DNA from: Patescibacteria group bacterium | Lineage (GTDB): Bacteria; Patescibacteriota; WWE3; UBA101185; UBA10185 | Assembly (NCBI GenBank): GCA_049322215.1 | Contig: JBMORU010000001.1 | Location: 260,023 to 324,022 of the forward strand | DNA: 64,000 nucleotides | Reading direction: 5' to 3' | Part shown: one piece after another, positions 1-64,000 of the stretch | How the letters are laid out: each line of letters starts with the position of its first letter | Position numbering within the stretch: the stretch's first letter is position 1 | Made by a program: the position numbers and the translations under genes | Notes under the pieces: generated by a model | Database searches by the model: none | Told to the model about the DNA's origin: nothing | What the model saw: the letters and a program-made list of their open reading frames with translations, nothing else

Positions 1-560
1 CCTTCGTAGCTGCCATTGGCGTTTTCGAGTAAGGGCCAGTTTCGATGACTGTGATAAGTATAAATAAACTGCCCCATACATGTTGCTCCAGATTTGTAGT
101 TTTTTATGGTTTCGCACACGCCGTTTTGATACCGCATGGCATTGAAACCACTTTCAACCAAAATCATTGAGCCTATCTTGTTCCAGGGGACATTTTGGTT
201 GTAGGCTTCATCCTTAAAGGCGTTGATCATTTCTAACCTTGAAGGACCACAACCGTCACCGTCAGCTAAAATGTAAGGCACTCCATTGTCAGTGAAAACG
301 TAGTTGTTGAAGTTTTCTTGCCCTACAATTTTAATAACTTCTTCTACCGAAACTGCAACAAATTCGATGTCGTTCACGGTTACCGTAATGGCACCTACTT
401 CTGTGCTTATGGTTGAAAAAGCATTGGCTGCCATTGGTATTGATGTTGGTGGTTGTTTGGTTGGTGTGATTGTTGCCTGTGGTGTTGGTTCTACCTTTGC
501 TGTTGCACTGCAGGCTACAAGCAAAAGCATAATCATTGTTAGCATCAAGCTTTTTTTCAT
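1..560 (-). CDS. Lipoprotein, N-terminal part (gene runs off the window start); signal peptide with LVAC lipobox, Pro/Thr linker, then AFSTI..TVTV.DI module
   Basis: Minus-strand ATG at 558-560 preceded by AAGGAG; translation MKKSLMLTMIMLLLVACSATAKVEPTPQ... is open to the window edge; not in the ORF track because it is truncated. Confidence 0.55.
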   Translation of the reverse strand, partial: MKKSLMLTMIMLLLVACSATAKVEPTPQATITPTKQPPTSIPMAANAFSTISTEVGAITVTVNDIEFVAVSVEEVIKIVGQENFNNYVFTDNGVPYILADGDGCGPSRLEMINAFKDEAYNQNVPWNKIGSMILVESGFNAMRYQNGVCETIKNYKSGATCMGQFIYTYHSHRNWPLLENANGSYE

Positions 561-571
561 GCTTGTCTCCT

Positions 572-1489
572 TTAGTATGTATACATATTAGCTGGGTTCA
601 CATGGTACATGTATCCATTTTCCGTGAGTATTACAACAGAGTTGTGTACATGCGTACCCGATCCATGCTGGTTATTGGTATACCTAGTTACTACTCCACC
701 GCTTGTATATCCTGTGTTTCCTTGGCGTCCAATTTGGGTTCCTGCTGTTATGCGATCTCCCGGTACTGGGTAAGGGTGCCCTGCATCTTCAAACATCATA
801 TGTCCCGAAATTGTCAGAATTATAACCTCTCCGGTACTAGATGCTGTTTGAGCTTCGGGTGGTAAGTTTGAAACAGCAATTTTGCTTGCGCAAACTACTG
901 TTCGTCCTGAAACATCAAATTCCCAGGTTAGTCCACCTTCTGCATTGCCGTCATAGCCTAAGTTGTCGAATGTTCTCCAAACGACGCACTCGGATTGGGC
1001 AATTATGGGAGCACCTTGACCCCCGTTACAGACGATATCGTAGCCTGAATGTCCTCCACTTGGGTTAAACCCTTGTGTAGGATCATAACCTCCTGTACAT
1101 GGTGATGTAATAGAAGTTACGACTGGCAAATCTAAATCTCTGATACTTGCACCAGCAACTACCATTGATCCAATATTAGGTACCGATCCCTCGCCAATTA
1201 CAGCGCCTTGCGGGTTTGTCCAATTATTGATATCTCCCACAAGAACTGTCATGTAAATGGGACTCACCTCAATGATGATGTCCTCACTTACTAACGAGCT
1301 ATCTACACGGCCGGTTTCGGTTCCGATCGTGGAGAAAGCAAGCTCGGCTGTGGGTTTTGGCGTTTCGGTTGGCACAGGAGTTGGTGACGGTACTGCTGTC
1401 GGACTGGTTGGTTGCTCATTAGATGGAATACATCCAACCAGAAGCAACACTACCAGAAGGTATTTGATTACCTTTGTTGTTGCTTTCAT
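572..1489 (-). CDS. M23-family metallopeptidase lipoprotein
   Basis: Signal peptide plus LVGC lipobox; Pro/Thr linker; HxxxD (GGHSGYDI) and HxH (GTHVHNS) M23 motifs; stop lies 12 bp upstream of the next gene start. Confidence 0.8.
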   Translation of the reverse strand: MKATTKVIKYLLVVLLLVGCIPSNEQPTSPTAVPSPTPVPTETPKPTAELAFSTIGTETGRVDSSLVSEDIIIEVSPIYMTVLVGDINNWTNPQGAVIGEGSVPNIGSMVVAGASIRDLDLPVVTSITSPCTGGYDPTQGFNPSGGHSGYDIVCNGGQGAPIIAQSECVVWRTFDNLGYDGNAEGGLTWEFDVSGRTVVCASKIAVSNLPPEAQTASSTGEVIILTISGHMMFEDAGHPYPVPGDRITAGTQIGRQGNTGYTSGGVVTRYTNNQHGSGTHVHNSVVILTENGYMYHVNPANMYTY

Positions 1490-1678
1490 AGAACTACTCT
1501 CCTTATTTGGTTTTCAAACTGCTCGATAATTATTTCTTAACGAAGAATTGAATCTCCCTTCGTTTCTGGGTTTAAATAAAATTCCTGTTTAAACTCAGAA
1601 GTAAGGGGACGAAACAGAATTAGAGTTTTTATTTAAAACTTCCAACTCTGTTTCGTCGTATTCTTTTACCTGTTTCCG

Positions 1679-2998
1679 TTAGTTTTCGAACGGGTCTAGG
1701 TCGAAGAATCCCAAAACTTTACGAGATACATCAGCTATAGTTGTTGCGTTGTCGTTGTTATCAAGGAATAGCTGAGACAAGGGTGGCTTATTAATTTCAT
1801 AGACTAGAAGAAACGTATAGTTTTTCACTTTACCATTACGTGTTTCACGTATTGTGGTGAGCACAAACGGCGTTTCATACGTTTTTCCAAAAGCAGTTAC
1901 GGTTGCAAAGTGTTCTGATACCAGCTCGTAGTTTGCGTTGGTGTGTTCCCCATGTAGCCACGTCCAAATATCTTTTGCCATAATTACATATGAGGCGGGA
2001 GATATTTGGAAGCTCAGTACTTCTTGATCTCCAAGCATTGGGGGTACTACTAAGGAATCGTTGCTTGTTACTTCCTGTGGCGCCGTGTTAGCAAAATCCG
2101 TTCCTGCAATTGATTCAGCTGGTTGCGGATTAAGCTGTGGTTCTGGTAAGGGTTCTGGCTCAGGCTCGGGAGCGTTGTTTTGTTGAGGTTGTTCGCTGGG
2201 CTGATTGTTGTTTTCTGGCGCAGGCTGTTCTTCTGGGCCTAAAACTTGTTCTCGCAGGTTTTCCATTTCTGGGCCAACTGCGTTTACAAGTTGGTTGTAG
2301 AGATCTGTGTTGTCTTTGAGGTTTGGGTCTACAACCACACCATAGAATAAATCCGTAGCGTTTCCCCCTAACGAAGCTGTTGCATGCATTGCATTGATTA
2401 GCCAGGTGAAGTCCATTTCTTGCACGGGTGTTGTTTTGATTGTTACCTCCCACCCATACAAGTAACTGTCTACAGTTTGCTGTGCACTGAAGTTACCTCC
2501 TGCTGCAGCTTGCTGTAGCTTACCTCCATATAAGTAAGTTTCTTCCTGGTTGCCACTTTGCCACGCCACGTTAAAGTTATTTGCCCAGCCTGTTACGGTT
2601 TCTTGTGTTTGTTTGGGGGTAAGCCCATCAAACATAGAAATCATTCGATGCTGTTCAATTACTTCGGTGGCGAGGATTGGGATATCCTGAACGGTTACTG
2701 TGACTCTACCTTGATTACTCGTGGTAGAGAAAGAGTTTGCCGCTGCGGTCATTTCGCTTGCAGGTTGATCCTTGGCATTTGGCAATTCTGCTGCGGGCAC
2801 CATTTCGTTTGTTGTAGTTTCTTCCGGGTTAGCGCTACTGTTAAAAAAGTGGAATGGGTCAGTTACGATCAGAACAATTACCACTACACCAATTAGCACC
2901 CCAGAGGAGATCACTTGCTGTACTTGTTCACGTGTCCGTTGCAGAGTTGTTTTTGTTGTCTGCTGTTGTCTTGCTTGAGTATCTGTTTGCTTACTCAT
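1679..2998 (-). CDS. Membrane-anchored extracytoplasmic protein with Q/R-rich N-terminus, single TM, and PE/PQ-rich linker
   Basis: 439-aa ORF; N-terminal TM (VLIGVVVIVLIV); contains the AANSFSTTSNQGRVTVTVQDI module shared with the two downstream lipoproteins. Confidence 0.6.
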   Translation of the reverse strand: MSKQTDTQARQQQTTKTTLQRTREQVQQVISSGVLIGVVVIVLIVTDPFHFFNSSANPEETTTNEMVPAAELPNAKDQPASEMTAAANSFSTTSNQGRVTVTVQDIPILATEVIEQHRMISMFDGLTPKQTQETVTGWANNFNVAWQSGNQEETYLYGGKLQQAAAGGNFSAQQTVDSYLYGWEVTIKTTPVQEMDFTWLINAMHATASLGGNATDLFYGVVVDPNLKDNTDLYNQLVNAVGPEMENLREQVLGPEEQPAPENNNQPSEQPQQNNAPEPEPEPLPEPQLNPQPAESIAGTDFANTAPQEVTSNDSLVVPPMLGDQEVLSFQISPASYVIMAKDIWTWLHGEHTNANYELVSEHFATVTAFGKTYETPFVLTTIRETRNGKVKNYTFLLVYEINKPPLSQLFLDNNDNATTIADVSRKVLGFFDLDPFEN

Positions 2999-3012
2999 TT
3001 CTACTCCTTTTG

Positions 3013-5364
3013 CTACTTAGGATCGGCTGTTGTGCACGTTGCCAAATCCAAATAGCAGTCAAATGATACGCTAAAGTGCTGCGCTTCTTGGATGTTGGCT
3101 GGTACGCTGTCTGATAAGAACCAACCGTTACCTTCACCTGCATGGTAGTCAATACGATATTTTCCTGAAGAGTCCTTGCAGGCGTACCAGGTACCGTAGT
3201 TTAAGCCGCCGTCTGTTAGGTCTACAATTGCTAGCATATGCCAACCTGTTCTTTTGTAATCATACGAGGCCAAGTTTGTATCGCAGTTTGGGTCGGCGTT
3301 AGCAATTACTTCGGGGTATAGCTGATCTCCCATAACACCATTACTATCTGCATAGATAATTCCACGCGGATTTCTGTTGTTATCAAGATCCAACCAATAG
3401 TAGTTACGGGGGGCTATGTTGGACGGAATTGTTGAAACCAAATACCATCCAATTCCTAGCCTAGAAACCGGAATCCAGCCTTTGCATGTCCATTCTGAGG
3501 CGCCTACGTAAATTCTTACGGGGCCAAACGTAGGCATGCCTTTGTCTAATCCTGTTTCAGCAACAATGATATCCGGCCAGAATCTTTCAAACTCAAGTTG
3601 TGTGGTATTCTGGTCAATCATCCCCATGTATGGAAGCTCAGGGAATGGGATGTTTACACAGGGATCAGGTGTGGGGCTTGGTGTAAACGTTGGTGCTGGT
3701 GTTTCTGTTGGGGCCGGTGTTAACGTAGCTGTTGCAGTAGGTAATACCACTTGTGCAGGATCAAAGTGCTGTGTTTGCGGTTGTGGTGTTGCTGTTTGCT
3801 GAATCTCCACAGTAATCGGTTGTGCTGCAGCTTTTAAGGTGTTTACATAACCGGAAAATCCATTAATACGTACAGGACTTCCTAACGCTGCCAAATTGCC
3901 ATTTACGGCGTTGACCGCGTTGTTGAATCTTCCTTCGTACTTTTGAGCTTCGGTCCAGTTAGGTCCTTCGGGTGTAGCATCTAGGCGCAGGTTTTGATAA
4001 ACACGCACCAGATTAAAATACAGCCCGTCTTTTTCGCCGTCTGTTAGTTCATTACCCTCGATAAGGCGTTTAGCCGTTTCGAGCATTAAATCTGCCTGTG
4101 CCGCTTCGATGATGGGTTGAGTACCTTCCGGCGGGTAAGCCATAGATTGCACTCTGGTAAGGAATCCCTCAGGAACGTAGTTTCCATTGGCGTCCACGTG
4201 TCCCGCTTGTAACCAGTCTAAAGCAATGTTGTACGATTCTTCTACACCTGTGGATTCTTCACTTCCGATCAGTAATGCCGAGAAGTCAACTTTTGCAGCA
4301 CCGGTGCCATTGTTTGCATTGGCGCGCGCTTGGTTGGCTTGGTTACCTAACTCTACTGCCGGCAAAATAAACTGGTTGATCACCTGGTTTATTTCTTCAA
4401 CGCCTTGAGCGGTGATTGCCGGGTTGAATTCAGGTAAAGCTGGTGCATCAACAACGGTGTTATTATATGCATCGACTTGGCCTTGATCAGGATGTGGTGT
4501 CGGTGTGCTGTTGGTATTAAGATCTACCATAGCTGCCTGAGTGTTTCCACCTTTAGCGACTAAGGTTTCAAGCAAACCACCGAAGTTACCGTTTTTAAGT
4601 CCGGAAATTAAGATCATGGAAGCTACAGCTGTGACGATAATCAGCGGATAAGCAACTTTACGGATGATGGCCGGTTTTCCCTCGCTTTGAACGTGGACGT
4701 AACCTGCAATCACAATCGCGATCAAAATTGGTAACCACTGCGTAAGTTGCGTTGCCAGGGCTGCTACGACGAAAAAACAAACCAGGCCAAGCGCTATGTA
4801 ATTACCATGTTGTTTAAACAAGGCAACCCATTTTTGCACTTGATAGGCTTCCTCTGAAACGGCTTTTGGTGCTTGAATGCTAGGTACTTTAGAAAAGAAT
4901 CCTGCGGCACCGCTTTCACCATCCTGCTTTTGTGCTTTTTCCGTAGGTTTTGCTTTGGTTTTAGGCTGAGCATGGCTACCCGAAAGCGTGAATACCGTTG
5001 TTGGTTTCCACATCTTTTTGGTATAAACCATATAGCCAGAGACTGCCGTAGTTGTGATCCAGGAAAACACCCCTTTCCACCACATGAAATTATGCATTTC
5101 TTGGGTGTACCAGTATGGGCCTGTGTTCATAACCCAGACATAAAACGCTCCAAATAGAAGCGTGACTAATAAAGTGATCAAAAAAACTTTGTTTTTCTTT
5201 GACTCTGTACTTGTTTTTTTGACCCAGCCTTTCTCCACAAGAATGCTTAATGCAAGTGGAGAAAGCTCTTTAAGACTTTTTTGCTGGTCAGAATGTTCCA
5301 TTTTAGACCATTCTTGCAACAACTTTCTGTCTTTTGAACTCAACGTTTTAGTTGCACTAGTCAT
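3013..5364 (-). CDS. Polytopic membrane protein, paralog A (cytoplasmic N-terminus, TM bundle, Pro/Thr linker, unique C-terminal extracytoplasmic domain)
   Basis: 783-aa ORF; AAGGAG RBS; shares a 100% identical ~130-aa core and ~55-60% flanking identity with ORF 5553..7796. Confidence 0.7.
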   Translation of the reverse strand: MTSATKTLSSKDRKLLQEWSKMEHSDQQKSLKELSPLALSILVEKGWVKKTSTESKKNKVFLITLLVTLLFGAFYVWVMNTGPYWYTQEMHNFMWWKGVFSWITTTAVSGYMVYTKKMWKPTTVFTLSGSHAQPKTKAKPTEKAQKQDGESGAAGFFSKVPSIQAPKAVSEEAYQVQKWVALFKQHGNYIALGLVCFFVVAALATQLTQWLPILIAIVIAGYVHVQSEGKPAIIRKVAYPLIIVTAVASMILISGLKNGNFGGLLETLVAKGGNTQAAMVDLNTNSTPTPHPDQGQVDAYNNTVVDAPALPEFNPAITAQGVEEINQVINQFILPAVELGNQANQARANANNGTGAAKVDFSALLIGSEESTGVEESYNIALDWLQAGHVDANGNYVPEGFLTRVQSMAYPPEGTQPIIEAAQADLMLETAKRLIEGNELTDGEKDGLYFNLVRVYQNLRLDATPEGPNWTEAQKYEGRFNNAVNAVNGNLAALGSPVRINGFSGYVNTLKAAAQPITVEIQQTATPQPQTQHFDPAQVVLPTATATLTPAPTETPAPTFTPSPTPDPCVNIPFPELPYMGMIDQNTTQLEFERFWPDIIVAETGLDKGMPTFGPVRIYVGASEWTCKGWIPVSRLGIGWYLVSTIPSNIAPRNYYWLDLDNNRNPRGIIYADSNGVMGDQLYPEVIANADPNCDTNLASYDYKRTGWHMLAIVDLTDGGLNYGTWYACKDSSGKYRIDYHAGEGNGWFLSDSVPANIQEAQHFSVSFDCYLDLATCTTADPK
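4580..4968. repeat. Near-identical ~390-bp direct repeat, copy A (inside paralog A)
   Basis: DNA is essentially identical to 7010..7398; encodes KTKAKPTEKAQ...NGNFGGL in both proteins. Confidence 0.8.
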
Positions 5365-5427
5365 TTACATCTCCTTATAGATTTCACTAGTTTGGGATTC
5401 TTCATTTGTCAAAAATGCTATTATTAC

Positions 5428-5476
5428 TCTCAATTTAAGTCAGCAAACTTTGTTAAGCTTGTTGGCTTAAGGGAGA
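5428..5476 (-). promoter_or_regulatory. Conserved leader element with TTAAGC-N6-GCTTAA palindrome upstream of paralog A; candidate TTGACA -35 lies between it and the RBS
   Basis: About 50 bp are ~90% identical to 7861..7910 at the same distance from the start codon; preceded by a long imperfect hairpin at 5477..5524. Confidence 0.5.
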
Positions 5477-5552
5477 GCCTGAACTTTATGCATGTATTTA
5501 TTTTTAAATGCATAAAGCTCAGGTCATAGTTACAACTGGTTATTTGTTATGT

Positions 5553-7796
5553 CTAGGGTGCGTTCACTGGCTGGAAGGTAAAGGCGTCATACTCAATGCC
5601 ATCTTTCCAGTAGGTGAAGGTTTCCTCTGCATTGGGCTTCAATACAAATTGACCTACCCCAGGAGCAGCGTCGACAGCCATAACACCATCCCAACCCGGA
5701 TACGAAACCCAATAGTGTCCGCAGTAAGTACTGGTATACGTTACCGTAATCACTACATCACTTGTATACTCATGAGCTCGTATCAGTGCGAATCCAAATC
5801 CAGGCCAGGCTTCTATTTGATGTCCAAGCACTACAGTAGTTGTGTCTCCAACTGCGATGTGTCCGGGTTCAGGTCCATTTGGGCCTTGAACAATAAGAAC
5901 GCTACCTACACCATTTACATTACTTCTCACGTTGTAATGCGGGGGCTGAGGGGGCTCTAGCAGATCACACCAGATTACTTCGTTTCCACTTGGATTTGGA
6001 GCTGCCACTGTGGGATTCACAGGGAATACTTGCTGCGGCTCTAAAGTTGGCACAAGTGTAGGCCATGGCGTCATTGTAGGAGCTGTCGTTGGAACCACCA
6101 CGGGCACATCTGTTGGCCAAGGCGTGTTGCTAGGTACTGGCGTTTGCGTCGCCGTAGGCTGTACCACGTTTTCTGGGTTGAACTGCTGCGTAGGCATTGG
6201 TGTTGCCGTTTGCTGCACTTCCACAGTAAGTGGTTGTGCTGCCGACTCCAGTTTACCTGCAAAGTTATCCAGCAAGGGTAGTCGTGCTTGGGAGCCAAGT
6301 CCGGCGAGTTCACTGTTAACAATGTTTGCTGCAGCGTTGTACCTATTCTCATATAGCTTTGCCGCTTCCCAATCTTGGTGGTTTAATTCCAGAGACTGAA
6401 GCATCAACACCAAGTTCAGGTAAGCACCATTCAACTCGTAGGAGCTTGATGCGTAGTGAGTCCCTTGCAAAAGGCGCGCTGCTTCTTGCGAAAGCGTTGT
6501 ACCTTCAATAGGTTCTCCAATGATTAGCCGTTTTGCTAAGTTCTCTAAGCGGGCTTTATCTTCTACGCTGATGATCGGTACTGAGCCGTCAGTTGGTTCT
6601 GCCATACTTGCGAGGCGCTCAATGTACCCACGTGATACATAAGTGTTGTCTGCATTCACGTGTCCTGACATCAACCAGTCTGCAGCAACGTTGAAGCTTT
6701 CTAATACACCTGTGCTTCCCGCTTCACCGTTGAGTAACGGTCCAAAGTCGATTTGTGCTGCTCCAGTGCCGTTGTTAGCACTTGACCGGTAGGTATCCGC
6801 TTCCAAGGCTAAGGTAACGGCAGGGATAACGAACTGATTCGCTACCTGACCAATTTCCTCGGCTCCCTGGGAGGTGATTGCCGGATTGAACTCTGGCAGC
6901 ACGGGCGCATCAACTACTCCTTGGTTGTAGGCATCAATAGCACTGGTGTCTACGCTTGCTTCTACCACTTCTGTTTCTGTAACGTTGTTGGCGCTAAAGT
7001 TGAATAAGCCACCGAAGTTACCGTTTTTAAGTCCGGAAATTAAGATCATGGAAGCTACAGCTGTGACGATAATCAGCGGATAAGCAACTTTACGGATGAT
7101 GGCCGGTTTTCCCTCGCTTTGAACGTGGACGTAACCTGCAATCACAATCGCGATCAAAATTGGTAACCACTGCGTAAGTTGCGTTGCCAGGGCTGCTACG
7201 ACGAAAAAACAAACCAGGCCAAGCGCTATGTAATTACCATGTTGTTTAAACAAGGCAACCCATTTTTGCACTTGATAGGCTTCCTCTGAAACGGCTTTTG
7301 GTGCTTGAATGCTAGGTACTTTAGAAAAGAATCCGGCAGCACCGCTTTCACCATCCTGCTTTTGTGCTTTTTCCGTGGGTTTTGCTTTGGTTTTATGTCG
7401 TATTTGCTCTTCTGGAAGTGCATAGGTTGCTTCAGGCTTCCACATTTGTCGTTTGATAGCTAAGGTGCTAGAACAGGACAGCATAACCAGCCAGGTCAAA
7501 ATACCTTTCCACCAAACGAATCCGTGCATTTCCTGTGTATACCAGGATGGGCCGGTTGTCATAACCCAGGCATAAAACATTCCTAGCAGAAGTGTTCCAG
7601 CCAAAAAAGCAAGCGTTACCCTTTGTAGCAACGACCATTCTTTGGTGACGGAAAGTTCTTTCTTTTCCACCAGCAAATCAAGCGCTGCCTGCGAAAGGTC
7701 TCGCTCTGTCAGTTGTAACTTTTCAACGTTCGTTAAGCCTCGCCAACCCCGAAGGTGTTTGCGATCGGCTTCACTTAAGGTTGTTTTCTTACTCAT
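5553..7796 (-). CDS. Polytopic membrane protein, paralog B (same architecture as A, different C-terminal domain)
   Basis: 747-aa ORF; identical core block; divergent C-terminus (..HYWVSYPGWDG..). Confidence 0.7.
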   Translation of the reverse strand: MSKKTTLSEADRKHLRGWRGLTNVEKLQLTERDLSQAALDLLVEKKELSVTKEWSLLQRVTLAFLAGTLLLGMFYAWVMTTGPSWYTQEMHGFVWWKGILTWLVMLSCSSTLAIKRQMWKPEATYALPEEQIRHKTKAKPTEKAQKQDGESGAAGFFSKVPSIQAPKAVSEEAYQVQKWVALFKQHGNYIALGLVCFFVVAALATQLTQWLPILIAIVIAGYVHVQSEGKPAIIRKVAYPLIIVTAVASMILISGLKNGNFGGLFNFSANNVTETEVVEASVDTSAIDAYNQGVVDAPVLPEFNPAITSQGAEEIGQVANQFVIPAVTLALEADTYRSSANNGTGAAQIDFGPLLNGEAGSTGVLESFNVAADWLMSGHVNADNTYVSRGYIERLASMAEPTDGSVPIISVEDKARLENLAKRLIIGEPIEGTTLSQEAARLLQGTHYASSSYELNGAYLNLVLMLQSLELNHQDWEAAKLYENRYNAAANIVNSELAGLGSQARLPLLDNFAGKLESAAQPLTVEVQQTATPMPTQQFNPENVVQPTATQTPVPSNTPWPTDVPVVVPTTAPTMTPWPTLVPTLEPQQVFPVNPTVAAPNPSGNEVIWCDLLEPPQPPHYNVRSNVNGVGSVLIVQGPNGPEPGHIAVGDTTTVVLGHQIEAWPGFGFALIRAHEYTSDVVITVTYTSTYCGHYWVSYPGWDGVMAVDAAPGVGQFVLKPNAEETFTYWKDGIEYDAFTFQPVNAP
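7010..7398. repeat. Near-identical ~390-bp direct repeat, copy B (inside paralog B)
   Basis: Matches 4580..4968 with only a few edge mismatches. Confidence 0.8.
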
Positions 7797-7860
7797 AAGT
7801 TGTTTTACTCCTTATTTTGGTATGTTTACTTATTATGAGTCGTTTAATTCATTTAGTTCT

Positions 7861-7910
7861 CTCAGTTTAAGTCAGCAAACTTTATTTAAGCTTGTTGGCT
7901 TAAGGGAGAG
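7861..7910 (-). promoter_or_regulatory. Conserved leader element with TTAAGC-N6-GCTTAA palindrome upstream of paralog B
   Basis: Homologous to 5428..5476; flanked by the hairpin TCCGAATTG...CAATTCGGA at 7911..7960. Confidence 0.5.
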
Positions 7911-7983
7911 TCCGAATTGCAACAGTATGTTTTTTGAAAAAACTTACTGCCACAATTCGGATGTCATTATTTAGGTTACTTTG

Positions 7984-8487
7984 TTAGCCACTGAGACGCA
8001 CATATGTGAACAAACCAAAAACTACGATCACAATTTGCGTAACGTAGAAGACGGTCGCCCATAAAGGTTGTAAACGTCCTTCTTCTGTTCTCATAAATGC
8101 TTTGGAACCAAACAGGACGATCATTAGGAGAACGGCTGTGCTTCCCCAATACAGTGGTTCAAAGGCCAGTGAATTGAATAGCCATGTTCCCGGTTTTGGT
8201 TGAGGAATGATCCATGTCCATATGCCTAGCCAAATGTAGGTAGTGCCTTCTTTGGTTATTGCATAGTGTCCCAGACGCACCACGATCATAGCAAGCCAAT
8301 AGACGGTGAATAAAAGTTCTGGGAACTTGTAAAACACCGGATAGGTGATTCGATCATATGTGTCTTGTTTCAGTACTTTTAGCACGTTTGTTTGGCGTCG
8401 TTGCTGTGGCTGGTTTCGATTACGTTGTTGTGTATTATTCGTCATTTTCTTCACCTCCGTCGTCAGGGAATGCACCGACTTCTTCAA
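7984..8487 (-). CDS. Membrane protein with Q/R/N-rich cytoplasmic N-terminus
   Basis: 167-aa ORF; 3-4 predicted TM segments; codon usage matches the island. Confidence 0.5.
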   Translation of the reverse strand: MKKSVHSLTTEVKKMTNNTQQRNRNQPQQRRQTNVLKVLKQDTYDRITYPVFYKFPELLFTVYWLAMIVVRLGHYAITKEGTTYIWLGIWTWIIPQPKPGTWLFNSLAFEPLYWGSTAVLLMIVLFGSKAFMRTEEGRLQPLWATVFYVTQIVIVVFGLFTYVRLSG

Positions 8488-9523
8488 CTTCTATGTGTCT
8501 AGCTTTGTCGGCAGTATCTCCTTCTGTTGCTTGATTCAATCCCAGCATGTTTCCAATAGGTGTGTTGATAAGGAACTTTGCTGCCAGCGCGGTTATAAGG
8601 CCACCATTCTCTACCATCCATACTGCTGCTGCTGTTTCCGGTGAAAATCCTGCACCTTTCGCAATTTCTCCGATGGCTTCACCTTTCTCACGCATAGCAT
8701 GTTTAGCAGGCGTTCCAGTGTCTTTGTCGTCTACACGCTGGATGGTAAATATGAAGCTTTTTGGATCAATGCCTGTTTCCGTAATGACCTTTCTATTTAA
8801 ACCATATCGGAATGGTGACTGTGCCTTCTTACGAAGTTGTTGTTCTCCGGTTTCAAGGCTTTCCTCACCAAGTACTATGGCAATAAAGTCATCGATAAAG
8901 GGTCCTATGAAGGAAATAAACCCTTTGTCATTGCCAATTTGCTCATATTTATCCTTATCGTCTGGATTTGTGCTTAGGGTCCAACCAATACGCCAAGTCA
9001 CCTTGTCGTATTCAACACGGGATTTAGTCTTAGGTTCAACAGTTGTTCCCGAATACGAGCGTATGGCCTCCCGACTGATAAAGAATCCACGCAGAAAATA
9101 ACCGGGTACTAAGCTCAGAAAAACAACAATAACTAGGAACAACCAGGGAAGACCATCAAATATCCCAGGGGAATTTGCGGCTTCTGTTTGTGTTTCTTCT
9201 GCTGTTTCTTGCGCTATGGGTAATGCATCTGTGCGTACGTAGCGTACGGGAGCGTTTCCACTGCCATCATCGCTAGGACGCCCACGAAGCTCAACGCGTT
9301 GTACGCCTTGCACTTCGTTCCATGCATTGTCCGCCCATGGGTTATCGTTTTCTTTCACCACATCCGTTGGTTGGGCCTGGTTAAAGGCACTATTTGGATC
9401 GTGGTACAGATTTGTTCCTGTAGGTATCTCTTGGCCACCACCGCATGCTACAAGCAATGCGATTAGTAAGGCCAAGAGAATACCCTTGAATATTTTGTTT
9501 GCCAAAGGCATTCTCTTGTTCAT
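8435..9523 (-). CDS. Lipoprotein with an internal TM segment; unknown function
   Basis: Signal peptide plus LVACGGG lipobox; 362 aa. Confidence 0.55.
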   Translation of the reverse strand: MNKRMPLANKIFKGILLALLIALLVACGGGQEIPTGTNLYHDPNSAFNQAQPTDVVKENDNPWADNAWNEVQGVQRVELRGRPSDDGSGNAPVRYVRTDALPIAQETAEETQTEAANSPGIFDGLPWLFLVIVVFLSLVPGYFLRGFFISREAIRSYSGTTVEPKTKSRVEYDKVTWRIGWTLSTNPDDKDKYEQIGNDKGFISFIGPFIDDFIAIVLGEESLETGEQQLRKKAQSPFRYGLNRKVITETGIDPKSFIFTIQRVDDKDTGTPAKHAMREKGEAIGEIAKGAGFSPETAAAVWMVENGGLITALAAKFLINTPIGNMLGLNQATEGDTADKARHIEVEEVGAFPDDGGEENDE

Positions 9524-9538
9524 TGTCTTACTCCTTAT

Positions 9539-10330
9539 TTATTCTTCGTCGTTTTCGCGCATGGCATAGGCTACAATTACCGCTACAAACAACACGCCAA
9601 TCCCCAGGATGTAGGTGTTGATCGTAGACAGTGACGTTGCCAAATCAGCCAAAACACGGCCAACAGCTACGCTGTAAACGAATTGTGGTATAGCCATACC
9701 CGCTTTCATCAAAATGGCCATGAGCGGGGCTGCTAGTACCAAAATGCCCAGGGCAAGCAGACTGATGTCTTTTGCCACTTCCAGGGCTGTTCGTACTTTT
9801 TCTTCAATCTTCGGTGAAAGCATTTTTCCAAAAACTACTACGCCTGCAATCACCAGAAGAGGCAGACCTTGCGCAATAAAGTTAGCGGTGCCGATACTAC
9901 GAGCATAAAACACTGACACCACTACCAGTAATCCGGCAAGCCACAACCACAGGTATTTAAACTGAAAAGCATCTCCTGACCGACCCAGCGCAGAACTGAA
10001 AAGACCTGCAATGAAGGCTCGGTTAAAGTATGCAACGATTAGTGCTAACAGCACAAAGAACCACAGTGAAGTGATCCCGTCTGCAGCGCCTGATACCTGG
10101 TTGATGCCGTTGACCGCGTCTGTAGTAAGGTCGCTAAGGCCGTCAATGGTTGTCAGTTTTTGGCCAATTTCGGTCTCGCGAATGGCTGTTCCACCGCGTG
10201 CGATGGTTAAGAGCCATGAGGGTGCTCCCCAACGTTCTAGTGCGGGGGAAGCCACTGACAAAATCACCAGTACAACAAATGCCCCAAACAGTAGTTTGAG
10301 CACAGTCTTGAGTGAAAAAATCTTTGACAT
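9539..10330 (-). CDS. Polytopic membrane protein; unknown function
   Basis: 263-aa ORF with many hydrophobic helices; first gene of the minus-strand island run. Confidence 0.55.
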   Translation of the reverse strand: MSKIFSLKTVLKLLFGAFVVLVILSVASPALERWGAPSWLLTIARGGTAIRETEIGQKLTTIDGLSDLTTDAVNGINQVSGAADGITSLWFFVLLALIVAYFNRAFIAGLFSSALGRSGDAFQFKYLWLWLAGLLVVVSVFYARSIGTANFIAQGLPLLVIAGVVVFGKMLSPKIEEKVRTALEVAKDISLLALGILVLAAPLMAILMKAGMAIPQFVYSVAVGRVLADLATSLSTINTYILGIGVLFVAVIVAYAMRENDEE

Positions 10331-10646
10331 TTACTTACTCCTTATTATTTTGAGTTTTATTTCGTGACTAACAAATTGTCAACTTGCAATAAGTTGCAAA
10401 AAAAGCAACACGTATTCCGTCTTGCTCACACAACTTATTTCAATTATCAGTTTAGAGCCAAACCACAAGGGTTTTTTGTGGATCCAAACTTCTTTTATTA
10501 TACACTATAGGCTACACTTTTGTCCATCCTTATAGTGTTTTTTCATTTTAACACTATTCGTAAGTAAAATGAAATTTAAAAAGTCTCTATATCCTATAAC
10601 AACAGCAATTTATCACTATTGGTTATTTTCCCTTTAAATCTTAGGG

Positions 10647-10683
10647 TAAAAAAAAAGCCCTCAAAGGGCTTTCTCATTTTTTA
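10647..10683 (-). terminator. Rho-independent (bidirectional) terminator downstream of rplY
   Basis: GCCC-TCAAA-GGGC hairpin flanked by an A9 run on one side and a T-run on the other. Confidence 0.7.
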
Positions 10684-10687
10684 AAAG

Positions 10688-11362
10688 TTATGCTTCTTTA
10701 TCTTTGTTTTTATTATCTGCGCCTTCTTCTTCATCCTCTTCTTCTGTTGCTTCTACACTTGCTATTAATTCTTCTTCACTTACTTCATCTCCAGCCTCTT
10801 CTTGCATTTCTGCATAAGCTATTTTTACTACTAAATCATCATCTTCATTATCAACAATTGTTATTTTACTCTTATCGTAATTTAATTCTCCTACGGTAAT
10901 AAATGCATCTACTTCTGTTAAGCCAGATACGTCTACTTCAAAAGCTGAAGGTAAGTCTGCAGGTAAAGCTTCTACTGCAACAGTGTTTAAAAGTGTAAGT
11001 AACATACCCTCACCTGTTTTAATAATTGGCGATTTTTCTTCACCAATTACTTCTACGGGTATATCAGCAGTAATTTTTTCTGTTAAGTCCACTTTATGAA
11101 AATTTACGTGAATTATTTTTCCTGATACAGGATGATATTGAACCTCTGATATTAGTACTTTTTGATTATCGTTTTCCCATTTTAAGTCTATAAGTGAGGT
11201 TTCGCCTGCTTTTTTAAATACTCTTACAAAATCAACGTAATCAATTGATATTGGCATTGAATCCATGCTTTTTCCAAATACCACAGCTGGCACTATTCTT
11301 TCGCGCCTTAGTTGTTTTGTTTTTTTACCTAATTTTTCTCTTTTTTGTACAGCAATTTGCAT
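10688..11362 (-). CDS. rplY: 50S ribosomal protein L25/general stress protein Ctc, with acidic C-terminal tail
   Basis: N-terminus ..KKTKQLRRERIVPAVVFGK.. matches the L25 signature; 224 aa. Confidence 0.85.
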   Translation of the reverse strand: MQIAVQKREKLGKKTKQLRRERIVPAVVFGKSMDSMPISIDYVDFVRVFKKAGETSLIDLKWENDNQKVLISEVQYHPVSGKIIHVNFHKVDLTEKITADIPVEVIGEEKSPIIKTGEGMLLTLLNTVAVEALPADLPSAFEVDVSGLTEVDAFITVGELNYDKSKITIVDNEDDDLVVKIAYAEMQEEAGDEVSEEELIASVEATEEEDEEEGADNKNKDKEA

Positions 11363-11661
11363 ATAGATTTCTTTTTAAGCTTTTGGTGTATATCCAAAAG
11401 TTCGTTATAACTAATACTTTTAATGCCTAAAAACTTTTTTACTTCTTCCCCGGTTAAGTCCGATATTATGGGCATAGCACCGCTTCCCGAAAGGGTTATG
11501 GTTACCATGCTTTCTGCCTGGCATTTTGGGCAAATAACATGTGCTATTAATGCAACATGTACATGACTTATTGGAACAAGTTCTCCACCTTCTAAGCTGT
11601 TCCCACATCTGTAGCAAGTTGTTTTAGCTAACTGTTCATTTATGATTCGTTTTTCTATCAT
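11329..11661 (-). CDS. Small zinc-ribbon-like protein (CxxC...CxxC)
   Basis: 110-aa ORF with CYRCG and CPKC pairs; its 3' end overlaps the rplY start by 34 bp. Confidence 0.4.
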   Translation of the reverse strand: MIEKRIINEQLAKTTCYRCGNSLEGGELVPISHVHVALIAHVICPKCQAESMVTITLSGSGAMPIISDLTGEEVKKFLGIKSISYNELLDIHQKLKKKSICKLLYKKEKN

Positions 11662-11732
11662 AATTTCGCCCAGTGGGACGGTCTAGATTCTACTTTAGAC
11701 CGTAGTTAAAGTCAACTAAGGCAGATAATACA

Positions 11733-14700
11733 TTATTTTAATTTAATTGCAAATTCTTGATCTGTGTTTAGTGTTCCTTTATATTCAACCCTTCCTTCGT
11801 ATGTTTCTGCAGGAGGTTGTGTAAAATCTATATTTAACCCAAAGGGAGAGTTAAATAGTACATTGTAGCTGTAGTCTTGCGTTCCCGGTTGTTTTTGCCA
11901 GTATAGTTTGTAGTCTTTAAACTCTTTTGATAAAGATAAAGATTCTGGCAAATCATATTTAAGAACTAAAGTTACTTTTTCTTGCGGATTTACTGTGAAG
12001 TTGGTTCCAAATGAAGTATATTCACCTGCTTGTTCTATAGTTATTTCCTCAATTAGATCTTTCTCAAAGTTATCGTTTCTTTTTAATTCAGCACCTGTTA
12101 ATTTTGTACCCTTTTGAGTTAATACTCTTACATAATCTGTGTAAGGTCCTCCAGGCCAAGCACTTGAATCTCCAGTGTGTATATAATCAAGATATAATTC
12201 TGCTCTTAATACGCCATCTCGTGTTTCTGACAAAATGTTGTAGTACATTTCATTTTTAACATAATAGTTTGCTTTAGTTCCACCTAAATTGGCGTTTACT
12301 ACATATAAATAGTCGCCTGTAGTTTTTGCTAACTCTCCTGTCCAACCATTTTCCTGTAGTTTTGCGTTAAAAGATGTATTTGGTAAGTACACCATGAAGT
12401 GCTTTTCTTCCATTGCGGTTGTTAATGTTGTAACAAGCTGGGGTAATTTTTCGCTTTCCAGGGCAATCATTTTTTCTAAAAGTTTACTTCCTAATATTGT
12501 TAAAAACGATTTCTTTTGTGTGGATCCCTCCTCATAGTTGAATTCGCTATGATATTGGGTTACTTCATACATATTTTCAGCGTTAACCTCCTGATTGTAT
12601 GCGGTTAAAAATACGGGTCCTGTGACGCTTAATAACTCTTGTGCAAAATATAAATCTATTGCTAATACGCCATCAAATTGGCTTTCATCTACTTTGAAAA
12701 ATAGATCCTCTATAGTTTTTGCAGATTCAGGGAAACTTGGATTCCAGTTAGCATTTCTTATGTGAAGATTTTCCTCTTTTAATAAGTCTACTATTGGTTT
12801 AGGTGCTGGAACTTCTATACTTCTGATGTCTATTTGTCCATCTGGATTATATATGTCGTCTATTGCTAGTTTTGCTATTTTCCCTTTTTCTAGTTCTAAT
12901 ACTGCATAAGACCCTATAAACCCTCCGGTAGGTCTTAGCTCATTACTATTTTGTAATAAAATTAGGTACCTTTTTTTGCTTTCGGCTCCAAGTATTTGGG
13001 GTAAATCTGATGTTAACGTTGCAGCAATGTCTAAACCTTTTTCCATTTTGGCAATAGCCGCATCATAAGATATAACTTCGTCTTTTATGTTTGAGGGTAA
13101 ATTATTAAGATTAGTTTGTTTTAAGTCGCCAATTGCAAACTGCAAACTTTCACGTGCACTTGATAATTGCAATTTGGCTTCAGCTAATTGCTGAGCATCA
13201 AATTCTGTCTCAGTGTTGCTTTCTATTGCGCCCCATACTTTAAAAAATGGGTTTGAAGCTTTAGCTGTACTATGTATAGCTCTTGAAAAATGTTTTCCTG
13301 AATCAATTACTTTTTGAGTTGCTTCGTACTGTTCTCTTTTTCCTACAATAGTGAACACCCAACGTAGTTTAGACAGGGCACCTTGAGTTTTTGATAATTC
13401 CTCATAGGCTATATTAGCTGAATTTACAGCTTCTTCTGAATTTAAATTACTTAAGCTTTTTACATAGTTAACTAGCTCAGTTCTAGCATTTTGTGCATGA
13501 GTATAGGTTTGCACTGAGGGTACTGCAATACTAACAATTAAAAACGCTATAAATATTCCCAAAATCATTAAAAACACGTTTTTATTTAAACTTTTTATAG
13601 AGAGTTTAGATAATTTGGTTGAAACTTTTGTATTGTTTTGCTGTACCTCGGCATTAAAAGGAAGTAGCCCTGGTGTATTTTCAGTTGTTTCCTGTGCTGT
13701 TGGGGGAGGTGCTACGCTAAAAATATCTTGCTCATTCTTTGTGGTTTCTTCTGATAAAGATGATAAAGTTTCAGTTGTTTCGCTTTTTACATCTGCCAAG
13801 CTAAATTGAGTTTCCTGTTCTCTTTTTTTCAACTCTACTTTTGGTGTTTCCGATTGAATTTGAGAACTTTTATCTCTGGAAAACTTTTCTTTTATTTTTG
13901 TGAAGGCACCTTTGTTATCATTTATTGATTTTGTTACGGCGATGTTTTCTTGAGCTATAGAAAGTACTTGCTGTGGTTCGTGCTGCGTATTTTTTCTTTC
14001 TACTATTTTAGATAGTTTAAAACTATTTGTGTTTATTTCATAACCAAACCACTTAAGTGTTTTTATTATTCCTTCTTTATAAGAAATTTTTGGATACCAG
14101 CCCAGGTGTTGCAATCCTTCGCGCTCACTTACATTTGAATCTTTGGGTTTTATAGGATCTTCCTTATCTTCAAAACTAACTTTTAGTTCTCTGTCGGCTA
14201 GTCCTTTTAACAAGTATGCTGTTTCAATAACTGTATGGGGTTCTTTATCTACCAGTGAGTATATTTTTCCTTTTGTATCATCATTAAAAAGTGCTTTAGC
14301 TATACCGGCAACTGCATCAGTTATGTACAAGTAATACTCTCTATCATTGCCTTCTCCATAAACAGTTAGGTCTTGATTTTCTAGCAAAGCTTTCATTAAA
14401 CGACCTAAATCTCCTGTGGAATTTAAATTCATGCGTGGTCCAAACACCTCTGGAAGTCTTACTATGCGTACATCTGTTTGGTACTTTTTGTAATATTCCC
14501 AAACTAAGGCTTCTGCAAATCTTTTAGCTTCGGTTAAAGAGTACTTTTTTTCTTCCTTTGGCGTCTTTCCAAAATAATTGTCTAAATCAATTGATGACAT
14601 TAATCCTTGGTACACATTTGTAGATGATCCAAGCAAAAATTTTGCATCTGAGGTTCTTGCTAGGTCTAACAATGCCTTTGTACCCACAGCATTAGTTAGT

Positions 14701-15044
14701 AAAGATTCTAAATCGGCATTGTCTGTGTTAGATAAATAAGTTTCTATACCTGCCAAGTGAACAATGTAATCTACACTTTGAATTCTTTCAGGCAAACCTT
14801 GATTTATATCTACATCGAAAACAGCAAATTTTGGGTTTTTTAAGAGGGAACTTATATAAACGTCTTTTCCGGTTGTGAAGTTGTCTAAAACAACTACCCG
14901 AGCATCTTTAAGTAGCAAAAATTCTGCTAAATGAGAGCCTAAAAAGCCTGCTCCTCCAGCTATAAGGGCAGTGGGTGCGTTAGGTGTCTTTTTGATCACA
15001 TTTTCTTTAGGCATAGGCAGCTTTTTTGTTGTGCTTGTACGCAC
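11733..15044 (-). CDS. Fusion protein: NAD-dependent epimerase/dehydratase (extended SDR) - TM segment - large extracytoplasmic DUF4012-like domain
   Basis: GGAGFLGSHL Rossmann motif at the N-terminus; central TM (FLMILGIFIAFLIVSIAV); C-terminal region contains KRYLILLQNSNELRPTGGFIGSY, recalled as the DUF4012 signature. Confidence 0.75.
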   Translation of the reverse strand: MRTSTTKKLPMPKENVIKKTPNAPTALIAGGAGFLGSHLAEFLLLKDARVVVLDNFTTGKDVYISSLLKNPKFAVFDVDINQGLPERIQSVDYIVHLAGIETYLSNTDNADLESLLTNAVGTKALLDLARTSDAKFLLGSSTNVYQGLMSSIDLDNYFGKTPKEEKKYSLTEAKRFAEALVWEYYKKYQTDVRIVRLPEVFGPRMNLNSTGDLGRLMKALLENQDLTVYGEGNDREYYLYITDAVAGIAKALFNDDTKGKIYSLVDKEPHTVIETAYLLKGLADRELKVSFEDKEDPIKPKDSNVSEREGLQHLGWYPKISYKEGIIKTLKWFGYEINTNSFKLSKIVERKNTQHEPQQVLSIAQENIAVTKSINDNKGAFTKIKEKFSRDKSSQIQSETPKVELKKREQETQFSLADVKSETTETLSSLSEETTKNEQDIFSVAPPPTAQETTENTPGLLPFNAEVQQNNTKVSTKLSKLSIKSLNKNVFLMILGIFIAFLIVSIAVPSVQTYTHAQNARTELVNYVKSLSNLNSEEAVNSANIAYEELSKTQGALSKLRWVFTIVGKREQYEATQKVIDSGKHFSRAIHSTAKASNPFFKVWGAIESNTETEFDAQQLAEAKLQLSSARESLQFAIGDLKQTNLNNLPSNIKDEVISYDAAIAKMEKGLDIAATLTSDLPQILGAESKKRYLILLQNSNELRPTGGFIGSYAVLELEKGKIAKLAIDDIYNPDGQIDIRSIEVPAPKPIVDLLKEENLHIRNANWNPSFPESAKTIEDLFFKVDESQFDGVLAIDLYFAQELLSVTGPVFLTAYNQEVNAENMYEVTQYHSEFNYEEGSTQKKSFLTILGSKLLEKMIALESEKLPQLVTTLTTAMEEKHFMVYLPNTSFNAKLQENGWTGELAKTTGDYLYVVNANLGGTKANYYVKNEMYYNILSETRDGVLRAELYLDYIHTGDSSAWPGGPYTDYVRVLTQKGTKLTGAELKRNDNFEKDLIEEITIEQAGEYTSFGTNFTVNPQEKVTLVLKYDLPESLSLSKEFKDYKLYWQKQPGTQDYSYNVLFNSPFGLNIDFTQPPAETYEGRVEYKGTLNTDQEFAIKLK

Positions 15045-15139
15045 TTACTCACTATTTAGTATATGGTTTTTATACTTCTATAACAAGGATAAAAAGGAGA
15101 AATTATAATAAATTACAGTTTTTAAGTTATAATCCCGTC

Positions 15140-15748
15140 ATGGAACTAAAAGATATAATCGAACTTTTAAAGAAAAACCGAGAGTTTCTTATTACAGTTT
15201 GCCTTTTTTTTATGTTTGTTGGGGTAGGTCTTTATTTTGCTTTACCAAAACGTTATACGGCTTCAGGGTCTTTTTATATTAAGCGCTTTGTTTATGAGTC
15301 GTCGCCTGAATTTTTTACTTATGAGGGATATTATGGGCAACAAGCTGCGTCATCTTATACAGATACAGTGATTGCACTGTTTGAAAGCGTAGATTTACAA
15401 AAAGCAGTTTTAGAAAAGCTAAATTTACAGACAACTGATGCTGAGTTACGTTCAATCAAAAGACGCATTAGAGTAAAAAAGGCTGGCCCACAACTGATAA
15501 CAGTGACTGTCAAAGGATCTACACAAAGTTTTGCAAACGATGTATGGAACGCCTTAGCTGAAGAAACACTTGCAGTTGTCGAAAACGTTAATGCAGAGGG
15601 AGATACAACCCTTTCAATTGAGAAATTATCAAGTGAGCCTGTTTTGCAACAAACTTACTCAAACGTTTTTATAAATGCCTTTATTGGACTTTCACTAGGG
15701 TTTATTATGTCTGTTGTTTGGTTATCATTTAAGGAATATTTAAATTAG
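15140..15748 (+). CDS. Wzz/polysaccharide co-polymerase-like chain-length determinant (two terminal TMs)
   Basis: TM near the N-terminus and at the C-terminus around a periplasmic domain; start chosen at the in-frame MELKD Met, but the ORF is open from 15026. Confidence 0.5.
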   Translation: MELKDIIELLKKNREFLITVCLFFMFVGVGLYFALPKRYTASGSFYIKRFVYESSPEFFTYEGYYGQQAASSYTDTVIALFESVDLQKAVLEKLNLQTTDAELRSIKRRIRVKKAGPQLITVTVKGSTQSFANDVWNALAEETLAVVENVNAEGDTTLSIEKLSSEPVLQQTYSNVFINAFIGLSLGFIMSVVWLSFKEYLN

Positions 15749-15757
15749 AGGAAGTTT

Positions 15758-16156
15758 ATGGAGTTAATATTGCATACTGATGGCGGTGCTCGAGGAAATC
15801 CAGGTCCTGCAGCTGCAGGAGTAGTTATAAGAAATAACAACAACGAGATTATAAAAGAACTAGGAAAGTTTTTGGGCACTAAAACAAATAATGAGGCTGA
15901 GTATATTGCTTTGTATTTAGGTTTAGCATCGTGTATTGCTTTAGGTGGTGCAAGTATTTCTTGTTTTTTAGATAGTGAGCTTATTGTTAAACAGTTAAAA
16001 GGGGAATACAAAGTTAAAAGCCCCGGTTTGAAGCCTTATTATGAGAAAGTGTTAGATTTAAGTAAAAAGTTTTCTAAAATTTCATATACTCACGTTCCAC
16101 GTGCAAAAAATGCTGAAGCAGATAAACTAGTAAACGAAGTGTTAGACGCTCAGTAA
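15758..16156 (+). CDS. Ribonuclease HI family protein
   Basis: HTDGGARGNPGPAAAG plus NNEAEY and a C-terminal D motif, typical of RNase H type 1. Confidence 0.85.
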   Translation: MELILHTDGGARGNPGPAAAGVVIRNNNNEIIKELGKFLGTKTNNEAEYIALYLGLASCIALGGASISCFLDSELIVKQLKGEYKVKSPGLKPYYEKVLDLSKKFSKISYTHVPRAKNAEADKLVNEVLDAQ

Positions 16157-16159
16157 CAA

Positions 16160-17077
16160 ATGTCTGCAAAAAAATTTAGTAAAAATACAAAAACAAAAAA
16201 GTTTTTTAAATCCAAATCTAGTTCGTACGCAAATTGGGTTAAGGATTCTAGTATAGGTAAAACCTTATCTTACAGATCAATTTTTAAGTATCCTTTAAGT
16301 TTTTACCAGCTTTCAACTACTTTAATATCTTCTGAAAAGGTCACATATAAGAAGCTAAAGAAAGAACTAGATGAAGCGGTTTCTAAAAACAAGGTGCGTT
16401 TTAAAGATGGTCTTTATTATTTACCAAATACCGGTGTGGTTAGTTGGGAAACAAGGGCAAAAAACGCTGAGAAATTACTTAAAAATGTAGAACCCGCTTT
16501 TAAGGCTATTGAGAAAATCCCTTGGATAAAGCTTTTAGCTGTTACTGGCTCTGTTGCGGCTTATAATGCTACCGAGCAAGACGATATAGATGTTTTTATA
16601 GTTACAAAAAAAAATAGATTATGGCTCTCTCGCTTTTTTGTAGTTTTATTGCTTAAGGCTTTTGATATGTATCGAACAGATAAAGCACCTGCAGGAAAAG
16701 TTTGTCCAAATATTTTTATTGACGATTTAAACTTAAAATGGAAGGAAAAGGGCAGAAACCTTTATGTGGCACATGAAATAATTTTAATGCGTCCCATTAT
16801 TGATAGAGATAATACATACTTTAAATTTATGAGGGCAAATTCTTGGGTTATGGAACACTTTGGAAACTTTTCTATAAGTATACCCACAAGGTTTACCAGT
16901 TCCAAAGACACTACCAGTGGAACCTTAAATTTACTCGAAGACTTTTTGCGCAAATTTCAGCTTTGGTATATGAAGTCTTCTCAAACAAATGAAGTAACTA
17001 CAAAACACATGATTCATTTTAATAAAAATGACAATACTGATATGGTTCTTACCACTTACAACAAAATATTAGACTAA
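16160..17077 (+). CDS. Hypothetical protein with nucleotidyltransferase-fold motif
   Basis: GSVAAYNATEQDDIDVFIV (GS...DxD) pattern; begins 4 bp after the RNase H stop. Confidence 0.5.
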   Translation: MSAKKFSKNTKTKKFFKSKSSSYANWVKDSSIGKTLSYRSIFKYPLSFYQLSTTLISSEKVTYKKLKKELDEAVSKNKVRFKDGLYYLPNTGVVSWETRAKNAEKLLKNVEPAFKAIEKIPWIKLLAVTGSVAAYNATEQDDIDVFIVTKKNRLWLSRFFVVLLLKAFDMYRTDKAPAGKVCPNIFIDDLNLKWKEKGRNLYVAHEIILMRPIIDRDNTYFKFMRANSWVMEHFGNFSISIPTRFTSSKDTTSGTLNLLEDFLRKFQLWYMKSSQTNEVTTKHMIHFNKNDNTDMVLTTYNKILD

Positions 17078-17184
17078 CAAGAAATCTCCCGTAAAGGGAG
17101 ATCTCAATAAATCCAAGTAAATGGACAGTTTATATTTTATGAATTAGCTCTGTTCTAACTACTAAACGTTTTTACCTTAACTCA

Positions 17185-17388
17185 TTATCTCATCATAAGA
17201 TCTGAGTCGTCTTCCAACATCATTACGTCTTTTTCAGCCATTGCGGGTACTTTAATAGTAACGTTTTGATTTAAGGAAATACTGTAGGCAGTTAATGCCA
17301 AGTTAGCTATGACTAAAGCCATAGTTGCTAGCGTTAGAATAAACTCTAAGTTCATATCATTTGATGTGTTTGAGTTTTTCTTAGACAT
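17185..17388 (-). CDS. Small membrane protein
   Basis: 67-aa ORF with one TM; in an otherwise gene-free interval. Confidence 0.35.
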   Translation of the reverse strand: MSKKNSNTSNDMNLEFILTLATMALVIANLALTAYSISLNQNVTIKVPAMAEKDVMMLEDDSDLMMR

Positions 17389-17457
17389 TACAAAAAGTAT
17401 GCACTAATTTAATATTTTGTACAAGAGAAATACGTAACTTTTGCTAAAATAGTATGA

Positions 17458-18414
17458 ATGAAACTTTTAGTAACAGGTGGTGCCGGTTTTATAGGCGCTA
17501 ACTTTATTCTTTATTGGTTTGAAAACTACCCTACTGACGAAATTGTTAATTTAGATAAGCTAACTTACGCTGCAAACTTAAATAGCCTTGATTCTATAAA
17601 AGATTTTAAAAATTATAAGTTTGTTCAAGGTGATATTTGTGATGAATCTATTGTTAATGATTTAGTACAAATGGTTGATGTGGTAGTACATTTTGCAGCA
17701 GAGTCTTCGGTAGATAAATCTCTTAGCGAATCTCAGTTATTTTTTAAAACTAATGTAGAAGGAACAGGGTCAATACTTAAAGTAGTTCAAAAATATAACA
17801 AACGCTTTCATCATGTTTCTACAGATGAAGTATTTGGTAGTCTCGAGCTTAAATCTGAAGAGAAATTTAGTGAAAATACTCCTTATCATCCAAATAATCC
17901 TTATAGCGAAAGTAAAGCCGCATCTGACTTGCTTGTTAAAAAATATTTTGATGATTACGGCACAAAAGTAACCCTATCTAACTGTTCTAATAATTATGGG
18001 CCTTACCAAAACACCGAAAAGTTTATCCCTTTATTTATAACTAATTTGCTGCAAAATAAGCCTGTGCCGTTGTATGGTACTGGAAAAAATGTACGCGATT
18101 GGCTTTATGTAAAAGACCACTGTTTTGCCATAGACTTAATTTTGCAAAAAGGAAAACTCGGGGAACAGTACTGTATAGGTGGGGATAGTGAGTTTAGCAA
18201 CTTAGCGGTTGCCACAGAAATATTTAAAATTTTAGACCAAAACGCTGCGTACCTAGATTTTGTAGAAGACCGTATTAATCACGATTTACGCTATGCAATA
18301 GATCACTCAAAAATTACTAACGAATTAGGTTGGCGCCCTACCATTAAATTTAAGCAAGGATTGGCTGAAACTATAGAGTGGTATAAAAATAACGAACCCT
18401 GGTGGAAAAAATAA
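17458..18414 (+). CDS. rfbB: dTDP-glucose 4,6-dehydratase
   Basis: MKLLVTGGAGFIGANF.. with YxxxK SDR motifs and RmlB-like length. Confidence 0.9.
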   Translation: MKLLVTGGAGFIGANFILYWFENYPTDEIVNLDKLTYAANLNSLDSIKDFKNYKFVQGDICDESIVNDLVQMVDVVVHFAAESSVDKSLSESQLFFKTNVEGTGSILKVVQKYNKRFHHVSTDEVFGSLELKSEEKFSENTPYHPNNPYSESKAASDLLVKKYFDDYGTKVTLSNCSNNYGPYQNTEKFIPLFITNLLQNKPVPLYGTGKNVRDWLYVKDHCFAIDLILQKGKLGEQYCIGGDSEFSNLAVATEIFKILDQNAAYLDFVEDRINHDLRYAIDHSKITNELGWRPTIKFKQGLAETIEWYKNNEPWWKK

Positions 18415-18463
18415 CTCTGCTCCAAATTTTAATTTACAAAATTTGAAACAGAGTTAGTGGTTT

Positions 18464-18883
18464 TTAAAGGTTACGCATGCGCTGAGAAATTTCGATATCC
18501 CAAATGTCTAAAACAATGCCTCCCAAGAGCCAAAGGATTGCACGCATAAACTGAGCGTCAGTTATCGTACTTCCGTATGTGTAAATTTCTGGCGCAAGGT
18601 ACATTGCCGGAATAACGCCTAGGAAAATGCACAACATAAATACAAGGCCAATTGCTGAGAGCGCAGTGTTGCATTTATTCACCATTTCTACGTACCCATT
18701 TGCTAACGATGAAAAGGCAGCTCCTGCTCCTAACGTAAAAGCTATGCCATATAGAATAGGATCATCAATTACAGCGTTAGTGCTGTTGTAGATTATTGGG
18801 ATTAGCGAAAGAGTTAATACAATGCGCAAAAATCCCAAAACATGACGGCCTCCGTAACCGTAAACTTTGTTTAGTTCAAACAT
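18464..18883 (-). CDS. Membrane protein; unknown function
   Basis: 139-aa ORF with 3-4 TM segments; convergent with rfbB across a long palindrome. Confidence 0.5.
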   Translation of the reverse strand: MFELNKVYGYGGRHVLGFLRIVLTLSLIPIIYNSTNAVIDDPILYGIAFTLGAGAAFSSLANGYVEMVNKCNTALSAIGLVFMLCIFLGVIPAMYLAPEIYTYGSTITDAQFMRAILWLLGGIVLDIWDIEISQRMRNL

Positions 18884-18927
18884 TTGTATCTCCTTTTAGG
18901 GTGGATATTTGGTTATAGTATTATAGG

Positions 18928-19890
18928 TTATTTTGAGGGTTTGGGCAATTTTAGATTGTCGTACTCTTTGGATTTGGCTTCTGGTTCTTTACTAAAATAT
19001 TTGATTAATTCCTTATACGCTTCTTTAAGTATTGGATATTCTTTATATAGATCACTGACTTTACTATTTATGGTATTAATTTCATCAATGAATTTACCTA
19101 ACTCAAAGTCGTTTTTTTCAGTTTTTTTGACTTTCTCTAATGCGTACCTTGTTTCCGTTATTGCCATGTCTAGGTCTGTGTCTTTAAATTTTTCGCCTTT
19201 ATATACGTTTCCAATAATTCTCCACCCGTAAAGAAGGGCACTAGCGTACTCCTCGTTTTCCATCAGTATGAAGTACATATTTCTTTGACTATTTGCTCTT
19301 ATGACCTTATTTTCTTCTTCCATTATATGTAGGACACTGTTAGTTTTATCTGCTACTTCTTTTTTTGTATCATCTCTGAAATTTTCAAGCGTTTTTTTGT
19401 AAGTTTCTTCTAAAGCCAGTATTTTATTCTGAAATTTTTCTTCTTGTTTATCTAGTAAATCTTTATTTTCTTGCGTTAGATGCGCTACAGTTTTATTAAT
19501 GAGCTTTTCTGTAGCCGACTCCATATCTTTTTTTATTTCAGCAGCTTCTTTAGTTGCTGCCGCTTCCATTCTATCTTTTGCTACTAAAGCAGCGTAAATT
19601 ACGTTTAATACGGATACTACTACTGTAACTGCAGTTACAATTATGGAAAATAATACAGTTTGCTGGTTGAGAATGTCTTGAAAATTTATGATGCTCTCAG
19701 GGGTTTCTGTAGCAATTCTAATGGAAGCTTGTGTGCTTAGCTCTGCTTCTTTTTGATTAGTTATGTAGTTAACATGTGTTTCTTGGTTTGCCGCTAAATA
19801 TATATATCCGCAAAGTAGCGCAAAATTTAATAAGGTCATTATTAAAACAGTTATTATTGAAAATAAGTTTTCCTTTAGATCGTTTTTCAT
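18928..19890 (-). CDS. N-terminally membrane-anchored coiled-coil protein
   Basis: 320-aa ORF; TM then charged K/E-rich helical repeats. Confidence 0.55.
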   Translation of the reverse strand: MKNDLKENLFSIITVLIMTLLNFALLCGYIYLAANQETHVNYITNQKEAELSTQASIRIATETPESIINFQDILNQQTVLFSIIVTAVTVVVSVLNVIYAALVAKDRMEAAATKEAAEIKKDMESATEKLINKTVAHLTQENKDLLDKQEEKFQNKILALEETYKKTLENFRDDTKKEVADKTNSVLHIMEEENKVIRANSQRNMYFILMENEEYASALLYGWRIIGNVYKGEKFKDTDLDMAITETRYALEKVKKTEKNDFELGKFIDEINTINSKVSDLYKEYPILKEAYKELIKYFSKEPEAKSKEYDNLKLPKPSK

Positions 19891-19898
19891 GTGTTCTT

Positions 19899-19930
19899 CT
19901 AAAAATCCCCGCTTGCGCGGGGATTTTCCT
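19899..19930 (-). terminator. Rho-independent terminator downstream of groEL
   Basis: ATCCCCGC-TTGC-GCGGGGAT hairpin flanked by A5/T4 runs. Confidence 0.7.
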
Positions 19931-19943
19931 TCCGTGGCTTAAA

Positions 19944-21605
19944 TCACATCATTCCAGGCATACCGCCCATTCCACCCATGCCTCCTGGCATGCCTCCCAT
20001 TGCAGCACCTTCATCTTCTTTTGGTGCGTCTGCAACTAAGCATTCTGTGGTTAAAATCATTGTTGCTACAGAAACTGCATTTTGCAATGCGCTTCTTGTA
20101 ACTTTTGCTGGGTCAGTTACACCTGCTTCAATTAAGTTTCCATACTTCATGGTCATTACGTTAAAACCAATTCCATTGTCTTTCTTTTCTTTACCTAGTC
20201 TTTCGATTTCTCCTAAAACTTTACCACCGTCTTCACCTGCGTTTTCTATTATTACTCTTGCTGGTCTTTCCAAAGCTCTGTATAAAATGCTGGCTCCAAC
20301 TTTTTCTTCACCTTCAAGCTTTAGTTTTTCAATTGCAGATCTGATTCTTAGAAAAGTTACACCTCCACCGGGAACTATTCCTTCTTCTACGGCTGCTTTT
20401 GTAGCATTTACGGCGTCTTCTACACGAAGTTTCTTTTCTTTTAGCTCTGTTTCGGTTGCAGCACCTACATTTATTACAGCAACACCGCCTGTTAGTTTAG
20501 CTAATCTTTCTATTAGTTTTTCTTTATCGTAGGTTGATTCGGTGTTTTCAATTTGCTTTTGAATTTGTGCAACTCTGTCTTCAATTGCTTTTTTGCTGCC
20601 TTTTCCACCAACTATTTTAGTATCATCTTTTGTGGAAACTACTTTTTCAGCGCGTCCTAAATCCTCAATAGATACTGACTCTAGTTTTCTTCCCATATCT
20701 TCGCTAATTACGTTTCCGCCTGTTAATGCTGCTAAGTCTTCAAGCATTGCTTTTCTTCTGTCACCAAAACCTGGAGCTTTTACTGCTAAGGCGTTAAAAG
20801 TTCCCCTTAGTTTGTTTAGTGCTAAAGTTGCTAATGCTTCACCTTCAATATCTTCTGCAATAATTACCAAGTTTTTAGAAACTTTCATTAAGTTTTCTAG
20901 CATTGGTAATAATTCTTGAATGTTTGTTACTTTCGAATCGGTTAGAAGAATATAAGCATCTTCTACTTCAGCTTCCATTTTGTCGGGGTTTGTTACAAAG
21001 TAAGGTGATGTATAACCTTTATCAAATTGCATACCTGATTCGTACTTTAATTCCATTCCAAAACCTTTTGATTCTTGAATATCAATTACGCCGTTATCTC
21101 CAACTTTTTCCATAGCTTCTGCAATTAAATTGCCCATTTCTTCGTTTTGTGCAGATATTGTTGCAACTTGCGCTTTTTCGGCTTTGGTTGTAATTGGTTT
21201 AGCAATTTTTCCAATTTCTTCTACAGCTGCTTCGGCTGCTTTTTCTAAACCTTTTCTAAGTATCATAGGGTTTGCCCCAGCTGACACGTTTTTTAACCCT
21301 TCTTCGACTAATGTTTGAGCGAGTAGGGTAGAAGTAGTAGTACCGTCTCCGGCTACGTCGTTTGTTTTTTCAGACGCTTGTTTTACTAGTTGAGCACCCA
21401 TGTTTTCGAATTTATCTTCAAGTTCTATTTCTTTTGCAACAGTAACACCGTCGTGTACTACCTGTGGGGCTCCCCAGCTTTTATCTAGAGCCACGTTTCG
21501 ACCTTTTGGTCCTAAGGTTGTTACAACTGCGTTTGCAAGTGCATCTACACCTGACTTGAGTTTTTTTCTGGCTTCATCGCCATATATTATTTTCTTTGCT
21601 GCCAT
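19944..21605 (-). CDS. groL: Chaperonin GroEL (60 kDa)
   Basis: Full-length GroEL sequence including the C-terminal GGM repeat tail. Confidence 0.97.
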
Positions 21606-21626
21606 TTAATAACCCTTTCTAATTAA

Positions 21627-21929
21627 TTAAGCTTCAACAATGGCAAGTACATCTTCTTCTTTTACTAGTAGATGTTCTTTACCATCAATTTTAATTTCTG
21701 TTCCACCCCATTTTTTGTACATGACTATGTCACCTACTTTAACTTCTAGGGGAATGTTTTTTCCGTTGTCGTCTCTTTTACCGGGACCAACGGCTATTAC
21801 TTTTCCTTCTTGTGGTTTTTCTTTAGCAGTGTCTGGGAGAACTATTCCCGATGGAAGTGTAGTTTCCCTTTCTAGTGGTTCAATTAAGAGATTATCGAAC
21901 AAAGGCTTTATCTTTGAGCTTTTTGCCAT
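21627..21929 (-). CDS. groS: Co-chaperonin GroES (10 kDa)
   Basis: 100-aa GroES sequence immediately upstream of groEL. Confidence 0.95.
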
Positions 21930-22026
21930 TTTTATCCTCCAAATAAATAAATTTTAGATTTAAAATAATACGCAAGATATTAGATATATTGTAATTATTT
22001 AGTAAAACATCTCTTGCAGGTGAATT

Positions 22027-22055
22027 TATAGCACTCTAATACCGAGAGTGTCAAG
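22027..22055. promoter_or_regulatory. CIRCE-like HrcA operator upstream of groES
   Basis: TAGCACTC-N9-GAGTGTCAA compared with the consensus TTAGCACTC-N9-GAGTGCTAA; ~100 bp upstream of the groES start. Confidence 0.7.
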
Positions 22056-22100
22056 TTTAGATGCAAGTTGTGATTTCTAGTAAAAATAGTATTTAGGAGA

Positions 22101-22150
22101 ATAAAAAAAGGGTCTAAATAAATACTGTGTTTTAGCACTTATTTAGACCT
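22101..22150 (-). terminator. Rho-independent terminator downstream of ORF 22160..22588
   Basis: GGTCTAAATA...TATTTAGACC 10-bp stem followed by a T7 run on the minus strand. Confidence 0.6.
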
Positions 22151-22159
22151 TAAAGCCTG

Positions 22160-22588
22160 TTACTTTTTACCGTTTTTGTTGTTGCCGTTAGATTTCATTG
22201 CCCTTAGCATAATGATAATGGTGAGGGGTTCTTCAAACAACATTTGTCTTAAAATACGCTTTATGATTTGATCTAAAAGCGTTACTGCAATAAAATGAGG
22301 CGCACGTCCCTTTTCAATTTCTTCTGTAAAGGAATTTGCAGGCATGGTGTTTTCCGGCAGGTTTGCGATCATTTTATTTTGCTGTGTACACCAAACTTGT
22401 ACCCCAAGCTTAAACTCGTTACCTTTTGCGTTTTTTTCGACAACGTCCAGTAACATTGCTGCCATTTTTAAAACTGTATTGCTGTTATCTGTTTCTGGTG
22501 CAATAACAATTTCAAATTTGTAAGGGTGTTCGTTAATCATAAAAGTGATTTCGTGAACGTGCCTTTCTTCAGAATTTTTTTTAGGCAT
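22160..22588 (-). CDS. Hypothetical protein
   Basis: 142-aa ORF with its own terminator; no recognizable motif. Confidence 0.5.
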   Translation of the reverse strand: MPKKNSEERHVHEITFMINEHPYKFEIVIAPETDNSNTVLKMAAMLLDVVEKNAKGNEFKLGVQVWCTQQNKMIANLPENTMPANSFTEEIEKGRAPHFIAVTLLDQIIKRILRQMLFEEPLTIIIMLRAMKSNGNNKNGKK

Positions 22589-22716
22589 AGTAAGTCTCCT
22601 TGATTTGTGAATTAGTTGAGCAATTGTACTATGGGGTCTTAATCTTTACAACCATAACTATTATAGGGTATATTTCTTGCGCTTACATAATAAATATAAA
22701 AAGGAGAGTCTATTAA

Positions 22717-23340
22717 ATGGACAAAGAAAAGAGTAAAAAGCGTAGTACGTTGTATAAAGCCTTTGGGTTGGTGCTGCTGCTTGGTTTTGTTTTAAACTTT
22801 TTTATAGTTGGTTTCACAAAACCTGGGGAAATAGCGCTGCAGTATGATTTTTCAATTGAGTACGATGCTGCTTTAGCCGAGGACTTGCACGGTATTTCGT
22901 ATCCAAATTTTTCAGGAGATATGGGCACTATTCAAGATAATGCATTAGCGTACGAGGAGTCTGACACTTTTGCTGCATACAATGAAACACGTGTACTAGT
23001 TGAAGAACCCACTTGTGAAGCTGATGTTTGGTTGATTGAGTGTGATATGTGGGTGTTAAAAGAAGCAGATAATTTAACTCCTGCTATCTATTACATCTAT
23101 GGAAATTCTTATGTAGGTAAAATAGATGGTGTGAGTATTGGAGCCTATCGGTTAGATAAAACTTCTCTCCATTTTGAAGGATCTATTTTAAAGGGTACAT
23201 ACCAATACCATAAGTTAGAGCACATCGCTGCAATAGTTTGGGTATGGGTTTTTTCTGCCCTATTAGTGTTTTTACTTAGGTGGTTTTACCAAATTACTTT
23301 TGGTTCAGTAAATCCAAATTTCGGTCCGGACATGCTTTAA
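22717..23340 (+). CDS. Hypothetical protein with N-terminal and C-terminal TM segments
   Basis: 207-aa ORF; AAAGGAG RBS upstream. Confidence 0.5.
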   Translation: MDKEKSKKRSTLYKAFGLVLLLGFVLNFFIVGFTKPGEIALQYDFSIEYDAALAEDLHGISYPNFSGDMGTIQDNALAYEESDTFAAYNETRVLVEEPTCEADVWLIECDMWVLKEADNLTPAIYYIYGNSYVGKIDGVSIGAYRLDKTSLHFEGSILKGTYQYHKLEHIAAIVWVWVFSALLVFLLRWFYQITFGSVNPNFGPDML

Positions 23341-23409
23341 ACTTTGTTTGCCTGGTTTTTGTAGCTGCTCTATAAAAATCAGGCTTTTGTTTTTGTTAGA
23401 CTTTATTAC

Positions 23410-23484
<75 letters not shown>

Positions 23485-23582
23485 ATGTAACTGGAATAAT
23501 AACACACTAACGGTGCAAATTTCCTAATAATTATGTTGCTATTTTAACACCTGCATGTTAACTTAGATTTAGTTTAGACCCT

Positions 23583-24815
23583 ATGCCAATGACCACAATT
23601 GCACCACAAGTTAATAAAAAATCTAATCTAACTAGTTACCTTATATATGTAGTGACTGCAATTGGTATAGTCTTGCTGATATTTTTTGGAAGTAAATTAA
23701 TTTCGAATTTTAATAAAATAACAGGTAAAGCAGCTCTTATGGCAGAAGTTTATAACGGTGATGCCAAAGTTTATTTAGATGATACTTACTTGGCAGACAC
23801 TCCTTTTGATTCTTCTGCGCAAGAAGATACTGTAGAAATAAAACCCGGAGAACATAAAGTTTCAGTACGAAACGATACAAGAAATTATGATGTTACCTTA
23901 AACTTTTTGCCGAGCACGCAAGTTGTACTTAATAGAGATCTGGGCGTATCAGATGTGTTTTCTTCTGGACAAAACTTTTGGATAGAAGAGGCCGACTCAG
24001 GCACCGTTTTAAGTGTAATTGCAGAACCCAACACTGCTGCTGTTTATATAGACAGTACTCGTGTAGGAAACGCGCCTTATTCATCAAGCGATTTAACCGA
24101 TGGTGAATACGATTTGCGTGTAGAGGCCCCCGGTTATGAATCTCAAACGGCACGTATAAAAGTACAAAAGGGTTACAAACTAAATGTAGCTATTAAGTTG
24201 TTCCCACTTCCTGTTCCAACAAAAGTAGAGTTATTACCTGACTCTGAAAGTTTATACAATGTGGCTGTTAATGATAATGTTGTTACTGCTGATGTAAACT
24301 CTTGGGTGAAAGCTGTAGTTTATTGGAATAAAACAAGGGGTATAAACTTAGCAGGATCGGGGCTTAATCAGGATTTGGTTTTTGATTACTTCTTAACTTA
24401 TGATGGAAGCATTTACGATAAAAATGGTAATAAGCTAGATGATTTAAGTAAGCCTGATTTATTGGTGGCTACCGAAAAAGGTGCCTATTTGGGAAGAATC
24501 TCAGATGGAACAGGTTTAAGCGAGCCCGCTAAGAGCACGCTAGAAACTTTAGGTGGCGCTTTGTCAGGTTCTACACGTGTAGAAGTATTACAAACAGGTG
24601 TTGGCTGGTTACGTGTGCGTGGTGCTCCAGGTTTAGGCGGTGTGGAAGTAACAAAAGTAAACGTTGGTGAAGTTTACGAGGTGCTTGAAGTTCAAAATGA
24701 TTGGACCAAAATTAAAGTATCTGATTTGATTGAAGGTTGGGTTTCTTCTCAATACGTTAAGGAAGTCACAGAAGAGCCCGAAGTAGCAGACCCAGCTGAA
24801 GCCGTAACGGAATAG
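23583..24815 (+). CDS. Membrane-anchored protein with PEGA-like and bacterial SH3-like domains
   Basis: N-terminal TM; PEGA-like stretch (VYIDSTRVGNAPY..GEYDLRVEAPGYES); C-terminal SH3b-like (GWLRVR..VYEVLEVQNDWTKI). Confidence 0.6.
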   Translation: MPMTTIAPQVNKKSNLTSYLIYVVTAIGIVLLIFFGSKLISNFNKITGKAALMAEVYNGDAKVYLDDTYLADTPFDSSAQEDTVEIKPGEHKVSVRNDTRNYDVTLNFLPSTQVVLNRDLGVSDVFSSGQNFWIEEADSGTVLSVIAEPNTAAVYIDSTRVGNAPYSSSDLTDGEYDLRVEAPGYESQTARIKVQKGYKLNVAIKLFPLPVPTKVELLPDSESLYNVAVNDNVVTADVNSWVKAVVYWNKTRGINLAGSGLNQDLVFDYFLTYDGSIYDKNGNKLDDLSKPDLLVATEKGAYLGRISDGTGLSEPAKSTLETLGGALSGSTRVEVLQTGVGWLRVRGAPGLGGVEVTKVNVGEVYEVLEVQNDWTKIKVSDLIEGWVSSQYVKEVTEEPEVADPAEAVTE

Positions 24816-24825
24816 CTAATGTCCT

Positions 24826-25410
24826 TTATCTGATATCCTCGTGCCATTCCAGTAAATCTGGTCTTAACGCTTTTATATCTTCTTTAGTTTTTTCAAATTT
24901 TTCATATTGAAAGAGCTTTTTGTAATATTTTGCTAACAACACCTTTACTCCAACATCTTGTGGTGCATAGTTTTCTGCATAAGCATAATATTCGTTTACT
25001 TTAGTTAAATTATCGGCGTCTAAGTTGTTTATAGAAGCTTCTTTAGCTAAATCTTTTACACCTACAAAATAGTATATAGGTACGTTATTCCTTATTGTAG
25101 CTAAATTTTTGTCGTTGAGTTTTATTGCTGTTTCTAATTTATTCACTGCCGTTTGTTTTAGTTCATCTTTATTGGTTTCCTCTACAGTTTTAGCAAGTAA
25201 TGCCTTTGCTTCTGCCTGATAGTAACGTGGCTCATTTTTGTTTAATTTTTGTGCGTTTTGAGCCTCTTCAATTGATTTATCAATATAGCCTTTGGTAAGT
25301 AATTCTTTTGACGTAACATATGCCCTATCTGCGTTGTATATGTTTACAAACTTATATATAAAGAATACATATGCTAATGTAATTCCTAGAATTGTCATTT
25401 GTTTTAGCAT
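24826..25410 (-). CDS. Membrane-anchored helical (TPR-like) protein
   Basis: 194-aa ORF; N-terminal TM then an alpha-helical repeat-like region. Confidence 0.5.
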   Translation of the reverse strand: MLKQMTILGITLAYVFFIYKFVNIYNADRAYVTSKELLTKGYIDKSIEEAQNAQKLNKNEPRYYQAEAKALLAKTVEETNKDELKQTAVNKLETAIKLNDKNLATIRNNVPIYYFVGVKDLAKEASINNLDADNLTKVNEYYAYAENYAPQDVGVKVLLAKYYKKLFQYEKFEKTKEDIKALRPDLLEWHEDIR

Positions 25411-25428
25411 TTTTCTATATTATCAAAT

Positions 25429-25809
25429 ATGTCTAAATTTAAGGATAAAGTAATTGAGGTAGTAAAAATCATTCCATATGGGTATGTGGTTAGTTATGGG
25501 CAAGTAGCGTTAATGTGTGGAGTTCCTAGGGCAGCACGTCAGGTTGGGTGGATTTTAAATGGCTTGGAAGGAGAAATTCAACTTCCTTGGTGGAGAGTTG
25601 TTAACAATCAAGGAAGAGTAAGTATAAAAGGTTCTAAATATTCGGCACTAGATCAGAAAATGCTTTTAGAAAAGGAAGGCATAAATATTAGTAATGACTT
25701 AACTTTTGATATAGAAAAGCATCGCTTTAGGCCTTCTGTAGATGTCTTAAAAAAATTCGAACTAGATGATGATTACATTTCAATTCTTTTAGAAAAGTAT
25801 TTGTATTAA
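25429..25809 (+). CDS. Alkyltransferase-like (ATL) protein / MGMT-family DNA-binding domain lacking the active-site Cys
   Basis: YGYVVSYGQVALMCGVPRAARQVG and PWWRVV in place of the PCHRV motif. Confidence 0.8.
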   Translation: MSKFKDKVIEVVKIIPYGYVVSYGQVALMCGVPRAARQVGWILNGLEGEIQLPWWRVVNNQGRVSIKGSKYSALDQKMLLEKEGINISNDLTFDIEKHRFRPSVDVLKKFELDDDYISILLEKYLY

Positions 25810-25811
25810 TT

Positions 25812-27128
25812 TTAAGTATGTTTTTCTAAATTTAAGGGTTCCCAAAAGCTAAGGTAAAACCAAAATATAAGAGCAGTAGCCACTGTTGGCCAACCAAAAA
25901 TATTTGTAACGAAAAAGGCTACTAGTGGTCCTGTTAACATTTTATTTGGTTTTTTAAAAACTCTGTTAATAAAAAATAAGTATGACGTCAAACCAAAAAT
26001 TCCCAAATTTGACCAAAGTTCTAAGTAGTAATTGTGAGGTTTATTAAAAATAAAATTCCATTCTGAAGAGTAGTTTAGTTGAGTGGGTCTAAATTTTTGA
26101 AATTCGTACGGAAATGTTTCAGGACCTGTACCAATTAAAACATTTTTTGAAGAGCTTGTGATTAAATCGAGTGTTCCTTGCCATAAAGCTTTTCTAATAC
26201 TACCTGTGTCAGAAATTTCATATTCACTTTGCGCATATACGCTTTCAACATAGCTTAACTTTCTTAATTCTGTGTATATATCATTTATTTTGCTGCTAAA
26301 AATACCGGGATTGGTTATAGATATAAAACTACATATAATTAATATTGCTAATATTTTTTTGTAACCCTTAATAACCTTATTTATATTAAGTGCTGCTGTA
26401 ATCGTTGTGCCTATTAGTAATCCAATAATTCCTGATATTGAATAAGTAAACCATAAGGCAGAAAAGTTTAATAATGCAATTGCTATCCATAAAGTACTTT
26501 TTTTAGTGGAATCTATTAAAACAAAGTAAAGCGAAATTAATAGCTGCATTGCTAAATAGGCAGCTAGCCAATTAGGCTGTCCAAAAGTAGAAAATACTCT
26601 GGTAGTTTCGTTCGTTTCCCATAAAATAGCTATAAAGGAAAAATGCTGTGTAATTGCATATATGCTTACAGGTACAGAAGAAAATAAAATGGTTTCCGTT
26701 AATTTTAATTTATCTGCTTTTGTAAGCGTATTTATCGCCACTATATATATTCCGTACAGTATTATTACTGAAACTAAGCCTCCATTAAACCTAGTATAGT
26801 AACCCCAAACAGATGTGTACACGTGCGTACTAAACATTGTTGAAAGCAAATAAGTTAGTACAAAAATTAATGCCCAAATAGACCCTAATTTTGGTAGCTT
26901 TTTCTCTATTATTACTTTAAGCATGAATAGCCAAATTAACGTTGTTCCTACAATGTATAAAAATATGGTTTTAGGAAACTCAAACAATTCATTTGTATTT
27001 GTAACAAAAATAAGAGGTGTAAAAAACAACAAAAACCCAAAGATACCTTTATTTATTTGCTTATATTCTGGCAGTGTAATTGACAGTGTTTTAAGCCTAG
27101 CTGTATTATCATAGTTAGATCTGTCCAT
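25812..27128 (-). CDS. Polytopic membrane protein, possibly O-antigen ligase/polymerase-like
   Basis: 438 aa with at least 10 TM segments and one large periplasmic loop; family assignment uncertain. Confidence 0.45.
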   Translation of the reverse strand: MDRSNYDNTARLKTLSITLPEYKQINKGIFGFLLFFTPLIFVTNTNELFEFPKTIFLYIVGTTLIWLFMLKVIIEKKLPKLGSIWALIFVLTYLLSTMFSTHVYTSVWGYYTRFNGGLVSVIILYGIYIVAINTLTKADKLKLTETILFSSVPVSIYAITQHFSFIAILWETNETTRVFSTFGQPNWLAAYLAMQLLISLYFVLIDSTKKSTLWIAIALLNFSALWFTYSISGIIGLLIGTTITAALNINKVIKGYKKILAILIICSFISITNPGIFSSKINDIYTELRKLSYVESVYAQSEYEISDTGSIRKALWQGTLDLITSSSKNVLIGTGPETFPYEFQKFRPTQLNYSSEWNFIFNKPHNYYLELWSNLGIFGLTSYLFFINRVFKKPNKMLTGPLVAFFVTNIFGWPTVATALIFWFYLSFWEPLNLEKHT

Positions 27129-27707
27129 ATGTTTTCTAAAATTTTGATAAAACTAGTTGATGAAGCAATAGTACCTGCCTTACTCCTTATAGTTACACGG
27201 GTGGTGTCTATTGTATTCTTTGCAAGCTATCTACACATTGATTATGAACTAGGTCCTGCCGGCTTTACATATACAAATGTAGAAGATTACATAGCTATAA
27301 ATTCTTATTCCATTCTCTCAATGGTATTAGTTTTATCTTTGGGAGTATTATACATCTTATTAAAGTCTTATTTATTTCACGACACTCACATAACGCCTGT
27401 TTTAACGGCTAAACTATTTTCATTACGTTTATCCTCATTTATTCAAACATCTTTTGATTTATATTCACAAGGTACTGTCTGGTTATCCTATTCTTACTTA
27501 TTGTTAATGGTTTCTGCCATTATGACTTTCTTCGGATTTATTTATACTTGGGTATTTTTAACCGCGTTAGTTTTTTGTGTAATTTCCACCTACTTTTTTG
27601 TTTTAGATGTAGAAGATGAAGTTTTTCAAGAGCCTTCAGATAAGTCTAAAATGCCCATGGAAGAAGTAATTTTAAATTTAGAAGGTATAGATGAAGGATT
27701 CAAATAA
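27129..27707 (+). CDS. Membrane protein; unknown function
   Basis: 192-aa ORF with 4-5 TM segments. Confidence 0.45.
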   Translation: MFSKILIKLVDEAIVPALLLIVTRVVSIVFFASYLHIDYELGPAGFTYTNVEDYIAINSYSILSMVLVLSLGVLYILLKSYLFHDTHITPVLTAKLFSLRLSSFIQTSFDLYSQGTVWLSYSYLLLMVSAIMTFFGFIYTWVFLTALVFCVISTYFFVLDVEDEVFQEPSDKSKMPMEEVILNLEGIDEGFK

Positions 27708-27912
27708 GCAGTTACATCACATTTTAATAGATATAAGTTTAATGGTGTTACTGTTTGGTTTATTTGCTTTACCTTTAACCTCTTTTGGCTTAACTACTTA
27801 TAAACAAAATTCTTTAGCACCTTCAGGGGCTGTATTATCAGATCAAGACTATATTTATAACGGTGTAGAAGAGAGTACTGAAGCTACTAGCTCTACTTTA
27901 ATTTATAGATAA
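27691..27912 (+). CDS. Small membrane protein
   Basis: 73-aa ORF with one TM. Confidence 0.3.
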   Translation: MKDSNKQLHHILIDISLMVLLFGLFALPLTSFGLTTYKQNSLAPSGAVLSDQDYIYNGVEESTEATSSTLIYR

Positions 27913-27923
27913 AAATTTAGCCT

Positions 27924-28862
27924 TTAAGAAACTACCGGAAATAAATAGGTTATTCCTAAAATAGAAATTCCCCAAAGTATAACTGTTGCTAACAAGGGCT
28001 TATCTGAAAGTAACACTCGGGCAGGTGATTCACCTTCCTTTTTTTCGTAAATAACATATAGGTAACGGGCGACCCCATAAATAACCATAGGAATTGTAAG
28101 CATCATCCACTTTGGATTACTTAAAATGGACGGTAAGAAGTTTGCAAGTACAGGGCTTACTGCTTGTGGTGATACTTGAAATGTAAATAAGGCGTACGTA
28201 ATTATACAAAAGCTGGAGGAAGTAGATATCATACTATCAAGTAAGCTATCAGGATAATGTCTAAGCGTTTTTCTTGTTTTGTGTTCTTTCTCATTTTCGT
28301 ATTTTGACAAAAGAGTTTTTTCTGATCTCCTTTTACCAAAAGCCAAAAGTAGTGAAAGACCAATAGTTGCTAATATTAACCAGGAAGATATTGATATAGA
28401 AACGGCTAAACCGCCTGCAAATACTCTAACAACAAACCCGGTAGCAACAGTTAATGCATCTAAAATTATGACGTTTCTCAAAAATAAGCTGTATAAAAGC
28501 TGTAAAATTATGTATCCAATTGCTGCAATGCTAAAAAAAGTTCCTATAAAGTTTACAGAATAAAATATACCTACAAACATAGAGCCAAGCGCAAGTACCC
28601 ATGCTAAATTTTCTGAAACTTTACCTGAAGCTATTGGTCTATTTTTTTTCACTGGGTGTAATCTGTCTTTTGGAGCATCTACTATATCGTTAATTAAATA
28701 TATAGAAGCTGCAATAAAACAAAAGGCTATAAAGGCTTTTAAACTTAACAAAAAAATACCCGGGTTAAAGAAGTTTCCAAAAAAAACGGGTGCTGCGAAA
28801 ACGCTTACATTTTTAAGCCATTGTCTAGGTCTTACAGACCTGATTATATGGTAAAGTAGCAC
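27924..28862 (-). CDS. UbiA-family prenyltransferase (decaprenyl-phosphate phosphoribosyltransferase-like)
   Basis: NDIVDAPKD (NDxxDxxxD) motif; ~8 TM segments. Confidence 0.8.
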   Translation of the reverse strand: MLLYHIIRSVRPRQWLKNVSVFAAPVFFGNFFNPGIFLLSLKAFIAFCFIAASIYLINDIVDAPKDRLHPVKKNRPIASGKVSENLAWVLALGSMFVGIFYSVNFIGTFFSIAAIGYIILQLLYSLFLRNVIILDALTVATGFVVRVFAGGLAVSISISSWLILATIGLSLLLAFGKRRSEKTLLSKYENEKEHKTRKTLRHYPDSLLDSMISTSSSFCIITYALFTFQVSPQAVSPVLANFLPSILSNPKWMMLTIPMVIYGVARYLYVIYEKKEGESPARVLLSDKPLLATVILWGISILGITYLFPVVS

Positions 28863-28923
28863 AAGTGAATAATAGTGTGTTTATGCTATTATTTCAAGCC
28901 TAACTTATATTTAGCGTTTAAGT

Positions 28924-29415
28924 TTGTGCTACTTACATGCAATAATTAGATGTATGGAAAACATTTCCTCACTGGTTGATAAAAGTCAAAAACCTGCCTC
29001 AAAATTAAGTATAGTTTCATTTTTATTTGTGTTAGAGGTTTTTGTACTAGGCTTAAGTTTATTGCCTACAAAAAACTTCCCAGATTCTAAGTCTCTGAAA
29101 GATCCGTATGCTGGTTTTGACGTTCTTTCTGCAACAGACCTACGCGATAACAAAGACACGCTAATTATTACCAATACTGATGAATCAGAAATGAGTCTTT
29201 TTAACCCTGTTACTCTTTATGTAAATGAGTCGGAAATAACTGACAAAGGTATAAACTCTTATTTTTGGTCTTCTGGAGACGGAGTTACTTACGATTCAAA
29301 AACGTTTACACATACTTATAAAGATGAAGGGGTTTATGAGGTGCAGTTACTTGTTGTAGATTCATCGGGTAATACTTTTAGTAGTTCTAAAGCCATTCGT
29401 ATTTTGGCTCAATAG
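28924..29415 (+). CDS. Membrane-anchored PKD-domain protein
   Basis: WSSGDGVTYDSKTFTHTYKDEGVYEVQLLVVDSSGN matches the PKD domain pattern. Confidence 0.55.
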   Translation: MCYLHAIIRCMENISSLVDKSQKPASKLSIVSFLFVLEVFVLGLSLLPTKNFPDSKSLKDPYAGFDVLSATDLRDNKDTLIITNTDESEMSLFNPVTLYVNESEITDKGINSYFWSSGDGVTYDSKTFTHTYKDEGVYEVQLLVVDSSGNTFSSSKAIRILAQ

Positions 29416-29424
29416 TATATTTTC

Positions 29425-29943
29425 TTGAACAAAAACTTAAAAACGGTTATAGTTCCAGTACTTATGTTACTAACGCCACATACATTCGTAGGTATTGCAA
29501 TTGCAACCTCTATTCCCAATCCAATAATTTCAGTACCTCTATCGTTTTTAATGCATTTCGCAGGAGATAAAGTTCCTCATTGGGATTTTTACTCAAACAC
29601 TAAAAAAGAAGAGCGTTTAATTGGATGGCGTCCCTTGGCAGTTATGGCAGACTTGGTTGCAGGAGTTGCTGTTGGATTGACCTTTACTTACTATGCTTTG
29701 TGGGTAACTTTTGATACAAGTTTAGCTCTTAATATATTTTTGTGTGGAATTGCCTCTGTTTTACCTGATGCTTTAGAGGGTCCTTATATTTTTATGAAGT
29801 ATGAACCTAAATTTCTGCGTCACTTAACCAACCTCCAACGAAAAGCACAGTTTCAAGCGCCCTTGCCCTGGGGAATTTTATCGCAGGTTTTTGTTGTGCT
29901 AGTATGTCTTCTTCTAATTTATAATTCACCTCTAAGTGGTTGA
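29425..29943 (+). CDS. Membrane protein; unknown function
   Basis: 172-aa ORF with 4 TM segments. Confidence 0.45.
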   Translation: MNKNLKTVIVPVLMLLTPHTFVGIAIATSIPNPIISVPLSFLMHFAGDKVPHWDFYSNTKKEERLIGWRPLAVMADLVAGVAVGLTFTYYALWVTFDTSLALNIFLCGIASVLPDALEGPYIFMKYEPKFLRHLTNLQRKAQFQAPLPWGILSQVFVVLVCLLLIYNSPLSG

Positions 29944-31696
29944 AATAAGCAAATACTTAAAATTTCGTAATATACAAATAACAATACTTTTTGTTTTAGT
30001 CATTAGTGTTTACGCTAATTCTTTAACTGGAGATTTTTTGTACTTAGATGATTATGGTGGTTTTGTTAACAATTCTGCAATTCAAAGCTTGTCTACAGCT
30101 TTTAAAAGCTTCAATATTAATACCGTTATTTACGCGCTAAGTTATAAACTGTTTGGTTTAAATCCTATACCGCTTCATATAATGTCTTTAATACTTCATT
30201 TAAGCAATGTGCTTTTAGGTTATACATTCTTGTCTAAATATTTTAAAAATGAAGTATCTTTTTTTTCTACCGCTTTATTTGCAGTGCACCCTGTTAATAC
30301 CGAAGTAGTTGCCTGGATTTCTGGTAGGCAATATTTATATGTACTACTGTTTTTGTTCCCTATTTTGCTGCTTTTAGATAAATTTCAACAGAGCAAAAAC
30401 ACAAAATACTATTGGTTTAGTGTTATATTTTACATTTTAGTGGTGTTTTTGTATCGAAATCCTCGTGTTGGTCTAATTCCCCCTGCGGTAGTGCTAATAA
30501 ATTATGGAATTATGTATAAAAAATACAAGCCGCTAGCTTTGTTAAAGTTTGTTCCCTATTTTATCGGAGGATTATTTTTGTGTTTACTTGTGTATTCTCC
30601 TATAAAAAACAGATTAGCCGAAAACGGTCCTAATTCTTTAGTTGGGTCAAATTATGTGGGTACTTACTTAAATGAGGAATCTTACATACCTATTGTAGAA
30701 AGTTACCCCTATACATTTTATTCTATGCTTCAATACTATATTTTTCCTGTTGAGCAAACTGTTTATCATGATGGGGGTTTGATAAATCGTTTTGAGTACA
30801 TATTTATGTTTTTACTTTTTATAGCATTTATTCAATTGCTTCTATATTTATTCTTTAAAAACGATAAACGTGCTTATGTGTTGTTACTTATGTTAGTTTT
30901 TTTGGCTCCATCTTTAAGTCCTGTTAAGCTAATTTGGTATTTTTCTGAAAGATATTTATATCTTGGAGGACTATTTTTCTTTTCTTTAGTTGTGTCTTTT
31001 TTATTTAAGTTTGTAGAAAAACGTAACCTAACGCGCCCCTTGTACATGTTTTTACTTTTTGTACTAGTTTTATTATCTTTAATGACTATAAAACGAAACA
31101 CTGCTTGGGCGAGTGACTATTCTTTGGCATTAGCTACTATTGAAGTAATTCCAAATAGCCCAAAAGGCTATAACGACTTAGGTAATGATATTTATAGACG
31201 AACTGGTGATTATAAGGAAGCTTTAAACCACTACAAAAGTGCTTTAAAGGCACATTCTGATAATCACGTTGCACTTAATAACTCTGGGTACATTCTTTTA
31301 AATGAGGGGATTCCTGCTATTGAGTACTTAGAGTATATATCTTCTAAAAATCCTAATTACTTTGAATTAGGCGTAACTTCGTTTGAAAATAAAAGTAATA
31401 CTAAAGCCATATACTATTTATCGCTGGCAAGCACATCAACTTTAGAAGAGGAAAAGCTTCGTTTAAATATTATTGCAGAATTGTTAGCTAGCTCTTTTAA
31501 GTATAGCGATGCCTTAGTTTATATTGAACATGCTTACACTATTGATTCTTCTTTTCAGCGCACTTTGCTAAATTTGTTTATTATCAATTTTCAATTAAAA
31601 AATACTGCAGAATCACAAAAAGTACTTGATGAGTATGTTGCGTTATTTGGCGAGGATTTTTACTATTACGAAATGCTTAGTCTTTTAAAAGAATAA
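29936..31696 (+). CDS. GT-C-fold (PMT/ArnT-like) membrane glycosyltransferase with C-terminal TPR repeats
   Basis: ~11 TM N-terminal region plus C-terminal TPR-like repeats (YNDLGNDIYRRTGDYKEALNHYKSALKA..). Confidence 0.55.
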   Translation: MVEISKYLKFRNIQITILFVLVISVYANSLTGDFLYLDDYGGFVNNSAIQSLSTAFKSFNINTVIYALSYKLFGLNPIPLHIMSLILHLSNVLLGYTFLSKYFKNEVSFFSTALFAVHPVNTEVVAWISGRQYLYVLLFLFPILLLLDKFQQSKNTKYYWFSVIFYILVVFLYRNPRVGLIPPAVVLINYGIMYKKYKPLALLKFVPYFIGGLFLCLLVYSPIKNRLAENGPNSLVGSNYVGTYLNEESYIPIVESYPYTFYSMLQYYIFPVEQTVYHDGGLINRFEYIFMFLLFIAFIQLLLYLFFKNDKRAYVLLLMLVFLAPSLSPVKLIWYFSERYLYLGGLFFFSLVVSFLFKFVEKRNLTRPLYMFLLFVLVLLSLMTIKRNTAWASDYSLALATIEVIPNSPKGYNDLGNDIYRRTGDYKEALNHYKSALKAHSDNHVALNNSGYILLNEGIPAIEYLEYISSKNPNYFELGVTSFENKSNTKAIYYLSLASTSTLEEEKLRLNIIAELLASSFKYSDALVYIEHAYTIDSSFQRTLLNLFIINFQLKNTAESQKVLDEYVALFGEDFYYYEMLSLLKE

Positions 31697-31699
31697 TAG

Positions 31700-33199
31700 C
31701 TACTTTTTTTCTTTGCTTAAGGGACTCATATTAACCGATAAAATAAAAAAAGCTACTATGCCCCCTAATGTTAAAATTACCAGTGGCGTATCTTTTTCAG
31801 CTGAAACTATACCTATTACACCTAAAATTGCTGTTGAAATCCAATAAAATATAGCAGTTTTTTTGACACTCCATCCTCTACGTAAAAGCAAATGATGCAA
31901 ATGGCCTTTGTCTCCTTTGTAAGGCGCTTTTTTTTGTAATATTCTTCTTAACACTGTAAAAGAGCCATCTAAAAACGGTATAAGTAATACAATTATAGAA
32001 GTTGCAATTTTTGCACGAGTGATAATAGATAGTGAAGCAATTACTGCTCCTGCAGACATTGCACCAAATCCCCATAAAATTTTTGATGGGTGCCAATTGT
32101 ACGGTAATATGCCTAAGCTTGCTCCGGCTAATACTGCTGCAATTTTTGCTGCTTGTTCTTGTTCTGGTTCAATATTTATTAATCTCAAAGCCAATATAGC
32201 TATAACTATGGCAGCAATACCTACTATACCTGAATACTGTCCATCTATTCCGTTTGACCAAGATAGCATGTTCATTACCCAAAGAATCCATAAAAAAGTA
32301 AACAAAATAGCTACAGGGGCAATTGTTAGCGATCCTGCTTGAAGCTTAAAGCTATTCAATATCAGTGCTCCATTAAAAGGGTTTCCAATTATATCTGTTT
32401 GTACTCCTGACATTAAAATGGGTAAAACAGCTATAGGAAGTAAAATAAATAGTCTAATTAGGGGATTACCCGCAAACTTTAGTTTGTAATTTGGATTGGT
32501 ATTTGCATAATCGTCCATTAAACCAATGATTGCTGTTAGCATTACCGTAGTGAGAACCCCCACCACTTCTTTGCTTATTGGTATAAAAATTATAACTGTA
32601 ATCAAAAAAGCTATAGAAAATACTATGCCCCCACCCCTTACTGCTGGCTGTTTCAGTAGCATTCCAGGATGTTTATGTACGGCAGGGTCTGTTACTAAGT
32701 CTCTGCTTTTTGCAAACTTAATAAACCTTGGCGTTATAAAGTATGCTAGTCCAAGAGAAAATACAAATGGAACTAACATTTCAAGGTATAAAGGCTCAAT
32801 TAATGGGTTAAATGTAGTAGATGCCTTAAATATTATTCTCACGAGCGAAAAAGTTAACAGTATATTAGCTAAGGTGATAACATAGTAAATTAGTATTTCA
32901 GAAAATCTGAAAAGTCTTTTTTTTGTTATTATACTTAGCCATACACCAATAATTAAAAGGCTAAGCATAAGTCCAGGCATTATAAATAAAAGACTTTTTT
33001 CTGCTAGTTGTGTATTACCCCAAGGTTTTGTATACCACAAAGGAACCATATCATTTATATACTGAAAACGAGTTTTAAGATAAAGAAATGAGCCTATCAC
33101 GATAATAGTATTTATTACTATTACTTCACCTAGATTTTCGGGAAATCTCCTTTTGGCATCTTTCAGCTTTTTTGAAACGTTTTTAAATACTTTTAGCAT
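31700..33199 (-). CDS. Polyprenyl-phosphate N-acetylhexosamine-1-phosphate transferase (WecA/MraY GT4 family) with extra N-terminal TM domain
   Basis: GLMDDYAN, NMLSWSNGIDGQ and HLHHLLLRRGWS motifs. Confidence 0.8.
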   Translation of the reverse strand: MLKVFKNVSKKLKDAKRRFPENLGEVIVINTIIVIGSFLYLKTRFQYINDMVPLWYTKPWGNTQLAEKSLLFIMPGLMLSLLIIGVWLSIITKKRLFRFSEILIYYVITLANILLTFSLVRIIFKASTTFNPLIEPLYLEMLVPFVFSLGLAYFITPRFIKFAKSRDLVTDPAVHKHPGMLLKQPAVRGGGIVFSIAFLITVIIFIPISKEVVGVLTTVMLTAIIGLMDDYANTNPNYKLKFAGNPLIRLFILLPIAVLPILMSGVQTDIIGNPFNGALILNSFKLQAGSLTIAPVAILFTFLWILWVMNMLSWSNGIDGQYSGIVGIAAIVIAILALRLINIEPEQEQAAKIAAVLAGASLGILPYNWHPSKILWGFGAMSAGAVIASLSIITRAKIATSIIVLLIPFLDGSFTVLRRILQKKAPYKGDKGHLHHLLLRRGWSVKKTAIFYWISTAILGVIGIVSAEKDTPLVILTLGGIVAFFILSVNMSPLSKEKK

Positions 33200-34745
33200 T
33201 TCTTACCTTAGGGGTATGATAATGGTCTTTCATTTTTTTACCTAACATCATTCTTGTTTGTGCATCAACGTAAGGAATGAATGAGTATGTTAATAAGTTA
33301 ACAATTACTAAAGGGCTTTCAAGAAATACCAAAGCCTTTTTCCAAACTGGCCATGTTTTTGGCATAGGTCTGGAAATTTTGGATCTTATAATAATTCCTG
33401 GTACAAAAAATACCATAGTAAAAGTTAATATTACGCTCATCATGTCTGGTAGGCTATATGCAAAACTTGTTTGTTTAATATTTGGGTTTGTTAATGTAGC
33501 AATACCGAATCCAAAAGTCATTAAAAATACCATGTTTACCAAAAGAATTCTTTTATGCAAATGCTTCATAGTCCACATTATTTTTTTACTCAAAGATACT
33601 TCTTTATTCGTTAAAAAGCCTTTTACCGAAAGTGGAAAATCAATTACACCGTATCCCCATCTTAATAACTGCTTATACATGCTTACGTGAGACTCTAAGA
33701 AAGTTTTACCTTGCACAGCGTCTGCTGAAAAAGGAATATAGTGTGGTGTTCCTACATAATCACCATTTCTAGCAAAGAAAGCTCTCCAGTAATATATTGT
33801 GTCATCTATTCCTAAAGCAGGGTCCCAATAATCAGCATCAATTAAAGTTTGAAGTGAGGTAGAGTAGGCGGCAAAGTTATCCTTCGTTGGAGCGTTATCG
33901 TGAAAAGCCCAGTCGGATAAGGTTCCAATAGTAACAAAGCTTGCTTCCATTCTCATTAATGTTGGCACGTCCCAACTGTTATTATTAAATGTATAAACTG
34001 CTGACGAGTAAAATCTATTGTCTCTTTTGTCAGAGGTTAAGTATAAGTGGGTGAGTCTAGCTATATATTGTTCGTGTAATACGTGATCACAGTCTATTGT
34101 AGTAAAAATAAAATCCCTTATTGGTTGATTTTCGTTAACTAATTTTTGTACAGCATGTTTTGCTCCCCATGTTCTGTTTGCGGCAGCAACACCTATAGCT
34201 TCTCCAGGTATTCCTGCAGGGTGTACGAAAAACATAAATTGCTCTAGTTTATCTATTCTGTCACCAATTGCTTCTAAAACATTGGCTTTAACCTGATCCT
34301 GATATTTTTCTTCTGCGGTAAATACTAAAGTGGTTTGGTTTACAGGAAATGTTTGATTAAAAACAGCATCAATGGCAGGTTTTAAAACAGCAACGGGTTC
34401 GTTGACTACAGGAATTAGTATAAAGTGTTTAATACTTTCAAGATTTTTCGGTAGAGTTTTTTTATCGGGTAAAGTAGAAAACTCCAATTTGCTGCACTCT
34501 AACATCCAGTCTACTTTTAATTCGTTTTTATATTTTATATAACCCATTATGCTGCCTAAAGTGCCTTTTACCGCTAAGTACGACCAATAAACTGTTATAA
34601 AGGTTAATAAATAAACTACTGCCTCAGGGTATATTAAAGACAGCCAAACTGGTGAAAGTATAAAAGCCCAGGTAAGCATCCCGGGTATAATTTCTAAAAG
34701 CCTATGAACTTGTTTATCGTATTTAATTACGAATTCTCTTACCAT
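33183..34745 (-). CDS. Membrane-integrated processive family-2 glycosyltransferase (cellulose/chitin-synthase-like)
   Basis: DCD and QLLRWGYG (QxxRW) motifs; N-terminal and C-terminal TM segments. Confidence 0.7.
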   Translation of the reverse strand: MVREFVIKYDKQVHRLLEIIPGMLTWAFILSPVWLSLIYPEAVVYLLTFITVYWSYLAVKGTLGSIMGYIKYKNELKVDWMLECSKLEFSTLPDKKTLPKNLESIKHFILIPVVNEPVAVLKPAIDAVFNQTFPVNQTTLVFTAEEKYQDQVKANVLEAIGDRIDKLEQFMFFVHPAGIPGEAIGVAAANRTWGAKHAVQKLVNENQPIRDFIFTTIDCDHVLHEQYIARLTHLYLTSDKRDNRFYSSAVYTFNNNSWDVPTLMRMEASFVTIGTLSDWAFHDNAPTKDNFAAYSTSLQTLIDADYWDPALGIDDTIYYWRAFFARNGDYVGTPHYIPFSADAVQGKTFLESHVSMYKQLLRWGYGVIDFPLSVKGFLTNKEVSLSKKIMWTMKHLHKRILLVNMVFLMTFGFGIATLTNPNIKQTSFAYSLPDMMSVILTFTMVFFVPGIIIRSKISRPMPKTWPVWKKALVFLESPLVIVNLLTYSFIPYVDAQTRMMLGKKMKDHYHTPKVRNAKSI

Positions 34746-35527
34746 GTTAAGTCTTTTAATCCAAAAATAGCGCAGGTATTTTTAACTGAAAAATCTGATA
34801 TTATCTCAAATTTTTCTTTTTTAACCTCCGCTACTTTTTCAGCGATTATTTTAACATATTTGGGTTCGTTAATCTTGTTCCTATAGCCTTCAGGGGAAAG
34901 GTAAGGAGCATCAGTTTCTACTATAAAACGATCTAAAGGTGTTTTTATAACCGTTTCCCACAGTGACCGTCCAGATTTATAAGTTATTATTCCTGAAAAT
35001 GAAATATAAAATCCTAAATCAATATACTGTTTTGCTATTTCCCAAGTTGAAGCAAAACAGTGTACCACACCCCTTAAGCTTTTTGACTTATACTGCTTAA
35101 GTAAACTCAAAACTTCTTTGTCTGCATTTCTGTTATGTATTACTAATGGTAAGTTATTTTTTAAGGCGAGTTGAATTTGCATTTCAAAAAGAGCTAGTTG
35201 CTCTTGCACCAATCTTCCTCCTTTCCAATCCGTTATGTCAACACCACATTCCCCAATTGCTACTACGTTTTCACCATTAATTAGTTTGCTTAGTTCTTTT
35301 TCTAATAAATCTATTGGAGTATTTAACTCTTCATGTGGATATATACCTACTGCACAAAAAATTTCACTATTGGTATTTGCTAAGGTACACGCATTTTTGC
35401 TGTCTGAAATATTTGTTCCTATAGTGATAAATGCACCAATCCCCTCATTTTTTGCATCAGAGATTATTTTTTTAAAGTTATTATTAAGTTTTTCATCTGT
35501 GAGATGGCAATGTGAATCTATAAGCAT
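34739..35527 (-). CDS. TatD-family metal-dependent hydrolase/DNase
   Basis: MLIDSHCHLTDEKL.. start and conserved His/Glu/Asp pattern. Confidence 0.9.
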   Translation of the reverse strand: MLIDSHCHLTDEKLNNNFKKIISDAKNEGIGAFITIGTNISDSKNACTLANTNSEIFCAVGIYPHEELNTPIDLLEKELSKLINGENVVAIGECGVDITDWKGGRLVQEQLALFEMQIQLALKNNLPLVIHNRNADKEVLSLLKQYKSKSLRGVVHCFASTWEIAKQYIDLGFYISFSGIITYKSGRSLWETVIKTPLDRFIVETDAPYLSPEGYRNKINEPKYVKIIAEKVAEVKKEKFEIISDFSVKNTCAIFGLKDLTW

Positions 35528-35583
35528 TATTTGTATTATACTTGTTTGAAGTATAATGACATTGAGAATGTTTTTGATATCTT

Positions 35584-36513
35584 ATGTTTAAAACAACTGT
35601 CTACAAAATTTTTGCTTATATTTTATTTTTTTTAACTTCAGTTACTGTAGTTTTTGCACAGGAAACAAATCCCTTTTCGAATATTATTAACTCTCCTGAA
35701 AAGCCTTTATATAAGCAGGATTATATTTTTGATGAGACTAATGATTCAAAAAAGAACTTTTATAAATCTTTTGACTTATTTCCTGTTGCGGACTTTATGA
35801 GCTTAAGGGATTCCTATGTGCAGTTTCTTGAATTAAATTGTGAAGGTACTATTGATCGCTGTGATCCTACTAATGCTGTTGTTTTGGCGCGCACCAAGGA
35901 ATTATTAACAAAAAAGGTAGATGCTTTTGATTCATATTTTGTAGTAATTATTTCTAACGTGAGTAAAAATGAAAACTTAGCACCTGATGATCAAGAGTTA
36001 TTAATAACCTTGATGAAAAGCTATACTGACCGTTTAGATAGGCTAAAGACATCTGTTAACTCTACTAATAATATAACTGTTTTACGTGATTTATCTACAC
36101 AAATTGACCAACAAATAACATTAAGTTTAGATATTATTAAAGGCACTGCGGGCGACGCTTATATAAAAAAAGGTAAAACCTATATAATCACATATTCTAG
36201 TCTCTTAGATACATTGAATAGCCATGTTAACTCCGCAATAAAAGTAGGTAATAATATGGACGCGTCTAGTTCTAATTTGAATACTGCAGGCGAGTTGTTG
36301 CAAGAAGCGTCAAAAGATTTTGATTCCGCAGACCAATTATTAACCGCAGCAAACAAATCTAGTGATCCTTTAGGCGCTGCAAATACTGCCTATGCTGACT
36401 TTTCGTCGGGTTTAATGAAACTACGCAGAGTTAGAAACTTATTGAATTTAGTAATTTTAGATCTAGATACTGCCTATGAAAAAAATAGTTGGAAGCTGGA
36501 GGTACAAGAATGA
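35584..36513 (+). CDS. Secreted hypothetical protein
   Basis: 309-aa ORF with an N-terminal signal peptide. Confidence 0.5.
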   Translation: MFKTTVYKIFAYILFFLTSVTVVFAQETNPFSNIINSPEKPLYKQDYIFDETNDSKKNFYKSFDLFPVADFMSLRDSYVQFLELNCEGTIDRCDPTNAVVLARTKELLTKKVDAFDSYFVVIISNVSKNENLAPDDQELLITLMKSYTDRLDRLKTSVNSTNNITVLRDLSTQIDQQITLSLDIIKGTAGDAYIKKGKTYIITYSSLLDTLNSHVNSAIKVGNNMDASSSNLNTAGELLQEASKDFDSADQLLTAANKSSDPLGAANTAYADFSSGLMKLRRVRNLLNLVILDLDTAYEKNSWKLEVQE

Positions 36514-36938
36514 AACTTCCTAAAAGTTTTCAAACAAAAAAACCAAAACACAAAAGCAATAAGCATGCTATTGAAGATAAACATGTTATTTCTAATGCAT
36601 ATTTTGAGCCTTTAGAACCAATGAAATCCTCTGGCTTGTCTACAACATATAAGCAGTATTTGACTTTTGGCGTATTTATACTGTTAGCTATTGGCGTTTT
36701 ATCATTTTTTTACTTGAATAGCAGAAGTCGCGAATTTTCAAAAGATAGCGTTACCATTGACTTAGTATCTCCCGACACTACACCAGGAATTTCAAAGCCT
36801 AACCCAGTAGAGGTTTCCCCCATTGAAGAAATAAAAACAAATGCTGATATGTTGGGTGACGATTTAGATAAATTTGCCATCGAATCTGATTTAGATGGTT
36901 TTAAAACTGATTTGGGACTAGATTCCCCCATTTTTTAG
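36489..36938 (+). CDS. Membrane-anchored hypothetical protein
   Basis: 149-aa ORF with a single TM. Confidence 0.45.
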   Translation: MEAGGTRMKLPKSFQTKKPKHKSNKHAIEDKHVISNAYFEPLEPMKSSGLSTTYKQYLTFGVFILLAIGVLSFFYLNSRSREFSKDSVTIDLVSPDTTPGISKPNPVEVSPIEEIKTNADMLGDDLDKFAIESDLDGFKTDLGLDSPIF

Positions 36939-37301
36939 CTATCTTAACGATTTTATATACGCATATATAGAAAAATACAAAAGAATAAAAAGAACAATGT
37001 TTAAACTGTTTACAATACTAAATGCTCTAAATGCAAATAAGGCGGTAATACCCAAGCTAATAAAAGCCGCCCAGATAAAGGATTTTCTATAGATTTTCCG
37101 TAAGTTTGAGTATTGTGGGGCTTTTTTGTGCTTAAAAATGTATATAGCTATAGAAATAGTGAACGACATTGTAACAAAAATTAAAGCCAATACAGTAGCT
37201 ATTATTTTATTATTTTCCGGGGGATGTATTGCAAGGATTCTAGCTAATACTATCCACAATCCTGCTGTTAATAGTACTACGGTGTAAAAAAATTTAGGCA
37301 T
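36939..37301 (-). CDS. Membrane protein; unknown function
   Basis: 120-aa ORF with 4 TM segments. Confidence 0.45.
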   Translation of the reverse strand: MPKFFYTVVLLTAGLWIVLARILAIHPPENNKIIATVLALIFVTMSFTISIAIYIFKHKKAPQYSNLRKIYRKSFIWAAFISLGITALFAFRAFSIVNSLNIVLFILLYFSIYAYIKSLR

Positions 37302-37334
37302 ATACGCATATTAACATTCTGATAGAATACCTTC

Positions 37335-38387
37335 ATGGATCCTGTTCAACTTATTTTGCTTGTTTTAGTTTTAGTCATTGTTGCTGTCGTTTCTGTTATG
37401 TTTTTTGTATCTAAGCAAGTAACAACCTTAAAAACAGAACTTTCCAGTGATTCTGATGTCATATTACTAGAGTGGCTTAAAGAAATGAAAACAAGTGTTG
37501 ATAAAAATTCTGATGTTTTAGAGCGCCAACTAAAAGATCATCGTTCTGCTATGAATGAGCAAACCAAATTAATGTGGGAACGCCTAGACAATGCTTCAAA
37601 GGTTATAGGTGATGTACAGCAGCATTTGGGTGGTTTGCAGGAATTTGGTAAAGATATGAAAGACTTAAGCAACATACTTAAGTCTCCAAAACTTAGAGGC
37701 GGTTTAGGTGAACAATTTTTGTATGAAATTCTTGATAATTCTCTTCCTAAAGAAATGTATAAAGCGCAGTATAAATTCAGAGATGGGAGCGTTTGTGACG
37801 CAATAATAATCACAGAAAAGGGCATAATTCCTATAGATTCTAAGTTCCCTATGGAAAACTTTAAATTAATGCTTACTGAAGGCGACGATCTTGCCAGAGA
37901 AAAAGCTAAAAAAGTTTTTGTACGTGATGTTAAAAAGAGAATAGACGAAATTTCTTCTAAATACATTTTACCTGAAGAGGGTACTACCGATCAGGCAGTT
38001 ATGTATGTTCCTTCAGAAAATGTTTATTACGAGCTAATTGTTAACACTCCTGAGATTGAAGAATACTCTAAGCAAAAAAACGTGGTTTTGGCTTCTCCAA
38101 ACACGCTATCTTACTTTTTAAAAGTTATCCTAGTTGCTTTTCAGCAGCATGAGTTGCAAAAACATGCTGGAGATATATTAAAGTCACTAGCAGGAATAAA
38201 GGTGGAAGCACAAAAGTTTGAAGGCGAACTCGATGTCTTAGATGGTCATATTTCACGAACATTTAAATCTATGGATAATGTTAAGTCTAAATATCAAAGA
38301 CTATTTGGAAAAATCGAGTCTGTTCACACATTAGATAGCGAAACGGAGACACCCTTGATTGATAGTGATCAAGCAGAGGTGTTTTAA
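37335..38387 (+). CDS. rmuC: DNA recombination protein RmuC
   Basis: N-terminal TM, coiled coil, and VLASPNTLSYFLKVI RmuC-type motif. Confidence 0.75.
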   Translation: MDPVQLILLVLVLVIVAVVSVMFFVSKQVTTLKTELSSDSDVILLEWLKEMKTSVDKNSDVLERQLKDHRSAMNEQTKLMWERLDNASKVIGDVQQHLGGLQEFGKDMKDLSNILKSPKLRGGLGEQFLYEILDNSLPKEMYKAQYKFRDGSVCDAIIITEKGIIPIDSKFPMENFKLMLTEGDDLAREKAKKVFVRDVKKRIDEISSKYILPEEGTTDQAVMYVPSENVYYELIVNTPEIEEYSKQKNVVLASPNTLSYFLKVILVAFQQHELQKHAGDILKSLAGIKVEAQKFEGELDVLDGHISRTFKSMDNVKSKYQRLFGKIESVHTLDSETETPLIDSDQAEVF

Positions 38388-38466
38388 TTTTGCTTTTTTT
38401 ACTTATCCAAATCTCTCCTTATTTAGTTTCTCGAATATTTTAACATTAGTACGTTATAATGCTCCC

Positions 38467-41331
38467 ATGTCCAAAGAAAAAATACTGTTAAACGAGTCAC
38501 AAAAAAAGGCAGTTGAATACTCTAATGGTGCCTTGCTGGTTGTAGCTGGTGCTGGAACAGGTAAAACTAGAGTTATTGCTCAAAGAGTTAAGAGTTTGAT
38601 TCATGATAAAAAGGTTAACCCACAGGGTATACTAGCCCTAACTTTCACAGAAAAGGCATCTCAAGAAATGCTAGAGCGCGTAGATGATGTAATGCCGTTA
38701 GGATACGAAGAGCCTTGGATATATACTTTTCACTCATTTGCAGACAGACTTTTGCGTAGCGAAGGTTTAGAAATAGGTTTAGACCCAAGTTATAAAATAC
38801 TTTCCGGACCGGAACAGTGGTTATTGCTAAGAAAGCACCTGTTTAAATTTGATTTAGATTATTTTAGGCCTTTAGGAAACCCCACTAAATTTATTTCTGC
38901 AATATTAAGCTTCATTTCACGCTTACAAGATGAAAATATATCGGCTAAGGAGTTTTCTGATTTTGCAGAAAAGTTTGTAGGTGAGGATACAGAGATACAA
39001 CGATGGCAAGAATTAGCCTCGATATACTTAGGTTATGAAAAACTTAAGCTAGAGCAGTCAAGGTTGGATTTTGGGGATTTAATAATGTGGGCAATTAAAC
39101 TATTTAATCAGCGTCCTAATTTATTAATCAAATATCAGAATCTTTTTAAACACACTATGGTTGATGAGTTTCAAGACACTAATCATGCGCAGTACGAACT
39201 TATTAAGCTGCTTTGTCCCTCAGATAAATTACAAGACAGAAGTTTGCTTGTTGTAGGTGATGACTCCCAATCTATATATAAGTTTAGAGGTGCTGCTATT
39301 TCTAACATCCTCGAATTTCAGGCAGACTATCCAAAGGCAGAAATGGTAACACTATTAGATAATTATCGCTCCTCTCAAAAAATTTTAGATCCGGCGTATA
39401 CCCTAATTCAAAATAATAATCCTGATACTTTAGAAACTAAGCTAGGTATTTCTAAAGAACTTGTAAGTAAAATTGATAACACAGCCTGTCCTGCACCTCA
39501 AATAATTCAGCTTGATACTATCGAAGATGAGGTTGAGTTTGTACTTAATAAGATTTTGGAATTACTCGGAAAAGAAGCCAACTACACCTACAAAGACTTT
39601 GCAATTCTCGCCAGAGCAAATGGTCATTTAGAGCCTTTTGTTATGGCTTTACGTAAATATGGCTTACCTTATCAATTAGTTGGTAATAGGGGCCTATACG
39701 ACAGAGATGAAGTTCGAGACATAATTGCTTTATTAAAAGTGTTGCTTAATCCTTCTGACACTATTTCTTTGTATCGCGTTTTAAACATTGAAACACTAAA
39801 TATTAGTACCGAAGTAATTTCAGATTTTTTGGCATCTTCCAGAGTTCAAAAAATACCATTATGGGAATTAATAAAAGCTTCTTCAGAAACTTCTGTACAA
39901 AGCTTATTAGACACGCTCAAAACCTATCAAGACCGTATTACAAAAATGACTCCTACCGATACTGTTTATCAACTTACTAATGCAATTGGTTACTTAAAAC
40001 AGTTTACACAAGAAGATACTGTTGAAAATCAGTTATGCATAAGAAATCTCGATTTATTTTTAAATATAGTTAAAAAGTTTGAAGTGAGTTATCGCCAAGA
40101 TACAAAAGAAATACCAACAATAATAGACTTTGTTGATTATTTAGACTTAATTATTGAGGCAGGCGATAATCCTGCACAAGCAGAAATACAAGATATAGAC
40201 ACTATTAACTTGCTTACGGTACATGCAAGTAAAGGGTTAGAGTTTCCTGTGGTTTTTATAGTTAATTTAGTGGGCGACAGATTTCCTACAAGAAATAGAA
40301 AAGATATGATTGAGATTCCAGAAGCTGTTATTAAGGAATCTCTTCCTACGGGAAATGCGCATATTCAAGAAGAAAGACGTTTGTTTTACGTTGGTATTAC
40401 TAGAGCCAGAAAACATTTGTACATGACTTTAGCAAAAAATTATGGTGGTAAGCGAGACAAAGTTCCAAGCGGGTTTTTGCAGGAGACGGGTTTAAACATG
40501 ATTGAGGCTGAATTTATAGATAAAAGTAACACTGCAAACCAAATAGGCATATTTGGATTAGAATCAGGTTATCGCGAACCCAAAGCTGAAAAAATAACAA
40601 ACTTTAGTCCTAAGTTTTTAAGCTACTCTCAAATTGCAACTTATGAAACATGCCCACTTCAGTATAAATATTCTTATGTTTTAAATATTCCTTCTGCACC
40701 AAACCATGCACTTAGCTTTGGAATTACACTTCATGATACTTTACGTGATTTCCACGCATCTTTAATGTTTGATCAGCCAGTTTCTTTAGAGGATGTGTAT
40801 CAAATGTACGAACGCAACTGGCAACCTTTGGGTTATTTAGACTCTGAACATAGAGAAATGCGCTATAACAGTGGAAAATCTTTGCTTGCAGATTACTACA
40901 ATAAAAATATAAACACTAAAATCAAACCCGTAGGTTTGGAAAAATCATTTAACATTTGGATGGGTGGAATAAAGTTTTATGGAAAAATTGACCGAATTGA
41001 CCCCTTGCCTGATGGTGGTGTTGAAATAATTGACTACAAAACTGGTAGTTTAAAAGATCAAAAACACGTAGATAAAGATTCTCAAGTTGCTTTTTACGCT
41101 TTAGGAGCAAAAGAAGCTTTAGGTTTAAATCCAAAAAAACTAACATATTACTACGTTGAAGCAGGGGAAAAACTTAGCACCGAAAGAACCGATGTCCAAC
41201 TTGAAAAGCAAAAGTTAAAAGTTGTAGAAACTGTGGAAAAAATAAAAGAAGGTGACTTTAATCCAAAACCCGGCATGCACTGTAACTGGTGCGACTACAA
41301 AGATATTTGTCCTCATGCCTATAAAGGTTAA
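38467..41331 (+). CDS. UvrD/PcrA-family helicase fused to C-terminal Cas4/AddB-type PD-(D/E)XK nuclease with 4-Cys cluster
   Basis: AGAGTGKTRV Walker A and helicase motifs; C-terminus CPLQY...VEIIDYKTG...QVAFYALG...CNWCDYKDIC; start at the in-frame Met (ORF is open from 38359). Confidence 0.85.
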   Translation: MSKEKILLNESQKKAVEYSNGALLVVAGAGTGKTRVIAQRVKSLIHDKKVNPQGILALTFTEKASQEMLERVDDVMPLGYEEPWIYTFHSFADRLLRSEGLEIGLDPSYKILSGPEQWLLLRKHLFKFDLDYFRPLGNPTKFISAILSFISRLQDENISAKEFSDFAEKFVGEDTEIQRWQELASIYLGYEKLKLEQSRLDFGDLIMWAIKLFNQRPNLLIKYQNLFKHTMVDEFQDTNHAQYELIKLLCPSDKLQDRSLLVVGDDSQSIYKFRGAAISNILEFQADYPKAEMVTLLDNYRSSQKILDPAYTLIQNNNPDTLETKLGISKELVSKIDNTACPAPQIIQLDTIEDEVEFVLNKILELLGKEANYTYKDFAILARANGHLEPFVMALRKYGLPYQLVGNRGLYDRDEVRDIIALLKVLLNPSDTISLYRVLNIETLNISTEVISDFLASSRVQKIPLWELIKASSETSVQSLLDTLKTYQDRITKMTPTDTVYQLTNAIGYLKQFTQEDTVENQLCIRNLDLFLNIVKKFEVSYRQDTKEIPTIIDFVDYLDLIIEAGDNPAQAEIQDIDTINLLTVHASKGLEFPVVFIVNLVGDRFPTRNRKDMIEIPEAVIKESLPTGNAHIQEERRLFYVGITRARKHLYMTLAKNYGGKRDKVPSGFLQETGLNMIEAEFIDKSNTANQIGIFGLESGYREPKAEKITNFSPKFLSYSQIATYETCPLQYKYSYVLNIPSAPNHALSFGITLHDTLRDFHASLMFDQPVSLEDVYQMYERNWQPLGYLDSEHREMRYNSGKSLLADYYNKNINTKIKPVGLEKSFNIWMGGIKFYGKIDRIDPLPDGGVEIIDYKTGSLKDQKHVDKDSQVAFYALGAKEALGLNPKKLTYYYVEAGEKLSTERTDVQLEKQKLKVVETVEKIKEGDFNPKPGMHCNWCDYKDICPHAYKG

Positions 41332-41410
41332 TTATATTTAAAAAGCAAAAAAAAGGCCTTAGCTAATGAAGTGGTTTTATTTGTCCATTTCATTAACTAA
41401 AGCTTTAGGT

Positions 41411-41623
41411 TTAGGCGTACACCGGTTGTGTTTCAACAATTTCGGTTGCCAGATTGCTCAGCAGGGTCAGAAAATCTGGTTCGGGGTCTTGTCCGGGAAC
41501 TACCATAAACGAGCCTTCATCATCTATCACTATCTCGTTTTGTGAAAGTCCAAACAAGCGCTTGAACATTTGAACCAACGTCTCTGCATCTTCCAGGCTT
41601 TTGCAATAAAAAATGTACGACAT
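41411..41623 (-). CDS. Hypothetical small protein (GC-elevated)
   Basis: 70-aa ORF; local GC higher than the flanks. Confidence 0.35.
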   Translation of the reverse strand: MSYIFYCKSLEDAETLVQMFKRLFGLSQNEIVIDDEGSFMVVPGQDPEPDFLTLLSNLATEIVETQPVYA

Positions 41624-41811
41624 GATTATCTCCTTATTTGTGATCTGATATCTGGTATTCTCCTATTATAAACCTATAGTACAGATTTGGCAATATACTA
41701 ATATTGGTACTGCACATAATAGCACGTCAAAAAAGGGATCTCCATAAAAAAACAGCCTTGTAATACAAAAGATATAAAATCCATGTACTACAAAGCTGTA
41801 TTTACTTGACT

Positions 41812-42354
41812 TTAACCGTATGCGCTCCATTTGCGGTTAAGCCACCATGCTTCAAAAAAGCCCATTTCTGTCTCATCCGCGTCTGCTTTGATTTTAAAGC
41901 TTGCTGCAAAACGGCCGTAGAGTATGTTTTTAAATGTAATATGCCGTTTTTTCGGAAGTCTGAACTTTGCTTTTACTTCTCCAGTCTTTGTATTACCTGA
42001 AGTTTGCATACACCCGGGCATTTTGCCAAGATAGCTGGTGACAGAACGCAACTGATTCTGTGGAACACCTGTTAAGGTTACATATACCTGTAAAGGTGCC
42101 TTGTCGCCATCTACCCATTTGCCATTTACTTCGTGCTTTTCTCCAGTACGTTTAACGGACGTGATGAATTTGTAAACCTCGCTTTTTTCAACTTGCGCTT
42201 GAAAACCCGAGGCAGCCCGCTCTACTACCTTTACGGTAATTTTACGTCCTGAAAAAACAATTTGGGTAACTCCGCTAATGTGACTTAGCTGTGTAACAAC
42301 CGCACTGGTGGTTGCCTTGTTGTTAACTATAATCTCGAAAGTCTCAGCTTTCAT
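41812..42354 (-). CDS. Hypothetical protein (GC-elevated)
   Basis: 180-aa ORF; ~47% GC by eye. Confidence 0.45.
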   Translation of the reverse strand: MKAETFEIIVNNKATTSAVVTQLSHISGVTQIVFSGRKITVKVVERAASGFQAQVEKSEVYKFITSVKRTGEKHEVNGKWVDGDKAPLQVYVTLTGVPQNQLRSVTSYLGKMPGCMQTSGNTKTGEVKAKFRLPKKRHITFKNILYGRFAASFKIKADADETEMGFFEAWWLNRKWSAYG

Positions 42355-42459
42355 TGGTTCTACTCCTTATGTGATTTTATTTGTAGCTAAAAATAACTGG
42401 CATAATTATAACGCTACTTTGGATAAATTGCTATAGGATAAGTGTAAAGCTCTTATATT

Positions 42460-43065
42460 TTATACAACGTAAACGAAAATATCATCTACAATTTTTACAG
42501 GCTCTAAATTTGGAAACTTAAATTTATTTGAAATAATTTTTGTACCTGGCTTTAGCTCTTTTAGTAGCTTTTTTTCTAGCTTTTCCATAATGTAAGGAAT
42601 ACCAAATAAGGTAATTACGTTGTATTCACTTAAGGTTACATCCCAATAGCTTTGTTTGTGTATTGTGGCCTTGTTTCCTAAAAATCTAAGCTTAACTCGT
42701 ATTTTTGATATGAGAGCTAAGTAAGGATCTATTTCGTAACCATGAACTTCAGCACCTTTTTTTGCCATAGATATAACTACTTTTCCGTCTCCAGACCCTA
42801 AATCAGCTATTTTCATGCCACTTTTAGGTTCTGCCAGTTTAACCATTTTTTTTACTGTTTTGTTTTCGCTTGGTACATAGTAAGCTCCAAAACCTACGTT
42901 TTTAAAATAGTGCCTCGTCCATATATCGCCTACTATTGTTACTGTAGTCATAATAAGCACAAAAGCAGCTATCAAGTATGTTACGTTAGCTTGTGGGTTG
43001 TAAGTGACATAAATTCCAAACAATAGTGAAACAAATAGTCCAATACCTGTGGTTATTTTATACAT
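42460..43065 (-). CDS. Membrane-anchored class I SAM-dependent methyltransferase
   Basis: Two N-terminal TM segments plus DLGSGDGKVV SAM-binding motif I. Confidence 0.7.
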   Translation of the reverse strand: MYKITTGIGLFVSLLFGIYVTYNPQANVTYLIAAFVLIMTTVTIVGDIWTRHYFKNVGFGAYYVPSENKTVKKMVKLAEPKSGMKIADLGSGDGKVVISMAKKGAEVHGYEIDPYLALISKIRVKLRFLGNKATIHKQSYWDVTLSEYNVITLFGIPYIMEKLEKKLLKELKPGTKIISNKFKFPNLEPVKIVDDIFVYVV

Positions 43066-43085
43066 ATTAAAAGTATAGCACTCGA

Positions 43086-44024
43086 CTATAGCGGAATAGT
43101 TTTTGTGAATTTGTAAGAATACTTTAGAAAATTACTGGTTATTTTTACGTACGGTTGTGGAAACTCTACTCTAATTCCTCCAAATTTTTCTTTAAAGTAC
43201 GATAAGCCTTCCCAACCTTTTGTTGCGTTAGGAAATCTTTCATCAAACACGCCGTCAAAGTCAATAAACTCGTATCCTTCGTTTTTAAGAAACATCAGAG
43301 TGTCCCATATTAATGTGTAACCAAGTTTGTTTTTTCTACCTCTGTTTGCTGTTCCACCATGTAAATACCAAACAGAATTTTTATATCCCAAATAAAACTT
43401 TGAAACATTTATTTGTCCTTCGAGGTCTTTTACCATTGTCACTATAGCTTTTTCTTTAAACAAGTCTCTTTTTATTTTCATGTCCTCAAAATTTTGAACA
43501 TAAAAATGTCGTGCTTTACTTGCTTCAAGTTGAATATCATGAAACTGCTTTAATATTTCATCATTAGGATTTTTATATATTTCTACAATAGCTCCCTCAC
43601 GCCTTCCTCTATTTATTCCATATCTGCCACTTTTAGTCACTTCTTTCCACAAAACATCTTTAGGTTTTTTTAAATCTATTATCAATGTAGATGGCGGGGA
43701 AATTGGAGCATAGCTAGGCATATACCCGTTTTGCTTTAACAATTTAATGTTTTGTTTAAGTGTAGGCTCTATTTTTATAAATAAAGCTTTATGTTTAAGG
43801 CAAATTTCTTCTATTTCATGCAAGTCTTGCTGATTAAGAGCATGTGGTCTTTGTATTTTCACTAAACTCCATAATAAATATGGTTTAATTTCTATGTTTA
43901 CTCCAGTAGAAGTTCTATACGAGACCCACCCGTACTTAGTTAGGTATTTAGCCCATTTTTTTGATTGTCTAAAATCAGGAATAGTTTTATATGTTTTTAT
44001 TTTATTGCTCTTAATAGTTTCCAT
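43086..44024 (-). CDS. FemAB-family peptidoglycan cross-bridge aminoacyltransferase, paralog 2
   Basis: FemAB-like length and C-terminal ..YFKEKFGG motif. Confidence 0.8.
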   Translation of the reverse strand: METIKSNKIKTYKTIPDFRQSKKWAKYLTKYGWVSYRTSTGVNIEIKPYLLWSLVKIQRPHALNQQDLHEIEEICLKHKALFIKIEPTLKQNIKLLKQNGYMPSYAPISPPSTLIIDLKKPKDVLWKEVTKSGRYGINRGRREGAIVEIYKNPNDEILKQFHDIQLEASKARHFYVQNFEDMKIKRDLFKEKAIVTMVKDLEGQINVSKFYLGYKNSVWYLHGGTANRGRKNKLGYTLIWDTLMFLKNEGYEFIDFDGVFDERFPNATKGWEGLSYFKEKFGGIRVEFPQPYVKITSNFLKYSYKFTKTIPL

Positions 44025-44932
44025 CGTAGTGTGTTTAAAGTATTAAAACTGTAGTAGAGAATTGGATTAAGTACAAGATCATAAGAACTCATGTACTCAA
44101 CATGGTTTCCTCCAAATTTTAGTTTAAAGTTTGTAAAACCAAACTCGGGATCTTGCTCGTCATTTGGGTCTTTTGCTGCTCCCCACATATCAAATAGTTT
44201 GCAGTTTTTCGATTTACCAAACTTTATAGCTTCCCAACCTATTAGGCTACTTCCTTGTAAATTTCTATGTTTATCTGAAGAGCCTCCATATGGGTAATAC
44301 AAAACATTTTCGTAAGTAAATAACATCCATGCAGCTAAGGGCTCATTTTTATACTCTGTAAAAACTATATGACACATTCCTTTTGGTGTTAAAAGTTCCC
44401 ATATTTTTTCGTAATATTTTTTTGGATGTATGTGATATTTTTGTCTGTCTGCAGTTTCTTTAAATAAATTAAAAAAGGTTTCAAAATCTTTTTTACTAAT
44501 GCCAACGCGGCCTATCACACCCTTTTTTTGTGCGTACTTAATATTGTATCTATGTTTTTTATGCATATTTTCAAGTAGTTCGTTTTCTGAAGTTGTTAAA
44601 TCTAAAAGAATGTTGTATTTAGTAAAAGTATTTTTATGTGCTTTTTTGCATCTTTCTTCAAAAATGTCTTTAGCCTGTTTTTCTTCAGCAGAGCCTTTTA
44701 TTACATTGGGAGCATCAAAGTTTATTGCAAAGCAGTTGTGTGCTTTTAGCGACTGCATTAATTTTTCCCAGTTTATATTTTTAGGATTAACTTTTGGGGC
44801 GTATGCGTAATTGAAATATGTATAAGGTAACCTGTGCAGTGTGTATTGTACTCCACCAACTCTTATTGCTTTTGTTCCATATTTTGTTTTGAACTCACCC
44901 CATTCAGGGGATTGCACCACATGCGTAGTCAT
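43997..44932 (-). CDS. FemAB-family peptidoglycan cross-bridge aminoacyltransferase, paralog 1
   Basis: ..TNFKLKFGGNHVEY motif; overlaps paralog 2 by 28 bp. Confidence 0.8.
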   Translation of the reverse strand: MTTHVVQSPEWGEFKTKYGTKAIRVGGVQYTLHRLPYTYFNYAYAPKVNPKNINWEKLMQSLKAHNCFAINFDAPNVIKGSAEEKQAKDIFEERCKKAHKNTFTKYNILLDLTTSENELLENMHKKHRYNIKYAQKKGVIGRVGISKKDFETFFNLFKETADRQKYHIHPKKYYEKIWELLTPKGMCHIVFTEYKNEPLAAWMLFTYENVLYYPYGGSSDKHRNLQGSSLIGWEAIKFGKSKNCKLFDMWGAAKDPNDEQDPEFGFTNFKLKFGGNHVEYMSSYDLVLNPILYYSFNTLNTLRWKLLRAIK

Positions 44933-45131
44933 GCGCCGATTATATCAGTTAATTGACCTTTTAATTTAGTTAAGATATTCTGATTAAGATCATTAAGGGA
45001 ATCCGTCCGCGGGGATGGGGTGATGGAGACTTAAGCTTGACTAAATTCCCTGACTTTATATAAAAGTTGTCGGGCTTAACAAAGAGGCCCGTGATGAGCG
45101 AAAATGGCCCAGCACGGGCTTCAATCTACTT

Positions 45132-45863
45132 ATGACTAAAAGTAAATTCATAATTTTTGCGTTAATAGCAGTTTTAGTAGTTGGAGGAATTAGTTCTTAC
45201 TTTTTAGGTGAGCCTAATGTTTCTCAAACTCCACAGCAAAGTGTTAAATTTGCAGAATTAGCTGGTACAACAGAACCAGCTTCCAAACCTGCAGTTATGG
45301 AGGAAACAAAAATGACAAATCCCGCAGACAAAAATGGTATGTATTCAAAAGCACCGGAAATGACGCTTGAAGAGGGAAAAAATTATAAAGCGCTAATGAA
45401 AACCTCTTTAGGAACAATAACAATAGATTTATACGAAGAATTAATGCCTATTACCGTTAATAATTTTGTATTTTTAGCTAACGAAGGTTATTACAACGGC
45501 GTTATATTTCATAGGGTAATTGATGGTTTTATGATTCAAGGTGGAGATCCTTCGGGTACTGGACGCGGTGGCCCTGGATATGCCATTGCTGATGAATTTA
45601 AAGAGGGTTCTACAAATGTACGTGGAACAATTTCAATGGCCAATGCAGGTCCCAACAGCGGAGGTAGTCAGTTTTTTATAAATCTTGTAGATAACACGCG
45701 TTTAGATTGGGACAAGGAGCCTTCCTCAAGTAAACACCCTGTTTTTGGTATAGTAACTGAAGGAATGTCTGTAGTAGATGCAATTGGAAACGTTCAAACC
45801 GCAGGTGCCGATAGGCCAGTAACAGACGTAGTCATTGAAAATGTTGAAATAGTTACTGAGTAG
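45132..45863 (+). CDS. ppiB: Cyclophilin-type peptidyl-prolyl cis-trans isomerase, membrane-anchored
   Basis: FHRVIDGFMIQGGDP..GTGRGGPGY cyclophilin signature; N-terminal TM. Confidence 0.95.
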   Translation: MTKSKFIIFALIAVLVVGGISSYFLGEPNVSQTPQQSVKFAELAGTTEPASKPAVMEETKMTNPADKNGMYSKAPEMTLEEGKNYKALMKTSLGTITIDLYEELMPITVNNFVFLANEGYYNGVIFHRVIDGFMIQGGDPSGTGRGGPGYAIADEFKEGSTNVRGTISMANAGPNSGGSQFFINLVDNTRLDWDKEPSSSKHPVFGIVTEGMSVVDAIGNVQTAGADRPVTDVVIENVEIVTE

Positions 45864-46640
45864 TTATTCTTCGGGTAACCGTTCTTTAAGTTTGTTAAAC
45901 ATGCTTAGCCAATCCGGGGCATCGTAATCTTGCGCTCTTTTTGCAGGGTCAATATTTCCCAATGTACATTCCTCATTTGAAAATACTTTATTAAGCATTT
46001 TCCGCGGATTTGAATAAGCACGCCTTAGAAACCCTTTATATTTTTTGAAATCACTGTTTAATGGACTGTCTGCTTTTTTTGTAAATTTTATTATAAAGCC
46101 ATCAACTTGAGGTTCTGGACTAAATAAACTTTTTGGAACAATTTGTATCATTTCCACATTGTAAAAGCTTTGTACATAAGCCGATATAAATGTACTATCT
46201 GGAGCCCTACTTTCGATTTTTTCCGCAACTTCCTTTTGTATTAAAATCACAACTCTTTCTGCTAACTGATCTTTTTCTAAAATCGTGTGGATTATTTTTG
46301 TAGTAATGTAATAGGGGAGCGATCCTATTATTTTGTATGAACCTTTTGGTTCGAATTTAGGTAACCACTCTAAAATATCTGAAAGTATTATATGTACATT
46401 CATATCTTCTAAATACATTTCCCCAAGCTTTGCTGTAAATCTATCGTCTATTTCTACTGCATAAAGTTGGTTTTTTTGGTCGAATATATTTTGAACTAGT
46501 TTTTCGGTAACCGCGCCTAAACCAGGGCCAATTTCTACAATTGTGTCATTGGGTTGTATATCAAGATGTTGAATAAATTTATTTATTACTGTGAAATCTT
46601 CTAAAAAGTTTTGTCCTAACTCTTTTTTAGGTTCATACAT
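45864..46640 (-). CDS. rsmA: 16S rRNA (adenine1518/1519-N6)-dimethyltransferase
   Basis: LGQNFLED...VEIGPGLGAVT KsgA motifs. Confidence 0.9.
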   Translation of the reverse strand: MYEPKKELGQNFLEDFTVINKFIQHLDIQPNDTIVEIGPGLGAVTEKLVQNIFDQKNQLYAVEIDDRFTAKLGEMYLEDMNVHIILSDILEWLPKFEPKGSYKIIGSLPYYITTKIIHTILEKDQLAERVVILIQKEVAEKIESRAPDSTFISAYVQSFYNVEMIQIVPKSLFSPEPQVDGFIIKFTKKADSPLNSDFKKYKGFLRRAYSNPRKMLNKVFSNEECTLGNIDPAKRAQDYDAPDWLSMFNKLKERLPEE

Positions 46641-46701
46641 GTATTGATTTTAGCAGAAGCGTAAAATAATGGCTTTGCAAAAGGCATAGTATAATTCACA
46701 A

Positions 46702-47166
46702 ATGATATCAGTGGCATTAGAAAACATACGGAGTACGTATAATGTTGGAGCAATTTTAAGAACCAGCAGTTTTTTTGGAATAAAACAAGTAATTTTAATT
46801 GGCTATAGTGGAGTTGTTGTACTTCCCAATGGTAAAAGAGTTTTGCATCCGAAAGTAACAAAAACAGCATTAGGGTCTGAAAAAGATTTAGAAGTTGTTT
46901 TTTTTGAAAATTCAGAAGAATTTGTAAGGTATTGCCATAATCAAGCAAAAAATATTATTTCAATTGAGCAGAGTCAAAATAGTAATTCAATTAAAAATTG
47001 GCAACCAAAGGAAAATGACGTTGTAGTTTTTGGCAATGAAGTTGACGGTTTGTCGAATTATTTAATGCAAAATTCTAGTGCTTTAGTAGAAATCCCTCGC
47101 CTTGGAAAGCACCATTCTCTAAATGTTACTACAGCCTGTGGGATTGTATTAAGTAAGTTACTTTAA
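46702..47166 (+). CDS. SpoU-family RNA 2'-O-methyltransferase (TrmH/TrmL-like)
   Basis: NVGAILRTS, VFGNEVDGLS and C-terminal SLNVTTACGIVL SPOUT motifs. Confidence 0.85.
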   Translation: MISVALENIRSTYNVGAILRTSSFFGIKQVILIGYSGVVVLPNGKRVLHPKVTKTALGSEKDLEVVFFENSEEFVRYCHNQAKNIISIEQSQNSNSIKNWQPKENDVVVFGNEVDGLSNYLMQNSSALVEIPRLGKHHSLNVTTACGIVLSKLL

Positions 47167-47220
47167 AGGTAAGTGCTCTTTTTTAACGCTATGCTAAAAA
47201 AGAGGCACTTATTGTTTAAA

Positions 47221-47517
47221 TTACCAAAGATCTGGCAAATTCATTGAGCACGCTATTTGGTAACCTAAGTAGGCCACAAGTATGTATAGCAAAGCCCCTA
47301 TTACCATCCAGCCCGAACTTCCAAAAGCCATTTGCACACTTAAAAAAGTGCTGAATGCACCTATTCCCATTGCATAACGTGCTGGTTTTGCATACTTTTC
47401 GTCGGCCCAACCTGTATTTTTATTTGGTTTTTTCCCTACAAGGTAACCAAATGCAATTACAGTGATTAGGCATAACATGCTGACTCCCGGCAGTCCAAAC
47501 TCTTTTAAGAATTCCAT
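47221..47517 (-). CDS. Small membrane protein
   Basis: 98-aa ORF with 3 TM segments. Confidence 0.4.
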   Translation of the reverse strand: MEFLKEFGLPGVSMLCLITVIAFGYLVGKKPNKNTGWADEKYAKPARYAMGIGAFSTFLSVQMAFGSSGWMVIGALLYILVAYLGYQIACSMNLPDLW

Positions 47518-47587
47518 ATGCAGTCTCCTTTATATTGGTGTTTGCGATTTCCAAATCTTATCAAACTAGCCTTTACGTGTCTATTTA

Positions 47588-48304
47588 TTATTCTGGTGCG
47601 TTTGTGAGCAAGTATACTTCAGCAGGACCTGTTCTCCAATCTCCCTGTGCCGCATTTTCGTAACCCAAGTCAATTTTGTTCCCTTTTATGGCACCTCCTA
47701 TATCTTCGGCACGGCAAAAGCCATATCCCGGAATGTACATGTTTGTTCCCAAAGGTATCACTGTTGGGTCAGTAGCGCACACCCCTTTTTTAACTTCTGT
47801 TCCACTGTATGTTCTTCCTGTACATCCTATGCAGTTTGCATCGTACTTTGTAGCCCATACATCTAGTTTGTGCCAATAACGAACTCTACCTAAGTCTGGA
47901 GTAGGTAAAAGTCTCCATACAATTTTAGTGCCTTTAGCAATTACTTCAGTGGTAGGGTCTTCAATTTCGGTTTTTTTAAGCTGTTTGTCTATTGTTTCTT
48001 CTTGCCAGTACGTTAAAAGATACGTTTTAGTTTTTAAACCTGTTTTGCCCTCTTTTATACGCTCTTCAGTTCCATACTCTAGTTCGTCTGTTTTTTCATA
48101 TGTTGTTTCATATGGAATATCTTCGTACTCTATTATTTCTTTTTGATCAAATGCCGTAGTGGTTTGAATTTTCGTTACATTTGAGGTGATTTCTGGTGTG
48201 CTCATTGTAGTAGTTGCTCCCAAAACGTTGTGGTTAACAGGTTTGTAAAAATTTATAAATATTGTACCCAGCAGTAAAGTTGTACTTAAAATACGTTTTT
48301 TCAT
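47588..48304 (-). CDS. Secreted G5- and 3D-domain protein (YabE/RpfB-like cell-wall protein)
   Basis: Signal peptide; G5-like stretch; C-terminal 3D-domain pattern (..CATDPTVIPLGT..IDLGYENAAQGDW..). Confidence 0.65.
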   Translation of the reverse strand: MKKRILSTTLLLGTIFINFYKPVNHNVLGATTTMSTPEITSNVTKIQTTTAFDQKEIIEYEDIPYETTYEKTDELEYGTEERIKEGKTGLKTKTYLLTYWQEETIDKQLKKTEIEDPTTEVIAKGTKIVWRLLPTPDLGRVRYWHKLDVWATKYDANCIGCTGRTYSGTEVKKGVCATDPTVIPLGTNMYIPGYGFCRAEDIGGAIKGNKIDLGYENAAQGDWRTGPAEVYLLTNAPE

Positions 48305-48410
48305 TGCGTATATGTTATTTTAGCAAATGGCTCTGTTGACACTATAGGTCATTAGGAATATAATTGTAGAATCATAACCAGATCAGGTTATCACAAATAA
48401 GGAGATAATC

Positions 48411-48743
48411 ATGTCAAAACAAACAAATTTTTTGCCTAATGCGTATAAAGCAGAAGCAATTCGTTTACAATTTGGTGCGCAAAACTTTTCTGAAGGCTTT
48501 GGTGAGGTAGTGGCTACTTTCACGGAAGCGCTTGTGCTTGAAGATGCCGAAACCTTACGTGAGCTTGGCCTTTCGGAAGATGCCGTTAGCTTGATTTGTT
48601 CTTCTCAAGCTCTCACACAAAACGAATTCGAACTGCAACAAGCCGCCGCCGATTCCGAACGTGACTACTGGGGAACCTGGCAAGCTGAAGAAACGCGTTA
48701 TTGGGCACCTCGCGATTACTACGAAACCTACTGGAACCAATAA
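48411..48743 (+). CDS. Hypothetical W/Y-rich small protein (GC-elevated)
   Basis: 110-aa ORF with GGAG RBS; ~48% GC by eye. Confidence 0.4.
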   Translation: MSKQTNFLPNAYKAEAIRLQFGAQNFSEGFGEVVATFTEALVLEDAETLRELGLSEDAVSLICSSQALTQNEFELQQAAADSERDYWGTWQAEETRYWAPRDYYETYWNQ

Positions 48744-48821
48744 CCCATAAATGTGGAGATTTAGTGTAACCCTCAAAGTTATATTAAACCTCCACTTTTT
48801 TTTGCAAATTTTTGTTAAGTT

Positions 48822-50801
48822 TTACTGCCAGTTAAAATTATTTCTATTATAGTCAAGATCATCTAAAAATCTGTCTACATCTTTACTTAGTCTTTTTCCT
48901 AGAGTGCCTTTTGGCTCAATATATTTGCTTGGAATTTCTGATAAAAATCTGCTCGGAGTAGTAGACTGTATATTTCCAAAATATAGGCGTGACATTGCTT
49001 GAGTCATTAACACTTTTTCCTTTGCTCTAGTTATGGCTACATAACACAACCTACGCTCTTCTTCTAATTCGGCTTTTTCCATTATTGATTGAGAATGCGG
49101 GAATAAACCCTCTTCCATGCCTACCAAAAAGATAATTGGAAATTCTAAACCTTTACTTGCATGCACCGTCATTAATGTAACTGCATTTTCTTCTTGTTGT
49201 TTACTTGGTTTGTCCAAACTTTCTATTAAAGCTACGTTTTCTAAGAATTCAGTTAGGTCTGTGAATTCGTGTGCTACAGACCTTAACTCTTTAATATTCT
49301 CTATGCGGTTTTCGTTTTCCTCTGTACCGTCATCTAACCAGTCTATATAACCAGTTTTTTCTATTACTTCATCCATTAATTCTACAGTTGCGAGTTTATC
49401 TTTATTCTCAATCCAGTAAGAAAAGGGAAGCCGCGCTTTATTTTCTATTTCAGTAATGTTCCATCCGTTTTGTTTTAAAGATTCCTTTGTTTTTTCGCCT
49501 ATTCCTCTGGGGGGAACATTAATTATTCGTGACCATGAAACCGAATCGTCTGGGTTATGTATTACACGTAAAAAGGCAATTACATCCTTAATCTCTTTAC
49601 GGGAATAAAATCTTAAACCTCCAATTATTTTGTATGGAATGTTATTTCTTATTAAGTGTTCTTCTATATTTCTTGATTGAGCGTTTGTTCTATATAAAAT
49701 TGCTACATCTTTGAATTGGTAGCCTTTTGTTAAATTTTCTAAAATTTCGTCAATAATGAATAAAGCCTCTTCTCGTTCTGTGCGTGCTGTATATGAAATC
49801 AGCTTTTCTCCTTCTCCGTTTTTTGTCCACAAGTCTAAAGGTATGTGTGTAGAATTGTTTTTTATAATGTTTTTTGCTGCGTCAAGTATGTTTTGTGTAG
49901 ATCTGTAGTTCTGTTCTAAGTTATACAGTTGAGCTTCAGGGTAATCTTTTTGAAAGTTTAATATATTTCTATAATCAGCACCTCTAAAAGAATATATTGC
50001 TTGAGACATGTCTCCTACTACATATATGTTTTTATGATTAGCGGCTAACGTTTTGGAAATTATATATTGGGCTTTATTAGTATCTTGATATTCATCTATA
50101 AGAATATATTGGAACTGTTGTTGATATTTAAACCTTATTGTATCTGCATAAGTTAGCAAATTAACTGTTTCTACAAGAAGGTCATCAAAATCTAGGGCAT
50201 TATTATTTCTTAGCCTTTTTTGATATTCCGGATAAATTTTTGCTACCGTTTTGTAAAAATAGCCACTAGTAAACTTTGCATAGCTTTTGGGATCTACTAA
50301 TTCGGCTTTTGCGTTTGAAATTGCTGAAGAAACTGCATAAGGATTTACCTTTTTTTTATCTATTCCAAAGTCTTTTTGTATTTCTTTTATTAAATCAATT
50401 TGATCTGCCTTGTCGTAAATAGCAAAGGAAGGCTGTATACCTATTTGAAATCCATCTTTTCTCAATATTTTTGCGCAAATAGAATGAAAGGTTCCGCTCC
50501 ATGGAACAATTTTGTTTTCCCCCAATAAATCGGCAACACGCTCTTTTATTTCACCTGCAGCTTTATTAGTAAAAGTTACACACAAAATATTTTCTTCTTC
50601 TACTTTTTTTTCATGTATTAAATGAGCAATTCTGTGTGTTAATACTCTTGTTTTTCCGCTTCCGGGGCCTGCTACAACTAGTGCTGGTCCAATAAAATGT
50701 TTGGCAGCGTCTTCTTGTTTATTGTTTAATTTTTTGAGGAAATCTGTAAGTTGAGACACGTGAGTATAATAACATGTAAAGTTACAACAGGTTATGTTCA
50801 A
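48822..50801 (-). CDS. ATP-dependent DNA helicase, UvrD/PcrA/Rep family
   Basis: AGPGSGKTRVLTHR Walker A plus full helicase motif set; no nuclease domain; true start may lie downstream of the ORF's first Met. Confidence 0.9.
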   Translation of the reverse strand: MNITCCNFTCYYTHVSQLTDFLKKLNNKQEDAAKHFIGPALVVAGPGSGKTRVLTHRIAHLIHEKKVEEENILCVTFTNKAAGEIKERVADLLGENKIVPWSGTFHSICAKILRKDGFQIGIQPSFAIYDKADQIDLIKEIQKDFGIDKKKVNPYAVSSAISNAKAELVDPKSYAKFTSGYFYKTVAKIYPEYQKRLRNNNALDFDDLLVETVNLLTYADTIRFKYQQQFQYILIDEYQDTNKAQYIISKTLAANHKNIYVVGDMSQAIYSFRGADYRNILNFQKDYPEAQLYNLEQNYRSTQNILDAAKNIIKNNSTHIPLDLWTKNGEGEKLISYTARTEREEALFIIDEILENLTKGYQFKDVAILYRTNAQSRNIEEHLIRNNIPYKIIGGLRFYSRKEIKDVIAFLRVIHNPDDSVSWSRIINVPPRGIGEKTKESLKQNGWNITEIENKARLPFSYWIENKDKLATVELMDEVIEKTGYIDWLDDGTEENENRIENIKELRSVAHEFTDLTEFLENVALIESLDKPSKQQEENAVTLMTVHASKGLEFPIIFLVGMEEGLFPHSQSIMEKAELEEERRLCYVAITRAKEKVLMTQAMSRLYFGNIQSTTPSRFLSEIPSKYIEPKGTLGKRLSKDVDRFLDDLDYNRNNFNWQ

Positions 50802-51759
50802 TGTTTATGCCTAAAGTTGCATAACTGTGATCTAGCATTAAAATCATATCACCCTTTCTATCTATGCTTTTTAAAACTACCCCAACTACTTCTTTATTTT
50901 CGTTACTTGCATATGTTACTAAGCATAAACCCGCTTCTTCGGTATAACCTGTTTTTACCCCAGCAACTCCTGGGTACGATGCTAATAAGTTTGTTTGGTT
51001 ATACAGGTGTAGATATTTATGTGTATTTCCCGATAGTTCTTTTTCTACGGTTGAAACTATTTTTTTGAAGTCCTCATTTTCTAAGGCATACTTTGTAAGT
51101 TTAACCAAATCTGCTGGTGTGCTATAAGTATCATCATTTAAGCCACTAGGATCGGTAAAATAGGTATCTTTTAGTCCTAATTCTCTGGCTTTTAAATTCA
51201 TCCAAAAAACAAAGGTTTCAGCATCTCCGGCTGTTCCTTCAGCTAGTGCATATGCAGCATCGTTTCCTGAATGCAAAATAAGTCCGTATAGTAATTCTTC
51301 TATAGTATAAACTTCACCTTCGCTTATTCCCATTGAGTTTTCTCCTACACTTGATGCATTTGCTGTAACGTACACTTTGTCGTTTAAACTTTTATGTTCT
51401 AATGAAAGCACGGCTGTCATAATTTTTACTAAGCTCGCTATTTTTCTTCTTTCATTTGCGTTTTTTTCGAAAAGTATATTTCCTGTATTTATATCCACCA
51501 GCATTCCTGCTTCTGCAGCAATTTCGGGTTGGTTAACTGTACCTAGTTCTACTTTTGGTTCCCAACTATTATCGTTTGTAAAATTTTTGAGCTTTGAGTT
51601 TATATATTTTTCTTCAGGAGAAATTTTTCTTTGATCAACAAACCCTTTTACTACGGGTTTGAAATTGGCATCACTTTTATCTGCAAAAATAAAAGTTCCT
51701 AACACTACTATTCCTGCAAACAACAGAATATTAAGAATTACTGTTTTTCCATTTGACAT
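50782..51759 (-). CDS. dacA: D-alanyl-D-alanine carboxypeptidase (peptidase S11, PBP5-like)
   Basis: Signal/TM; SLVK (SxxK), SGN and KTG motifs. Confidence 0.85.
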   Translation of the reverse strand: MSNGKTVILNILLFAGIVVLGTFIFADKSDANFKPVVKGFVDQRKISPEEKYINSKLKNFTNDNSWEPKVELGTVNQPEIAAEAGMLVDINTGNILFEKNANERRKIASLVKIMTAVLSLEHKSLNDKVYVTANASSVGENSMGISEGEVYTIEELLYGLILHSGNDAAYALAEGTAGDAETFVFWMNLKARELGLKDTYFTDPSGLNDDTYSTPADLVKLTKYALENEDFKKIVSTVEKELSGNTHKYLHLYNQTNLLASYPGVAGVKTGYTEEAGLCLVTYASNENKEVVGVVLKSIDRKGDMILMLDHSYATLGINIEHNLL

Positions 51760-51830
51760 AAGAGTACTACTAGTTAATGTGGACAGTTGTTATGTTATCA
51801 TAAATTTGTAATAAGTTTTAAGGAGCCTTT

Positions 51831-52094
51831 ATGATAGAACTAATCGATTTTTATGCCGATTGGTGTGGTCCTTGTCAGGCTATGAAGCCTATATTTGAAG
51901 AAGTAGAACAAGATTATGCAGGAAAGGTAGAATTTAAAAGAGTAGATGTTGAAGAAGATATAGCACAGGCACAGCAATTTGGCGTATTAAGCATACCAAC
52001 ATTTGTATTATTAAAAGATGGAAACGAAGTAGATCGTCGTACCGGGGCAATGCCTAAAGACACATTAAAGTCCTGGATAGACTCTAACCTTTAG
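51831..52094 (+). CDS. trxA: Thioredoxin (short form)
   Basis: WCGPC active site; AAGGAG RBS; only 87 aa. Confidence 0.9.
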   Translation: MIELIDFYADWCGPCQAMKPIFEEVEQDYAGKVEFKRVDVEEDIAQAQQFGVLSIPTFVLLKDGNEVDRRTGAMPKDTLKSWIDSNL

Positions 52095-52120
52095 TTATTA
52101 ATTTAAGAGAGAAAACAATT

Positions 52121-53206
52121 ATGCCCACAAGACTTGCAATAAATGGTTTTGGCCGTATCGGTCGTGCCGCTTTTAAAATAGCTTCAGAAAAGAAAGATAT
52201 AGAAATTGTTGCTATAAATGACTTAACCAATGCAAATGCCCTTGCACACTTACTAAAATATGATTCTGTTTATGGAATATTTTCTAAAGAAGTACATGTA
52301 GAACAATCAGGAAAAAAACTTAAGCTAGATACTTGGGATAATGTAGATGAGTTTTTTAAAGGAGATACCGCACCAGATACCTATTTAGTTGTGGACGGGA
52401 AAAAAACATTAATACTGTCAGAAAAAGATCCCGCAAATTTACCGTGGAAAAGCTTAGAAATTGATGTGGTTTTAGAATGTACAGGGCGTTTTGTGAAAGA
52501 TGGCGCAGCTACAGCACACGTGGAGGCTGGTGCCAAAAAAGTAGTTGTATCTGCCCCTACGAAAGGAAGTGGCAATATTCAAATGTTTTTACTTGGGGCA
52601 AACCATGATCAGTATTTTGGGCAAAATGTTATTTCAAATGCCTCGTGTACCACAAACTGTATATCTCCAGTTATGCGTGTATTGCATAAAAACTTTAAAG
52701 TTTTGAAGTCTGCTATGACTACTATTCACGCTTATACATCTACACAAAACTTGGTAGATGGTCCAGCGCCTGGAGGTAAGGGTGATATGCGCCGTGCTCG
52801 TGGCGCTGCCCAAAATATTATCCCTACTACTACAGGTGCTGCTATTGCTACAACTAAAGTTATTCCTGATTTAGAAGGTGTTTTTGACGGATTAGCTATT
52901 CGTGTTCCTGTTCCAACAGGGTCAATAACCGATATAACGGTGTTGCTTAATAAAAAAACCAGCAAAGATGAAATTAATAATGCTTTTGTTGAAGCCTCTA
53001 AGCAAGATTTTTACAAAGGTATTTTAGGGGTTAGTTACGAACCATTAGTTTCAACAGATATTGTAGGGAGTAGCTATTCAGCTATTGTTGATTTGGCTTT
53101 AACAAATGTTGTTGATGGTGATTTAGTTAAAGTTATGGCCTGGTATGATAATGAATGGGGTTATAGCACACGACTTGTAGAAATGGCTTTATTAACTACA
53201 GAATAA
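52121..53206 (+). CDS. gap: Glyceraldehyde-3-phosphate dehydrogenase, type I
   Basis: NGFGRIGR and ASCTTNC motifs. Confidence 0.95.
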   Translation: MPTRLAINGFGRIGRAAFKIASEKKDIEIVAINDLTNANALAHLLKYDSVYGIFSKEVHVEQSGKKLKLDTWDNVDEFFKGDTAPDTYLVVDGKKTLILSEKDPANLPWKSLEIDVVLECTGRFVKDGAATAHVEAGAKKVVVSAPTKGSGNIQMFLLGANHDQYFGQNVISNASCTTNCISPVMRVLHKNFKVLKSAMTTIHAYTSTQNLVDGPAPGGKGDMRRARGAAQNIIPTTTGAAIATTKVIPDLEGVFDGLAIRVPVPTGSITDITVLLNKKTSKDEINNAFVEASKQDFYKGILGVSYEPLVSTDIVGSSYSAIVDLALTNVVDGDLVKVMAWYDNEWGYSTRLVEMALLTTE

Positions 53207-53254
53207 AAAGGCCAGTACTTATTTATTGTAAACAAATACTAGCCTAAAAGTTGT

Positions 53255-53470
53255 TTATGGTGCTGCGCGATGCCATATTCCATCCCCTGTTTTCAAGAAT
53301 ACTGCTTGATTGTATGCAAGCCTGTTGAAGTTTCTTGTTGAAGTTCCTTTTAATTCAACAGGGTGCGTTCCATAAGTTTCAACCAAGTAATAGGTATCGG
53401 GTTGGGGAGGGCTATTTGCACACCTCATTTGCGAAAACACAAAATCATTCATTGCGCATGTTTCACTCAT
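53255..53470 (-). CDS. Hypothetical small protein
   Basis: 71-aa ORF in the gap-pgk spacer. Confidence 0.3.
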   Translation of the reverse strand: MSETCAMNDFVFSQMRCANSPPQPDTYYLVETYGTHPVELKGTSTRNFNRLAYNQAVFLKTGDGIWHRAAP

Positions 53471-53586
53471 ATCGCTCTCCGGGGTATTTAGTTTTCTCCT
53501 TTAATTGGGATACGTAAATATTAACATGCACAAAAAATTTTGTGAGGTGTTTCCTTAGATACGTCGCTTAAGAAACACCTGCACAT

Positions 53587-54063
53587 TTAGGCTACCAAAA
53601 CCCAATTGCCATCTTTATACAAAAACACTGTGTCAGGACCATCTGCAGACGGTTCGTTTTTGCTTTTGTATGGCTCAGATACAATGGGTTTTCCAATTAG
53701 TTTTCTAGTAACCCGATAGTAATACCCTTCTCTCGGTTTTTCTTTTGTAATGTTTGTAAATGTTTCTGTATCCATTTGAAGCACAGGCAAATTCAACGAG
53801 TTTATTAGACTACGTAACCTGCTACCTCTGTGTGTTACTTCTTCATCTGCGCAGTGTCTCCATGTTCCTATTTCAGATTCAGCTTGTCCAAAACCATCGT
53901 TGTAACGAACGCATGTCCATCCATTTATACGTGGTGGAAAAGACTCCCCAAAATAGATTGCGCGTTTAATGCGGTTGCCTGAATACTTTATCAGGTAGTA
54001 ACCTTCTTCTGGGCTGTGATTATATTTAGCTATAAATCCAGCCGTTAGGTTTAATTTAGTCAT
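53587..54063 (-). CDS. Hypothetical protein
   Basis: 158-aa ORF with GGAG RBS; GC above ambient. Confidence 0.45.
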   Translation of the reverse strand: MTKLNLTAGFIAKYNHSPEEGYYLIKYSGNRIKRAIYFGESFPPRINGWTCVRYNDGFGQAESEIGTWRHCADEEVTHRGSRLRSLINSLNLPVLQMDTETFTNITKEKPREGYYYRVTRKLIGKPIVSEPYKSKNEPSADGPDTVFLYKDGNWVLVA

Positions 54064-54145
54064 TTGTATCTCCTTTTATTACGTGAGCAATATTAACACA
54101 TTATAGGTTAATTTGCACCTTAGCAATGCTCTAAAGTGTTAGAAT

Positions 54146-55114
54146 ATGTTCACTATGCTTTCGGTAAAACAAGCGCCAATTATAGCAGGTAAAACAGTCT
54201 TAGTACGTTGCGACTTCGATGTTCCATTAAAAAATGGAGAGATAGAAAATACTTTTAGAATTGATATGTGCATTCCTACTTTGAAGTTTTTGTTAGAAGA
54301 GGGCGCAAACTTAGTTTTGGCAACAAAGTTAGGAAATCCGAAAGGCGTTTTTGTTGAAGAACTAAGCACACAAGTTATAAAGCCATACTTAAGTAAAAAA
54401 CTGGGCGAAGGCAATTACACCCTTTTGGAGAATTTAAGATTTGATCCGCGCGAAAAAGAAAATTCTATAGAATTTGCGAAAGAATTAGCAACGGGGGTGG
54501 ATTTTTACGTAAACGAGTGTTTTGCAACTTCCCACCGAAACGATACCTCCATAGTAGGATTTAAAAACATTTTACCTTCATACGCAGGCTTAAGGTTAGT
54601 AGAAGAAGTAGAAGTTTTATCTTCAATATTAAAAAACCCAAAAAGGCCTTTGGTTTCAATAATAGGTGGTGCAAAGCTAGAAAGTAAAAAACCAGCAGTT
54701 GATAAGTTTTTAAAAATTTCGGACGCTGTTTTAGTGGGAGGAAAAATAGGTTTAGACTGGAATGAAAATGTACCAGAAAATTTATTTCTACCTGTTGACT
54801 ACGCTCAAGATAATTTAGATATAGGGCCAAACACGATAAAAATGTTTCAAGACATTATAAAAGATGCAAAGACTATTGTTTGGGCAGGCCCTTTAGGCTA
54901 TTACGAAGATACCGAGTACTTAACAGGAACTTCAAAAATTGCGGAAGCTGCGGTAAACTCACTTGCACATGTGACTGTAGGTGGTGGAGATACCACCACA
55001 GCAATCGAAAAAGCAGGGTTTTTAAACGATATAGACTTTGTTTCTACTGGGGGTGGCGCAATGTTGGAATTTTTAATAAAAGGCACCCTTCCCGGAATTG
55101 AGGCATTAAATTAA
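54146..55114 (+). CDS. pgk: Phosphoglycerate kinase (compact, 322 aa)
   Basis: N-terminal KTVLVRCDFDVP.., FATSHR and C-terminal GGGAMLEFL motifs. Confidence 0.9.
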   Translation: MFTMLSVKQAPIIAGKTVLVRCDFDVPLKNGEIENTFRIDMCIPTLKFLLEEGANLVLATKLGNPKGVFVEELSTQVIKPYLSKKLGEGNYTLLENLRFDPREKENSIEFAKELATGVDFYVNECFATSHRNDTSIVGFKNILPSYAGLRLVEEVEVLSSILKNPKRPLVSIIGGAKLESKKPAVDKFLKISDAVLVGGKIGLDWNENVPENLFLPVDYAQDNLDIGPNTIKMFQDIIKDAKTIVWAGPLGYYEDTEYLTGTSKIAEAAVNSLAHVTVGGGDTTTAIEKAGFLNDIDFVSTGGGAMLEFLIKGTLPGIEALN

Positions 55115-55115
55115 T

Positions 55116-55379
55116 ATGGCTACTTTAAAAGCTAGTTTTCCTGAAAAATGTATAGGGTGTGAATTATGTGTAATGGAAGCGCAGAGGCAACTCGAAAAAG
55201 TTGGTCTTGAAGGTGCTTTAATAAGAGTTTTGAGAAACTCTAAAACTTCTGAACTAATGTTTTACATTGACATAGATCCTCAAATCAACAATTTTGATAT
55301 ACAGGAAATAAAAAAAATTTGCCCTACTTTAGTATTTACAGTTGAGGAGGATGATAAAAGCGATGATTTCTCAAGCTAA
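55116..55379 (+). CDS. Small ferredoxin-like protein with a single CxxCxxC...CP motif
   Basis: CIGCELCV...CPTL; start codon overlaps the pgk stop (TAATATG). Confidence 0.5.
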   Translation: MATLKASFPEKCIGCELCVMEAQRQLEKVGLEGALIRVLRNSKTSELMFYIDIDPQINNFDIQEIKKICPTLVFTVEEDDKSDDFSS

Positions 55380-56214
55380 AAAAGTTTTACATATAAATCT
55401 TCCAAAGCATACTTACGAAATTAAAAGTTATCCCGATTTGTCTCATTTTATTGGAGGAGTTGGTTTGGGTTTGAAATTACTTTCCCTGTATAGAGAAGAA
55501 CTACCATTAATTTTTGCGGTCGGCCCTTTAAATGGGTTTTTTCCTTTTGCATCTAAAACCTCAGTTTTAATGGAAGATAATGGCGCTATAGAAGATTTGT
55601 ATTTAGGTGGATCTCTGTCACATCGTATTAGATATGCAGGCTTAGACGCTATTGTTTTGTTAGGTAAGTCGCGAGTTCCAACAATTTTAGAAATTCAAGA
55701 TGATGAAGTTAAATTTCATTCTCTTGATACCGATTTAGGATTATTAGGATTGCCAGGGAAAAAAAGTGTACTAAATTTCACTCAAAAAGGTTTTTACCTA
55801 GACGAATATTTCGAAGCACCAGGGAAATTTTTAGAAAAGCGCTTGCTTCAAAAAAATATTAAAGCAATTTGCGTAACTGGAACTAAATCTCATAAATTAA
55901 AAAATCCAGCTAAATATGAAGCTTTATATAAGCGTTTACTTAGTGACGTTACTAAACTTACTGTAGCTGCAAGTAGTAACCCTTCTTGTTCTGGATGCCC
56001 TGTGGGATGTGCTTTGTCAAAAACAGGTGAGATAGGAGGGAATTTGCTTGTACATAGCTTAGTAGGCTGTGCCTTTGCCGAAAAAATATATTCCGATGTA
56101 GGTACTGTTTTTTCATGCTTAAATGTATTAGGTTATACATACACGCATGAAGATATAGAAAATTTACCTGAAATTATTTATTCTGTTTTGGAGGAACTAA
56201 CTGCTCATGCCTAA
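55342..56214 (+). CDS. Condensed aldehyde:ferredoxin oxidoreductase-like protein (AOR N-terminal domain plus Fe-S segment of domain 2)
   Basis: FIGGVGLGLKLL, PLIFAVGPLNG, YAGLDAIVLLGKS, NIKAICVTGT and CSGCPVGCAL resemble recalled AOR motifs; likely start at MISQAKK (55363); stop overlaps the tpi start. Confidence 0.65.
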   Translation: MRRMIKAMISQAKKVLHINLPKHTYEIKSYPDLSHFIGGVGLGLKLLSLYREELPLIFAVGPLNGFFPFASKTSVLMEDNGAIEDLYLGGSLSHRIRYAGLDAIVLLGKSRVPTILEIQDDEVKFHSLDTDLGLLGLPGKKSVLNFTQKGFYLDEYFEAPGKFLEKRLLQKNIKAICVTGTKSHKLKNPAKYEALYKRLLSDVTKLTVAASSNPSCSGCPVGCALSKTGEIGGNLLVHSLVGCAFAEKIYSDVGTVFSCLNVLGYTYTHEDIENLPEIIYSVLEELTAHA

Positions 56215-56872
56215 ATACATTGTTGCCAATTGGAAACAAAACAAAAATTTAAAAGAAATATCTGACTGGTTAGAAGTTTATAAGAATCAAGATTTTGTAC
56301 TAAGTAGTGATATTAACGTTATTGTTTGCCCCTCATTTCCGTACCTTAATTTTTTAAAAGAAAATAGCGATGCTGAACTTTTAAGTATTGCTACCCAAGA
56401 TGTGTCTGAATATTCCGTGGGTTCTCATACAGGTAATGTTGGTGCAGAACAAGTTAAAGATTTTTGTACTTACAGCATAATTGGGCATAGCGAACGTAAA
56501 GAAGACAGGACACTAGTTAATAAAAAAAGAGATCTGTGTTTGGAAAATTCCATAACACCTATAATTTGTTTTGTTTCATTGACAGATGCTATAAACAGTG
56601 CTGTCCCGGGGGTGATTTTGGCTATGGAAGATCCAACAAATATATCAAAAAACGGTGTGTATAATGTGCAAAACCCTACTGCTATCGAAGAATCCTTAAA
56701 TGAGGTAAAATCAAAATTGTCGATTGAAGTACCGCTGTTGTACGGAGGCTCTGTAAATAAAGATAATGTAACCTCTCTGAGTGCAATCGATACATTAAAT
56801 GGTATTTTAGTTGGGCATGCTAGCTTGGATGCTTTACATTTTATTAAACTAGTTCAAGCTTTTAATAATTAA
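56207..56872 (+). CDS. tpiA: Triosephosphate isomerase (compact, 221 aa)
   Basis: ANWKQN and IIGHSERK motifs. Confidence 0.9.
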   Translation: MPKYIVANWKQNKNLKEISDWLEVYKNQDFVLSSDINVIVCPSFPYLNFLKENSDAELLSIATQDVSEYSVGSHTGNVGAEQVKDFCTYSIIGHSERKEDRTLVNKKRDLCLENSITPIICFVSLTDAINSAVPGVILAMEDPTNISKNGVYNVQNPTAIEESLNEVKSKLSIEVPLLYGGSVNKDNVTSLSAIDTLNGILVGHASLDALHFIKLVQAFNN

Positions 56873-56874
56873 TT

Positions 56875-57981
56875 ATGCGTTATGTTGATTTGGGGAAGTC
56901 AGTTTCCTCAAGGGAAAATAATAATAATGTTCCTATAACCACTTTGAGTGGGAATTTAACTAGTGCAAAGAAATCTTCAGGATATGGATACTTAAAATAT
57001 ATAATTATATTTTTTGTATTAGGGTTGGTAGGGGGTTTGTTTTTATTTTTTGGAAAAGGTGCAGGGGCATTGTTTGACCCTGTTTCAGTAGTATCAACAA
57101 TAGCAAGTGCTGATTTAAATGAAACCGATGGACGCACAAATGTATTGATTTTGGGCTCAGACAAACGCAGTGATGGCAGTGTAGTAACCTCAGAACTAAC
57201 TGACACAATTTTAGTAGCTTCTATAGGGAGAGTTGAGGGGAATGTTGTTTTAATATCATTACCCAGGGATTTATGGGTTACTGCCCCAAGTGGAGGCAAA
57301 TCAAAAATAAATGCGGTTTATGCCTTTGGTGGTGCAGAAGAACTTCAATCTGTAGTCGAAGATGTGTTAGGGATACCAATTCATTACTATGCTGTAGTAG
57401 ACTTTAATTTATTTCAGGATTCTATAGATATTTTAGGTGGTATAGATGTTAATGTTGAAAGAACCTTTGATGATTTTTACTATCCTATTGAAGGTAAAGA
57501 GACAGCTCCAGAAAATGAACGCTATGAAACTGTTCACTTTGACGCAGGCTTGCAAAACATGAATGGTGAAATGGCTTTAAAATATGTACGTTCCCGTAAA
57601 GGCACAAATGGTGAAGGAACAGACTTCGCACGATCTAGACGTCAGCAAAACGTAATTATGGCTATAAAAAACAAGGCACTTTCCTTAGAAACACTTGTTG
57701 ATTTACCTAAATTAAAAGAGCTTTATGATACATATTCTAAGCATGTAGATACTAATATAGATTTTTCCACTGCACAGAGCTTCTACTTACTATCACAAAA
57801 AATAAACTTTGAGAGTATAAGAACAGTAGTTTTAGATGATAGAAGTGCCGCTGATGAAGGTGGTTTGCTTTTCCACCCGACGGATACAAGCTTGTACGGG
57901 GGTGCCTATGTGTTGATTCCTCGTGCTGGTGATTATTCACAGTTACATGCATACGTACAACGTTATGTATTTGGTAATTAA
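56875..57981 (+). CDS. LytR-CpsA-Psr (LCP) family cell-wall glycopolymer transferase
   Basis: N-terminal TM; NVLILGSDKRSDG..TDTILVASI..ISLPRD..KINAVYAFGG LCP motifs. Confidence 0.85.
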   Translation: MRYVDLGKSVSSRENNNNVPITTLSGNLTSAKKSSGYGYLKYIIIFFVLGLVGGLFLFFGKGAGALFDPVSVVSTIASADLNETDGRTNVLILGSDKRSDGSVVTSELTDTILVASIGRVEGNVVLISLPRDLWVTAPSGGKSKINAVYAFGGAEELQSVVEDVLGIPIHYYAVVDFNLFQDSIDILGGIDVNVERTFDDFYYPIEGKETAPENERYETVHFDAGLQNMNGEMALKYVRSRKGTNGEGTDFARSRRQQNVIMAIKNKALSLETLVDLPKLKELYDTYSKHVDTNIDFSTAQSFYLLSQKINFESIRTVVLDDRSAADEGGLLFHPTDTSLYGGAYVLIPRAGDYSQLHAYVQRYVFGN

Positions 57982-57983
57982 TC

Positions 57984-58694
57984 ATGTTATACATAATTCA
58001 TGGTGATGATGAAGTTTCTTCCAGAAAGCAACTTTTAGTATTAAAGTCTAAGTATGTTAATTTCCCTTCAAGGGAACTTGCCTTTACTGATACAACTCCG
58101 CAAGGACTTCTTAACGCATGCGTCTCATTTGATGTATTCGATGGGGCTCCTTTAATTTTATTTGATATTAGTAAAGCGGGACGTGCTAGTTTAGATGACT
58201 ATTTAAATGTCTGCAGTTCTTTGCCCGAGGAAAGTGTATTAATTGTATTTTCTAATAAACTTTTAACAAAAACTAACCCCTTCATTAAAAATGCTTTAAA
58301 ACTAAAAGCACAAGTTTTTACATCACAAGCCTATAAAAACACCAACATTTTCAGCTTTGTTGATGCAGTATTTTATGGGAATAGGAAGCAGGCCTACTTA
58401 GAATTAAAGAAACTGTTAATTGAAAAAGAAGATCCTTTTTATATTTTTACCATGCTTTTGTACGGTTTACGTAATTTAGCATTGGGAAGCTACAATGCTC
58501 CTGGATATTCAAAAATGTCTCCGTTTGTTAAAAGTAAAGTTAATAAACAGTTGGCAGGTTTTTCCTCTGCAGATATAAAGGACTTGTACAGTTATTTTTA
58601 CGAGTTAGATAAAAGGGCTAAAACAGGACAGGTTTCTTCCGATTTATTAATTCCTTTAAGTATCGAAAAAGTGTTAGGATATAAAAATAAGTAG
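57984..58694 (+). CDS. DNA polymerase III delta subunit-like protein
   Basis: LYIIHGDDE N-terminus and a delta-like helical C-terminal region; weak. Confidence 0.5.
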   Translation: MLYIIHGDDEVSSRKQLLVLKSKYVNFPSRELAFTDTTPQGLLNACVSFDVFDGAPLILFDISKAGRASLDDYLNVCSSLPEESVLIVFSNKLLTKTNPFIKNALKLKAQVFTSQAYKNTNIFSFVDAVFYGNRKQAYLELKKLLIEKEDPFYIFTMLLYGLRNLALGSYNAPGYSKMSPFVKSKVNKQLAGFSSADIKDLYSYFYELDKRAKTGQVSSDLLIPLSIEKVLGYKNK

Positions 58695-58817
58695 CAATTT
58701 TGGAACTCTGCTCTGTCTTACTTTAAACCTTATAAATATACTAAAGATGAATCATATGATCCTTTTTATGCTCCAGTAAGCAAAACCTTTGTTTTCAGAT
58801 CTAAAGGATACCCAATT

Positions 58818-59447
58818 GTGTTAGTTATGGCAGGACTATTTATTTTTGTTACTCAAATTGTATGGCCTTTAGTTGCTTTCAAAACTCAAGATGAAATTTC
58901 TAAACCTGTTTCTTCTAGTGTGTTGGGTATAGCAAGTGGTTTTAGTGAGTTTAGTTTTAGTGAGTTAGAACGTGAATATTCTCCTGTAGTTTCAGATGTT
59001 GCTGAAATCGCAAATGTCCCAGAGTTTTTTTATTTGACTGTGCCCAAACTTGGTATTAAAGATGCCTTAGTTCAAACAAATTCTCCCGATTTGAGTCCTG
59101 ATGATTGGCTAGGTCACTATATAGGCTCAGCATTACCTGGGGAGGTAGGTAATACCTTTATTTATGGCCATTCTGTTTTACCATTTTTTTACAATCCCCG
59201 TAATTACAAGACAATTTTTTCCACACTACATACCCTAAATATAGGAGATACTTTTACAATTAACTATAATAACAAGGAGCTTAATTATGTTGTAGAGGAA
59301 AAAAAGGATTTGTTGCCTAAGGATGTATATCCTCTTGCTGAATGGAAGCCCCGCTACCTAAATGAATCCACAGTTGTGCTAATGACTTGCAGTCCTCCGG
59401 GCACCAAACTAAGACGCTTATTGGTTCAAGCTACGTTAACAAATTAA
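58818..59447 (+). CDS. Sortase-family transpeptidase
   Basis: N-terminal TM; catalytic His (IYGHS) and TLxTC motif (VVLMTCSP). Confidence 0.85.
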   Translation: MLVMAGLFIFVTQIVWPLVAFKTQDEISKPVSSSVLGIASGFSEFSFSELEREYSPVVSDVAEIANVPEFFYLTVPKLGIKDALVQTNSPDLSPDDWLGHYIGSALPGEVGNTFIYGHSVLPFFYNPRNYKTIFSTLHTLNIGDTFTINYNNKELNYVVEEKKDLLPKDVYPLAEWKPRYLNESTVVLMTCSPPGTKLRRLLVQATLTN

Positions 59448-59458
59448 ATTAGGGGTTT

Positions 59459-59902
59459 TTATAACTCTTTAAGTATGTCTCTTTCGAATCCTACAAGAGC
59501 TCTTTTTCTTGGATTATTGACTGCTAAATAACCAGCTCCTCCAATGGCTACAATTGCAGAAATCAAGGCGATTGTCATTTCTGTACTACCAGTATCTGGA
59601 ACTGGTGTTGTGCTCTCAGATGCTTCTGTGCTAACGTCTGAGCCTGCCAATACTTTTGGAGTTGGAGTTTCAGGTTTGGTTTCAGCAGATGCTAAAAACT
59701 TTGGTTCTGATTGTTCTTCAGTTAATTTACCAAAAACACTTGTTCTATCTTTTGTAGTTTCAGCTCCTAAAGTATCACTTTCAATATTAACTGTAGAACC
59801 GTCACTTACCACGTAATATATTGCGGTGAAAACAACAAGAGACACGGAAAGAGTAATAATAAAAGTTTTAAATCCATTTTTTGCTTGTTCTGTAGTATTC
59901 AT
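59459..59902 (-). CDS. Sortase-substrate-like surface protein with C-terminal VPDTG sorting signal
   Basis: N-terminal TM/signal, low-complexity S/T/E-rich body, C-terminal PVPDTGS + hydrophobic stretch + NPRKR tail. Confidence 0.6.
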   Translation of the reverse strand: MNTTEQAKNGFKTFIITLSVSLVVFTAIYYVVSDGSTVNIESDTLGAETTKDRTSVFGKLTEEQSEPKFLASAETKPETPTPKVLAGSDVSTEASESTTPVPDTGSTEMTIALISAIVAIGGAGYLAVNNPRKRALVGFERDILKEL

Positions 59903-59923
59903 AGGCAGGTAGCTTTTCGAAAC

Positions 59924-60109
59924 TTATTGCTTCGAAGAAGCGTTTAATTCCTTAAGTAAATCTTTATCTATTCTACCATCAAGAGGGGTAGCAATTTCAA
60001 GTAGTTTATCTGGAACATAATTTGTGTAAGTTGTTTCCCACACCTCAAAGCCTATCCATGCAACAATTGCGATTGAGGTTGTTATTAATATAGTTGTTAA
60101 TTCTTTCAT
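59924..60109 (-). CDS. Small membrane protein
   Basis: 61-aa ORF with one TM. Confidence 0.3.
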   Translation of the reverse strand: MKELTTILITTSIAIVAWIGFEVWETTYTNYVPDKLLEIATPLDGRIDKDLLKELNASSKQ

Positions 60110-60702
60110 AATCTCGGGGTTCTATTGTCACTTAAATTTTTTACGTAGTATATTTCTATTTTCATTTTTACATTACTGCGCACATTATCATTATTAACTT
60201 TAACTTCTTTTACGGTTATTAGTCTATCCATATCTTCCATTTCTTTAATTAATTTGTCTAATTTAAAAACTTCTCCTGAAAATTCTATATTTACTTCTAC
60301 CTCTTCAGGTGTTTGTCCCAAGGGTTGAAAATTTCTTACTATGAAGCCGTTTCTTGCTGCTATTCTTACCAGGTCTTTTAAATATTCATCAGTTTTAGGT
60401 TCTGAAGGTATTACCTTATCTAGTATCGGTAAATAAGTTTCTGCTTCTTTTAGGTCTTTTTCTGCTAAAGATAAATCGGTAATTTTGTTGTCCAAGGCAA
60501 GTTTTATGTCTTGTAGTTCTTCTTTAAATTTATTTTTTTGTGCTAAAGCTAAAATAGAGGGTCTAAAACCCGATATTCCAAAAATTATGAAAATAGTAAA
60601 AGTTAAAACAGAGAAAAAACCTACGTGTTTTTTTGGTTGAAGTTCTATTTCACGTGTATATGTTAGTTCTAAGTCACTAATGAATTTATCAATATAACTC
60701 AT
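60106..60702 (-). CDS. PilO-like type IV pilus assembly protein (TM + coiled coil)
   Basis: Single TM, coiled-coil segment, ~200 aa; assignment from architecture only. Confidence 0.4.
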   Translation of the reverse strand: MSYIDKFISDLELTYTREIELQPKKHVGFFSVLTFTIFIIFGISGFRPSILALAQKNKFKEELQDIKLALDNKITDLSLAEKDLKEAETYLPILDKVIPSEPKTDEYLKDLVRIAARNGFIVRNFQPLGQTPEEVEVNIEFSGEVFKLDKLIKEMEDMDRLITVKEVKVNNDNVRSNVKMKIEIYYVKNLSDNRTPRL

Positions 60703-61256
60703 TTAAAAACTAACTCAATGTCGACAATAAACGTGTTTGAGGACGTATTGAGCCTTGCTGAATTTAATATTATTTGTTCCACTAGTCCACTTTCGAAGTA
60801 CTTATTTATAAGTAAAGAAAAGCTAAGGGCTGATTCAGCCTCAAGTTTCATTATAGTTTGTTCTTCAGTAATAGCTAACTCCTCCACCTTTAATTCGCCA
60901 GGTAAAGTGTTAAGTAAAAAGTCAATTCTATTCCCTAACAATTTTCTTGAATTTTTTTGTGTAGTGTACTTATTTAATTTTTGAACTATGTGATTTGTTT
61001 TTTGTTCTACTAGTATTTTTCCGGTTACTACATCTTGCCTATCGCTTACTTCTAGTTGAAGTTTTGCAACAGAATTATCTGCGGTGGCATTTAACGCTAA
61101 AGCCAGCACAAAAGCAATTTCAACAACTATTATCATTAATTTTGATGCGGAAATAATTTGACGATGCGATTTAGTTACAAAATCAGATTCAAAACTATTT
61201 TGATTTAGCAGATTTGGACTTTGTCTTTGGTTTTGGGCTTGATTTTGTGTTGTCAT
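60699..61256 (-). CDS. PilN-like type IV pilus assembly protein
   Basis: Single TM then a periplasmic domain; overlaps the 3' end of rpsT, so an internal Met (near 61136) may be the real start. Confidence 0.4.
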   Translation of the reverse strand: MTTQNQAQNQRQSPNLLNQNSFESDFVTKSHRQIISASKLMIIVVEIAFVLALALNATADNSVAKLQLEVSDRQDVVTGKILVEQKTNHIVQKLNKYTTQKNSRKLLGNRIDFLLNTLPGELKVEELAITEEQTIMKLEAESALSFSLLINKYFESGLVEQIILNSARLNTSSNTFIVDIELVFK

Positions 61257-61518
61257 TGGCAGTTACTTTTTTCGCATATCTTGACTTTAGACGCTTAGCT
61301 TTGTTTTCGTGTATAACATTATGCTTAGCGGCTTTATCTAACACTTTTTGAAGAGTAGTTTCTTCTTTTTTTAGTATATCAATATTTTCTGGGTTGGTCT
61401 TTAAAGACTGTTCAAGTTTTTTCATTGCTGCTTTAATTCTTCTCTTCCAGAAAAGATTATGTTCACGCTTTTTATTTGATTGTCTTAGTGCCTTTTTTGC
61501 ACTTTTTAAGTTTGGCAT
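61195..61518 (-). CDS. rpsT: 30S ribosomal protein S20 with lysine-rich C-terminal extension
   Basis: MPNLKSAKKALRQSNKKREHN.. S20 N-terminus. Confidence 0.85.
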   Translation of the reverse strand: MPNLKSAKKALRQSNKKREHNLFWKRRIKAAMKKLEQSLKTNPENIDILKKEETTLQKVLDKAAKHNVIHENKAKRLKSRYAKKVTANDNTKSSPKPKTKSKSAKSK

Positions 61519-61631
61519 AGTGTATTATTAATTTTGCGTTGTTATGATAACATATCAGAACTTTTGTGCAACTACATTGATAAGATACTTTAAAGAAACG
61601 TTTTTTGCTGTTAATTTAAGATTGACTGATT

Positions 61632-63278
61632 ATGGTAAAAACTGCCTTCAAAAATGGGAGCAAGCTCCTGATGAAAAAACAAAACACAATTATATCTGCA
61701 GCAGCCGTACTGGCTTTTATGTATGGCGCCTCTGCTATTTTAGGTTTGGTACGAACCAGATTGTTAGCGCACTACTTTGGCGCTTCAGAAATTTTAGGTG
61801 TTTTTTATACTGCCGATAGAATTCCAAGCCTTATTTATTCATTACTAGTTGTGGGCACGCTTTCTACCGTTTTTATACCTGTATTTACTAATACCTTTAA
61901 AAAGAATGAGGAAAACGCATGGCATACAGCATCCTCTATGATAACTGTGAGTATTTTGCTCTTTTTGTCTTTGGGAACTTTGGTCTTTATTTTAGCTCCT
62001 TCAGTTATTACAGCTCTTTCTTTGGGTAAGTTTACGGCAGAACAAATTAAACTGGGAACCTCGTTAATGCGTATTATGCTTTCAGCCCAGCTACTCTTAA
62101 TTATAAGTAGCTTTGTAACCGTTATATTACAGTCGTTTAAATATTTTATAATTACAGCTTTAGCTCCTGTTTTATATAACATAGGTATGATTTTAGGAAT
62201 TGTAATTTTAATTCCAAGGTATGGTATTTATGGCCCTGCGTTTGGTGTAATAATAGGTTCTGTATTGCACTTGCTGGTGCAAATTCCCTTAATTAGAAAA
62301 ATAAACTTTTCGTATAAATTTACACTAGATTTTAAGGATAAAGGCTTGCGTGAAATTTTTAGGTTGATGCCTCCTAGAATTTTAGGTGCTGGCATGGCTC
62401 AAGTTTCTGCCATTGTAAACAATTCATTAGCAATTTTAGTATCTACATCTTCCGTGGTTATATTTAAATTTGCTGATCAGCTTCAAAGTTTTCCTGTTAA
62501 TCTTTTTGGAGCTTCTATTGCGCTAGCTGCTTTGCCAACTTTATCTTATGAATCAGGTGAAAAGGACAAAGAAAAGTTTAAAGAAATTTTCCTTACTTCT
62601 TTTCATCAAATGTTGTTTTTAGTTATTCCTGCAAGTGTAATTTTATTAGTTTTAAGAATTCCTGTAGTACGCTTAGTGTATGGGGTTAGCAACTTTCCTT
62701 GGGAAGCAACTGTGCAAACATCTTATACCTTAGCTTTTTTTAGTTTATCTATATTTGCTCAGAGTTCAGTTTATTTGCTCACTCGCGCCTTTTACGCGCT
62801 CAAAGATACTGCTACCCCACTTAAAGTTAATTTTATTACAGTTATATTAAGTAGTTTTTTATCTTACGTTTTTGTTCATTACTTAGGCTTCGGTGTATGG
62901 TCTGTTGCATTTTCTTACTCTATAGCTTTACTACTTGATATGATATTTTTATTGCTTCTGCTCTCTAAAAAAGTTGGGGGCTTTAAACTTGATTCATTAG
63001 TAGTGCCTTTTACTAAAATTAGTTATGCCGCTTTTTTTATGGGAATTTCGTTATATGTTCCTATGAAATTACTCGACGAGTTTATTTTTGATACCACAAA
63101 AACTGTTAATCTAGCATTACTTACTATATTAGCAACTTTAGCAGGTGTTATATCTTATTTGTTTTTTACTAAGTTATTTAAAGTTAGGGAAATTGAATTG
63201 CTATATAAGTTGTTGCGTAAGTGTAATTTAGCTGTTCCTGCTAACATGCCTTTGCAACAGGAACTGTTAGAAGAATAG
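61632..63278 (+). CDS. murJ: Lipid II flippase MurJ
   Basis: LGLVRTRLLAHYFGASEILGVFYTADRIPSLIY.. MurJ/MviN signature; ~14 TM; real start may be the MKKQNT Met at 61671. Confidence 0.9.
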   Translation: MVKTAFKNGSKLLMKKQNTIISAAAVLAFMYGASAILGLVRTRLLAHYFGASEILGVFYTADRIPSLIYSLLVVGTLSTVFIPVFTNTFKKNEENAWHTASSMITVSILLFLSLGTLVFILAPSVITALSLGKFTAEQIKLGTSLMRIMLSAQLLLIISSFVTVILQSFKYFIITALAPVLYNIGMILGIVILIPRYGIYGPAFGVIIGSVLHLLVQIPLIRKINFSYKFTLDFKDKGLREIFRLMPPRILGAGMAQVSAIVNNSLAILVSTSSVVIFKFADQLQSFPVNLFGASIALAALPTLSYESGEKDKEKFKEIFLTSFHQMLFLVIPASVILLVLRIPVVRLVYGVSNFPWEATVQTSYTLAFFSLSIFAQSSVYLLTRAFYALKDTATPLKVNFITVILSSFLSYVFVHYLGFGVWSVAFSYSIALLLDMIFLLLLLSKKVGGFKLDSLVVPFTKISYAAFFMGISLYVPMKLLDEFIFDTTKTVNLALLTILATLAGVISYLFFTKLFKVREIELLYKLLRKCNLAVPANMPLQQELLEE

Positions 63279-63315
63279 GCTTTCGCCGTGCTAAAATCCT
63301 CTTGCACCAAAGCAT

Positions 63316-64000
63316 ATGAAACACCAAAACATTAGAAACTTTTGTATTATTGCGCACATTGATCACGGTAAGTCCACATTAGCGGACAGGTTTTTGGAAC
63401 TTACAAACACATTGGAAAAAAGAGCAATGCAGCAGCAACAGCTTGATTCTATGGATTTAGAACGTGAAAAAGGAATTACAATAAAGCTGAAAGCTGTGCG
63501 TATGAAATACGCTTTCGATAATGTTGACTACCAGTTAAATCTTATTGATACACCCGGACATGTAGATTTTTCTTACGAGGTATCTCGCTCTCTTGCTGCT
63601 TGTGAGGGCGCAATTTTAGTTGTAGATGCAAGCCAGGGAATTGAGGCGCAAACTGTTTCAAACGTATATAAGGCTTTAGAGGCTGATTTAAAAATTGTTC
63701 CTGTTTTAAACAAAATTGATTTGCCTGGAAGTGACGTTGCTGCTGTAACCAAGGACTTAATTAATACTTTTGGATTTAAAGAAGAGGAAATTTTACAAGT
63801 ATCAGCTAAAACAGGTGAGAATGTTGAGAATTTACTTCAAGAAGTAATAAAAAGAGTTGAACCCCCAAAAGGGGATGTCAATGCTTCTTTGCGCGCTTTA
63901 GTTTTTGACTCGTACTATGATGAATATCTTGGTGTTATAGCTATAGTAAAAATTGTAGATGGGAGTTTCTCGTCAGAGCAAATTCAGAAAAAAACTAAAA
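63316..64000 (+). CDS. lepA: Elongation factor 4 (LepA), N-terminal part; continues past the window end
   Basis: [19 protein letters not shown]1 motif, [13 protein letters not shown]; ORF is open to the window edge. Confidence 0.9.

Follow-up and report, generated by a model that had tools for sequence, protein, structure and literature searches.

A cell-envelope cassette of foreign composition between leuS and rplY in a Patescibacteria genome

The beginning of the 64,000-nucleotide stretch of DNA analyzed here (hereafter the window), part of a contig from a CPR (Patescibacteria) genome, is an island of envelope genes, which raises the question of where these genes came from and what their products do. 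The original prediction had read positions 1 to 10330 as a horizontally acquired surface module, possibly from a higher-GC host. We find that the island is one copy of an uncharacterized seven-gene cell-envelope cassette composed of two cell-wall hydrolases and five membrane proteins (families A to G), with family D present twice. It therefore holds eight genes and not the nine initially counted, all on the minus strand as predicted, and P1, the last of them, runs past the window edge.

The operon's first gene, P8 (family A; 9539 to 10330), encodes a polytopic membrane protein of 263 amino acids with 6 to 7 transmembrane (TM) helices and is followed by P7 (family B; 8435 to 9523), a 362-aa lipoprotein that places about 100 aa outside the membrane and has a single TM helix and a conserved domain (about 220 aa) that carries an acidic tail. 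P6 (family C; 7984 to 8487) is a small membrane protein; its N-terminus is basic and it has 2 to 3 TM helices (167 aa from a TTG start, 153 aa in the Logan call). The 2 copies of family D are P5 (copy 1; 5553 to 7796; 747 aa) and its tandem paralogue P4 (copy 2; 3013 to 5364; 783 aa). The N-terminal segment of P4 is cytoplasmic, and the protein has about 5 TM helices, an ectodomain that is helical, a Pro/Thr stalk, and, at the C-terminus, a beta-rich domain that contains Cys. P3 (family E; 1679 to 2998) is a bitopic protein of 439 aa that has its TM helix at the N-terminus and whose large ectodomain includes a Pro/Glu/Gln-rich stretch. The operon ends with 2 lipoproteins that each carry a Pro/Thr linker—P2 (family F; 572 to 1489; 305 aa) with a divergent M23 (LytM-type) domain and P1 (family G; 1 to 560 within the window; 308 aa) with an SLT-like lytic transglycosylase domain. 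The final 122 codons of P1 lie left of the window, and the full gene (extended coordinates -366 to 560) was recovered from the Logan contig L001. The lipoboxes proposed earlier are all present (LVAC in P1 and P7, LVGC in P2), as are the Pro/Thr linkers and the polytopic membrane proteins, and P1, P2, and P3 have in common a module 'FST..(E/Q)xG..TVTV.DI' after the membrane anchor. The cassette genes are under purifying selection (pN/pS of 0.13 for P7 and 0.21 for P8 against the strain variant L170), and strain divergence along the island is mosaic.

The composition of the island is foreign to its host. A sharp step in GC content had been noted by eye and was confirmed, but its size had been overestimated: instead of roughly 50% versus 33%, we measured 45.3% for positions 1 to 10330 and 34.2% for the other 53.7 kb of the window. 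All 10 of the 1-kb bins in positions 1 to 10000 have 41.5% to 50.9% GC compared to 30% to 40% past 11 kb, and at the right edge GC drops from 0.525 (10101 to 10300) to 0.32 (10301 to 10500). Gene by gene, GC is 0.44 to 0.49 in the island and 0.29 to 0.39 in almost all host genes. The difference extends to four-fold sites, where GC is 0.376 in the island (range 0.30 to 0.48) and 0.217 ± 0.041 in the host (maximum 0.294, n = 45; Mann–Whitney p = 1e-9), and to codon preference (island versus host: ATC 0.35 vs 0.04, TTC 0.46 vs 0.11, CTG 0.20 vs 0.04). Tetranucleotide distances of 5-kb island windows are 20 to 22 SD higher than those of host windows, and the GC-normalized tetranucleotide correlation with the host is 0.65 to 0.69 for the island compared to 0.84 ± 0.03 for host windows.

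The island lies between the convergent genes leuS and rplY. Its left boundary is outside the window, as predicted, about 370 to 440 bp away at the stop codon of leuS, while on the right a 357-bp AT-rich spacer (10331 to 10687; GC 0.28 to 0.32), also anticipated, separates P8 from rplY (10688 to 11362, minus strand; ribosomal protein L25/TL5 with Pfam Ribosomal_L25p and TL5_C; GC 0.326, GC3 0.15), the host gene of the right flank. This spacer is the likely site of the cassette promoter and of the rplY terminator. A TGGACA-18-TATAAT site upstream of P8 (10497 to 10526, minus strand) is suggestive as a candidate for the former, with 11 of 12 consensus matches only and in a sequence where the promoter scan overall found fewer sites than in shuffled sequence, and a G+C-rich hairpin with A and T runs on both sides (10654 to 10672) that adjoins the rplY stop codon looks like a bidirectional intrinsic terminator. 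Searches of the island yielded no tRNA, no integrase, and no repeats at its boundaries.

An abrupt GC step at both ends in metagenome data could also mean that higher-GC DNA was joined to a CPR contig during assembly. We consider the chance of such a chimera negligible: 2 Logan contigs were assembled independently of the MAG, of which L001 spans the left junction with 100% identity over 4606 nt and L002 the right one, also at 100%; a second run holds a copy of the island at 97.9% identity (L170), and homologous cassettes occupy the same site in related genomes. A misjoin, against which the original prediction had advised a check, is thereby effectively excluded.

The two D copies have a history of their own. 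P4 and P5 are 53% identical overall, but region by region their protein identity runs 41% / 100% / 48% / 43% / 28%, and the cytoplasmic loop and TM3-5 are encoded by a tract of about 390 nt with a 326-nt exact core that is near-identical between the copies (4577 to 4965 in P4, 7009 to 7397 in P5). Family D was thus duplicated in tandem and its TM core recently homogenized by gene conversion, with the C-terminal domains most diverged. The tandem P5–P4 order is known from the NCBI MAG contig alone because all 3 Logan contigs break inside the identical tract (L001 at window position 4606, L002 at about 7347, and L170 at 7366). An AlphaFold2 model of P5 predicts a helical ectodomain (residues ~307–520, pLDDT 65 to 88, remainder below 50) for which Foldseek gave no match in the PDB at E<0.3. 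For P4, a full HMMER scan retrieved homologues of like architecture (P0003, P0004, P0005, and P0007), and the C-terminus of P4 is similar to that of P0007.

At least 7 genomes carry the cassette, and gene order and sizes are collinear in L163, L167, L165, L169, L018, and L023, as in the series 263-425-152-750-427-294[M23]-259 of L163. Typical lengths are about 265 to 290 aa for family A, 150 aa for C, 750 to 890 aa for D, and 410 to 440 aa for E, and members of family D generally have five TM helices and an ectodomain of helical type, together with a Pro/Thr stalk and a beta-rich C-terminal domain that is variable. When family profiles made without any window protein were scored on the window proteins, each of these was the best non-member match of its family: P2 (F) at E = 2e-38, P4 (D) at 2.2e-28, P5 (D) at 1.9e-23, P7 (B) at 1.8e-18, P1 (G) at 2.4e-16, P3 (E) at 6.4e-16, and P6 (C) at 3.6e-7. 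Homology is weak for family A, where P8 was the top non-member match at E = 1.1e-3 only; size and position of this family are kept (263 aa in L163, 269 in L167, 279 in L165, and 288 in L169). A separate 8×14 hhalign matrix gave P<1e-3 only for positional counterparts. Beyond the cassette family, the island proteins have no detectable relative among 1.84 billion representatives or 5.8 billion clusters.

What these proteins do can be predicted best for the two enzymes. The M23 peptidase noted earlier is weak for P2 alone (Pfam E = 0.013, 16.1 bits against a cut-off of 28.7) but becomes solid through family F, because of the leave-out profile and the matches of its homologues: L163 has a recorded PF01551 match, and the fused F + G homologues of L018 and L169 match M23 at 2.5e-8. 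P2 itself carries HSGYD (HxxxD) and HVH (HxH) motifs. In family G, residues E136, S137, Q164, Y228, and K229 are invariant within SES, GQIY, and YKG motifs, and Pfam SLT was found in 3 of 7 members (best E 0.0043), with P1 itself lacking a match. Sequence evidence thus identifies F as a predicted membrane-anchored M23 endopeptidase and G as a predicted membrane-anchored SLT-like lytic transglycosylase. Families A to E have no relative in Pfam, NCBIfam, PHROGs, PADLOC, PDB sequences, or PDB folds; this includes P7 of family B (Pfam and PDB), and no Pfam family recurs among the 9 members of E. From this parts list we infer that the cassette products constitute a peptidoglycan-remodeling surface complex.

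Two known kinds of machinery combine similar parts. It is unlikely, in our view, that the cassette supplies, in divergent form, the membrane proteins and hydrolases of the Patescibacteria type IV secretion system (T4SS) and works with a chromosomal VirB4 ATPase. C would then be VirB3-like, D VirB6-like, E VirB8-like, and F and G VirB1-like, located away from virB4 in Microgenomatia-type genomes. The resemblance to the monoderm (MPF-FATA) membrane set is real—small 2-3-TM proteins, large polytopic proteins with an extracellular domain, bitopic proteins, and a pair of SLT and M23 hydrolases, joined into one protein in L018 and L169 much like two-domain monoderm VirB1. It is also consistent with this reading that in Microgenomatia VirB6 homologues are scarce and VirB8 is almost undetectable, while VirB1 and VirB3 homologues are mostly encoded away from virB4 and some VirB1 carry M23 (PMC12102498); in the kind of CPR genomes in which the cassette occurs, VirB6, VirB8, and VirB1 are reportedly hard to find. 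However, neither the cassette copies nor the rest of the 64-kb window encode VirB4, a coupling ATPase, or any other ATPase, and in the absence of VirB4 the cassette is not classifiable as a T4SS. No member of D, C, E, or A gave a Pfam TrbL/VirB6, VirB3/PrgI, or VirB8 signal at E up to 10 (including the 7 members of family C, searched for VirB3 and PrgI), no sequence similarity to any T4SS family was detected, the D ectodomain model lacks a PDB match, and a patchy, insertable island is a poor fit for a component that is reportedly essential and almost universal. Still far less probable is a prophage or mobile-element remnant, be it a lysis or tail-lysin module or a fragment of an ICE. Phage tail-associated lysins typically pair SLT with M23, family G aligns best in the PDB with a phage tape-measure protein (on the catalytic motif of its SLT domain, at a non-significant E = 0.58), weak PHROG matches point to spanin and endolysin families (E 8e-4 to 0.04), and the cassette of L167 is surrounded by many tiny ORFs. 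Yet the spanin matches are restricted to signal peptide and lipobox, none of the small ORFs in L167 matches a PHROG, capsid, terminase, portal, integrase, and relaxase were all not found, and 50,697 phage records, IMG/VR contigs, and PLSDB plasmids held no match. Unlike tail lysins, the two cassette enzymes are lipoproteins of their own, encoded on the chromosome in one operon with membrane proteins, and these genes are under purifying selection.

Horizontal acquisition of the envelope module, as originally proposed, is well supported by its foreign composition, by a site that is empty in 49 related loci, L056 among them, and by the presence of the GC-rich cassette elsewhere. Among CPR loci with enough downstream sequence, rplY is convergent to leuS in 89 of 97 and directly adjacent in 49 of 97. 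The LeuRS tree gives L056 as the sister of the window genome; L056 keeps synteny on both sides of the site and lacks the insert, and its leuS and rplY stop codons are only tens of bp apart, as in most of the tree. The relatives available are at most 73% identical in LeuRS. In this tree the cassette occupies leuS/rplY in 3 separated lineages, in both orientations and with empty relatives interleaved, and it has entered this spot independently in several related lineages, while L163, L165, and L167 carry it at unrelated loci. The alternative of an ancient, vertically inherited, and fast-evolving leuS/rplY surface locus with many losses, its GC raised by some bias acting locally, for instance GC-biased gene conversion at a recombination hotspot, appears improbable to us. 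It would account for several lineages being occupied at the same site, for the shared cassette orientation of the sisters L018 and L169, for the gene conversion and mosaic divergence inside the island, and for a cassette GC that exceeds flank GC in every carrier and loosely follows host GC with a positive offset; this uniformly higher GC could indeed reflect intrinsic bias instead of recent arrival. But the short leuS/rplY gap in L056 and most of the tree means that vertical inheritance would need many clean deletions, and the unrelated loci, both orientations, and the foreign GC-normalized tetranucleotide signature argue against it as well. The synonymous-site shift of +0.16 in the window genome is small or absent in L018 and L011, which as such would suit vertical descent, but a range from +0.16 to about 0 is better explained by arrivals at different times than by a local bias that stays constant.

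As to the source, the original suggestion of a higher-GC organism outside CPR, for example the epibiont's bacterial host, was not supported, and we regard such an organism as a doubtful candidate. Island GC does exceed genome GC, the most GC-rich copy (L167, ~0.55) lies in a block of 0.47 to 0.60 GC that spans at least 17 kb, and phylogenetic placement covers L018, L023, and L169—all CPR—leaving L163, L165, and L167 outside. However, the carriers beyond the placed ones have AT-rich, CPR-like flanks (with flank codon usage of L163 and L165 correlating with the window host at r = 0.88 to 0.90), and no island protein has a recognizable relative beyond the cassette family among the representatives and clusters searched. 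Some Patescibacteria HGT donors are outside the phylum, but most transfers occur inside it (PMC12455944). Another CPR lineage or an unsampled element of 50% to 55% GC is at least as likely a donor as a non-CPR host. No donor or transfer event can be named because no sampled cassette is close (family D of the window is at most 25% identical to any homologue).

Cargo at leuS/rplY differs by lineage (the A–G cassette, an L028/L011 island type, small membrane genes, or nothing). Replacement-type flexible genomic islands are known between core genes for pneumococcal cps (dexB/aliA) and the E. coli O-antigen (galF/gnd), and the "metagenomic islands" of Rodriguez-Valera and colleagues are reportedly of the same kind. 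The cassette resembles them as a surface-structure cluster of atypical composition wedged between housekeeping genes, with lineage-dependent cargo at one site and without integrase, tRNA, or direct repeats. Unlike in these islands, its GC is raised and not lowered, its cargo is membrane proteins and peptidoglycan hydrolases and not glycosyltransferases, and the same cassette is also found at unrelated loci. Two further comparisons are the control of peptidoglycan hydrolases by FtsEX-EnvC/PcsB and the SpoIID/SpoIIP/SpoIIM engulfment hydrolase complex; the cassette shares with them a membrane scaffold, a helical extracellular element, and an M23- or lytic-transglycosylase-type hydrolase, but it has no FtsE-like ATPase or detectable homology, is accessory and not core, and includes five membrane proteins without a recognized fold. 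P0009, a weak match of the D ectodomain, adjoins FtsE-FtsX-M23 in another genome.

The best explanation of the whole, which we hold with somewhat better than even confidence, is that the island is an acquired envelope operon of about 10.7 kb (1 to 10330 plus about 370 bp on the left) at leuS/rplY that would encode a surface adhesion and wall-remodeling device. This operon was inserted into the very short leuS–rplY spacer of a Microgenomates-type CPR bacterium; it would have arrived without a recombinase of its own and, we conjecture, most likely as DNA that was taken up and then recombined at or close to the conserved flanks. The proteins it encodes probably form a complex anchored in the cytoplasmic membrane that would cut peptidoglycan locally, with G acting on glycan strands and F on peptide cross-links, and that would show the variable head of D on a wall-spanning stalk. 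Based on the types of proteins encoded, we infer a role of the island in host interaction: if the CPR cell is an epibiont, the place where it touches its host would be a plausible site of action for such a device for surface adhesion and cell-wall remodeling.

GC content, tetranucleotide composition and codon usage, the checks that the original prediction had proposed, all agree that the left end of the window is a distinct island. Positions 1 to 10330 have a GC content of 45.3% versus 34.2% in the other 53.7 kb; the step is real and sharp, but the contrast of ~50% to ~33% claimed for it was overstated. Bins of 1 kb stay at 41.5% to 50.9% GC throughout the first 10 kb and at 30% to 40% in later bins, and at the right edge GC falls from 0.525 (10101 to 10300) to 0.32 (10301 to 10500). 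The genes all lie on the minus strand as noticed before, though we count eight of them rather than nine (the 1,112,869-bp MAG contig carries locus tags ACOZAO_01380-01410); their products are called P8 to P1 here, from the first gene of the operon to the last, which is cut by the window edge. Individual island genes have GC values of 0.44 to 0.49 and GC3 values of 0.35 to 0.48 (host GC3 ~0.25), and four-fold GC3 is 0.376 in the island versus 0.217 +/- 0.041 in the host (Mann-Whitney p=1e-9), with all island genes exceeding the host maximum of 0.294. Codon choice is also strongly shifted (island/host: ATC 0.35/0.04, TTC 0.46/0.11, CTG 0.20/0.04, ATA 0.17/0.48). Because synonymous sites are affected, a protein content rich in Pro, Thr, Ala and Gly does not explain the GC effect. 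Windows of 5 kb within the island lie 20 to 22 SD beyond host windows in tetranucleotide distance, and after normalisation for base composition their tetranucleotide correlation with the host is 0.65 to 0.69 versus 0.84 +/- 0.03 for host windows.

Elsewhere in the window, three small minus-strand genes at 18464-18883, 41812-42354 and 47221-47517 have a raised GC content compared to their neighbours (0.41 to 0.43); two of the three encode predicted membrane proteins, and these genes may be further small foreign insertions. Two small orphan genes at 41415-41624 (minus strand, 70 aa) and 48411-48743 (plus strand, 110 aa) have a GC content of 0.45 to 0.46 in this 34% GC genome and have a 26-nt leader in common, perfectly conserved between them and spanning the ribosome-binding site and the start codon, ATCACAAATAAGGAGATAATCATGTC. 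The two copies of this leader form an inverted repeat (41619-41644 and 48390-48415) with 6.7 kb between them.

Both ends of the island are covered by independent Logan contigs. At the left, contig L001 (from run SRR32167788) matches 4606 nt of the window at 100% identity and extends leftward, placing the end of the island ~370 bp outside the window; beyond P1 there are a hairpin, a T8 run and then the stop codon of the convergent gene leuS, and GC drops from 0.46 to 0.32 at this boundary. The right junction is crossed by contig L002, which runs from rplY into P8, P7 and P6. Both contigs end within an exact intra-island repeat, as expected of de Bruijn contigs, and the segment 4966-7008 is covered by the MAG assembly only, all three Logan contigs breaking in the repeat. 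The third of them, L170, is a 2.7-kb contig from a separate run (ERR15087771) with 97.9% identity to window positions 7366-10081. With both junctions in independent contigs and a copy of the island in a second run, a chimeric assembly is very unlikely. Consensus matches, and these only, mark a promoter-like TGGACA-18-TATAAT upstream of P8 (minus strand, 10526-10497), a terminator-like hairpin with T8 run after P1, and a bidirectional hairpin adjoining rplY (10654-10672). The island appears to have promoter and terminator signals of its own, and the hairpin at 10654-10672 looks like an ancestral, shared terminator.

The island occupies the spacer between the convergent host genes leuS (left) and rplY (right, 10688-11362), which are convergent in relatives too: of 97 CPR loci whose sequence continues for 1.5 kb or more past leuS, rplY follows on the opposite strand in 89. 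The gap between the genes, measured between tblastn ends, is shorter than 600 bp in 49 loci, 0.6 to 2 kb in 30 and longer than 2 kb in 10, and the two stop codons are often just tens of bp apart in the spacers that we read in relatives. The sister of the window in the LeuRS tree, locus L056 (72% identity), has no insert and is syntenic both to the left (SBP-family gene, leuS) and to the right (rplY, a 110-aa gene, the gene of a 1103-aa DUF4012/epimerase protein, RNase H and subsequent genes). In the genome of the window, 11.1 kb lie between the same stop codons, which provides empty-site evidence of an insertion. The LeuRS encoded beside the island has at most 73% identity to any in 185,579 species genomes or in the JGI metagenomes; its closest relatives are from Woesebacteria, WWE3 and Levybacteria-type CPR.

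What is found between leuS and rplY varies from nothing (49 loci) over small genes (~30) to long islands, and these differing cargos show that the site behaves as an insertion hotspot. Besides the window, the cassette described below resides there in loci L169, L018 and L023. Two WWE3-type genomes carry another single-strand island of membrane protein genes at this site (L028 12235-19422, with L160 as its duplicate, and L011 12238-15900), which has raised GC in L028 and one family in common between the two (197 aa in L011, 530 aa in L028; 9e-36); this island is not a copy of our cassette. In L003, L004, L053 and ~30 other loci, gaps of 0.6 to 2 kb accommodate one or two small genes for bitopic or secreted proteins, for example a conserved family of ~198 aa in the three loci named (E ~1e-46 to 1e-55). 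Locus L091 (12319-17575) rises from 0.447 to ~0.54 GC directly after leuS and encodes a 501-aa protein (GC 0.59) and a 456-aa lipoprotein with 6 TM helices, a cargo other than the cassette, on a contig that stops short of rplY. Another candidate for a long island, L024, was rejected because its genes are housekeeping genes (DnaK, GrpE, LepA, GroEL). Near the island, contig L001 (7298-10811) has genes for ProRS, a DinB_2/DUF1706 protein and a DUF5343 protein between a DUF1232 gene and TsaD; all three are missing from the syntenic L169 (3376-4696), indicating a second rearrangement.

None of the eight island proteins has a significant match in Pfam, PHROGs, NCBIfam, PADLOC or PDB sequences. The informative search was a full HMMER scan in which a profile of P4 and P5 was run against 1.84 billion representative proteins, giving 11 matches at E<=1e-3. 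Besides P4 and P5, which are among these matches, four (P0003, P0004, P0005 and P0007; 744 to 889 aa) are convincing relatives with the same architecture, and each lies in the matching position of one collinear single-strand operon; the weaker matches P0006 and P0009 are not within such operons and were rejected as members. A word-indexed search of 5.8 billion proteins with P5, a four-sequence alignment of its family and an alignment of the P7 family returned essentially only the proteins of the query itself, a soft negative since the four-sequence search missed sequences of its own query alignment.

The shared operon has seven positions, families A to G, which correspond to P8 (A), P7 (B), P6 (C), P5 and P4 (D), P3 (E), P2 (F) and P1 (G). 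In aa, the gene order is 263-362-167-747(+783)-439-305-308 in the window, 263-425-152-750-427-294(M23)-259 in L163, 269-387-145-744-408-313-294-304 in L167, 279-328-135-889-178-411-351-287-293 in L165 and 288-354-150-800-419-431 in L169; order and topology are the same in L018 and L023, which have large leuS/rplY gaps. Paralogues have expanded within the cassette, with D present twice in the window and E twice in both L165 and L167, and F and G are fused in L018 and L169. Profiles built only from members outside the window and scored against a pool of 125 proteins have the window protein as top non-member match at all positions (B to P7, 1.8e-18; C to P6, 3.6e-7; D to P4 and P5, 2e-28 and 2e-23; E to P3, 6e-16; F to P2, 2e-38; G to P1, 2.4e-16), with A to P8 being weak (1.1e-3). 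Just four pairs reach P<1e-3 in an independent 8x14 hhalign matrix, each of them joining proteins from corresponding positions. The conserved order and sizes, the leave-out profiles and the hhalign matrix together identify the island as one copy of the cassette, and we are highly confident both in this assignment and in the insertion.

Family A has 6 to 7 TM helices; B is built of a lipobox, ~100 extracytoplasmic residues, a single TM helix and a conserved ~220-aa domain, for which an SPFH/Band-7 assignment was dropped without support in Pfam or PDB; C is small with 2 to 3 TM helices and a basic N-terminus; and E is bitopic. The large D proteins begin with a short helical segment followed by 2+3 TM helices and a helical ectodomain, after which come a Pro/Thr stalk of ~100 residues and a beta-rich, Cys-containing C-terminal domain. 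A structural model of D reaches moderate confidence (pLDDT 65-88) only for the ectodomain (residues ~307-520) and found no match below E=0.3 in a Foldseek search of the PDB. One of the rejected proteins, P0009 (290 aa, within L171 978-4720), matches the D ectodomain weakly (E=6.8e-4), and its gene comes immediately behind those of FtsE, FtsX and an M23-like protein of 393 aa, an arrangement that may be an analogy to hydrolase control of the FtsEX/EnvC type or mere coiled-coil similarity.

Families F and G are the two putative hydrolases. P2 has the zinc-binding motifs HSGYD (HxxxD) and THVH (HxH), with GSTGNSTGPHxH in fused homologues, and scores 16.1 bits against PF01551, for which the gathering score is 28.7. 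Its membership in the M23 peptidases comes via the family, as PF01551 is recorded for the F homologue in L163 and reaches 2.5e-8 in the fused homologues, to which P2 is linked by its match to the F profile. Residues E136, S137, Q164, Y228 and K229 of P1 are invariant in 7 sequences of family G (motifs SES, GQIY and YKG), in agreement with the SLT pattern of a catalytic Glu in an E-S motif and downstream motifs of the G-x-Q and Y-x-G type. PF01464 matches 3 of these 7 proteins weakly (best E 0.0043) and SLT_4 matches one (0.045), with none for P1 itself. Neither P1 nor P2 nor any of the profiles of G, D and B had a significant match among PDB sequences, the G profile finding the SLT domain of a phage tape-measure protein at E=0.58. 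Just past the anchor and linker, E, F and G of each cassette have a short module in common that is specific for this cassette ('FST..TE.G..TVTV.DI' in the window, 'LGIVDPG.M.V' in L023 and 'ALP.F..D.S..P.A' in L018), which suggests that all three may have one docking partner.

The two D proteins of the window form a mosaic. P4 and P5 have 53% identity overall, which breaks down to 41% (N-terminal part), 100% (residues 135-264, loop and TM3-5), 48% (ectodomain), 43% (linker) and 28% (C-terminal domain). The DNA of 4577-4965 is almost the same as that of 7009-7397, with an exact core of 326 nt, in surroundings of 35% to 65% identity. Such a pattern is characteristic of a tandem duplication that is old, with a membrane core recently made uniform by gene conversion and an exposed head that has diverged. 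Over ~70 nt (5414-5483 and 7846-7916), the spacers upstream of the two genes are 83% to 94% identical; the tandem duplication therefore took in this upstream stretch, where an internal promoter or translation signals may lie. Comparison to L170 gives a pN/pS of 0.13 (P7) and 0.21 (covered part of P8), with P6 identical; the genes are under purifying selection. Identity to this second strain is uneven along the island (93.6% for the P8 part, 98.8% for P7, 100% for P6 and 99.8% for the N-terminal part of P5), which hints at recombination between strains within the cassette.

Cassette GC exceeds flank GC in all genomes examined (window 0.45/0.34, L165 ~0.50/0.37, L023 0.50/0.42, L163 ~0.42/0.34, L169 ~0.50/0.43, L018 0.405/0.346; the L167 cassette has ~0.55). 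The L165 cassette has very sharp edges, with four-fold GC3 of 0.43-0.55 vs 0.21-0.37. The shift at synonymous sites is graded (+0.16 in the window, +0.09 in L023 and ~+0.02 in L018), which would fit arrivals of differing age followed by amelioration. Cassettes at leuS/rplY fall into three separated lineages of the LeuRS tree with empty-site relatives between them, namely the window (minus strand), L018 with L169 (plus strand) and L023 (minus strand, in an otherwise empty WWE3 clade); those of L163, L165 and L167 are found at unrelated loci. At least three independent insertions at leuS/rplY are a more economical explanation than many clean deletions. With foreign composition and an empty site in 49 loci and in L056, the original prediction was right to propose horizontal acquisition of an envelope module, but its higher-GC host as source is unsupported. 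The closest D homologue is just 24% identical, and in the flanks of L163, L165 and L167 one protein alone matched a CPR locus (49% identity). Island codon usage correlates better with the L165 cassette (r=0.67) than with its own host (0.52), and codon usage of the L163 and L165 flanks correlates with that of this CPR host at r=0.88-0.90. These values are compatible with, though no proof of, a common pool of 50-55% GC that supplies CPR-like recipients. Genomic islands are common in Patescibacteria, and most detectable transfers are intra-phylum (PMC12455944).

No integrase, transposase or relaxase was found among the island proteins (Pfam) or the cassette genes of L163, L165, L167 and L169; no tRNA gene lies within 13 kb of the island (the only one is at 23410-23484); and att sites, target-site duplications and boundary direct repeats show no excess over shuffled expectation in five genomes. 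The cassette may have been brought in by uptake of DNA and recombination in or near the conserved flanks, in the manner of replacement-type flexible islands. In L167, the cassette lies within a block of at least 17 kb (4400-21110, GC 0.47-0.60) beside a RelA/SpoT gene with a GC of 0.40; this block has ~20 ORFs of 57 to 100 aa (no PHROGs match for those tested), one of them for a cold-shock-domain protein, and may be a larger vehicle of the cassette. Among known islands, the closest likeness is to replacement-type flexible surface islands (like those for cps or O-antigen) with their alternative cargos between core genes, whereas the cassette differs from classical integrative islands in having no mobility genes, tRNA target or flanking repeats. 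A prophage origin failed, with PHROG matches that were weak or limited to signal peptides and no match for families B, D and G in viral contigs (IMG/VR), phage or plasmid records. A role in anti-phage defence failed as well, since PADLOC has no match to the 8 proteins at E up to 0.1.

The conservation of five membrane proteins and two anchored peptidoglycan hydrolases of complementary specificity in a single operon suggests an envelope complex for local opening of the cell wall, in which D would bear a variable head, its fastest-diverging and duplicated part, on a wall-spanning Pro/Thr stalk. For an organism with a presumed life attached to other cells, the most likely role would be attachment and local remodelling of the cell wall, either the own wall or that of a partner, a model drawn from sequence that we put forward tentatively, as plausible yet somewhat short of probable. 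Taken as a list of parts, the cassette also recalls the membrane and hydrolase components of monoderm type IV secretion systems (T4SS), including a counterpart of VirB1-like hydrolases (SLT-like G and M23 peptidase F). Such hydrolases are not specific to T4SS. M23 domains are present in some VirB1 homologues of Microgenomatia (PMC12102498). The hallmark of all T4SS is the VirB4-family ATPase (PMC12102498), but neither VirB4 nor any other ATPase was found among the 8 island proteins, in the cassettes of L163, L165, L167 and L169 or among large proteins elsewhere in the window. Scans of individual members of A, C, D and E against Pfam (up to E of 10) likewise gave no VirB6/TrbL/PrgH, VirB3/PrgI or VirB8/PrgL, although very remote homology may escape such scans; we regard a T4SS-related half as quite unlikely. 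In Microgenomatia, VirB6 is scarce, VirB8 nearly undetectable, and VirB1 and VirB3 are mostly encoded away from virB4 (PMC12102498). A possible but doubtful reading is that the cassette is a self-contained, horizontally exchangeable and so far undescribed envelope machine of CPR, either the missing, extremely diverged VirB1/3/6/8-like half of the Microgenomatia T4SS or an ATPase-independent device for attachment and wall breaching at the contact of epibiont and host. Its variable D head would set host specificity and be swapped between lineages via recombination at the leuS/rplY hotspot.

CPR bacteria or Patescibacteria comprise a big fraction of bacterial diversity and apparently live attached to other cells, but to our knowledge almost nothing is known outside Saccharibacteria about the envelope proteins behind this lifestyle. 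Islands that consist of orphan envelope genes are frequent. The cassette, being conserved, uncharacterised and recurrently inserted, is no one-off orphan patch: its seven-family operon evolves under purifying selection, is without annotation in the libraries searched, moves between genomes and repeatedly enters one chromosomal site without a recognisable mobility gene. This makes it a clean case to study the route by which gene cassettes enter very small genomes, a set of candidate surface or host-interface genes of Microgenomates-type CPR and, for Microgenomatia, a testable candidate for those T4SS parts that reportedly escape detection. If the cassette were just another island of orphan genes, it would still be a useful, well-bounded example of horizontal gene transfer in a CPR genome; if it were a host-interface or T4SS-related machine, the weight of the finding would be much greater.

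What the first reader, a model, noticed from the sequence alone, without database searches (positions are those of the whole stretch)
3013..7796. Tandem ~750-aa membrane paralogs with a 100%-identical 390-bp core and unrelated C-terminal domains
ORFs 3013..5364 and 5553..7796 share the same architecture: cytoplasmic N-terminus, TM bundle, Pro/Thr linker, extracytoplasmic C-terminal domain. N-terminal identity is ~55%, then comes a block that is essentially 100% identical at the DNA level (4580..4968 vs 7010..7398), then ~60% identity, then completely unrelated C-terminal ~200-aa domains. A mosaic identity gradient like this is the hallmark of recent gene conversion or recombination within a family of variable surface proteins or polymorphic effectors. 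The identical direct repeat 2.4 kb apart would also allow deletion or cassette exchange.
Basis: seen in the sequence. Interest (0 to 1): 0.75.

Follow-up and report, generated by a model that had tools for sequence, protein, structure and literature searches.

The report
Tandem membrane paralogs homogenised by gene conversion
Two neighbouring genes for large membrane-anchored surface proteins in a tiny symbiotic (Patescibacteria) bacterium recently copied a 387-base membrane-spanning segment from one to the other while keeping different outer tips, and both sit in a rare, uncharacterised seven-gene cell-envelope operon that also encodes two cell-wall-cutting enzymes.

Summary
Two minus-strand ORFs, A (3013-5364, 783 aa) and B (5553-7796, 747 aa), share a 387-nt block (4577-4963 vs 7009-7395). 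It has 3 mismatches, all synonymous, and a perfect 326-nt run. The flanks are 41-48% identical at protein level with saturated synonymous sites. That pattern means recent gene conversion, not selection.

An independent short-read assembly breaks exactly at the block edges, which argues against an assembly or polishing artefact.

A and B are a duplicated component of a conserved operon: a polytopic membrane protein, a lipoprotein, a small membrane protein, the ~750-aa protein, a single-pass protein, an M23 peptidase and an SLT-like transglycosylase. I found the same operon in four other genomes, each with one ~750-aa gene. In all five loci it is richer in GC3 than its flanks.

The family is very rare: 4 distant relatives among 1.84 billion representatives. 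It has no Pfam, PDB or fold match, and its C-terminal domains differ between members.

My inferred reading is that A and B are alternative specificity or adhesin subunits sharing one membrane dock. The phenomenon is a known kind. The operon itself is uncharacterised.

The parts
3013..5364 (-). Paralogue A, 783 aa (NCBI: hypothetical protein ACOZAO_01390, Patescibacteria MAG). It has 5 predicted TM helices, a helical ectodomain (aa ~300-515), a Pro/Thr linker and a Cys-rich beta-type C-terminal domain.
   Evidence: An AAGGAG Shine-Dalgarno sequence precedes the ATG.
5553..7796 (-). Paralogue B, 747 aa (ACOZAO_01395). It has the same architecture as A with an unrelated C-terminal domain.
   Evidence: An AAGGAG Shine-Dalgarno sequence precedes the ATG.
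4577..4963 (-). Gene-conversion tract, copy in A. It encodes aa 135-264: a Lys-rich cytoplasmic loop plus TM3-TM5.
   Evidence: 387 nt with 3 synonymous mismatches, all in the 5' 61 nt; pS 0.055, pN 0.
7009..7395 (-). Gene-conversion tract, copy in B.
   Evidence: The Logan contig L003 carries the B-side flank and stops at 7347.
5426..5478 (-). Conserved ~50-nt hairpin in the leader of A. Its 25-nt core is identical to the copy upstream of B.
7859..7910 (-). The same hairpin in the leader of B.
   Evidence: Positionally equivalent hairpins occur in the four other cassettes.
9539..10330 (-). First gene of the operon: a 263-aa polytopic membrane protein (~6 TM).
   Evidence: A gene of the same size, position and topology occurs in L002, L004, L006 and L008.
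8435..9523 (-). 362-aa protein with a lipoprotein signal, an internal TM and an acidic C-terminal tail.
   Evidence: Homologous to s425 and t387 (E 1e-11 to 1e-12) and weakly to v354 (E 0.004); u328 is linked through s425 and t387.
7984..8487 (-). Small membrane protein, 153-167 aa depending on the start codon.
   Evidence: Weak BLAST links (E 0.003) plus conserved position.
1679..2998 (-). 439-aa single-pass membrane protein with a Pro-rich region.
   Evidence: Homologous to t408 (6e-10) and u411 (8e-14).
572..1489 (-). 305-aa lipoprotein of the M23 peptidase family. The HxxxD and HxH catalytic motifs are conserved.
   Evidence: The last gene of the operon, a 308-aa SLT-like lipoprotein, lies just left of the window (L001 4047-4973).
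10497..10526 (-). Promoter-like site (TGGACA-18-TATAAT, 11/12) between the rplY terminator and the first operon gene.
1..10450 (.). GC-rich block that coincides with the operon: 43-50% GC against ~34% for the rest, and GC3 0.35-0.48 against 0.15-0.26. It extends ~370 nt beyond the left edge of the window, up to leuS.

Best explanation
SHOWN. A and B are an old tandem duplicate; synonymous sites are saturated outside the block. They encode the ~750-aa component of a conserved 7-8-gene envelope operon in a Patescibacteria genome. A recent intragenomic gene-conversion event overwrote 387 nt of one copy with the other. The 3 differences clustered at one end suggest possibly two nested events. The tract covers the cytoplasmic loop plus transmembrane helices 3-5.

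INFERRED. The ~750-aa protein is the modular 'specificity' subunit of the complex. Its N-terminal TM bundle docks it among the other membrane components (the 263-aa, 362-aa and ~160-aa proteins). Its helical ectodomain and Pro/Thr stalk carry an exchangeable beta-rich C-terminal binding domain through and beyond the cell wall. Stalked M23 and SLT-like hydrolases sit alongside it and could cut peptidoglycan, either the cell's own or that of the host the episymbiont sits on.

Having two copies gives the cell two different heads. Both must fit the same partners, so homogenising the membrane core is tolerated or favoured, while the exposed parts diverge. The 387-nt direct repeats 2.4 kb apart are also a substrate for RecA-type deletion, which would leave a B-N-terminus/A-C-terminus hybrid gene, or for amplification.
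For: Tract and boundaries. Synonymous test: core pS 0.055 and pN 0, against pS 0.62-0.85 in the flanks. Independent short-read contigs from SRR32167788 are 100% identical to the window. They end at 4606, which is 30 nt into the perfect run, and at 7347, which is the start of a shared 38-mer. That is the behaviour expected of a k=31 graph at a true two-copy repeat, and the B-side contig carries the B-side flank sequence. For a direct repeat in a linear path the only consistent order is the one assembled. Conserved operon: the same gene order in L002 (Saccharibacteria MAG), L004, L006 and L008, with BLAST links for 6 of the 7 components (the 263-aa protein by size, position and topology only); the ~750-aa gene is single-copy in all four. 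Active-site motifs of M23 and the catalytic Glu-Ser of SLT are conserved. Variable heads: A's C-terminus is 43-44% identical to s750, while the rest of s750 gave no comparable alignment to A (only 26-28% to B's middle domain); B's C-terminus is an orphan; P0003 and P0004 carry other domains; L006 has a stand-alone extra copy of its head domain. Topology. Both copies have their own Shine-Dalgarno sequence and a conserved leader hairpin. Recombination genes (AddA-like, RmuC) are encoded in the window.
Against: There is no functional evidence at all. No component other than M23 and SLT has a Pfam, NCBIfam, PHROG, PADLOC or PDB match. AF2 models are poor (mean pLDDT 46-49); only the helical middle domain is confident and it matches nothing specific. 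The C-terminal folds are unknown, so 'binding domain' rests on composition and position only. Read depth and spanning reads could not be inspected. The coincidence of the tract with a structural module could be chance.
Confidence: 0.6

Rival explanations
1. Campbell-type insertion or exchange rather than conversion. A 2.4-kb circular molecule carrying core, B-C-terminus, spacer and A-N-terminus, excised from a tandem pair in another strain, integrated by a single crossover in the core of a resident single gene. That would leave the homologous core as a direct repeat on both sides.
For: The geometry fits exactly: near-identical direct repeats flank one unit of 2432 nt. Patescibacteria are naturally competent (PMC10633639). 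All four relatives have a single-copy gene.
Against: It needs a donor that already had the tandem pair. It predicts that B-N-terminus plus A-C-terminus was the ancestral gene, and nothing supports that. Conversion between resident paralogues is simpler. No strain with a single hybrid gene was found.
Confidence: 0.12
2. Assembly or polishing artefact. The two copies really differ throughout, or there is only one copy, and the block was duplicated or homogenised by the assembler.
For: The window is a MAG. Read depth could not be checked here.
Against: An independent de Bruijn assembly of SRR32167788 has both unique flanks and breaks precisely where shared 31-mers begin, at 4606 and 7347. That happens only if the block is shared by two contexts in the reads. 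Its sequence is 100% identical to the window over 4.6 kb and 12.2 kb. The 3 copy-specific differences, and divergent flanks on both sides of both copies, do not fit a simple duplication error.
Confidence: 0.03
3. The operon is a degenerate or novel type IV secretion-like module. A and B would be 'extended VirB6'-like channel subunits, which are known to occur as tandem paralogue arrays in Rickettsiales. The M23 and SLT enzymes would be VirB1-like wall openers.
For: The parts list resembles a monoderm T4SS: polytopic membrane proteins with large hydrophilic extensions, a small membrane protein, bitopic proteins and cell-wall hydrolases. Patescibacteria carry unusual, essential T4SSs (PMC10633639, PMC12857230, PMC12102498).
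Confidence: 0.1
4. The operon is cargo of, or a remnant of, a mobile element or prophage. A and B would be its receptor-binding or entry proteins, with swapped heads as in phage tail fibres.
For: GC3 exceeds the flanks in all five loci. The genomic neighbourhoods differ in the five loci, and the orientation next to leuS is opposite in two related genomes. In L004 the operon is embedded among dozens of 60-100-aa ORFs with similar GC3. The two lysis-type enzymes also fit.
Against: There is no integrase, att repeat, tRNA, capsid, terminase or replication gene. There are no PHROG hits beyond weak endolysin. Three IMG/VR scans, phage and plasmid tblastn, and BFVD folds all found nothing. The GC offset tracks each host's GC instead of being constant.
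Confidence: 0.12
5. Polymorphic toxin or effector locus. The conserved N-terminal delivery part would carry variable C-terminal toxins.
For: Constant N-terminus with a variable C-terminus. L006 has an extra stand-alone C-terminal module.
Against: There is no toxin domain and no delimiting motif. There is no small immunity ORF: the 188-nt spacer holds only a hairpin and a Shine-Dalgarno sequence. The heads are Cys/Trp/Tyr/Gly-rich beta-type domains. The L006 extra module has its own TM anchor, which is adhesin-like rather than an orphan toxin tip.
Confidence: 0.03

Closest known systems
Segmental gene conversion between paralogous surface-protein genes (for example Helicobacter pylori babA/babB and sabA/sabB, Neisseria opa; concerted evolution of tufA/tufB). 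This comparison is from my own knowledge.
   Same: Paralogues share sharply bounded tracts of near-identity, including at synonymous sites, embedded in divergent sequence. The exposed parts stay different.
   Different: Here the copies are adjacent and in tandem. The converted part is the membrane-embedded core rather than the 5' or 3' ends. The organism is a Patescibacterium, and the protein family is unrelated to any of those.
Extended-VirB6 paralogue arrays of Rickettsiales T4SS, and the Patescibacteria T4SS (PMC12857230, PMC10633639, PMC12102498).
   Same: Tandem polytopic membrane proteins with large hydrophilic C-terminal extensions, in an envelope gene cluster that also has cell-wall hydrolases, in a monoderm episymbiont.
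   Different: There is no VirB4 or VirD4 in any of the five loci, no TrbL/VirB6 homology and no pilins. The membership tests failed.
Polymorphic toxin systems (CdiA, Rhs) with orphan C-terminal modules. This comparison is from my own knowledge.
   Same: A constant N-terminal part with an exchangeable C-terminal domain. Repeats allow recombinational swapping.
   Different: There are no toxin or immunity pairs and no delimiting motifs. Both copies are complete genes, each with its own ribosome-binding site and leader hairpin.
Phage receptor-binding proteins and tail fibres with a conserved N-terminal anchor and swapped C-terminal heads. This comparison is from my own knowledge.
   Same: The conserved part plugs into a common machine and the head domains are shuffled between lineages. 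A's head is closer to that of a distant Saccharibacteria homologue than the rest of the protein is.
   Different: These are integral membrane proteins in a chromosomal operon. No viral sequence or fold match was found.

Membership tests
Gene-conversion tract between paralogues | A segment with far higher identity than both flanks, with abrupt boundaries | tested here: met
   99.2% over 387 nt, against roughly 35-50% nt identity immediately outside.
Gene-conversion tract between paralogues | Synonymous sites are homogenised as much as non-synonymous ones, so the identity is not purifying selection | tested here: met
   Core pS 0.055 and pN 0; flanks pS 0.62-0.85 and pN 0.28-0.52.
Gene-conversion tract between paralogues | Both copies are really present and linked in the genome (not an artefact) | tested here: inconclusive
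   Independent short-read contigs break at the repeat edges and carry both flanks. Depth and spanning reads cannot be tested with these tools.
Type IV secretion system / extended VirB6 | A VirB4-family ATPase encoded in the cluster | tested here: not met
   None is present in the window operon or in L002, L004, L006 or L008.
Type IV secretion system / extended VirB6 | Sequence or fold similarity of the polytopic protein to TrbL/VirB6 | tested here: not met
Polymorphic toxin / effector | A recognisable C-terminal toxin domain with an adjacent immunity gene | tested here: not met
   No Pfam, NCBIfam or PADLOC hits for the C-terminal domains, and no ORF between B and A.
Silent-cassette antigenic variation (pilE/pilS, vlsE type) | One expression site plus promoterless, truncated donor cassettes | tested here: not met
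   Both copies are full length with a start codon, a Shine-Dalgarno sequence and the same leader hairpin.
Integrated mobile element / prophage | An integrase or recombinase, att direct repeats, or a tRNA target | tested here: not met
   No tRNA lies nearby. No flanking repeat longer than 9 nt. No integrase among the 8 genes.
Integrated mobile element / prophage | Composition that deviates from the host | tested here: met
   GC3 is 0.35-0.48 against 0.15-0.26 in the window. It is also elevated in L002, L006, L008 and, in part, L004.
Peptidase M23 (operon component p305) | HxxxD and HxH zinc-binding motifs; Pfam PF01551 | tested here: met
   The motifs are conserved in the 3-way alignment. The L002 orthologue passes the Pfam gathering score, 38.1 against 28.7. 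The window copy is below threshold at 16.1 bits.
SLT lytic transglycosylase (operon component p308, left of the window) | Catalytic Glu-Ser in the SLT fold; Pfam PF01464 | tested here: inconclusive
   A conserved L-x-E-S motif and the YKG motif are present. The L002 orthologue scores only 17 bits against a cut-off of 21.3.

The most novel reading that the evidence does not exclude
The seven-gene operon is a previously undescribed, rare Patescibacteria envelope machine for engaging or breaching the cell wall of the host bacterium. Stalked M23 and SLT hydrolases, and the other downstream proteins, would dock through a shared N-terminal strand onto a membrane platform. The ~750-aa protein would be its exchangeable host-recognition subunit. 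The window would then capture a lineage that doubled this subunit to carry two heads, kept interchangeable in the platform by gene conversion of the membrane core. The persistent GC3 excess of the operon in five genomes would reflect unusually frequent recombination or lateral replacement at this locus.
Probability: 0.25. Interest if true: 0.75.

Novelty: new member of a known kind. Interest (0 to 1): 0.45.

Why it matters
How ultrasmall episymbiotic Patescibacteria recognise and tap their host cells is largely unknown. Only type IV pili, an odd T4SS and a few adhesins have been implicated so far (PMC10633639).

This locus offers a concrete, testable candidate for that gap. It is a compact operon of membrane proteins and wall hydrolases whose largest component has interchangeable outer domains. 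In this genome that component is duplicated and actively recombining.

The locus is also a clean natural example of domain-restricted concerted evolution: the membrane core is homogenised while the exposed parts diverge. On its own, however, gene conversion between tandem paralogues is textbook biology.

Tried and rejected
Searches on A, B and the neighbouring operon proteins:
- Pfam, NCBIfam, PHROGs and PADLOC gave nothing except a weak M23 hit.
- A PDB sequence search with A, and profile searches for three other operon components, found nothing.
- The word-indexed 5.8-billion-protein search returned only A and B themselves. A second run with a 6-sequence alignment and a third with P0003 plus P0004 returned only the query's own first sequences, so these were effectively wasted.
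- The exhaustive HMMER search gave 4 true relatives. The other hits were driven by the Pro/Thr low-complexity linker and I rejected them after reading the sequences.

Collection scans:
- Two JGI metagenome scans found no relative.
- Three IMG/VR scans found no relative.
- tblastn of A against the plasmid and phage collections gave no match.

Structure:
- Two AF2 runs gave pLDDT 46 and 49, with the C-terminal domains unmodelled.
- afdb50 was not available.

Other checks:
- No att-like repeats at the operon borders.
- Rfam gave only a sub-threshold mir-8 hit, which I take as chance.
- An exact look-up of B in the contig index returned nothing on record.
- A literature search for a described GC-rich envelope island in Patescibacteria found nothing relevant.

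I rejected purifying selection as the cause of the identity because of the synonymous-site test.
Full report
OBSERVATION

Both ORFs are real and lie on the minus strand: A at 3013-5364 (783 aa) and B at 5553-7796 (747 aa). At a constant offset of 2432 nt, 4577-4963 matches 7009-7395 over 387 nt. There are three mismatches, at 4903, 4906 and 4945, and 4577-4902 is a perfect 326-nt run.

Identity changes from near-random to about 100% within a few bases at both ends. The block encodes residues 135-264 of both proteins, 130/130 identical. Protein identity elsewhere is 41% (aa 1-134), 47.5% (aa 265-520) and 61% in the low-complexity Pro/Thr linker. The last ~200 residues share nothing detectable (best BLAST E = 28).

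The duplicated unit also includes a ~70-nt piece of the upstream leader (5414-5483 vs 7846-7916). There is no third copy in the window and none in the source genome at detectable similarity.

IS IT GENE CONVERSION?

Nei-Gojobori counts on the codon alignment give pS = 0.055 and pN = 0 in the core. The flanking regions give pS = 0.78 (N-terminus), 0.85 (middle domain), 0.62 (linker) and 0.72 (C-terminus), with pN 0.28-0.52. Synonymous sites are saturated outside the block and almost untouched inside it. The duplication is therefore old and the identity recent, which is the signature of conversion or recombination rather than constraint.

All three differences fall in the 61 nt at the gene-5' end of the tract. 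This suggests either patchy heteroduplex repair or two nested events (inference).

IS IT AN ARTEFACT?

The source is an NCBI Patescibacteria MAG on a 1.11-Mb contig (locus tags ACOZAO_01390 and ACOZAO_01395). An independent Logan assembly of run SRR32167788 yields two contigs that are 100% identical to the window.
- One contig covers the window from its left edge to 4606, which is 30 nt into the perfect run.
- The other starts at 7347, at the beginning of a 38-nt stretch shared by both copies, just past the B-specific base at 7377.

As far as I know, Logan contigs are built from a k = 31 graph. Breaks at k-1 into shared sequence are what a true two-context repeat produces, and they would not occur if the copies really differed inside the block. 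For a two-copy direct repeat on a linear path the assembled order is the only consistent one. Depth and spanning reads remain unchecked.

Window 1-10450 is 43-50% GC against ~34% for the remaining 53 kb. GC3 is 0.35-0.48 against 0.15-0.26. The block continues ~370 nt left of the window and ends at leuS; on the right it ends before rplY.

It is a single minus-strand operon. The order is: a strong promoter-like site (10526-10497) after the rplY terminator, eight genes, then a terminator shared with the convergent leuS. The genes are:
- p263, a polytopic membrane protein;
- p362, with a lipoprotein signal, an internal TM and an acidic tail;
- p167, a small membrane protein;
- B;
- A;
- p439, a single-pass protein;
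- p305, an M23 lipoprotein;
- p308, an SLT-like lipoprotein, which lies outside the window.

THE FAMILY AND THE OPERON ELSEWHERE

An exhaustive HMMER search of 1.84 billion representatives found only four real relatives of similar length and architecture: P0003, P0004, P0005 and P0007. The remaining hits were Pro/Thr-linker noise. I obtained the genomic context for all four. In each the same gene order recurs:
- L002, an uncultured Saccharibacteria MAG: 263 / 425 / 152 / 750 / 431 / 294 (M23, above the Pfam threshold) / 259 (SLT-like);
- L004: 269 / 387 / 145 / 744 / 408 / 313 / 294 / 304;
- L006: 279 / 328 / 135 / 889 / 178 / 411 / 351 / 287 / 293;
- L008: 288 / 354 / 150 / 800 / 419 / 431.

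BLAST links six of the seven positions across loci. The 263-aa protein is matched by size, place and topology only. M23 zinc ligands and the SLT Glu-Ser are conserved. Only the window has the ~750-aa gene twice.

The flank of L008 is syntenic with the window's left flank, with LeuRS 67%, TsaD 62% and SBP 52% identical. Its operon nevertheless abuts leuS in the opposite orientation, and its proteins are only ~24-25% identical to the window's. In all five loci the operon's GC3 exceeds that of its flanks: 0.35 vs 0.25, 0.50 vs 0.33, 0.51 vs 0.44, and partly so in L004.

MODULAR HEADS

A's C-terminal domain is 43-44% identical (E ~ 1e-13) to that of the Saccharibacteria protein. The rest of that protein gave no comparable alignment to A; its middle domain matched only paralogue B, at 26-28%. 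B's head matches nothing. P0003 ends in Ig-like-looking repeats. P0004 ends in two copies of a further domain, and its operon carries a third copy as a separate TM-anchored 178-aa protein. The family is thus a constant TM-plus-helical-stalk part with exchangeable C-terminal domains.

WHAT COULD NOT BE LEARNED

INTERPRETATION

Three things are shown:
- an old tandem duplicate;
- a recent conversion tract limited to the cytoplasmic loop plus TM3-5;
- membership of a conserved, very rare envelope operon with two peptidoglycan hydrolases.

The rest is inferred. I read the ~750-aa protein as the specificity or adhesin subunit of a membrane complex. Its two copies present different heads on Pro/Thr stalks, and the shared membrane core is kept identical because both must fit the same partners. 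In an episymbiont, the stalked hydrolases could act on the host's wall.

The T4SS-like, prophage-remnant, Campbell-insertion and polymorphic-toxin readings are each weakened by specific failed tests; see the rival explanations and membership tests. The repeat pair is a plausible substrate for deletion or amplification, but no evidence of that was obtainable here.

VERDICT

The finding is real and the gene-conversion reading is correct. As a phenomenon it is a new instance of a well-known kind. The added value is the uncharacterised operon around it, which deserves a look by people working on Patescibacteria-host interaction.

Noticed in passing
window 1-10450; L002 7288-15392; L004 6343-15286; L006 7592-17579; L008 7365-15062: The operon is richer in GC, and specifically in GC3, than its flanks in all five genomes. 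The offset tracks each host's own GC rather than being a fixed value. That is odd for simple recent transfer. It might reflect frequent recombination (GC-biased conversion) or repeated lateral replacement.
   Followed up: partly
window 1679-2998 (p439 aa ~88-110), 572-1489 (p305 aa ~50-75); L001 4047-4973 (p308 aa ~46-70); equivalents in L004, L006 and L008: The proteins downstream of the ~750-aa gene share a ~25-30-aa module just after the membrane anchor and Pro/Thr linker, for example NSFSTTSNQGRVTVTVQDI, LAFSTIGTETGRV..EDIIIEV and NAFSTISTEVGAITVTVNDI. The module is more alike within a cassette than between cassettes. It could be a common docking strand, or it could be homogenised locally.
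   Followed up: partly
window 5426-5478 and 7859-7910 (minus strand); L002 ~9903-9946; L004 ~8759-8828; L006 ~9888-9934; L008 ~9885-9926: In all five cassettes a long hairpin sits 60-110 nt upstream of the ~750-aa gene. It lies in the only sizeable intergenic gap of the operon (150-210 nt). In the window it precedes both paralogues, with a 25-nt identical core. It has no canonical U-tail, so it may be a processing, stabilising or attenuating element.
   Followed up: partly
window 7911-7961: An almost perfect hairpin with ~25-nt arms (84% complementary) lies directly after the small membrane-protein gene and before B's leader hairpin. It is absent upstream of A. The fold z-score for the region is -7.6.
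   Followed up: no
L006 12766-13302 and 10001-12670: P0004 (889 aa) ends in two tandem copies of a ~110-aa domain. The next gene, 178 aa with its own TM anchor, is a third copy (46% identity over 120 aa). This is head-domain duplication by a different route from the one in the window.
   Followed up: partly
L008 1-7025 vs L001 5047-14035: A related genome (LeuRS 67% identical) has the operon next to leuS as well, but in the opposite orientation and with ~24% protein identity. This points to either a recombination hotspot or an inversion, plus very fast divergence or replacement.
   Followed up: partly
L004 4400-6200 and 15400-19400: In this locus the operon is flanked by about 20 ORFs of 60-100 aa. 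Several are mutually similar SH3/KOW-like small proteins, and one has a cold-shock domain. Their GC3 resembles the operon's, which looks like a larger island or mobile element.
   Followed up: no
L004 12404-13345; L006 14602-15657: Two cassettes carry an extra gene (313 and 351 aa) whose N-terminal module resembles that of the preceding p439-like gene (44% identity over 43 aa). This is another tandem partial paralogue within the operon.
   Followed up: no
window 11733-15044: An ORF of 1103 aa fuses an NAD-dependent sugar epimerase/dehydratase to a DUF4012 domain through a long low-complexity segment and a TM segment.
   Followed up: no
window 37335-41331: An RmuC-family gene is immediately followed by an AddA-like UvrD helicase/PD-(D/E)XK nuclease gene (990 aa). 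This shows that recombination functions are encoded in the genome.
   Followed up: no
window 1609-1656 (minus strand): A sub-threshold Rfam hit to the mir-8 microRNA family (30.7 bits against a gathering score of 47) lies in the spacer between p439 and p305. It is almost certainly a chance hairpin.
   Followed up: no

Follow-up and report, generated by a model that had tools for sequence, protein, structure and literature searches.

Paralogs A and B are neighbouring genes on the minus strand of the 64-kb stretch of DNA that was analysed (the window), which derives from a 1.11-Mb contig of an uncultured Patescibacteria group bacterium MAG (locus tags ACOZAO_01390 and ACOZAO_01395). Their proteins are 56% identical. 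No Pfam, PHROG or NCBIfam match was found for paralog A, and both a word-indexed protein search with the paralogs and a search with a six-sequence protein profile returned just the two paralogs themselves. The genes form part of an operon of eight genes, which encodes, in order, proteins of 263, 362 and 167 aa, paralog B, paralog A, a protein of 439 aa, an M23 peptidase and a protein of 308 aa (coordinates of the features are given in Table 1). Three of its spacers are long (187, 188 and 189 nt) and have one layout common to all, referred to here as the module: the first lies in front of paralog B, the second in front of paralog A and the third in front of the M23 peptidase. The other spacers in the window's part of the operon are at most 15 nt, or the genes overlap. 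The M23-peptidase-like product is a 305-aa lipoprotein that is homologous to the Peptidase_M23 genes of syntenic operons and unrelated to paralogs A and B.

The best sigma-70-like promoter lies upstream of the first gene of the operon and is likely to be the operon promoter (Table 1). At its other end, as seen on Logan contig L021 of the same organism, the operon closes after one more gene with a canonical hairpin and U8 terminator, convergent with leuS. Canonical U-tract terminators are used elsewhere in this genome, namely after the L25 gene and at this operon end.

A 387-bp patch shared by paralogs A and B is 99.2% identical, with its synonymous sites identical too. It is clearly a gene-conversion tract, and conversion between the paralogs is demonstrably active. 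A DGR/template-repeat origin of this patch was rejected, as there are three mismatches only (T/C, C/T and A/C) and the patch codes for transmembrane helices.

Table 1. Features of the operon, its long spacers and its hairpins (window coordinates)
Feature	Position	Strand	Details
Lipoprotein gene	572..1489	-	305 aa, M23-peptidase-like, 3' of the third module
Third-module spacer	1490..1678	-	189 nt, upstream of the 305-aa lipoprotein gene
hp2, third module	1556..1607	-	52 nt, abuts hp1
hp1, third module	1608..1657	-	22 pairs; stem motif GAAACAG...CUGUUUC
Paralog A	3013..5364	-	783 aa, multi-pass membrane protein with extracellular domain
Unconserved A-rich leader A	5365..5426	-	TTGACA 5412..5407; RBS AAGGAG 5376..5371
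hp2, leader A	5427..5477	-	51-nt imperfect hairpin, 19 pairs
hp1, leader A	5478..5523	-	18 pairs including one G.U (sense), -22.2 kcal/mol, without U tract
Paralog B	5553..7796	-	747 aa
Unconserved leader B	7797..7858	-	RBS AAGGAG 7813..7808
hp2, leader B	7859..7910	-	52 nt, three unpaired differences from copy A
hp1, leader B	7911..7961	-	23 pairs including three G.U (sense), -26.6 kcal/mol
First operon gene	9539..10330	-
Best sigma-70-like promoter	10497..10526	-	TGGACA-18-TATAAT, 11/12 matches, upstream of 9539..10330; likely operon promoter

Anatomy of the modules in the window

The leaders of paralogs A and B have a common layout, as the original prediction had stated. On the coding strand, the stop codon of the preceding gene is followed by an A-rich spacer of 22-29 nt, a long, near-perfect hairpin (hp1), a block of 51 nt (A) or 52 nt (B) that folds into a hairpin of its own (hp2), and a further 62 nt that end in AAGGAG and the ATG start codon, a distance that had been put at about 65 nt. 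The hp1 of the window's modules starts 21-29 nt past the upstream stop codon. This hairpin had been described before, with somewhat different ends (corrected in Table 1) and as a feature separate from the block; it proves to be the first half of a two-hairpin module, and in both leaders it abuts hp2 directly, with zero gap.

Alignment of the two leaders shows the block to be identical in 49 of 52 columns (94%), which bears out the element of about 50 bp and about 90% identity that had been proposed. The other three segments (the nucleotides preceding hp1, the hp1 hairpin and the 62 nt past the block) are each 50-54% identical between A and B, equal to a shuffle null of 48-54%, and four-fold synonymous sites of the paralogs outside the conversion patch are 28-39% identical (saturated). 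The identity of the block is not neutral, because 49 of 52 has a binomial p < 1e-6 even at a background of 65%. Neither half of the block was found elsewhere in the 64-kb window at up to three mismatches (0 expected by chance).

RNAfold analysis of the block showed that it forms, over its whole length, one imperfect hairpin (-15.3 kcal/mol, z about -4), and the borders of conservation coincide with the base of this hairpin on both sides. The sequence of hp2 is CUCUC-CC-UUAAG-C-CA-A-CAAGCUU-[loop]-AAGUUUG-C-UG-A-CUUAA-AUU-GAGAG, with copy A built of 5 bp, a 2x3 internal loop, 5 bp, a 1x1 mismatch, 2 bp, a second 1x1 mismatch, 7 bp and a 4-nt loop. All differences between the A and B copies are unpaired: a 1-nt indel and a C/U exchange in the loop, and a U/C exchange in the 3-nt bulge. 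The palindrome TTAAGC-N6-GCTTAA (TTAAGCCAACAAGCTTAA), on which the element was thought to be centred, sits in the 5' half of the block, where it is a local palindrome within the 5' arm and loop of hp2; it is a sub-feature of this hairpin and not its organising feature. The 94% identity of the two hp2 copies reflects either sequence-specific selection by a trans-acting partner or homogenisation by an older conversion. The copies were not part of the 387-bp conversion event, because they differ at 3 positions in 52 nt, compared with 3 in 387 for the patch.

The M23-peptidase gene, although unrelated, is preceded by this two-hairpin layout too, so the device is not specific to the paralog family. 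The hp2 of this third module is unlike those of A and B in sequence and equal to them in basal geometry (5 bp, 2x3 loop, 5 bp, 1x1 mismatch, stem). A structural descriptor of this geometry, written after the copies had been seen, was set aside: it finds the three copies of the operon, but also returns 2.8 matches per shuffled window.

Modules in syntenic operons of other genomes

Remote homologues of the paralogs, of similar length, were found by exhaustive profile search. Four of these (P0003, P0004, P0005 and P0007) lie in syntenic operons of uncultured genomes (L030, L032, L034 and L036), while P0006, P0008, P0009 and P0010 are not syntenic and were dropped. The shared gene order consists of a membrane protein of ~270 aa, proteins of ~350-425 aa and ~140-150 aa, a spacer, the big protein, one to three further genes, a second spacer, an M23 peptidase and a putative SLT-like protein, the last two being fused in L036. 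BLASTP showed the 362-, 439-, 305- and 308-aa proteins and the big proteins to be homologous to those of the relatives, with best local matches of 22-32% identity; the exception is a 94-residue C-terminal match of paralog A to the L030 protein (44%).

In every big-gene spacer of all four relatives, hp2 comes straight after hp1, at a distance of 0-2 nt (spacers of 189 nt in L030, 146 nt in L032, 183 nt in L034 and 207 nt in L036). The two hairpins abut in the same way in the M23-gene spacers of L030 (168 nt), L032 (132 nt) and L034 (142 nt), and the z-scores of the spacers range from -4.7 to -8.7. In total, ten modules were identified in five genomes, at the same two junctions. That the layout occurs at both junctions in four syntenic operons with a single big gene speaks likewise against specificity for the paralogs. 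In the relatives hp1 starts 6-48 nt past the stop codon (48 in L036), and across all modules it has 11-23 pairs and a stability of -20.7 to -26.6 kcal/mol. Compared module with module, hp1 and hp2 average 48-51% identity, each keeping 11-23 pairs. RNAalifold retrieved a portion of hp2 and the lower end of hp1, with compensatory pairs among them; since the MAFFT-based alignments captured the structure only in part, we put forward no formal statistic of covariation. The hp2 of the relatives are near-perfect stems of 15-19 bp, in which the internal-loop geometry of the window's copies is not kept.

Two stem motifs recur in hp1 at fixed junctions. CCGAAY...RTTCGG is found at the base of the big-gene hp1 of the window (leader B, as UCCGAAUU...AAUUCGGA), L030, L032 and L034. 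GAAACAG...CTGTTTC is confined to hp1 at the M23 junction, in the window, L032 and L034, and occurs nowhere else in the window or in the 41 fetched loci (0.02 matches expected per window). The halves of these motifs stand at variable spacing, in hairpins 26-62 nt long, and since the spacing varies they are taken to be stems and not a dimer-binding site. A LexA Cheo-box was rejected for CGAAC...GTTCG, its halves being 16 to ~50 nt apart and not 4. The upper stem of the window's hp2 (CAAGCUUA...AAGUUUG, with its G.U pair included) recurs in the hp2 of L030. Other spacers in the relatives' operons contain single hairpins, at least one of them followed by U's (...CCUCUUUUC in L032). A genome-wide search for neighbouring hairpins, run at loose thresholds, gave no useful signal.

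Termination, strand and the role of the module

Like a canonical terminator, hp1 is a stable hairpin soon after a stop codon. Among the relatives, a U-rich stretch follows it in six of seven modules, and in five of the seven this is a clean U5-6 after one to three other bases. The 8 nt past hp1 in these five are ATCTTTTT, ACTCTTTT, CCTTTTTA and, twice, CCCTTTTT, whereas the M23 module of L030 has an interrupted U-rich stretch (TTTCCATT) and the big-gene module of L032, the exception, has no U tract (GGACTACT). The M23 hp1 of L032 was the top terminator-like site of that operon in a terminator scan. In the window the sequences past hp1 are CTCTCCCT, CTCTCCCT and CCCTTACT, without the U tract of ~7-9 nt of a canonical terminator, and the position of the tract reads CUCUCCCUUAAG and CCCUUACUUCUG; the U tract is eroded or lost in all three copies. 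The 5' arm of hp2 is this same pyrimidine/U tract; its pairing partner is a purine-rich arm with GAG(AG) at its end. Pairing of the pyrimidine arm with the RBS, as an anti-SD or decoy-SD element, was discarded, since only ~3/10 modules beat shuffled arms (fractions at or below the observed value of 0.00, 0.02 and 0.07).

The hp2 of the relatives are 5-13 kcal/mol more stable on the sense strand in all seven modules and contain 2-5 G.U pairs, from which a function in the mRNA is argued. The hp1 copies of the window are also sense-favoured, against the push of base composition. The three hp2 copies of the window are the opposite of those in the relatives, folding better antisense (about -22 vs -15 kcal/mol). 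A search with the Rfam 15 covariance models found only tRNAs above threshold in the window and the relatives, with generic miRNA-like hairpins as the matches below it.

On balance, hp2 is regarded, with about even confidence, as the second stem-loop of a two-hairpin intercistronic RNA module, in which a leaky terminator or 3'-protective hairpin is followed by a second hairpin and which would tune mRNA stability and transcriptional read-through among the segments of the operon. The ten modules are, as described for intercistronic protective structures, stable structures in spacers between co-transcribed genes and are conserved in relatives. The operon would be transcribed from a promoter upstream of its first gene, and hp1 would act as a leaky intrinsic terminator, as a hairpin protecting the 3' end of the upstream segment, or as both, with some polymerases stopping there; as a terminator it should be leaky because its U tract is offset. 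RNA polymerase reading past hp1 would go on to transcribe hp2, and in the read-through transcript the two helices would abut each other, with an A-rich leader free of structure and then the RBS behind them. These helices may shield the upstream segment from 3' exonucleases and, after processing, give the downstream cistron a structured 5' end in front of its A-rich translation-initiation region. By partial termination together with differential mRNA decay or processing, the modules could set the relative dosage of three segments, namely the first three genes, the big membrane protein(s) with the 439-aa gene, and the wall hydrolases. Whereas the anatomy of the modules, their conservation at fixed junctions, the sense-strand preference in the relatives and the lack of a conserved promoter or operator are observed, these effects on termination, protection from decay and dosage are inferred.

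In the window, the modules are probably stability or processing determinants more than terminators, because their U tract is lost, because canonical U-tract terminators are used elsewhere in the genome, and because hairpins without a U tract have been described not to terminate mycobacterial RNA polymerase (PMC3993855). Within operons, expression is known to be altered by protective structures at 3' and 5' ends, examples being malEF, papBA and many E. coli operons (PMC5927463). Several observations sit uneasily with a leaky terminator and protective hairpin: four modules (the three of the window and the big-gene module of L032) are without a U tract, the window's hp2 folds better antisense, unlike that of the relatives, and no specific reason is supplied for hp2, nor for its 94% identity beside a randomised hp1.

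Readings that place the function outside the sense RNA fare worse. It is highly improbable that TTAAGC-N6-GCTTAA is a DNA operator through which a dimeric regulator co-regulates the paralogs from promoters in their leaders, one of the two possibilities of the original prediction. Both copies carry the 6+6 palindrome in exact and identical form, and the window contains three matches at up to one mismatch where 0.66 are expected; the one outside the two leaders carries a single mismatch and is at chance level. The palindrome is, however, absent from the upstream regions of the other family members, that is, from all the homologous leaders of L030, L032, L034 and L036, an absence that the original prediction had itself given as a ground for refutation, and conservation spans the entire 51-nt hairpin, ending at its base and not at the palindrome. 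In a search of 185,579 genomes (596 Gb), the exact 18-mer gave 20 matches, about the estimated chance level, and the two Patescibacteria-group matches that were read in detail are both within coding sequence. No conserved sigma-70-like promoter was found in or near the modules of the window and the relatives, and no promoter-like site with at least 9/12 matches was found in the window's three module spacers. The TTGACA noted downstream in copy A is indeed present, but a usable -10 partner is missing and B has nothing that corresponds to it. A promoter within the block was rejected, its hexamers (TTGCTG or CTGACT with TAATAG, TAGCAT or AATAAT) being weak, discordant between A and B and missing in the relatives. 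Least probable of all is a role at the level of DNA, with the modules as REP/BIME-like elements, MITE remnants or attC-like sites delimiting cassettes and the identity of the two hp2 copies as a conversion tract. Gene conversion between the paralogs is active, and the modules are paired imperfect palindromes between genes, but all five genomes have them at the same pair of junctions in a syntenic operon, and by its differences hp2 does not belong to the conversion event of the 387-bp patch. REP/BIME elements and MITEs occur in many copies, whereas the block has two copies in the 64-kb window and no others there. Nor did a repeated sequence family emerge from scans of genome contigs (exact 18-mer), metagenomes (outer-stem pattern, with eight unrelated matches) or viral contigs (outer-stem pattern and exact 23-mer, without a match). 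No RYYYAAC/GTTRRRY attC cores were seen by eye in the hairpins, no recombinase domain was found among the window proteins scanned, which were those of the operon genes and of the two genes upstream, and the G.U pairs of the relatives' hp2 on the sense strand point to RNA.

The antisense preference of the window's hp2 could suggest that it works on the + strand, as a cis-antisense RNA hairpin or as a terminator of antisense transcription into the upstream gene, which is considered very unlikely. All three copies are about 7 kcal/mol more stable on that strand, where the 1x1 A.C mismatches of the sense strand become G.U pairs, placed identically within the stems of A/B and of the third copy. As proof of antisense function this asymmetry is weak, since 27% of stable 52-nt windows here differ between strands by at least 6.5 kcal/mol and T is abundant on the operon's + strand; moreover, all of the relatives' hp2 favour the sense strand, and neither a + strand promoter nor a U tract beside the hairpin was found. 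The main rival lies within the RNA itself: a specific regulatory RNA, whose stem-loops would either engage RNA polymerase, in processive antitermination, or be bound by an RNase or RNA-binding protein dedicated to them, so that in both cases reading through or processing of the long operon would be controlled. We consider it rather unlikely, although the CCGAAC and GAAACAG stems, conserved in very divergent genomes, point to a sequence-specific recognition that a plain terminator or stabiliser would not need, and because of this hint a put-like or protein-binding RNA stays foremost among the alternatives. These stem sequences are kept at the same junction in genomes whose aligned proteins are mostly 22-32% identical, hp2 is 94% identical between paralog leaders whose neutral sites are saturated, the three hp2 of the window share an unusual geometry despite differing sequences, and the stem-loops lie 0-2 nt apart in a long operon where the relatives' other spacers have single hairpins. 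On the other hand, hp1 with its U-rich stretch resembles a terminator and not an antiterminator, the relatives do not keep the internal-loop geometry, whose post-hoc descriptor also finds about 2.8 matches per shuffled window, no Rfam match was obtained, and the operon shows no obvious candidate for an RNA-binding protein. The stronger claim, that hp1 and hp2 together constitute an undescribed cis-regulatory RNA which RNA polymerase or a dedicated protein or RNase recognises sequence-specifically via the CCGAAC/GAAACAG stems and hp2, and which actively switches the wall hydrolases and the big surface protein(s) rather than attenuating them passively, is quite unlikely. Of the other possibility in the original prediction, a conserved 5' UTR RNA element that co-regulates the family, the structured and conserved RNA element stands, but not its role as a device of the paralog family. 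Most likely, the block makes up half of a conserved intercistronic RNA module with two hairpins, in a lineage-specific envelope operon, and is neither an operator nor a paralog-specific switch.

Significance and comparison with known systems

To our knowledge, almost nothing has been described of gene regulation in Patescibacteria (CPR). The operon combines uncharacterised multi-pass membrane or surface proteins with M23 and SLT-like wall hydrolases, which are plausible players in episymbiont cell-surface biology. The module provides a concrete cis-element that could explain how one promoter yields different doses of structural proteins and of potentially lethal hydrolases, and the ten modules can serve as the seed for a covariance model. 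If the module is only a leaky terminator and stabiliser, then an ordinary mechanism is seen in an unusual lineage; its interest would be higher if the sequence-specific features reflect an active regulatory mechanism.

The intercistronic RNase III sites of phage T7 are hairpins of ~20 bp between cistrons, as are the modules, and the asymmetric internal loop of the window's hp2 resembles the loops of RNase III sites that restrict cleavage to one strand. The internal loop of the window is not conserved in the relatives. The put/EAR elements, processive antitermination RNAs with put known from HK022, are cis-acting and consist of adjacent stem-loops or a structured spacer in a long operon of surface or polysaccharide type, an anatomy that the modules share. 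The modules differ from them in having no sequence or Rfam similarity to these elements and a terminator-like hp1, and neither a pseudoknot nor a put-like conserved bulge was identified in them.

A closer likeness is offered by the REP hairpins of malE-malF, the 5' stem-loop of papBA and the elements of Dar and Sorek 2018, which are, like the modules, stable hairpins between co-transcribed genes. By analogy, the modules could block 3'-5' exonucleases upstream and lend structure to the 5' end downstream. Related species have been described to share such intercistronic protective structures (PMC5927463). While REP elements form sequence families of many copies, scans of the window and of genome contigs found no such family for the hairpins of the modules. 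Abutting 'V-shaped' tandem hairpins are a recognised but rare class of predicted terminators, about 0.1% of cases (PMC8355165). As in these tandem or leaky intra-operon terminators, the modules consist of two hairpins without a spacer soon after a stop codon, and hp1 of most relatives has a G+C-containing base followed by a U-rich stretch. The modules differ in lying inside the operon, at conserved junctions and not at its end, and in a U tract that is offset by 1-3 bases or missing (in the window) and that doubles as the 5' arm of hp2. They differ further in that their stem sequences are conserved between distant genomes.

Hairpins of the operon spacers and the first-gene leader

Each of the shorter operon spacers of the relatives (loci with syntenic operons in other uncultured genomes) also carries a strong hairpin, with folding energies, computed over the whole spacer, of -23.7 to -30.9 kcal/mol; in at least one of them the hairpin is followed by U's. 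Almost all junctions of the relatives' operons at which genes do not overlap are thus marked by a hairpin. The second of the two abutting hairpins (hp2) of the long spacers folds better on the antisense strand by ~7 kcal/mol at its three sites, in the window genome only; hp2 of the relatives shows a strong sense-strand bias, the opposite of the window genome. The 1x1 loops of the window hp2 are A.C mismatches on the sense strand, and the third module, an independent copy before the M23-peptidase-like gene, has them at identical positions in its stem. In the leader of the first operon gene, the hairpin followed by seven U's is nested within a longer stem (AAUAAGUUG...CAACUUAUU), an arrangement that could act as a leader attenuator. 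On comparison with L030, one of the relatives, this hairpin and U7 are apparently not conserved there.

Coordinates of features in the window and related loci
Feature	Position	Strand	Description
Last two operon genes	window 572..1489; L021 4047..4973; L036 11767..13062		M23-peptidase-like lipoprotein and second protein
hp2	window 1556..1607, 5427..5477, 7859..7910		
Paralog patch	window 4577..4963 and 7009..7395		387 bp
5' leader of first operon gene	window 10331..10480	minus	hairpin, then U7: GAGCAAGACGGAAUACGUGUUGC-UUUUUUU
1103-aa ORF	window 11733..15044	minus	NAD-dependent epimerase/dehydratase domain fused with DUF4012
Shorter operon spacers	L032 10236..10289; L034 10671..10765, 11303..11369; L036 10404..10493		one strong hairpin each
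Large ORF, >1100 aa	L030 19830..22253		runs off locus; faint Cas12f1-like TNB match

Paralog patch and base composition

Paralog genes A and B share a patch of 99.2% DNA identity (three mismatches), which codes for a linker and transmembrane helices (aa 134-264). Because synonymous sites elsewhere in these genes are saturated, the patch is a gene-conversion tract of recent origin. Its presence is also the probable cause of the break in the Logan assembly at this point, as L021, a Logan contig of the same organism, begins within paralog A.

The G+C content of the operon exceeds that of its flanks by 6-12 percentage points in all five genomes (window, L030, L032, L034 and L036), a consistent compositional anomaly of the envelope gene cluster; the window values are 45% in 1..10330 (operon) versus 34% in 10331..64000. 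Despite this anomaly, the operon adjoins leuS in a conserved neighbourhood in two genomes.

Neighbouring ORFs and wall-hydrolase genes

In the window, the epimerase/dehydratase-DUF4012 ORF has the L25 gene and the operon immediately downstream of it, and in L030 (GCA_964385105.1) the large ORF follows the homologous operon at a distance of ~4.5 kb on its downstream side. At the operon end, the second protein of the relatives is weakly similar to SLT lytic transglycosylases, and in L036 both genes are fused to encode a single 431-aa protein. While no ATPase is present alongside the hydrolase and multi-pass membrane protein genes, these resemble the wall-hydrolase accessory genes of Gram-positive secretion/conjugation systems.
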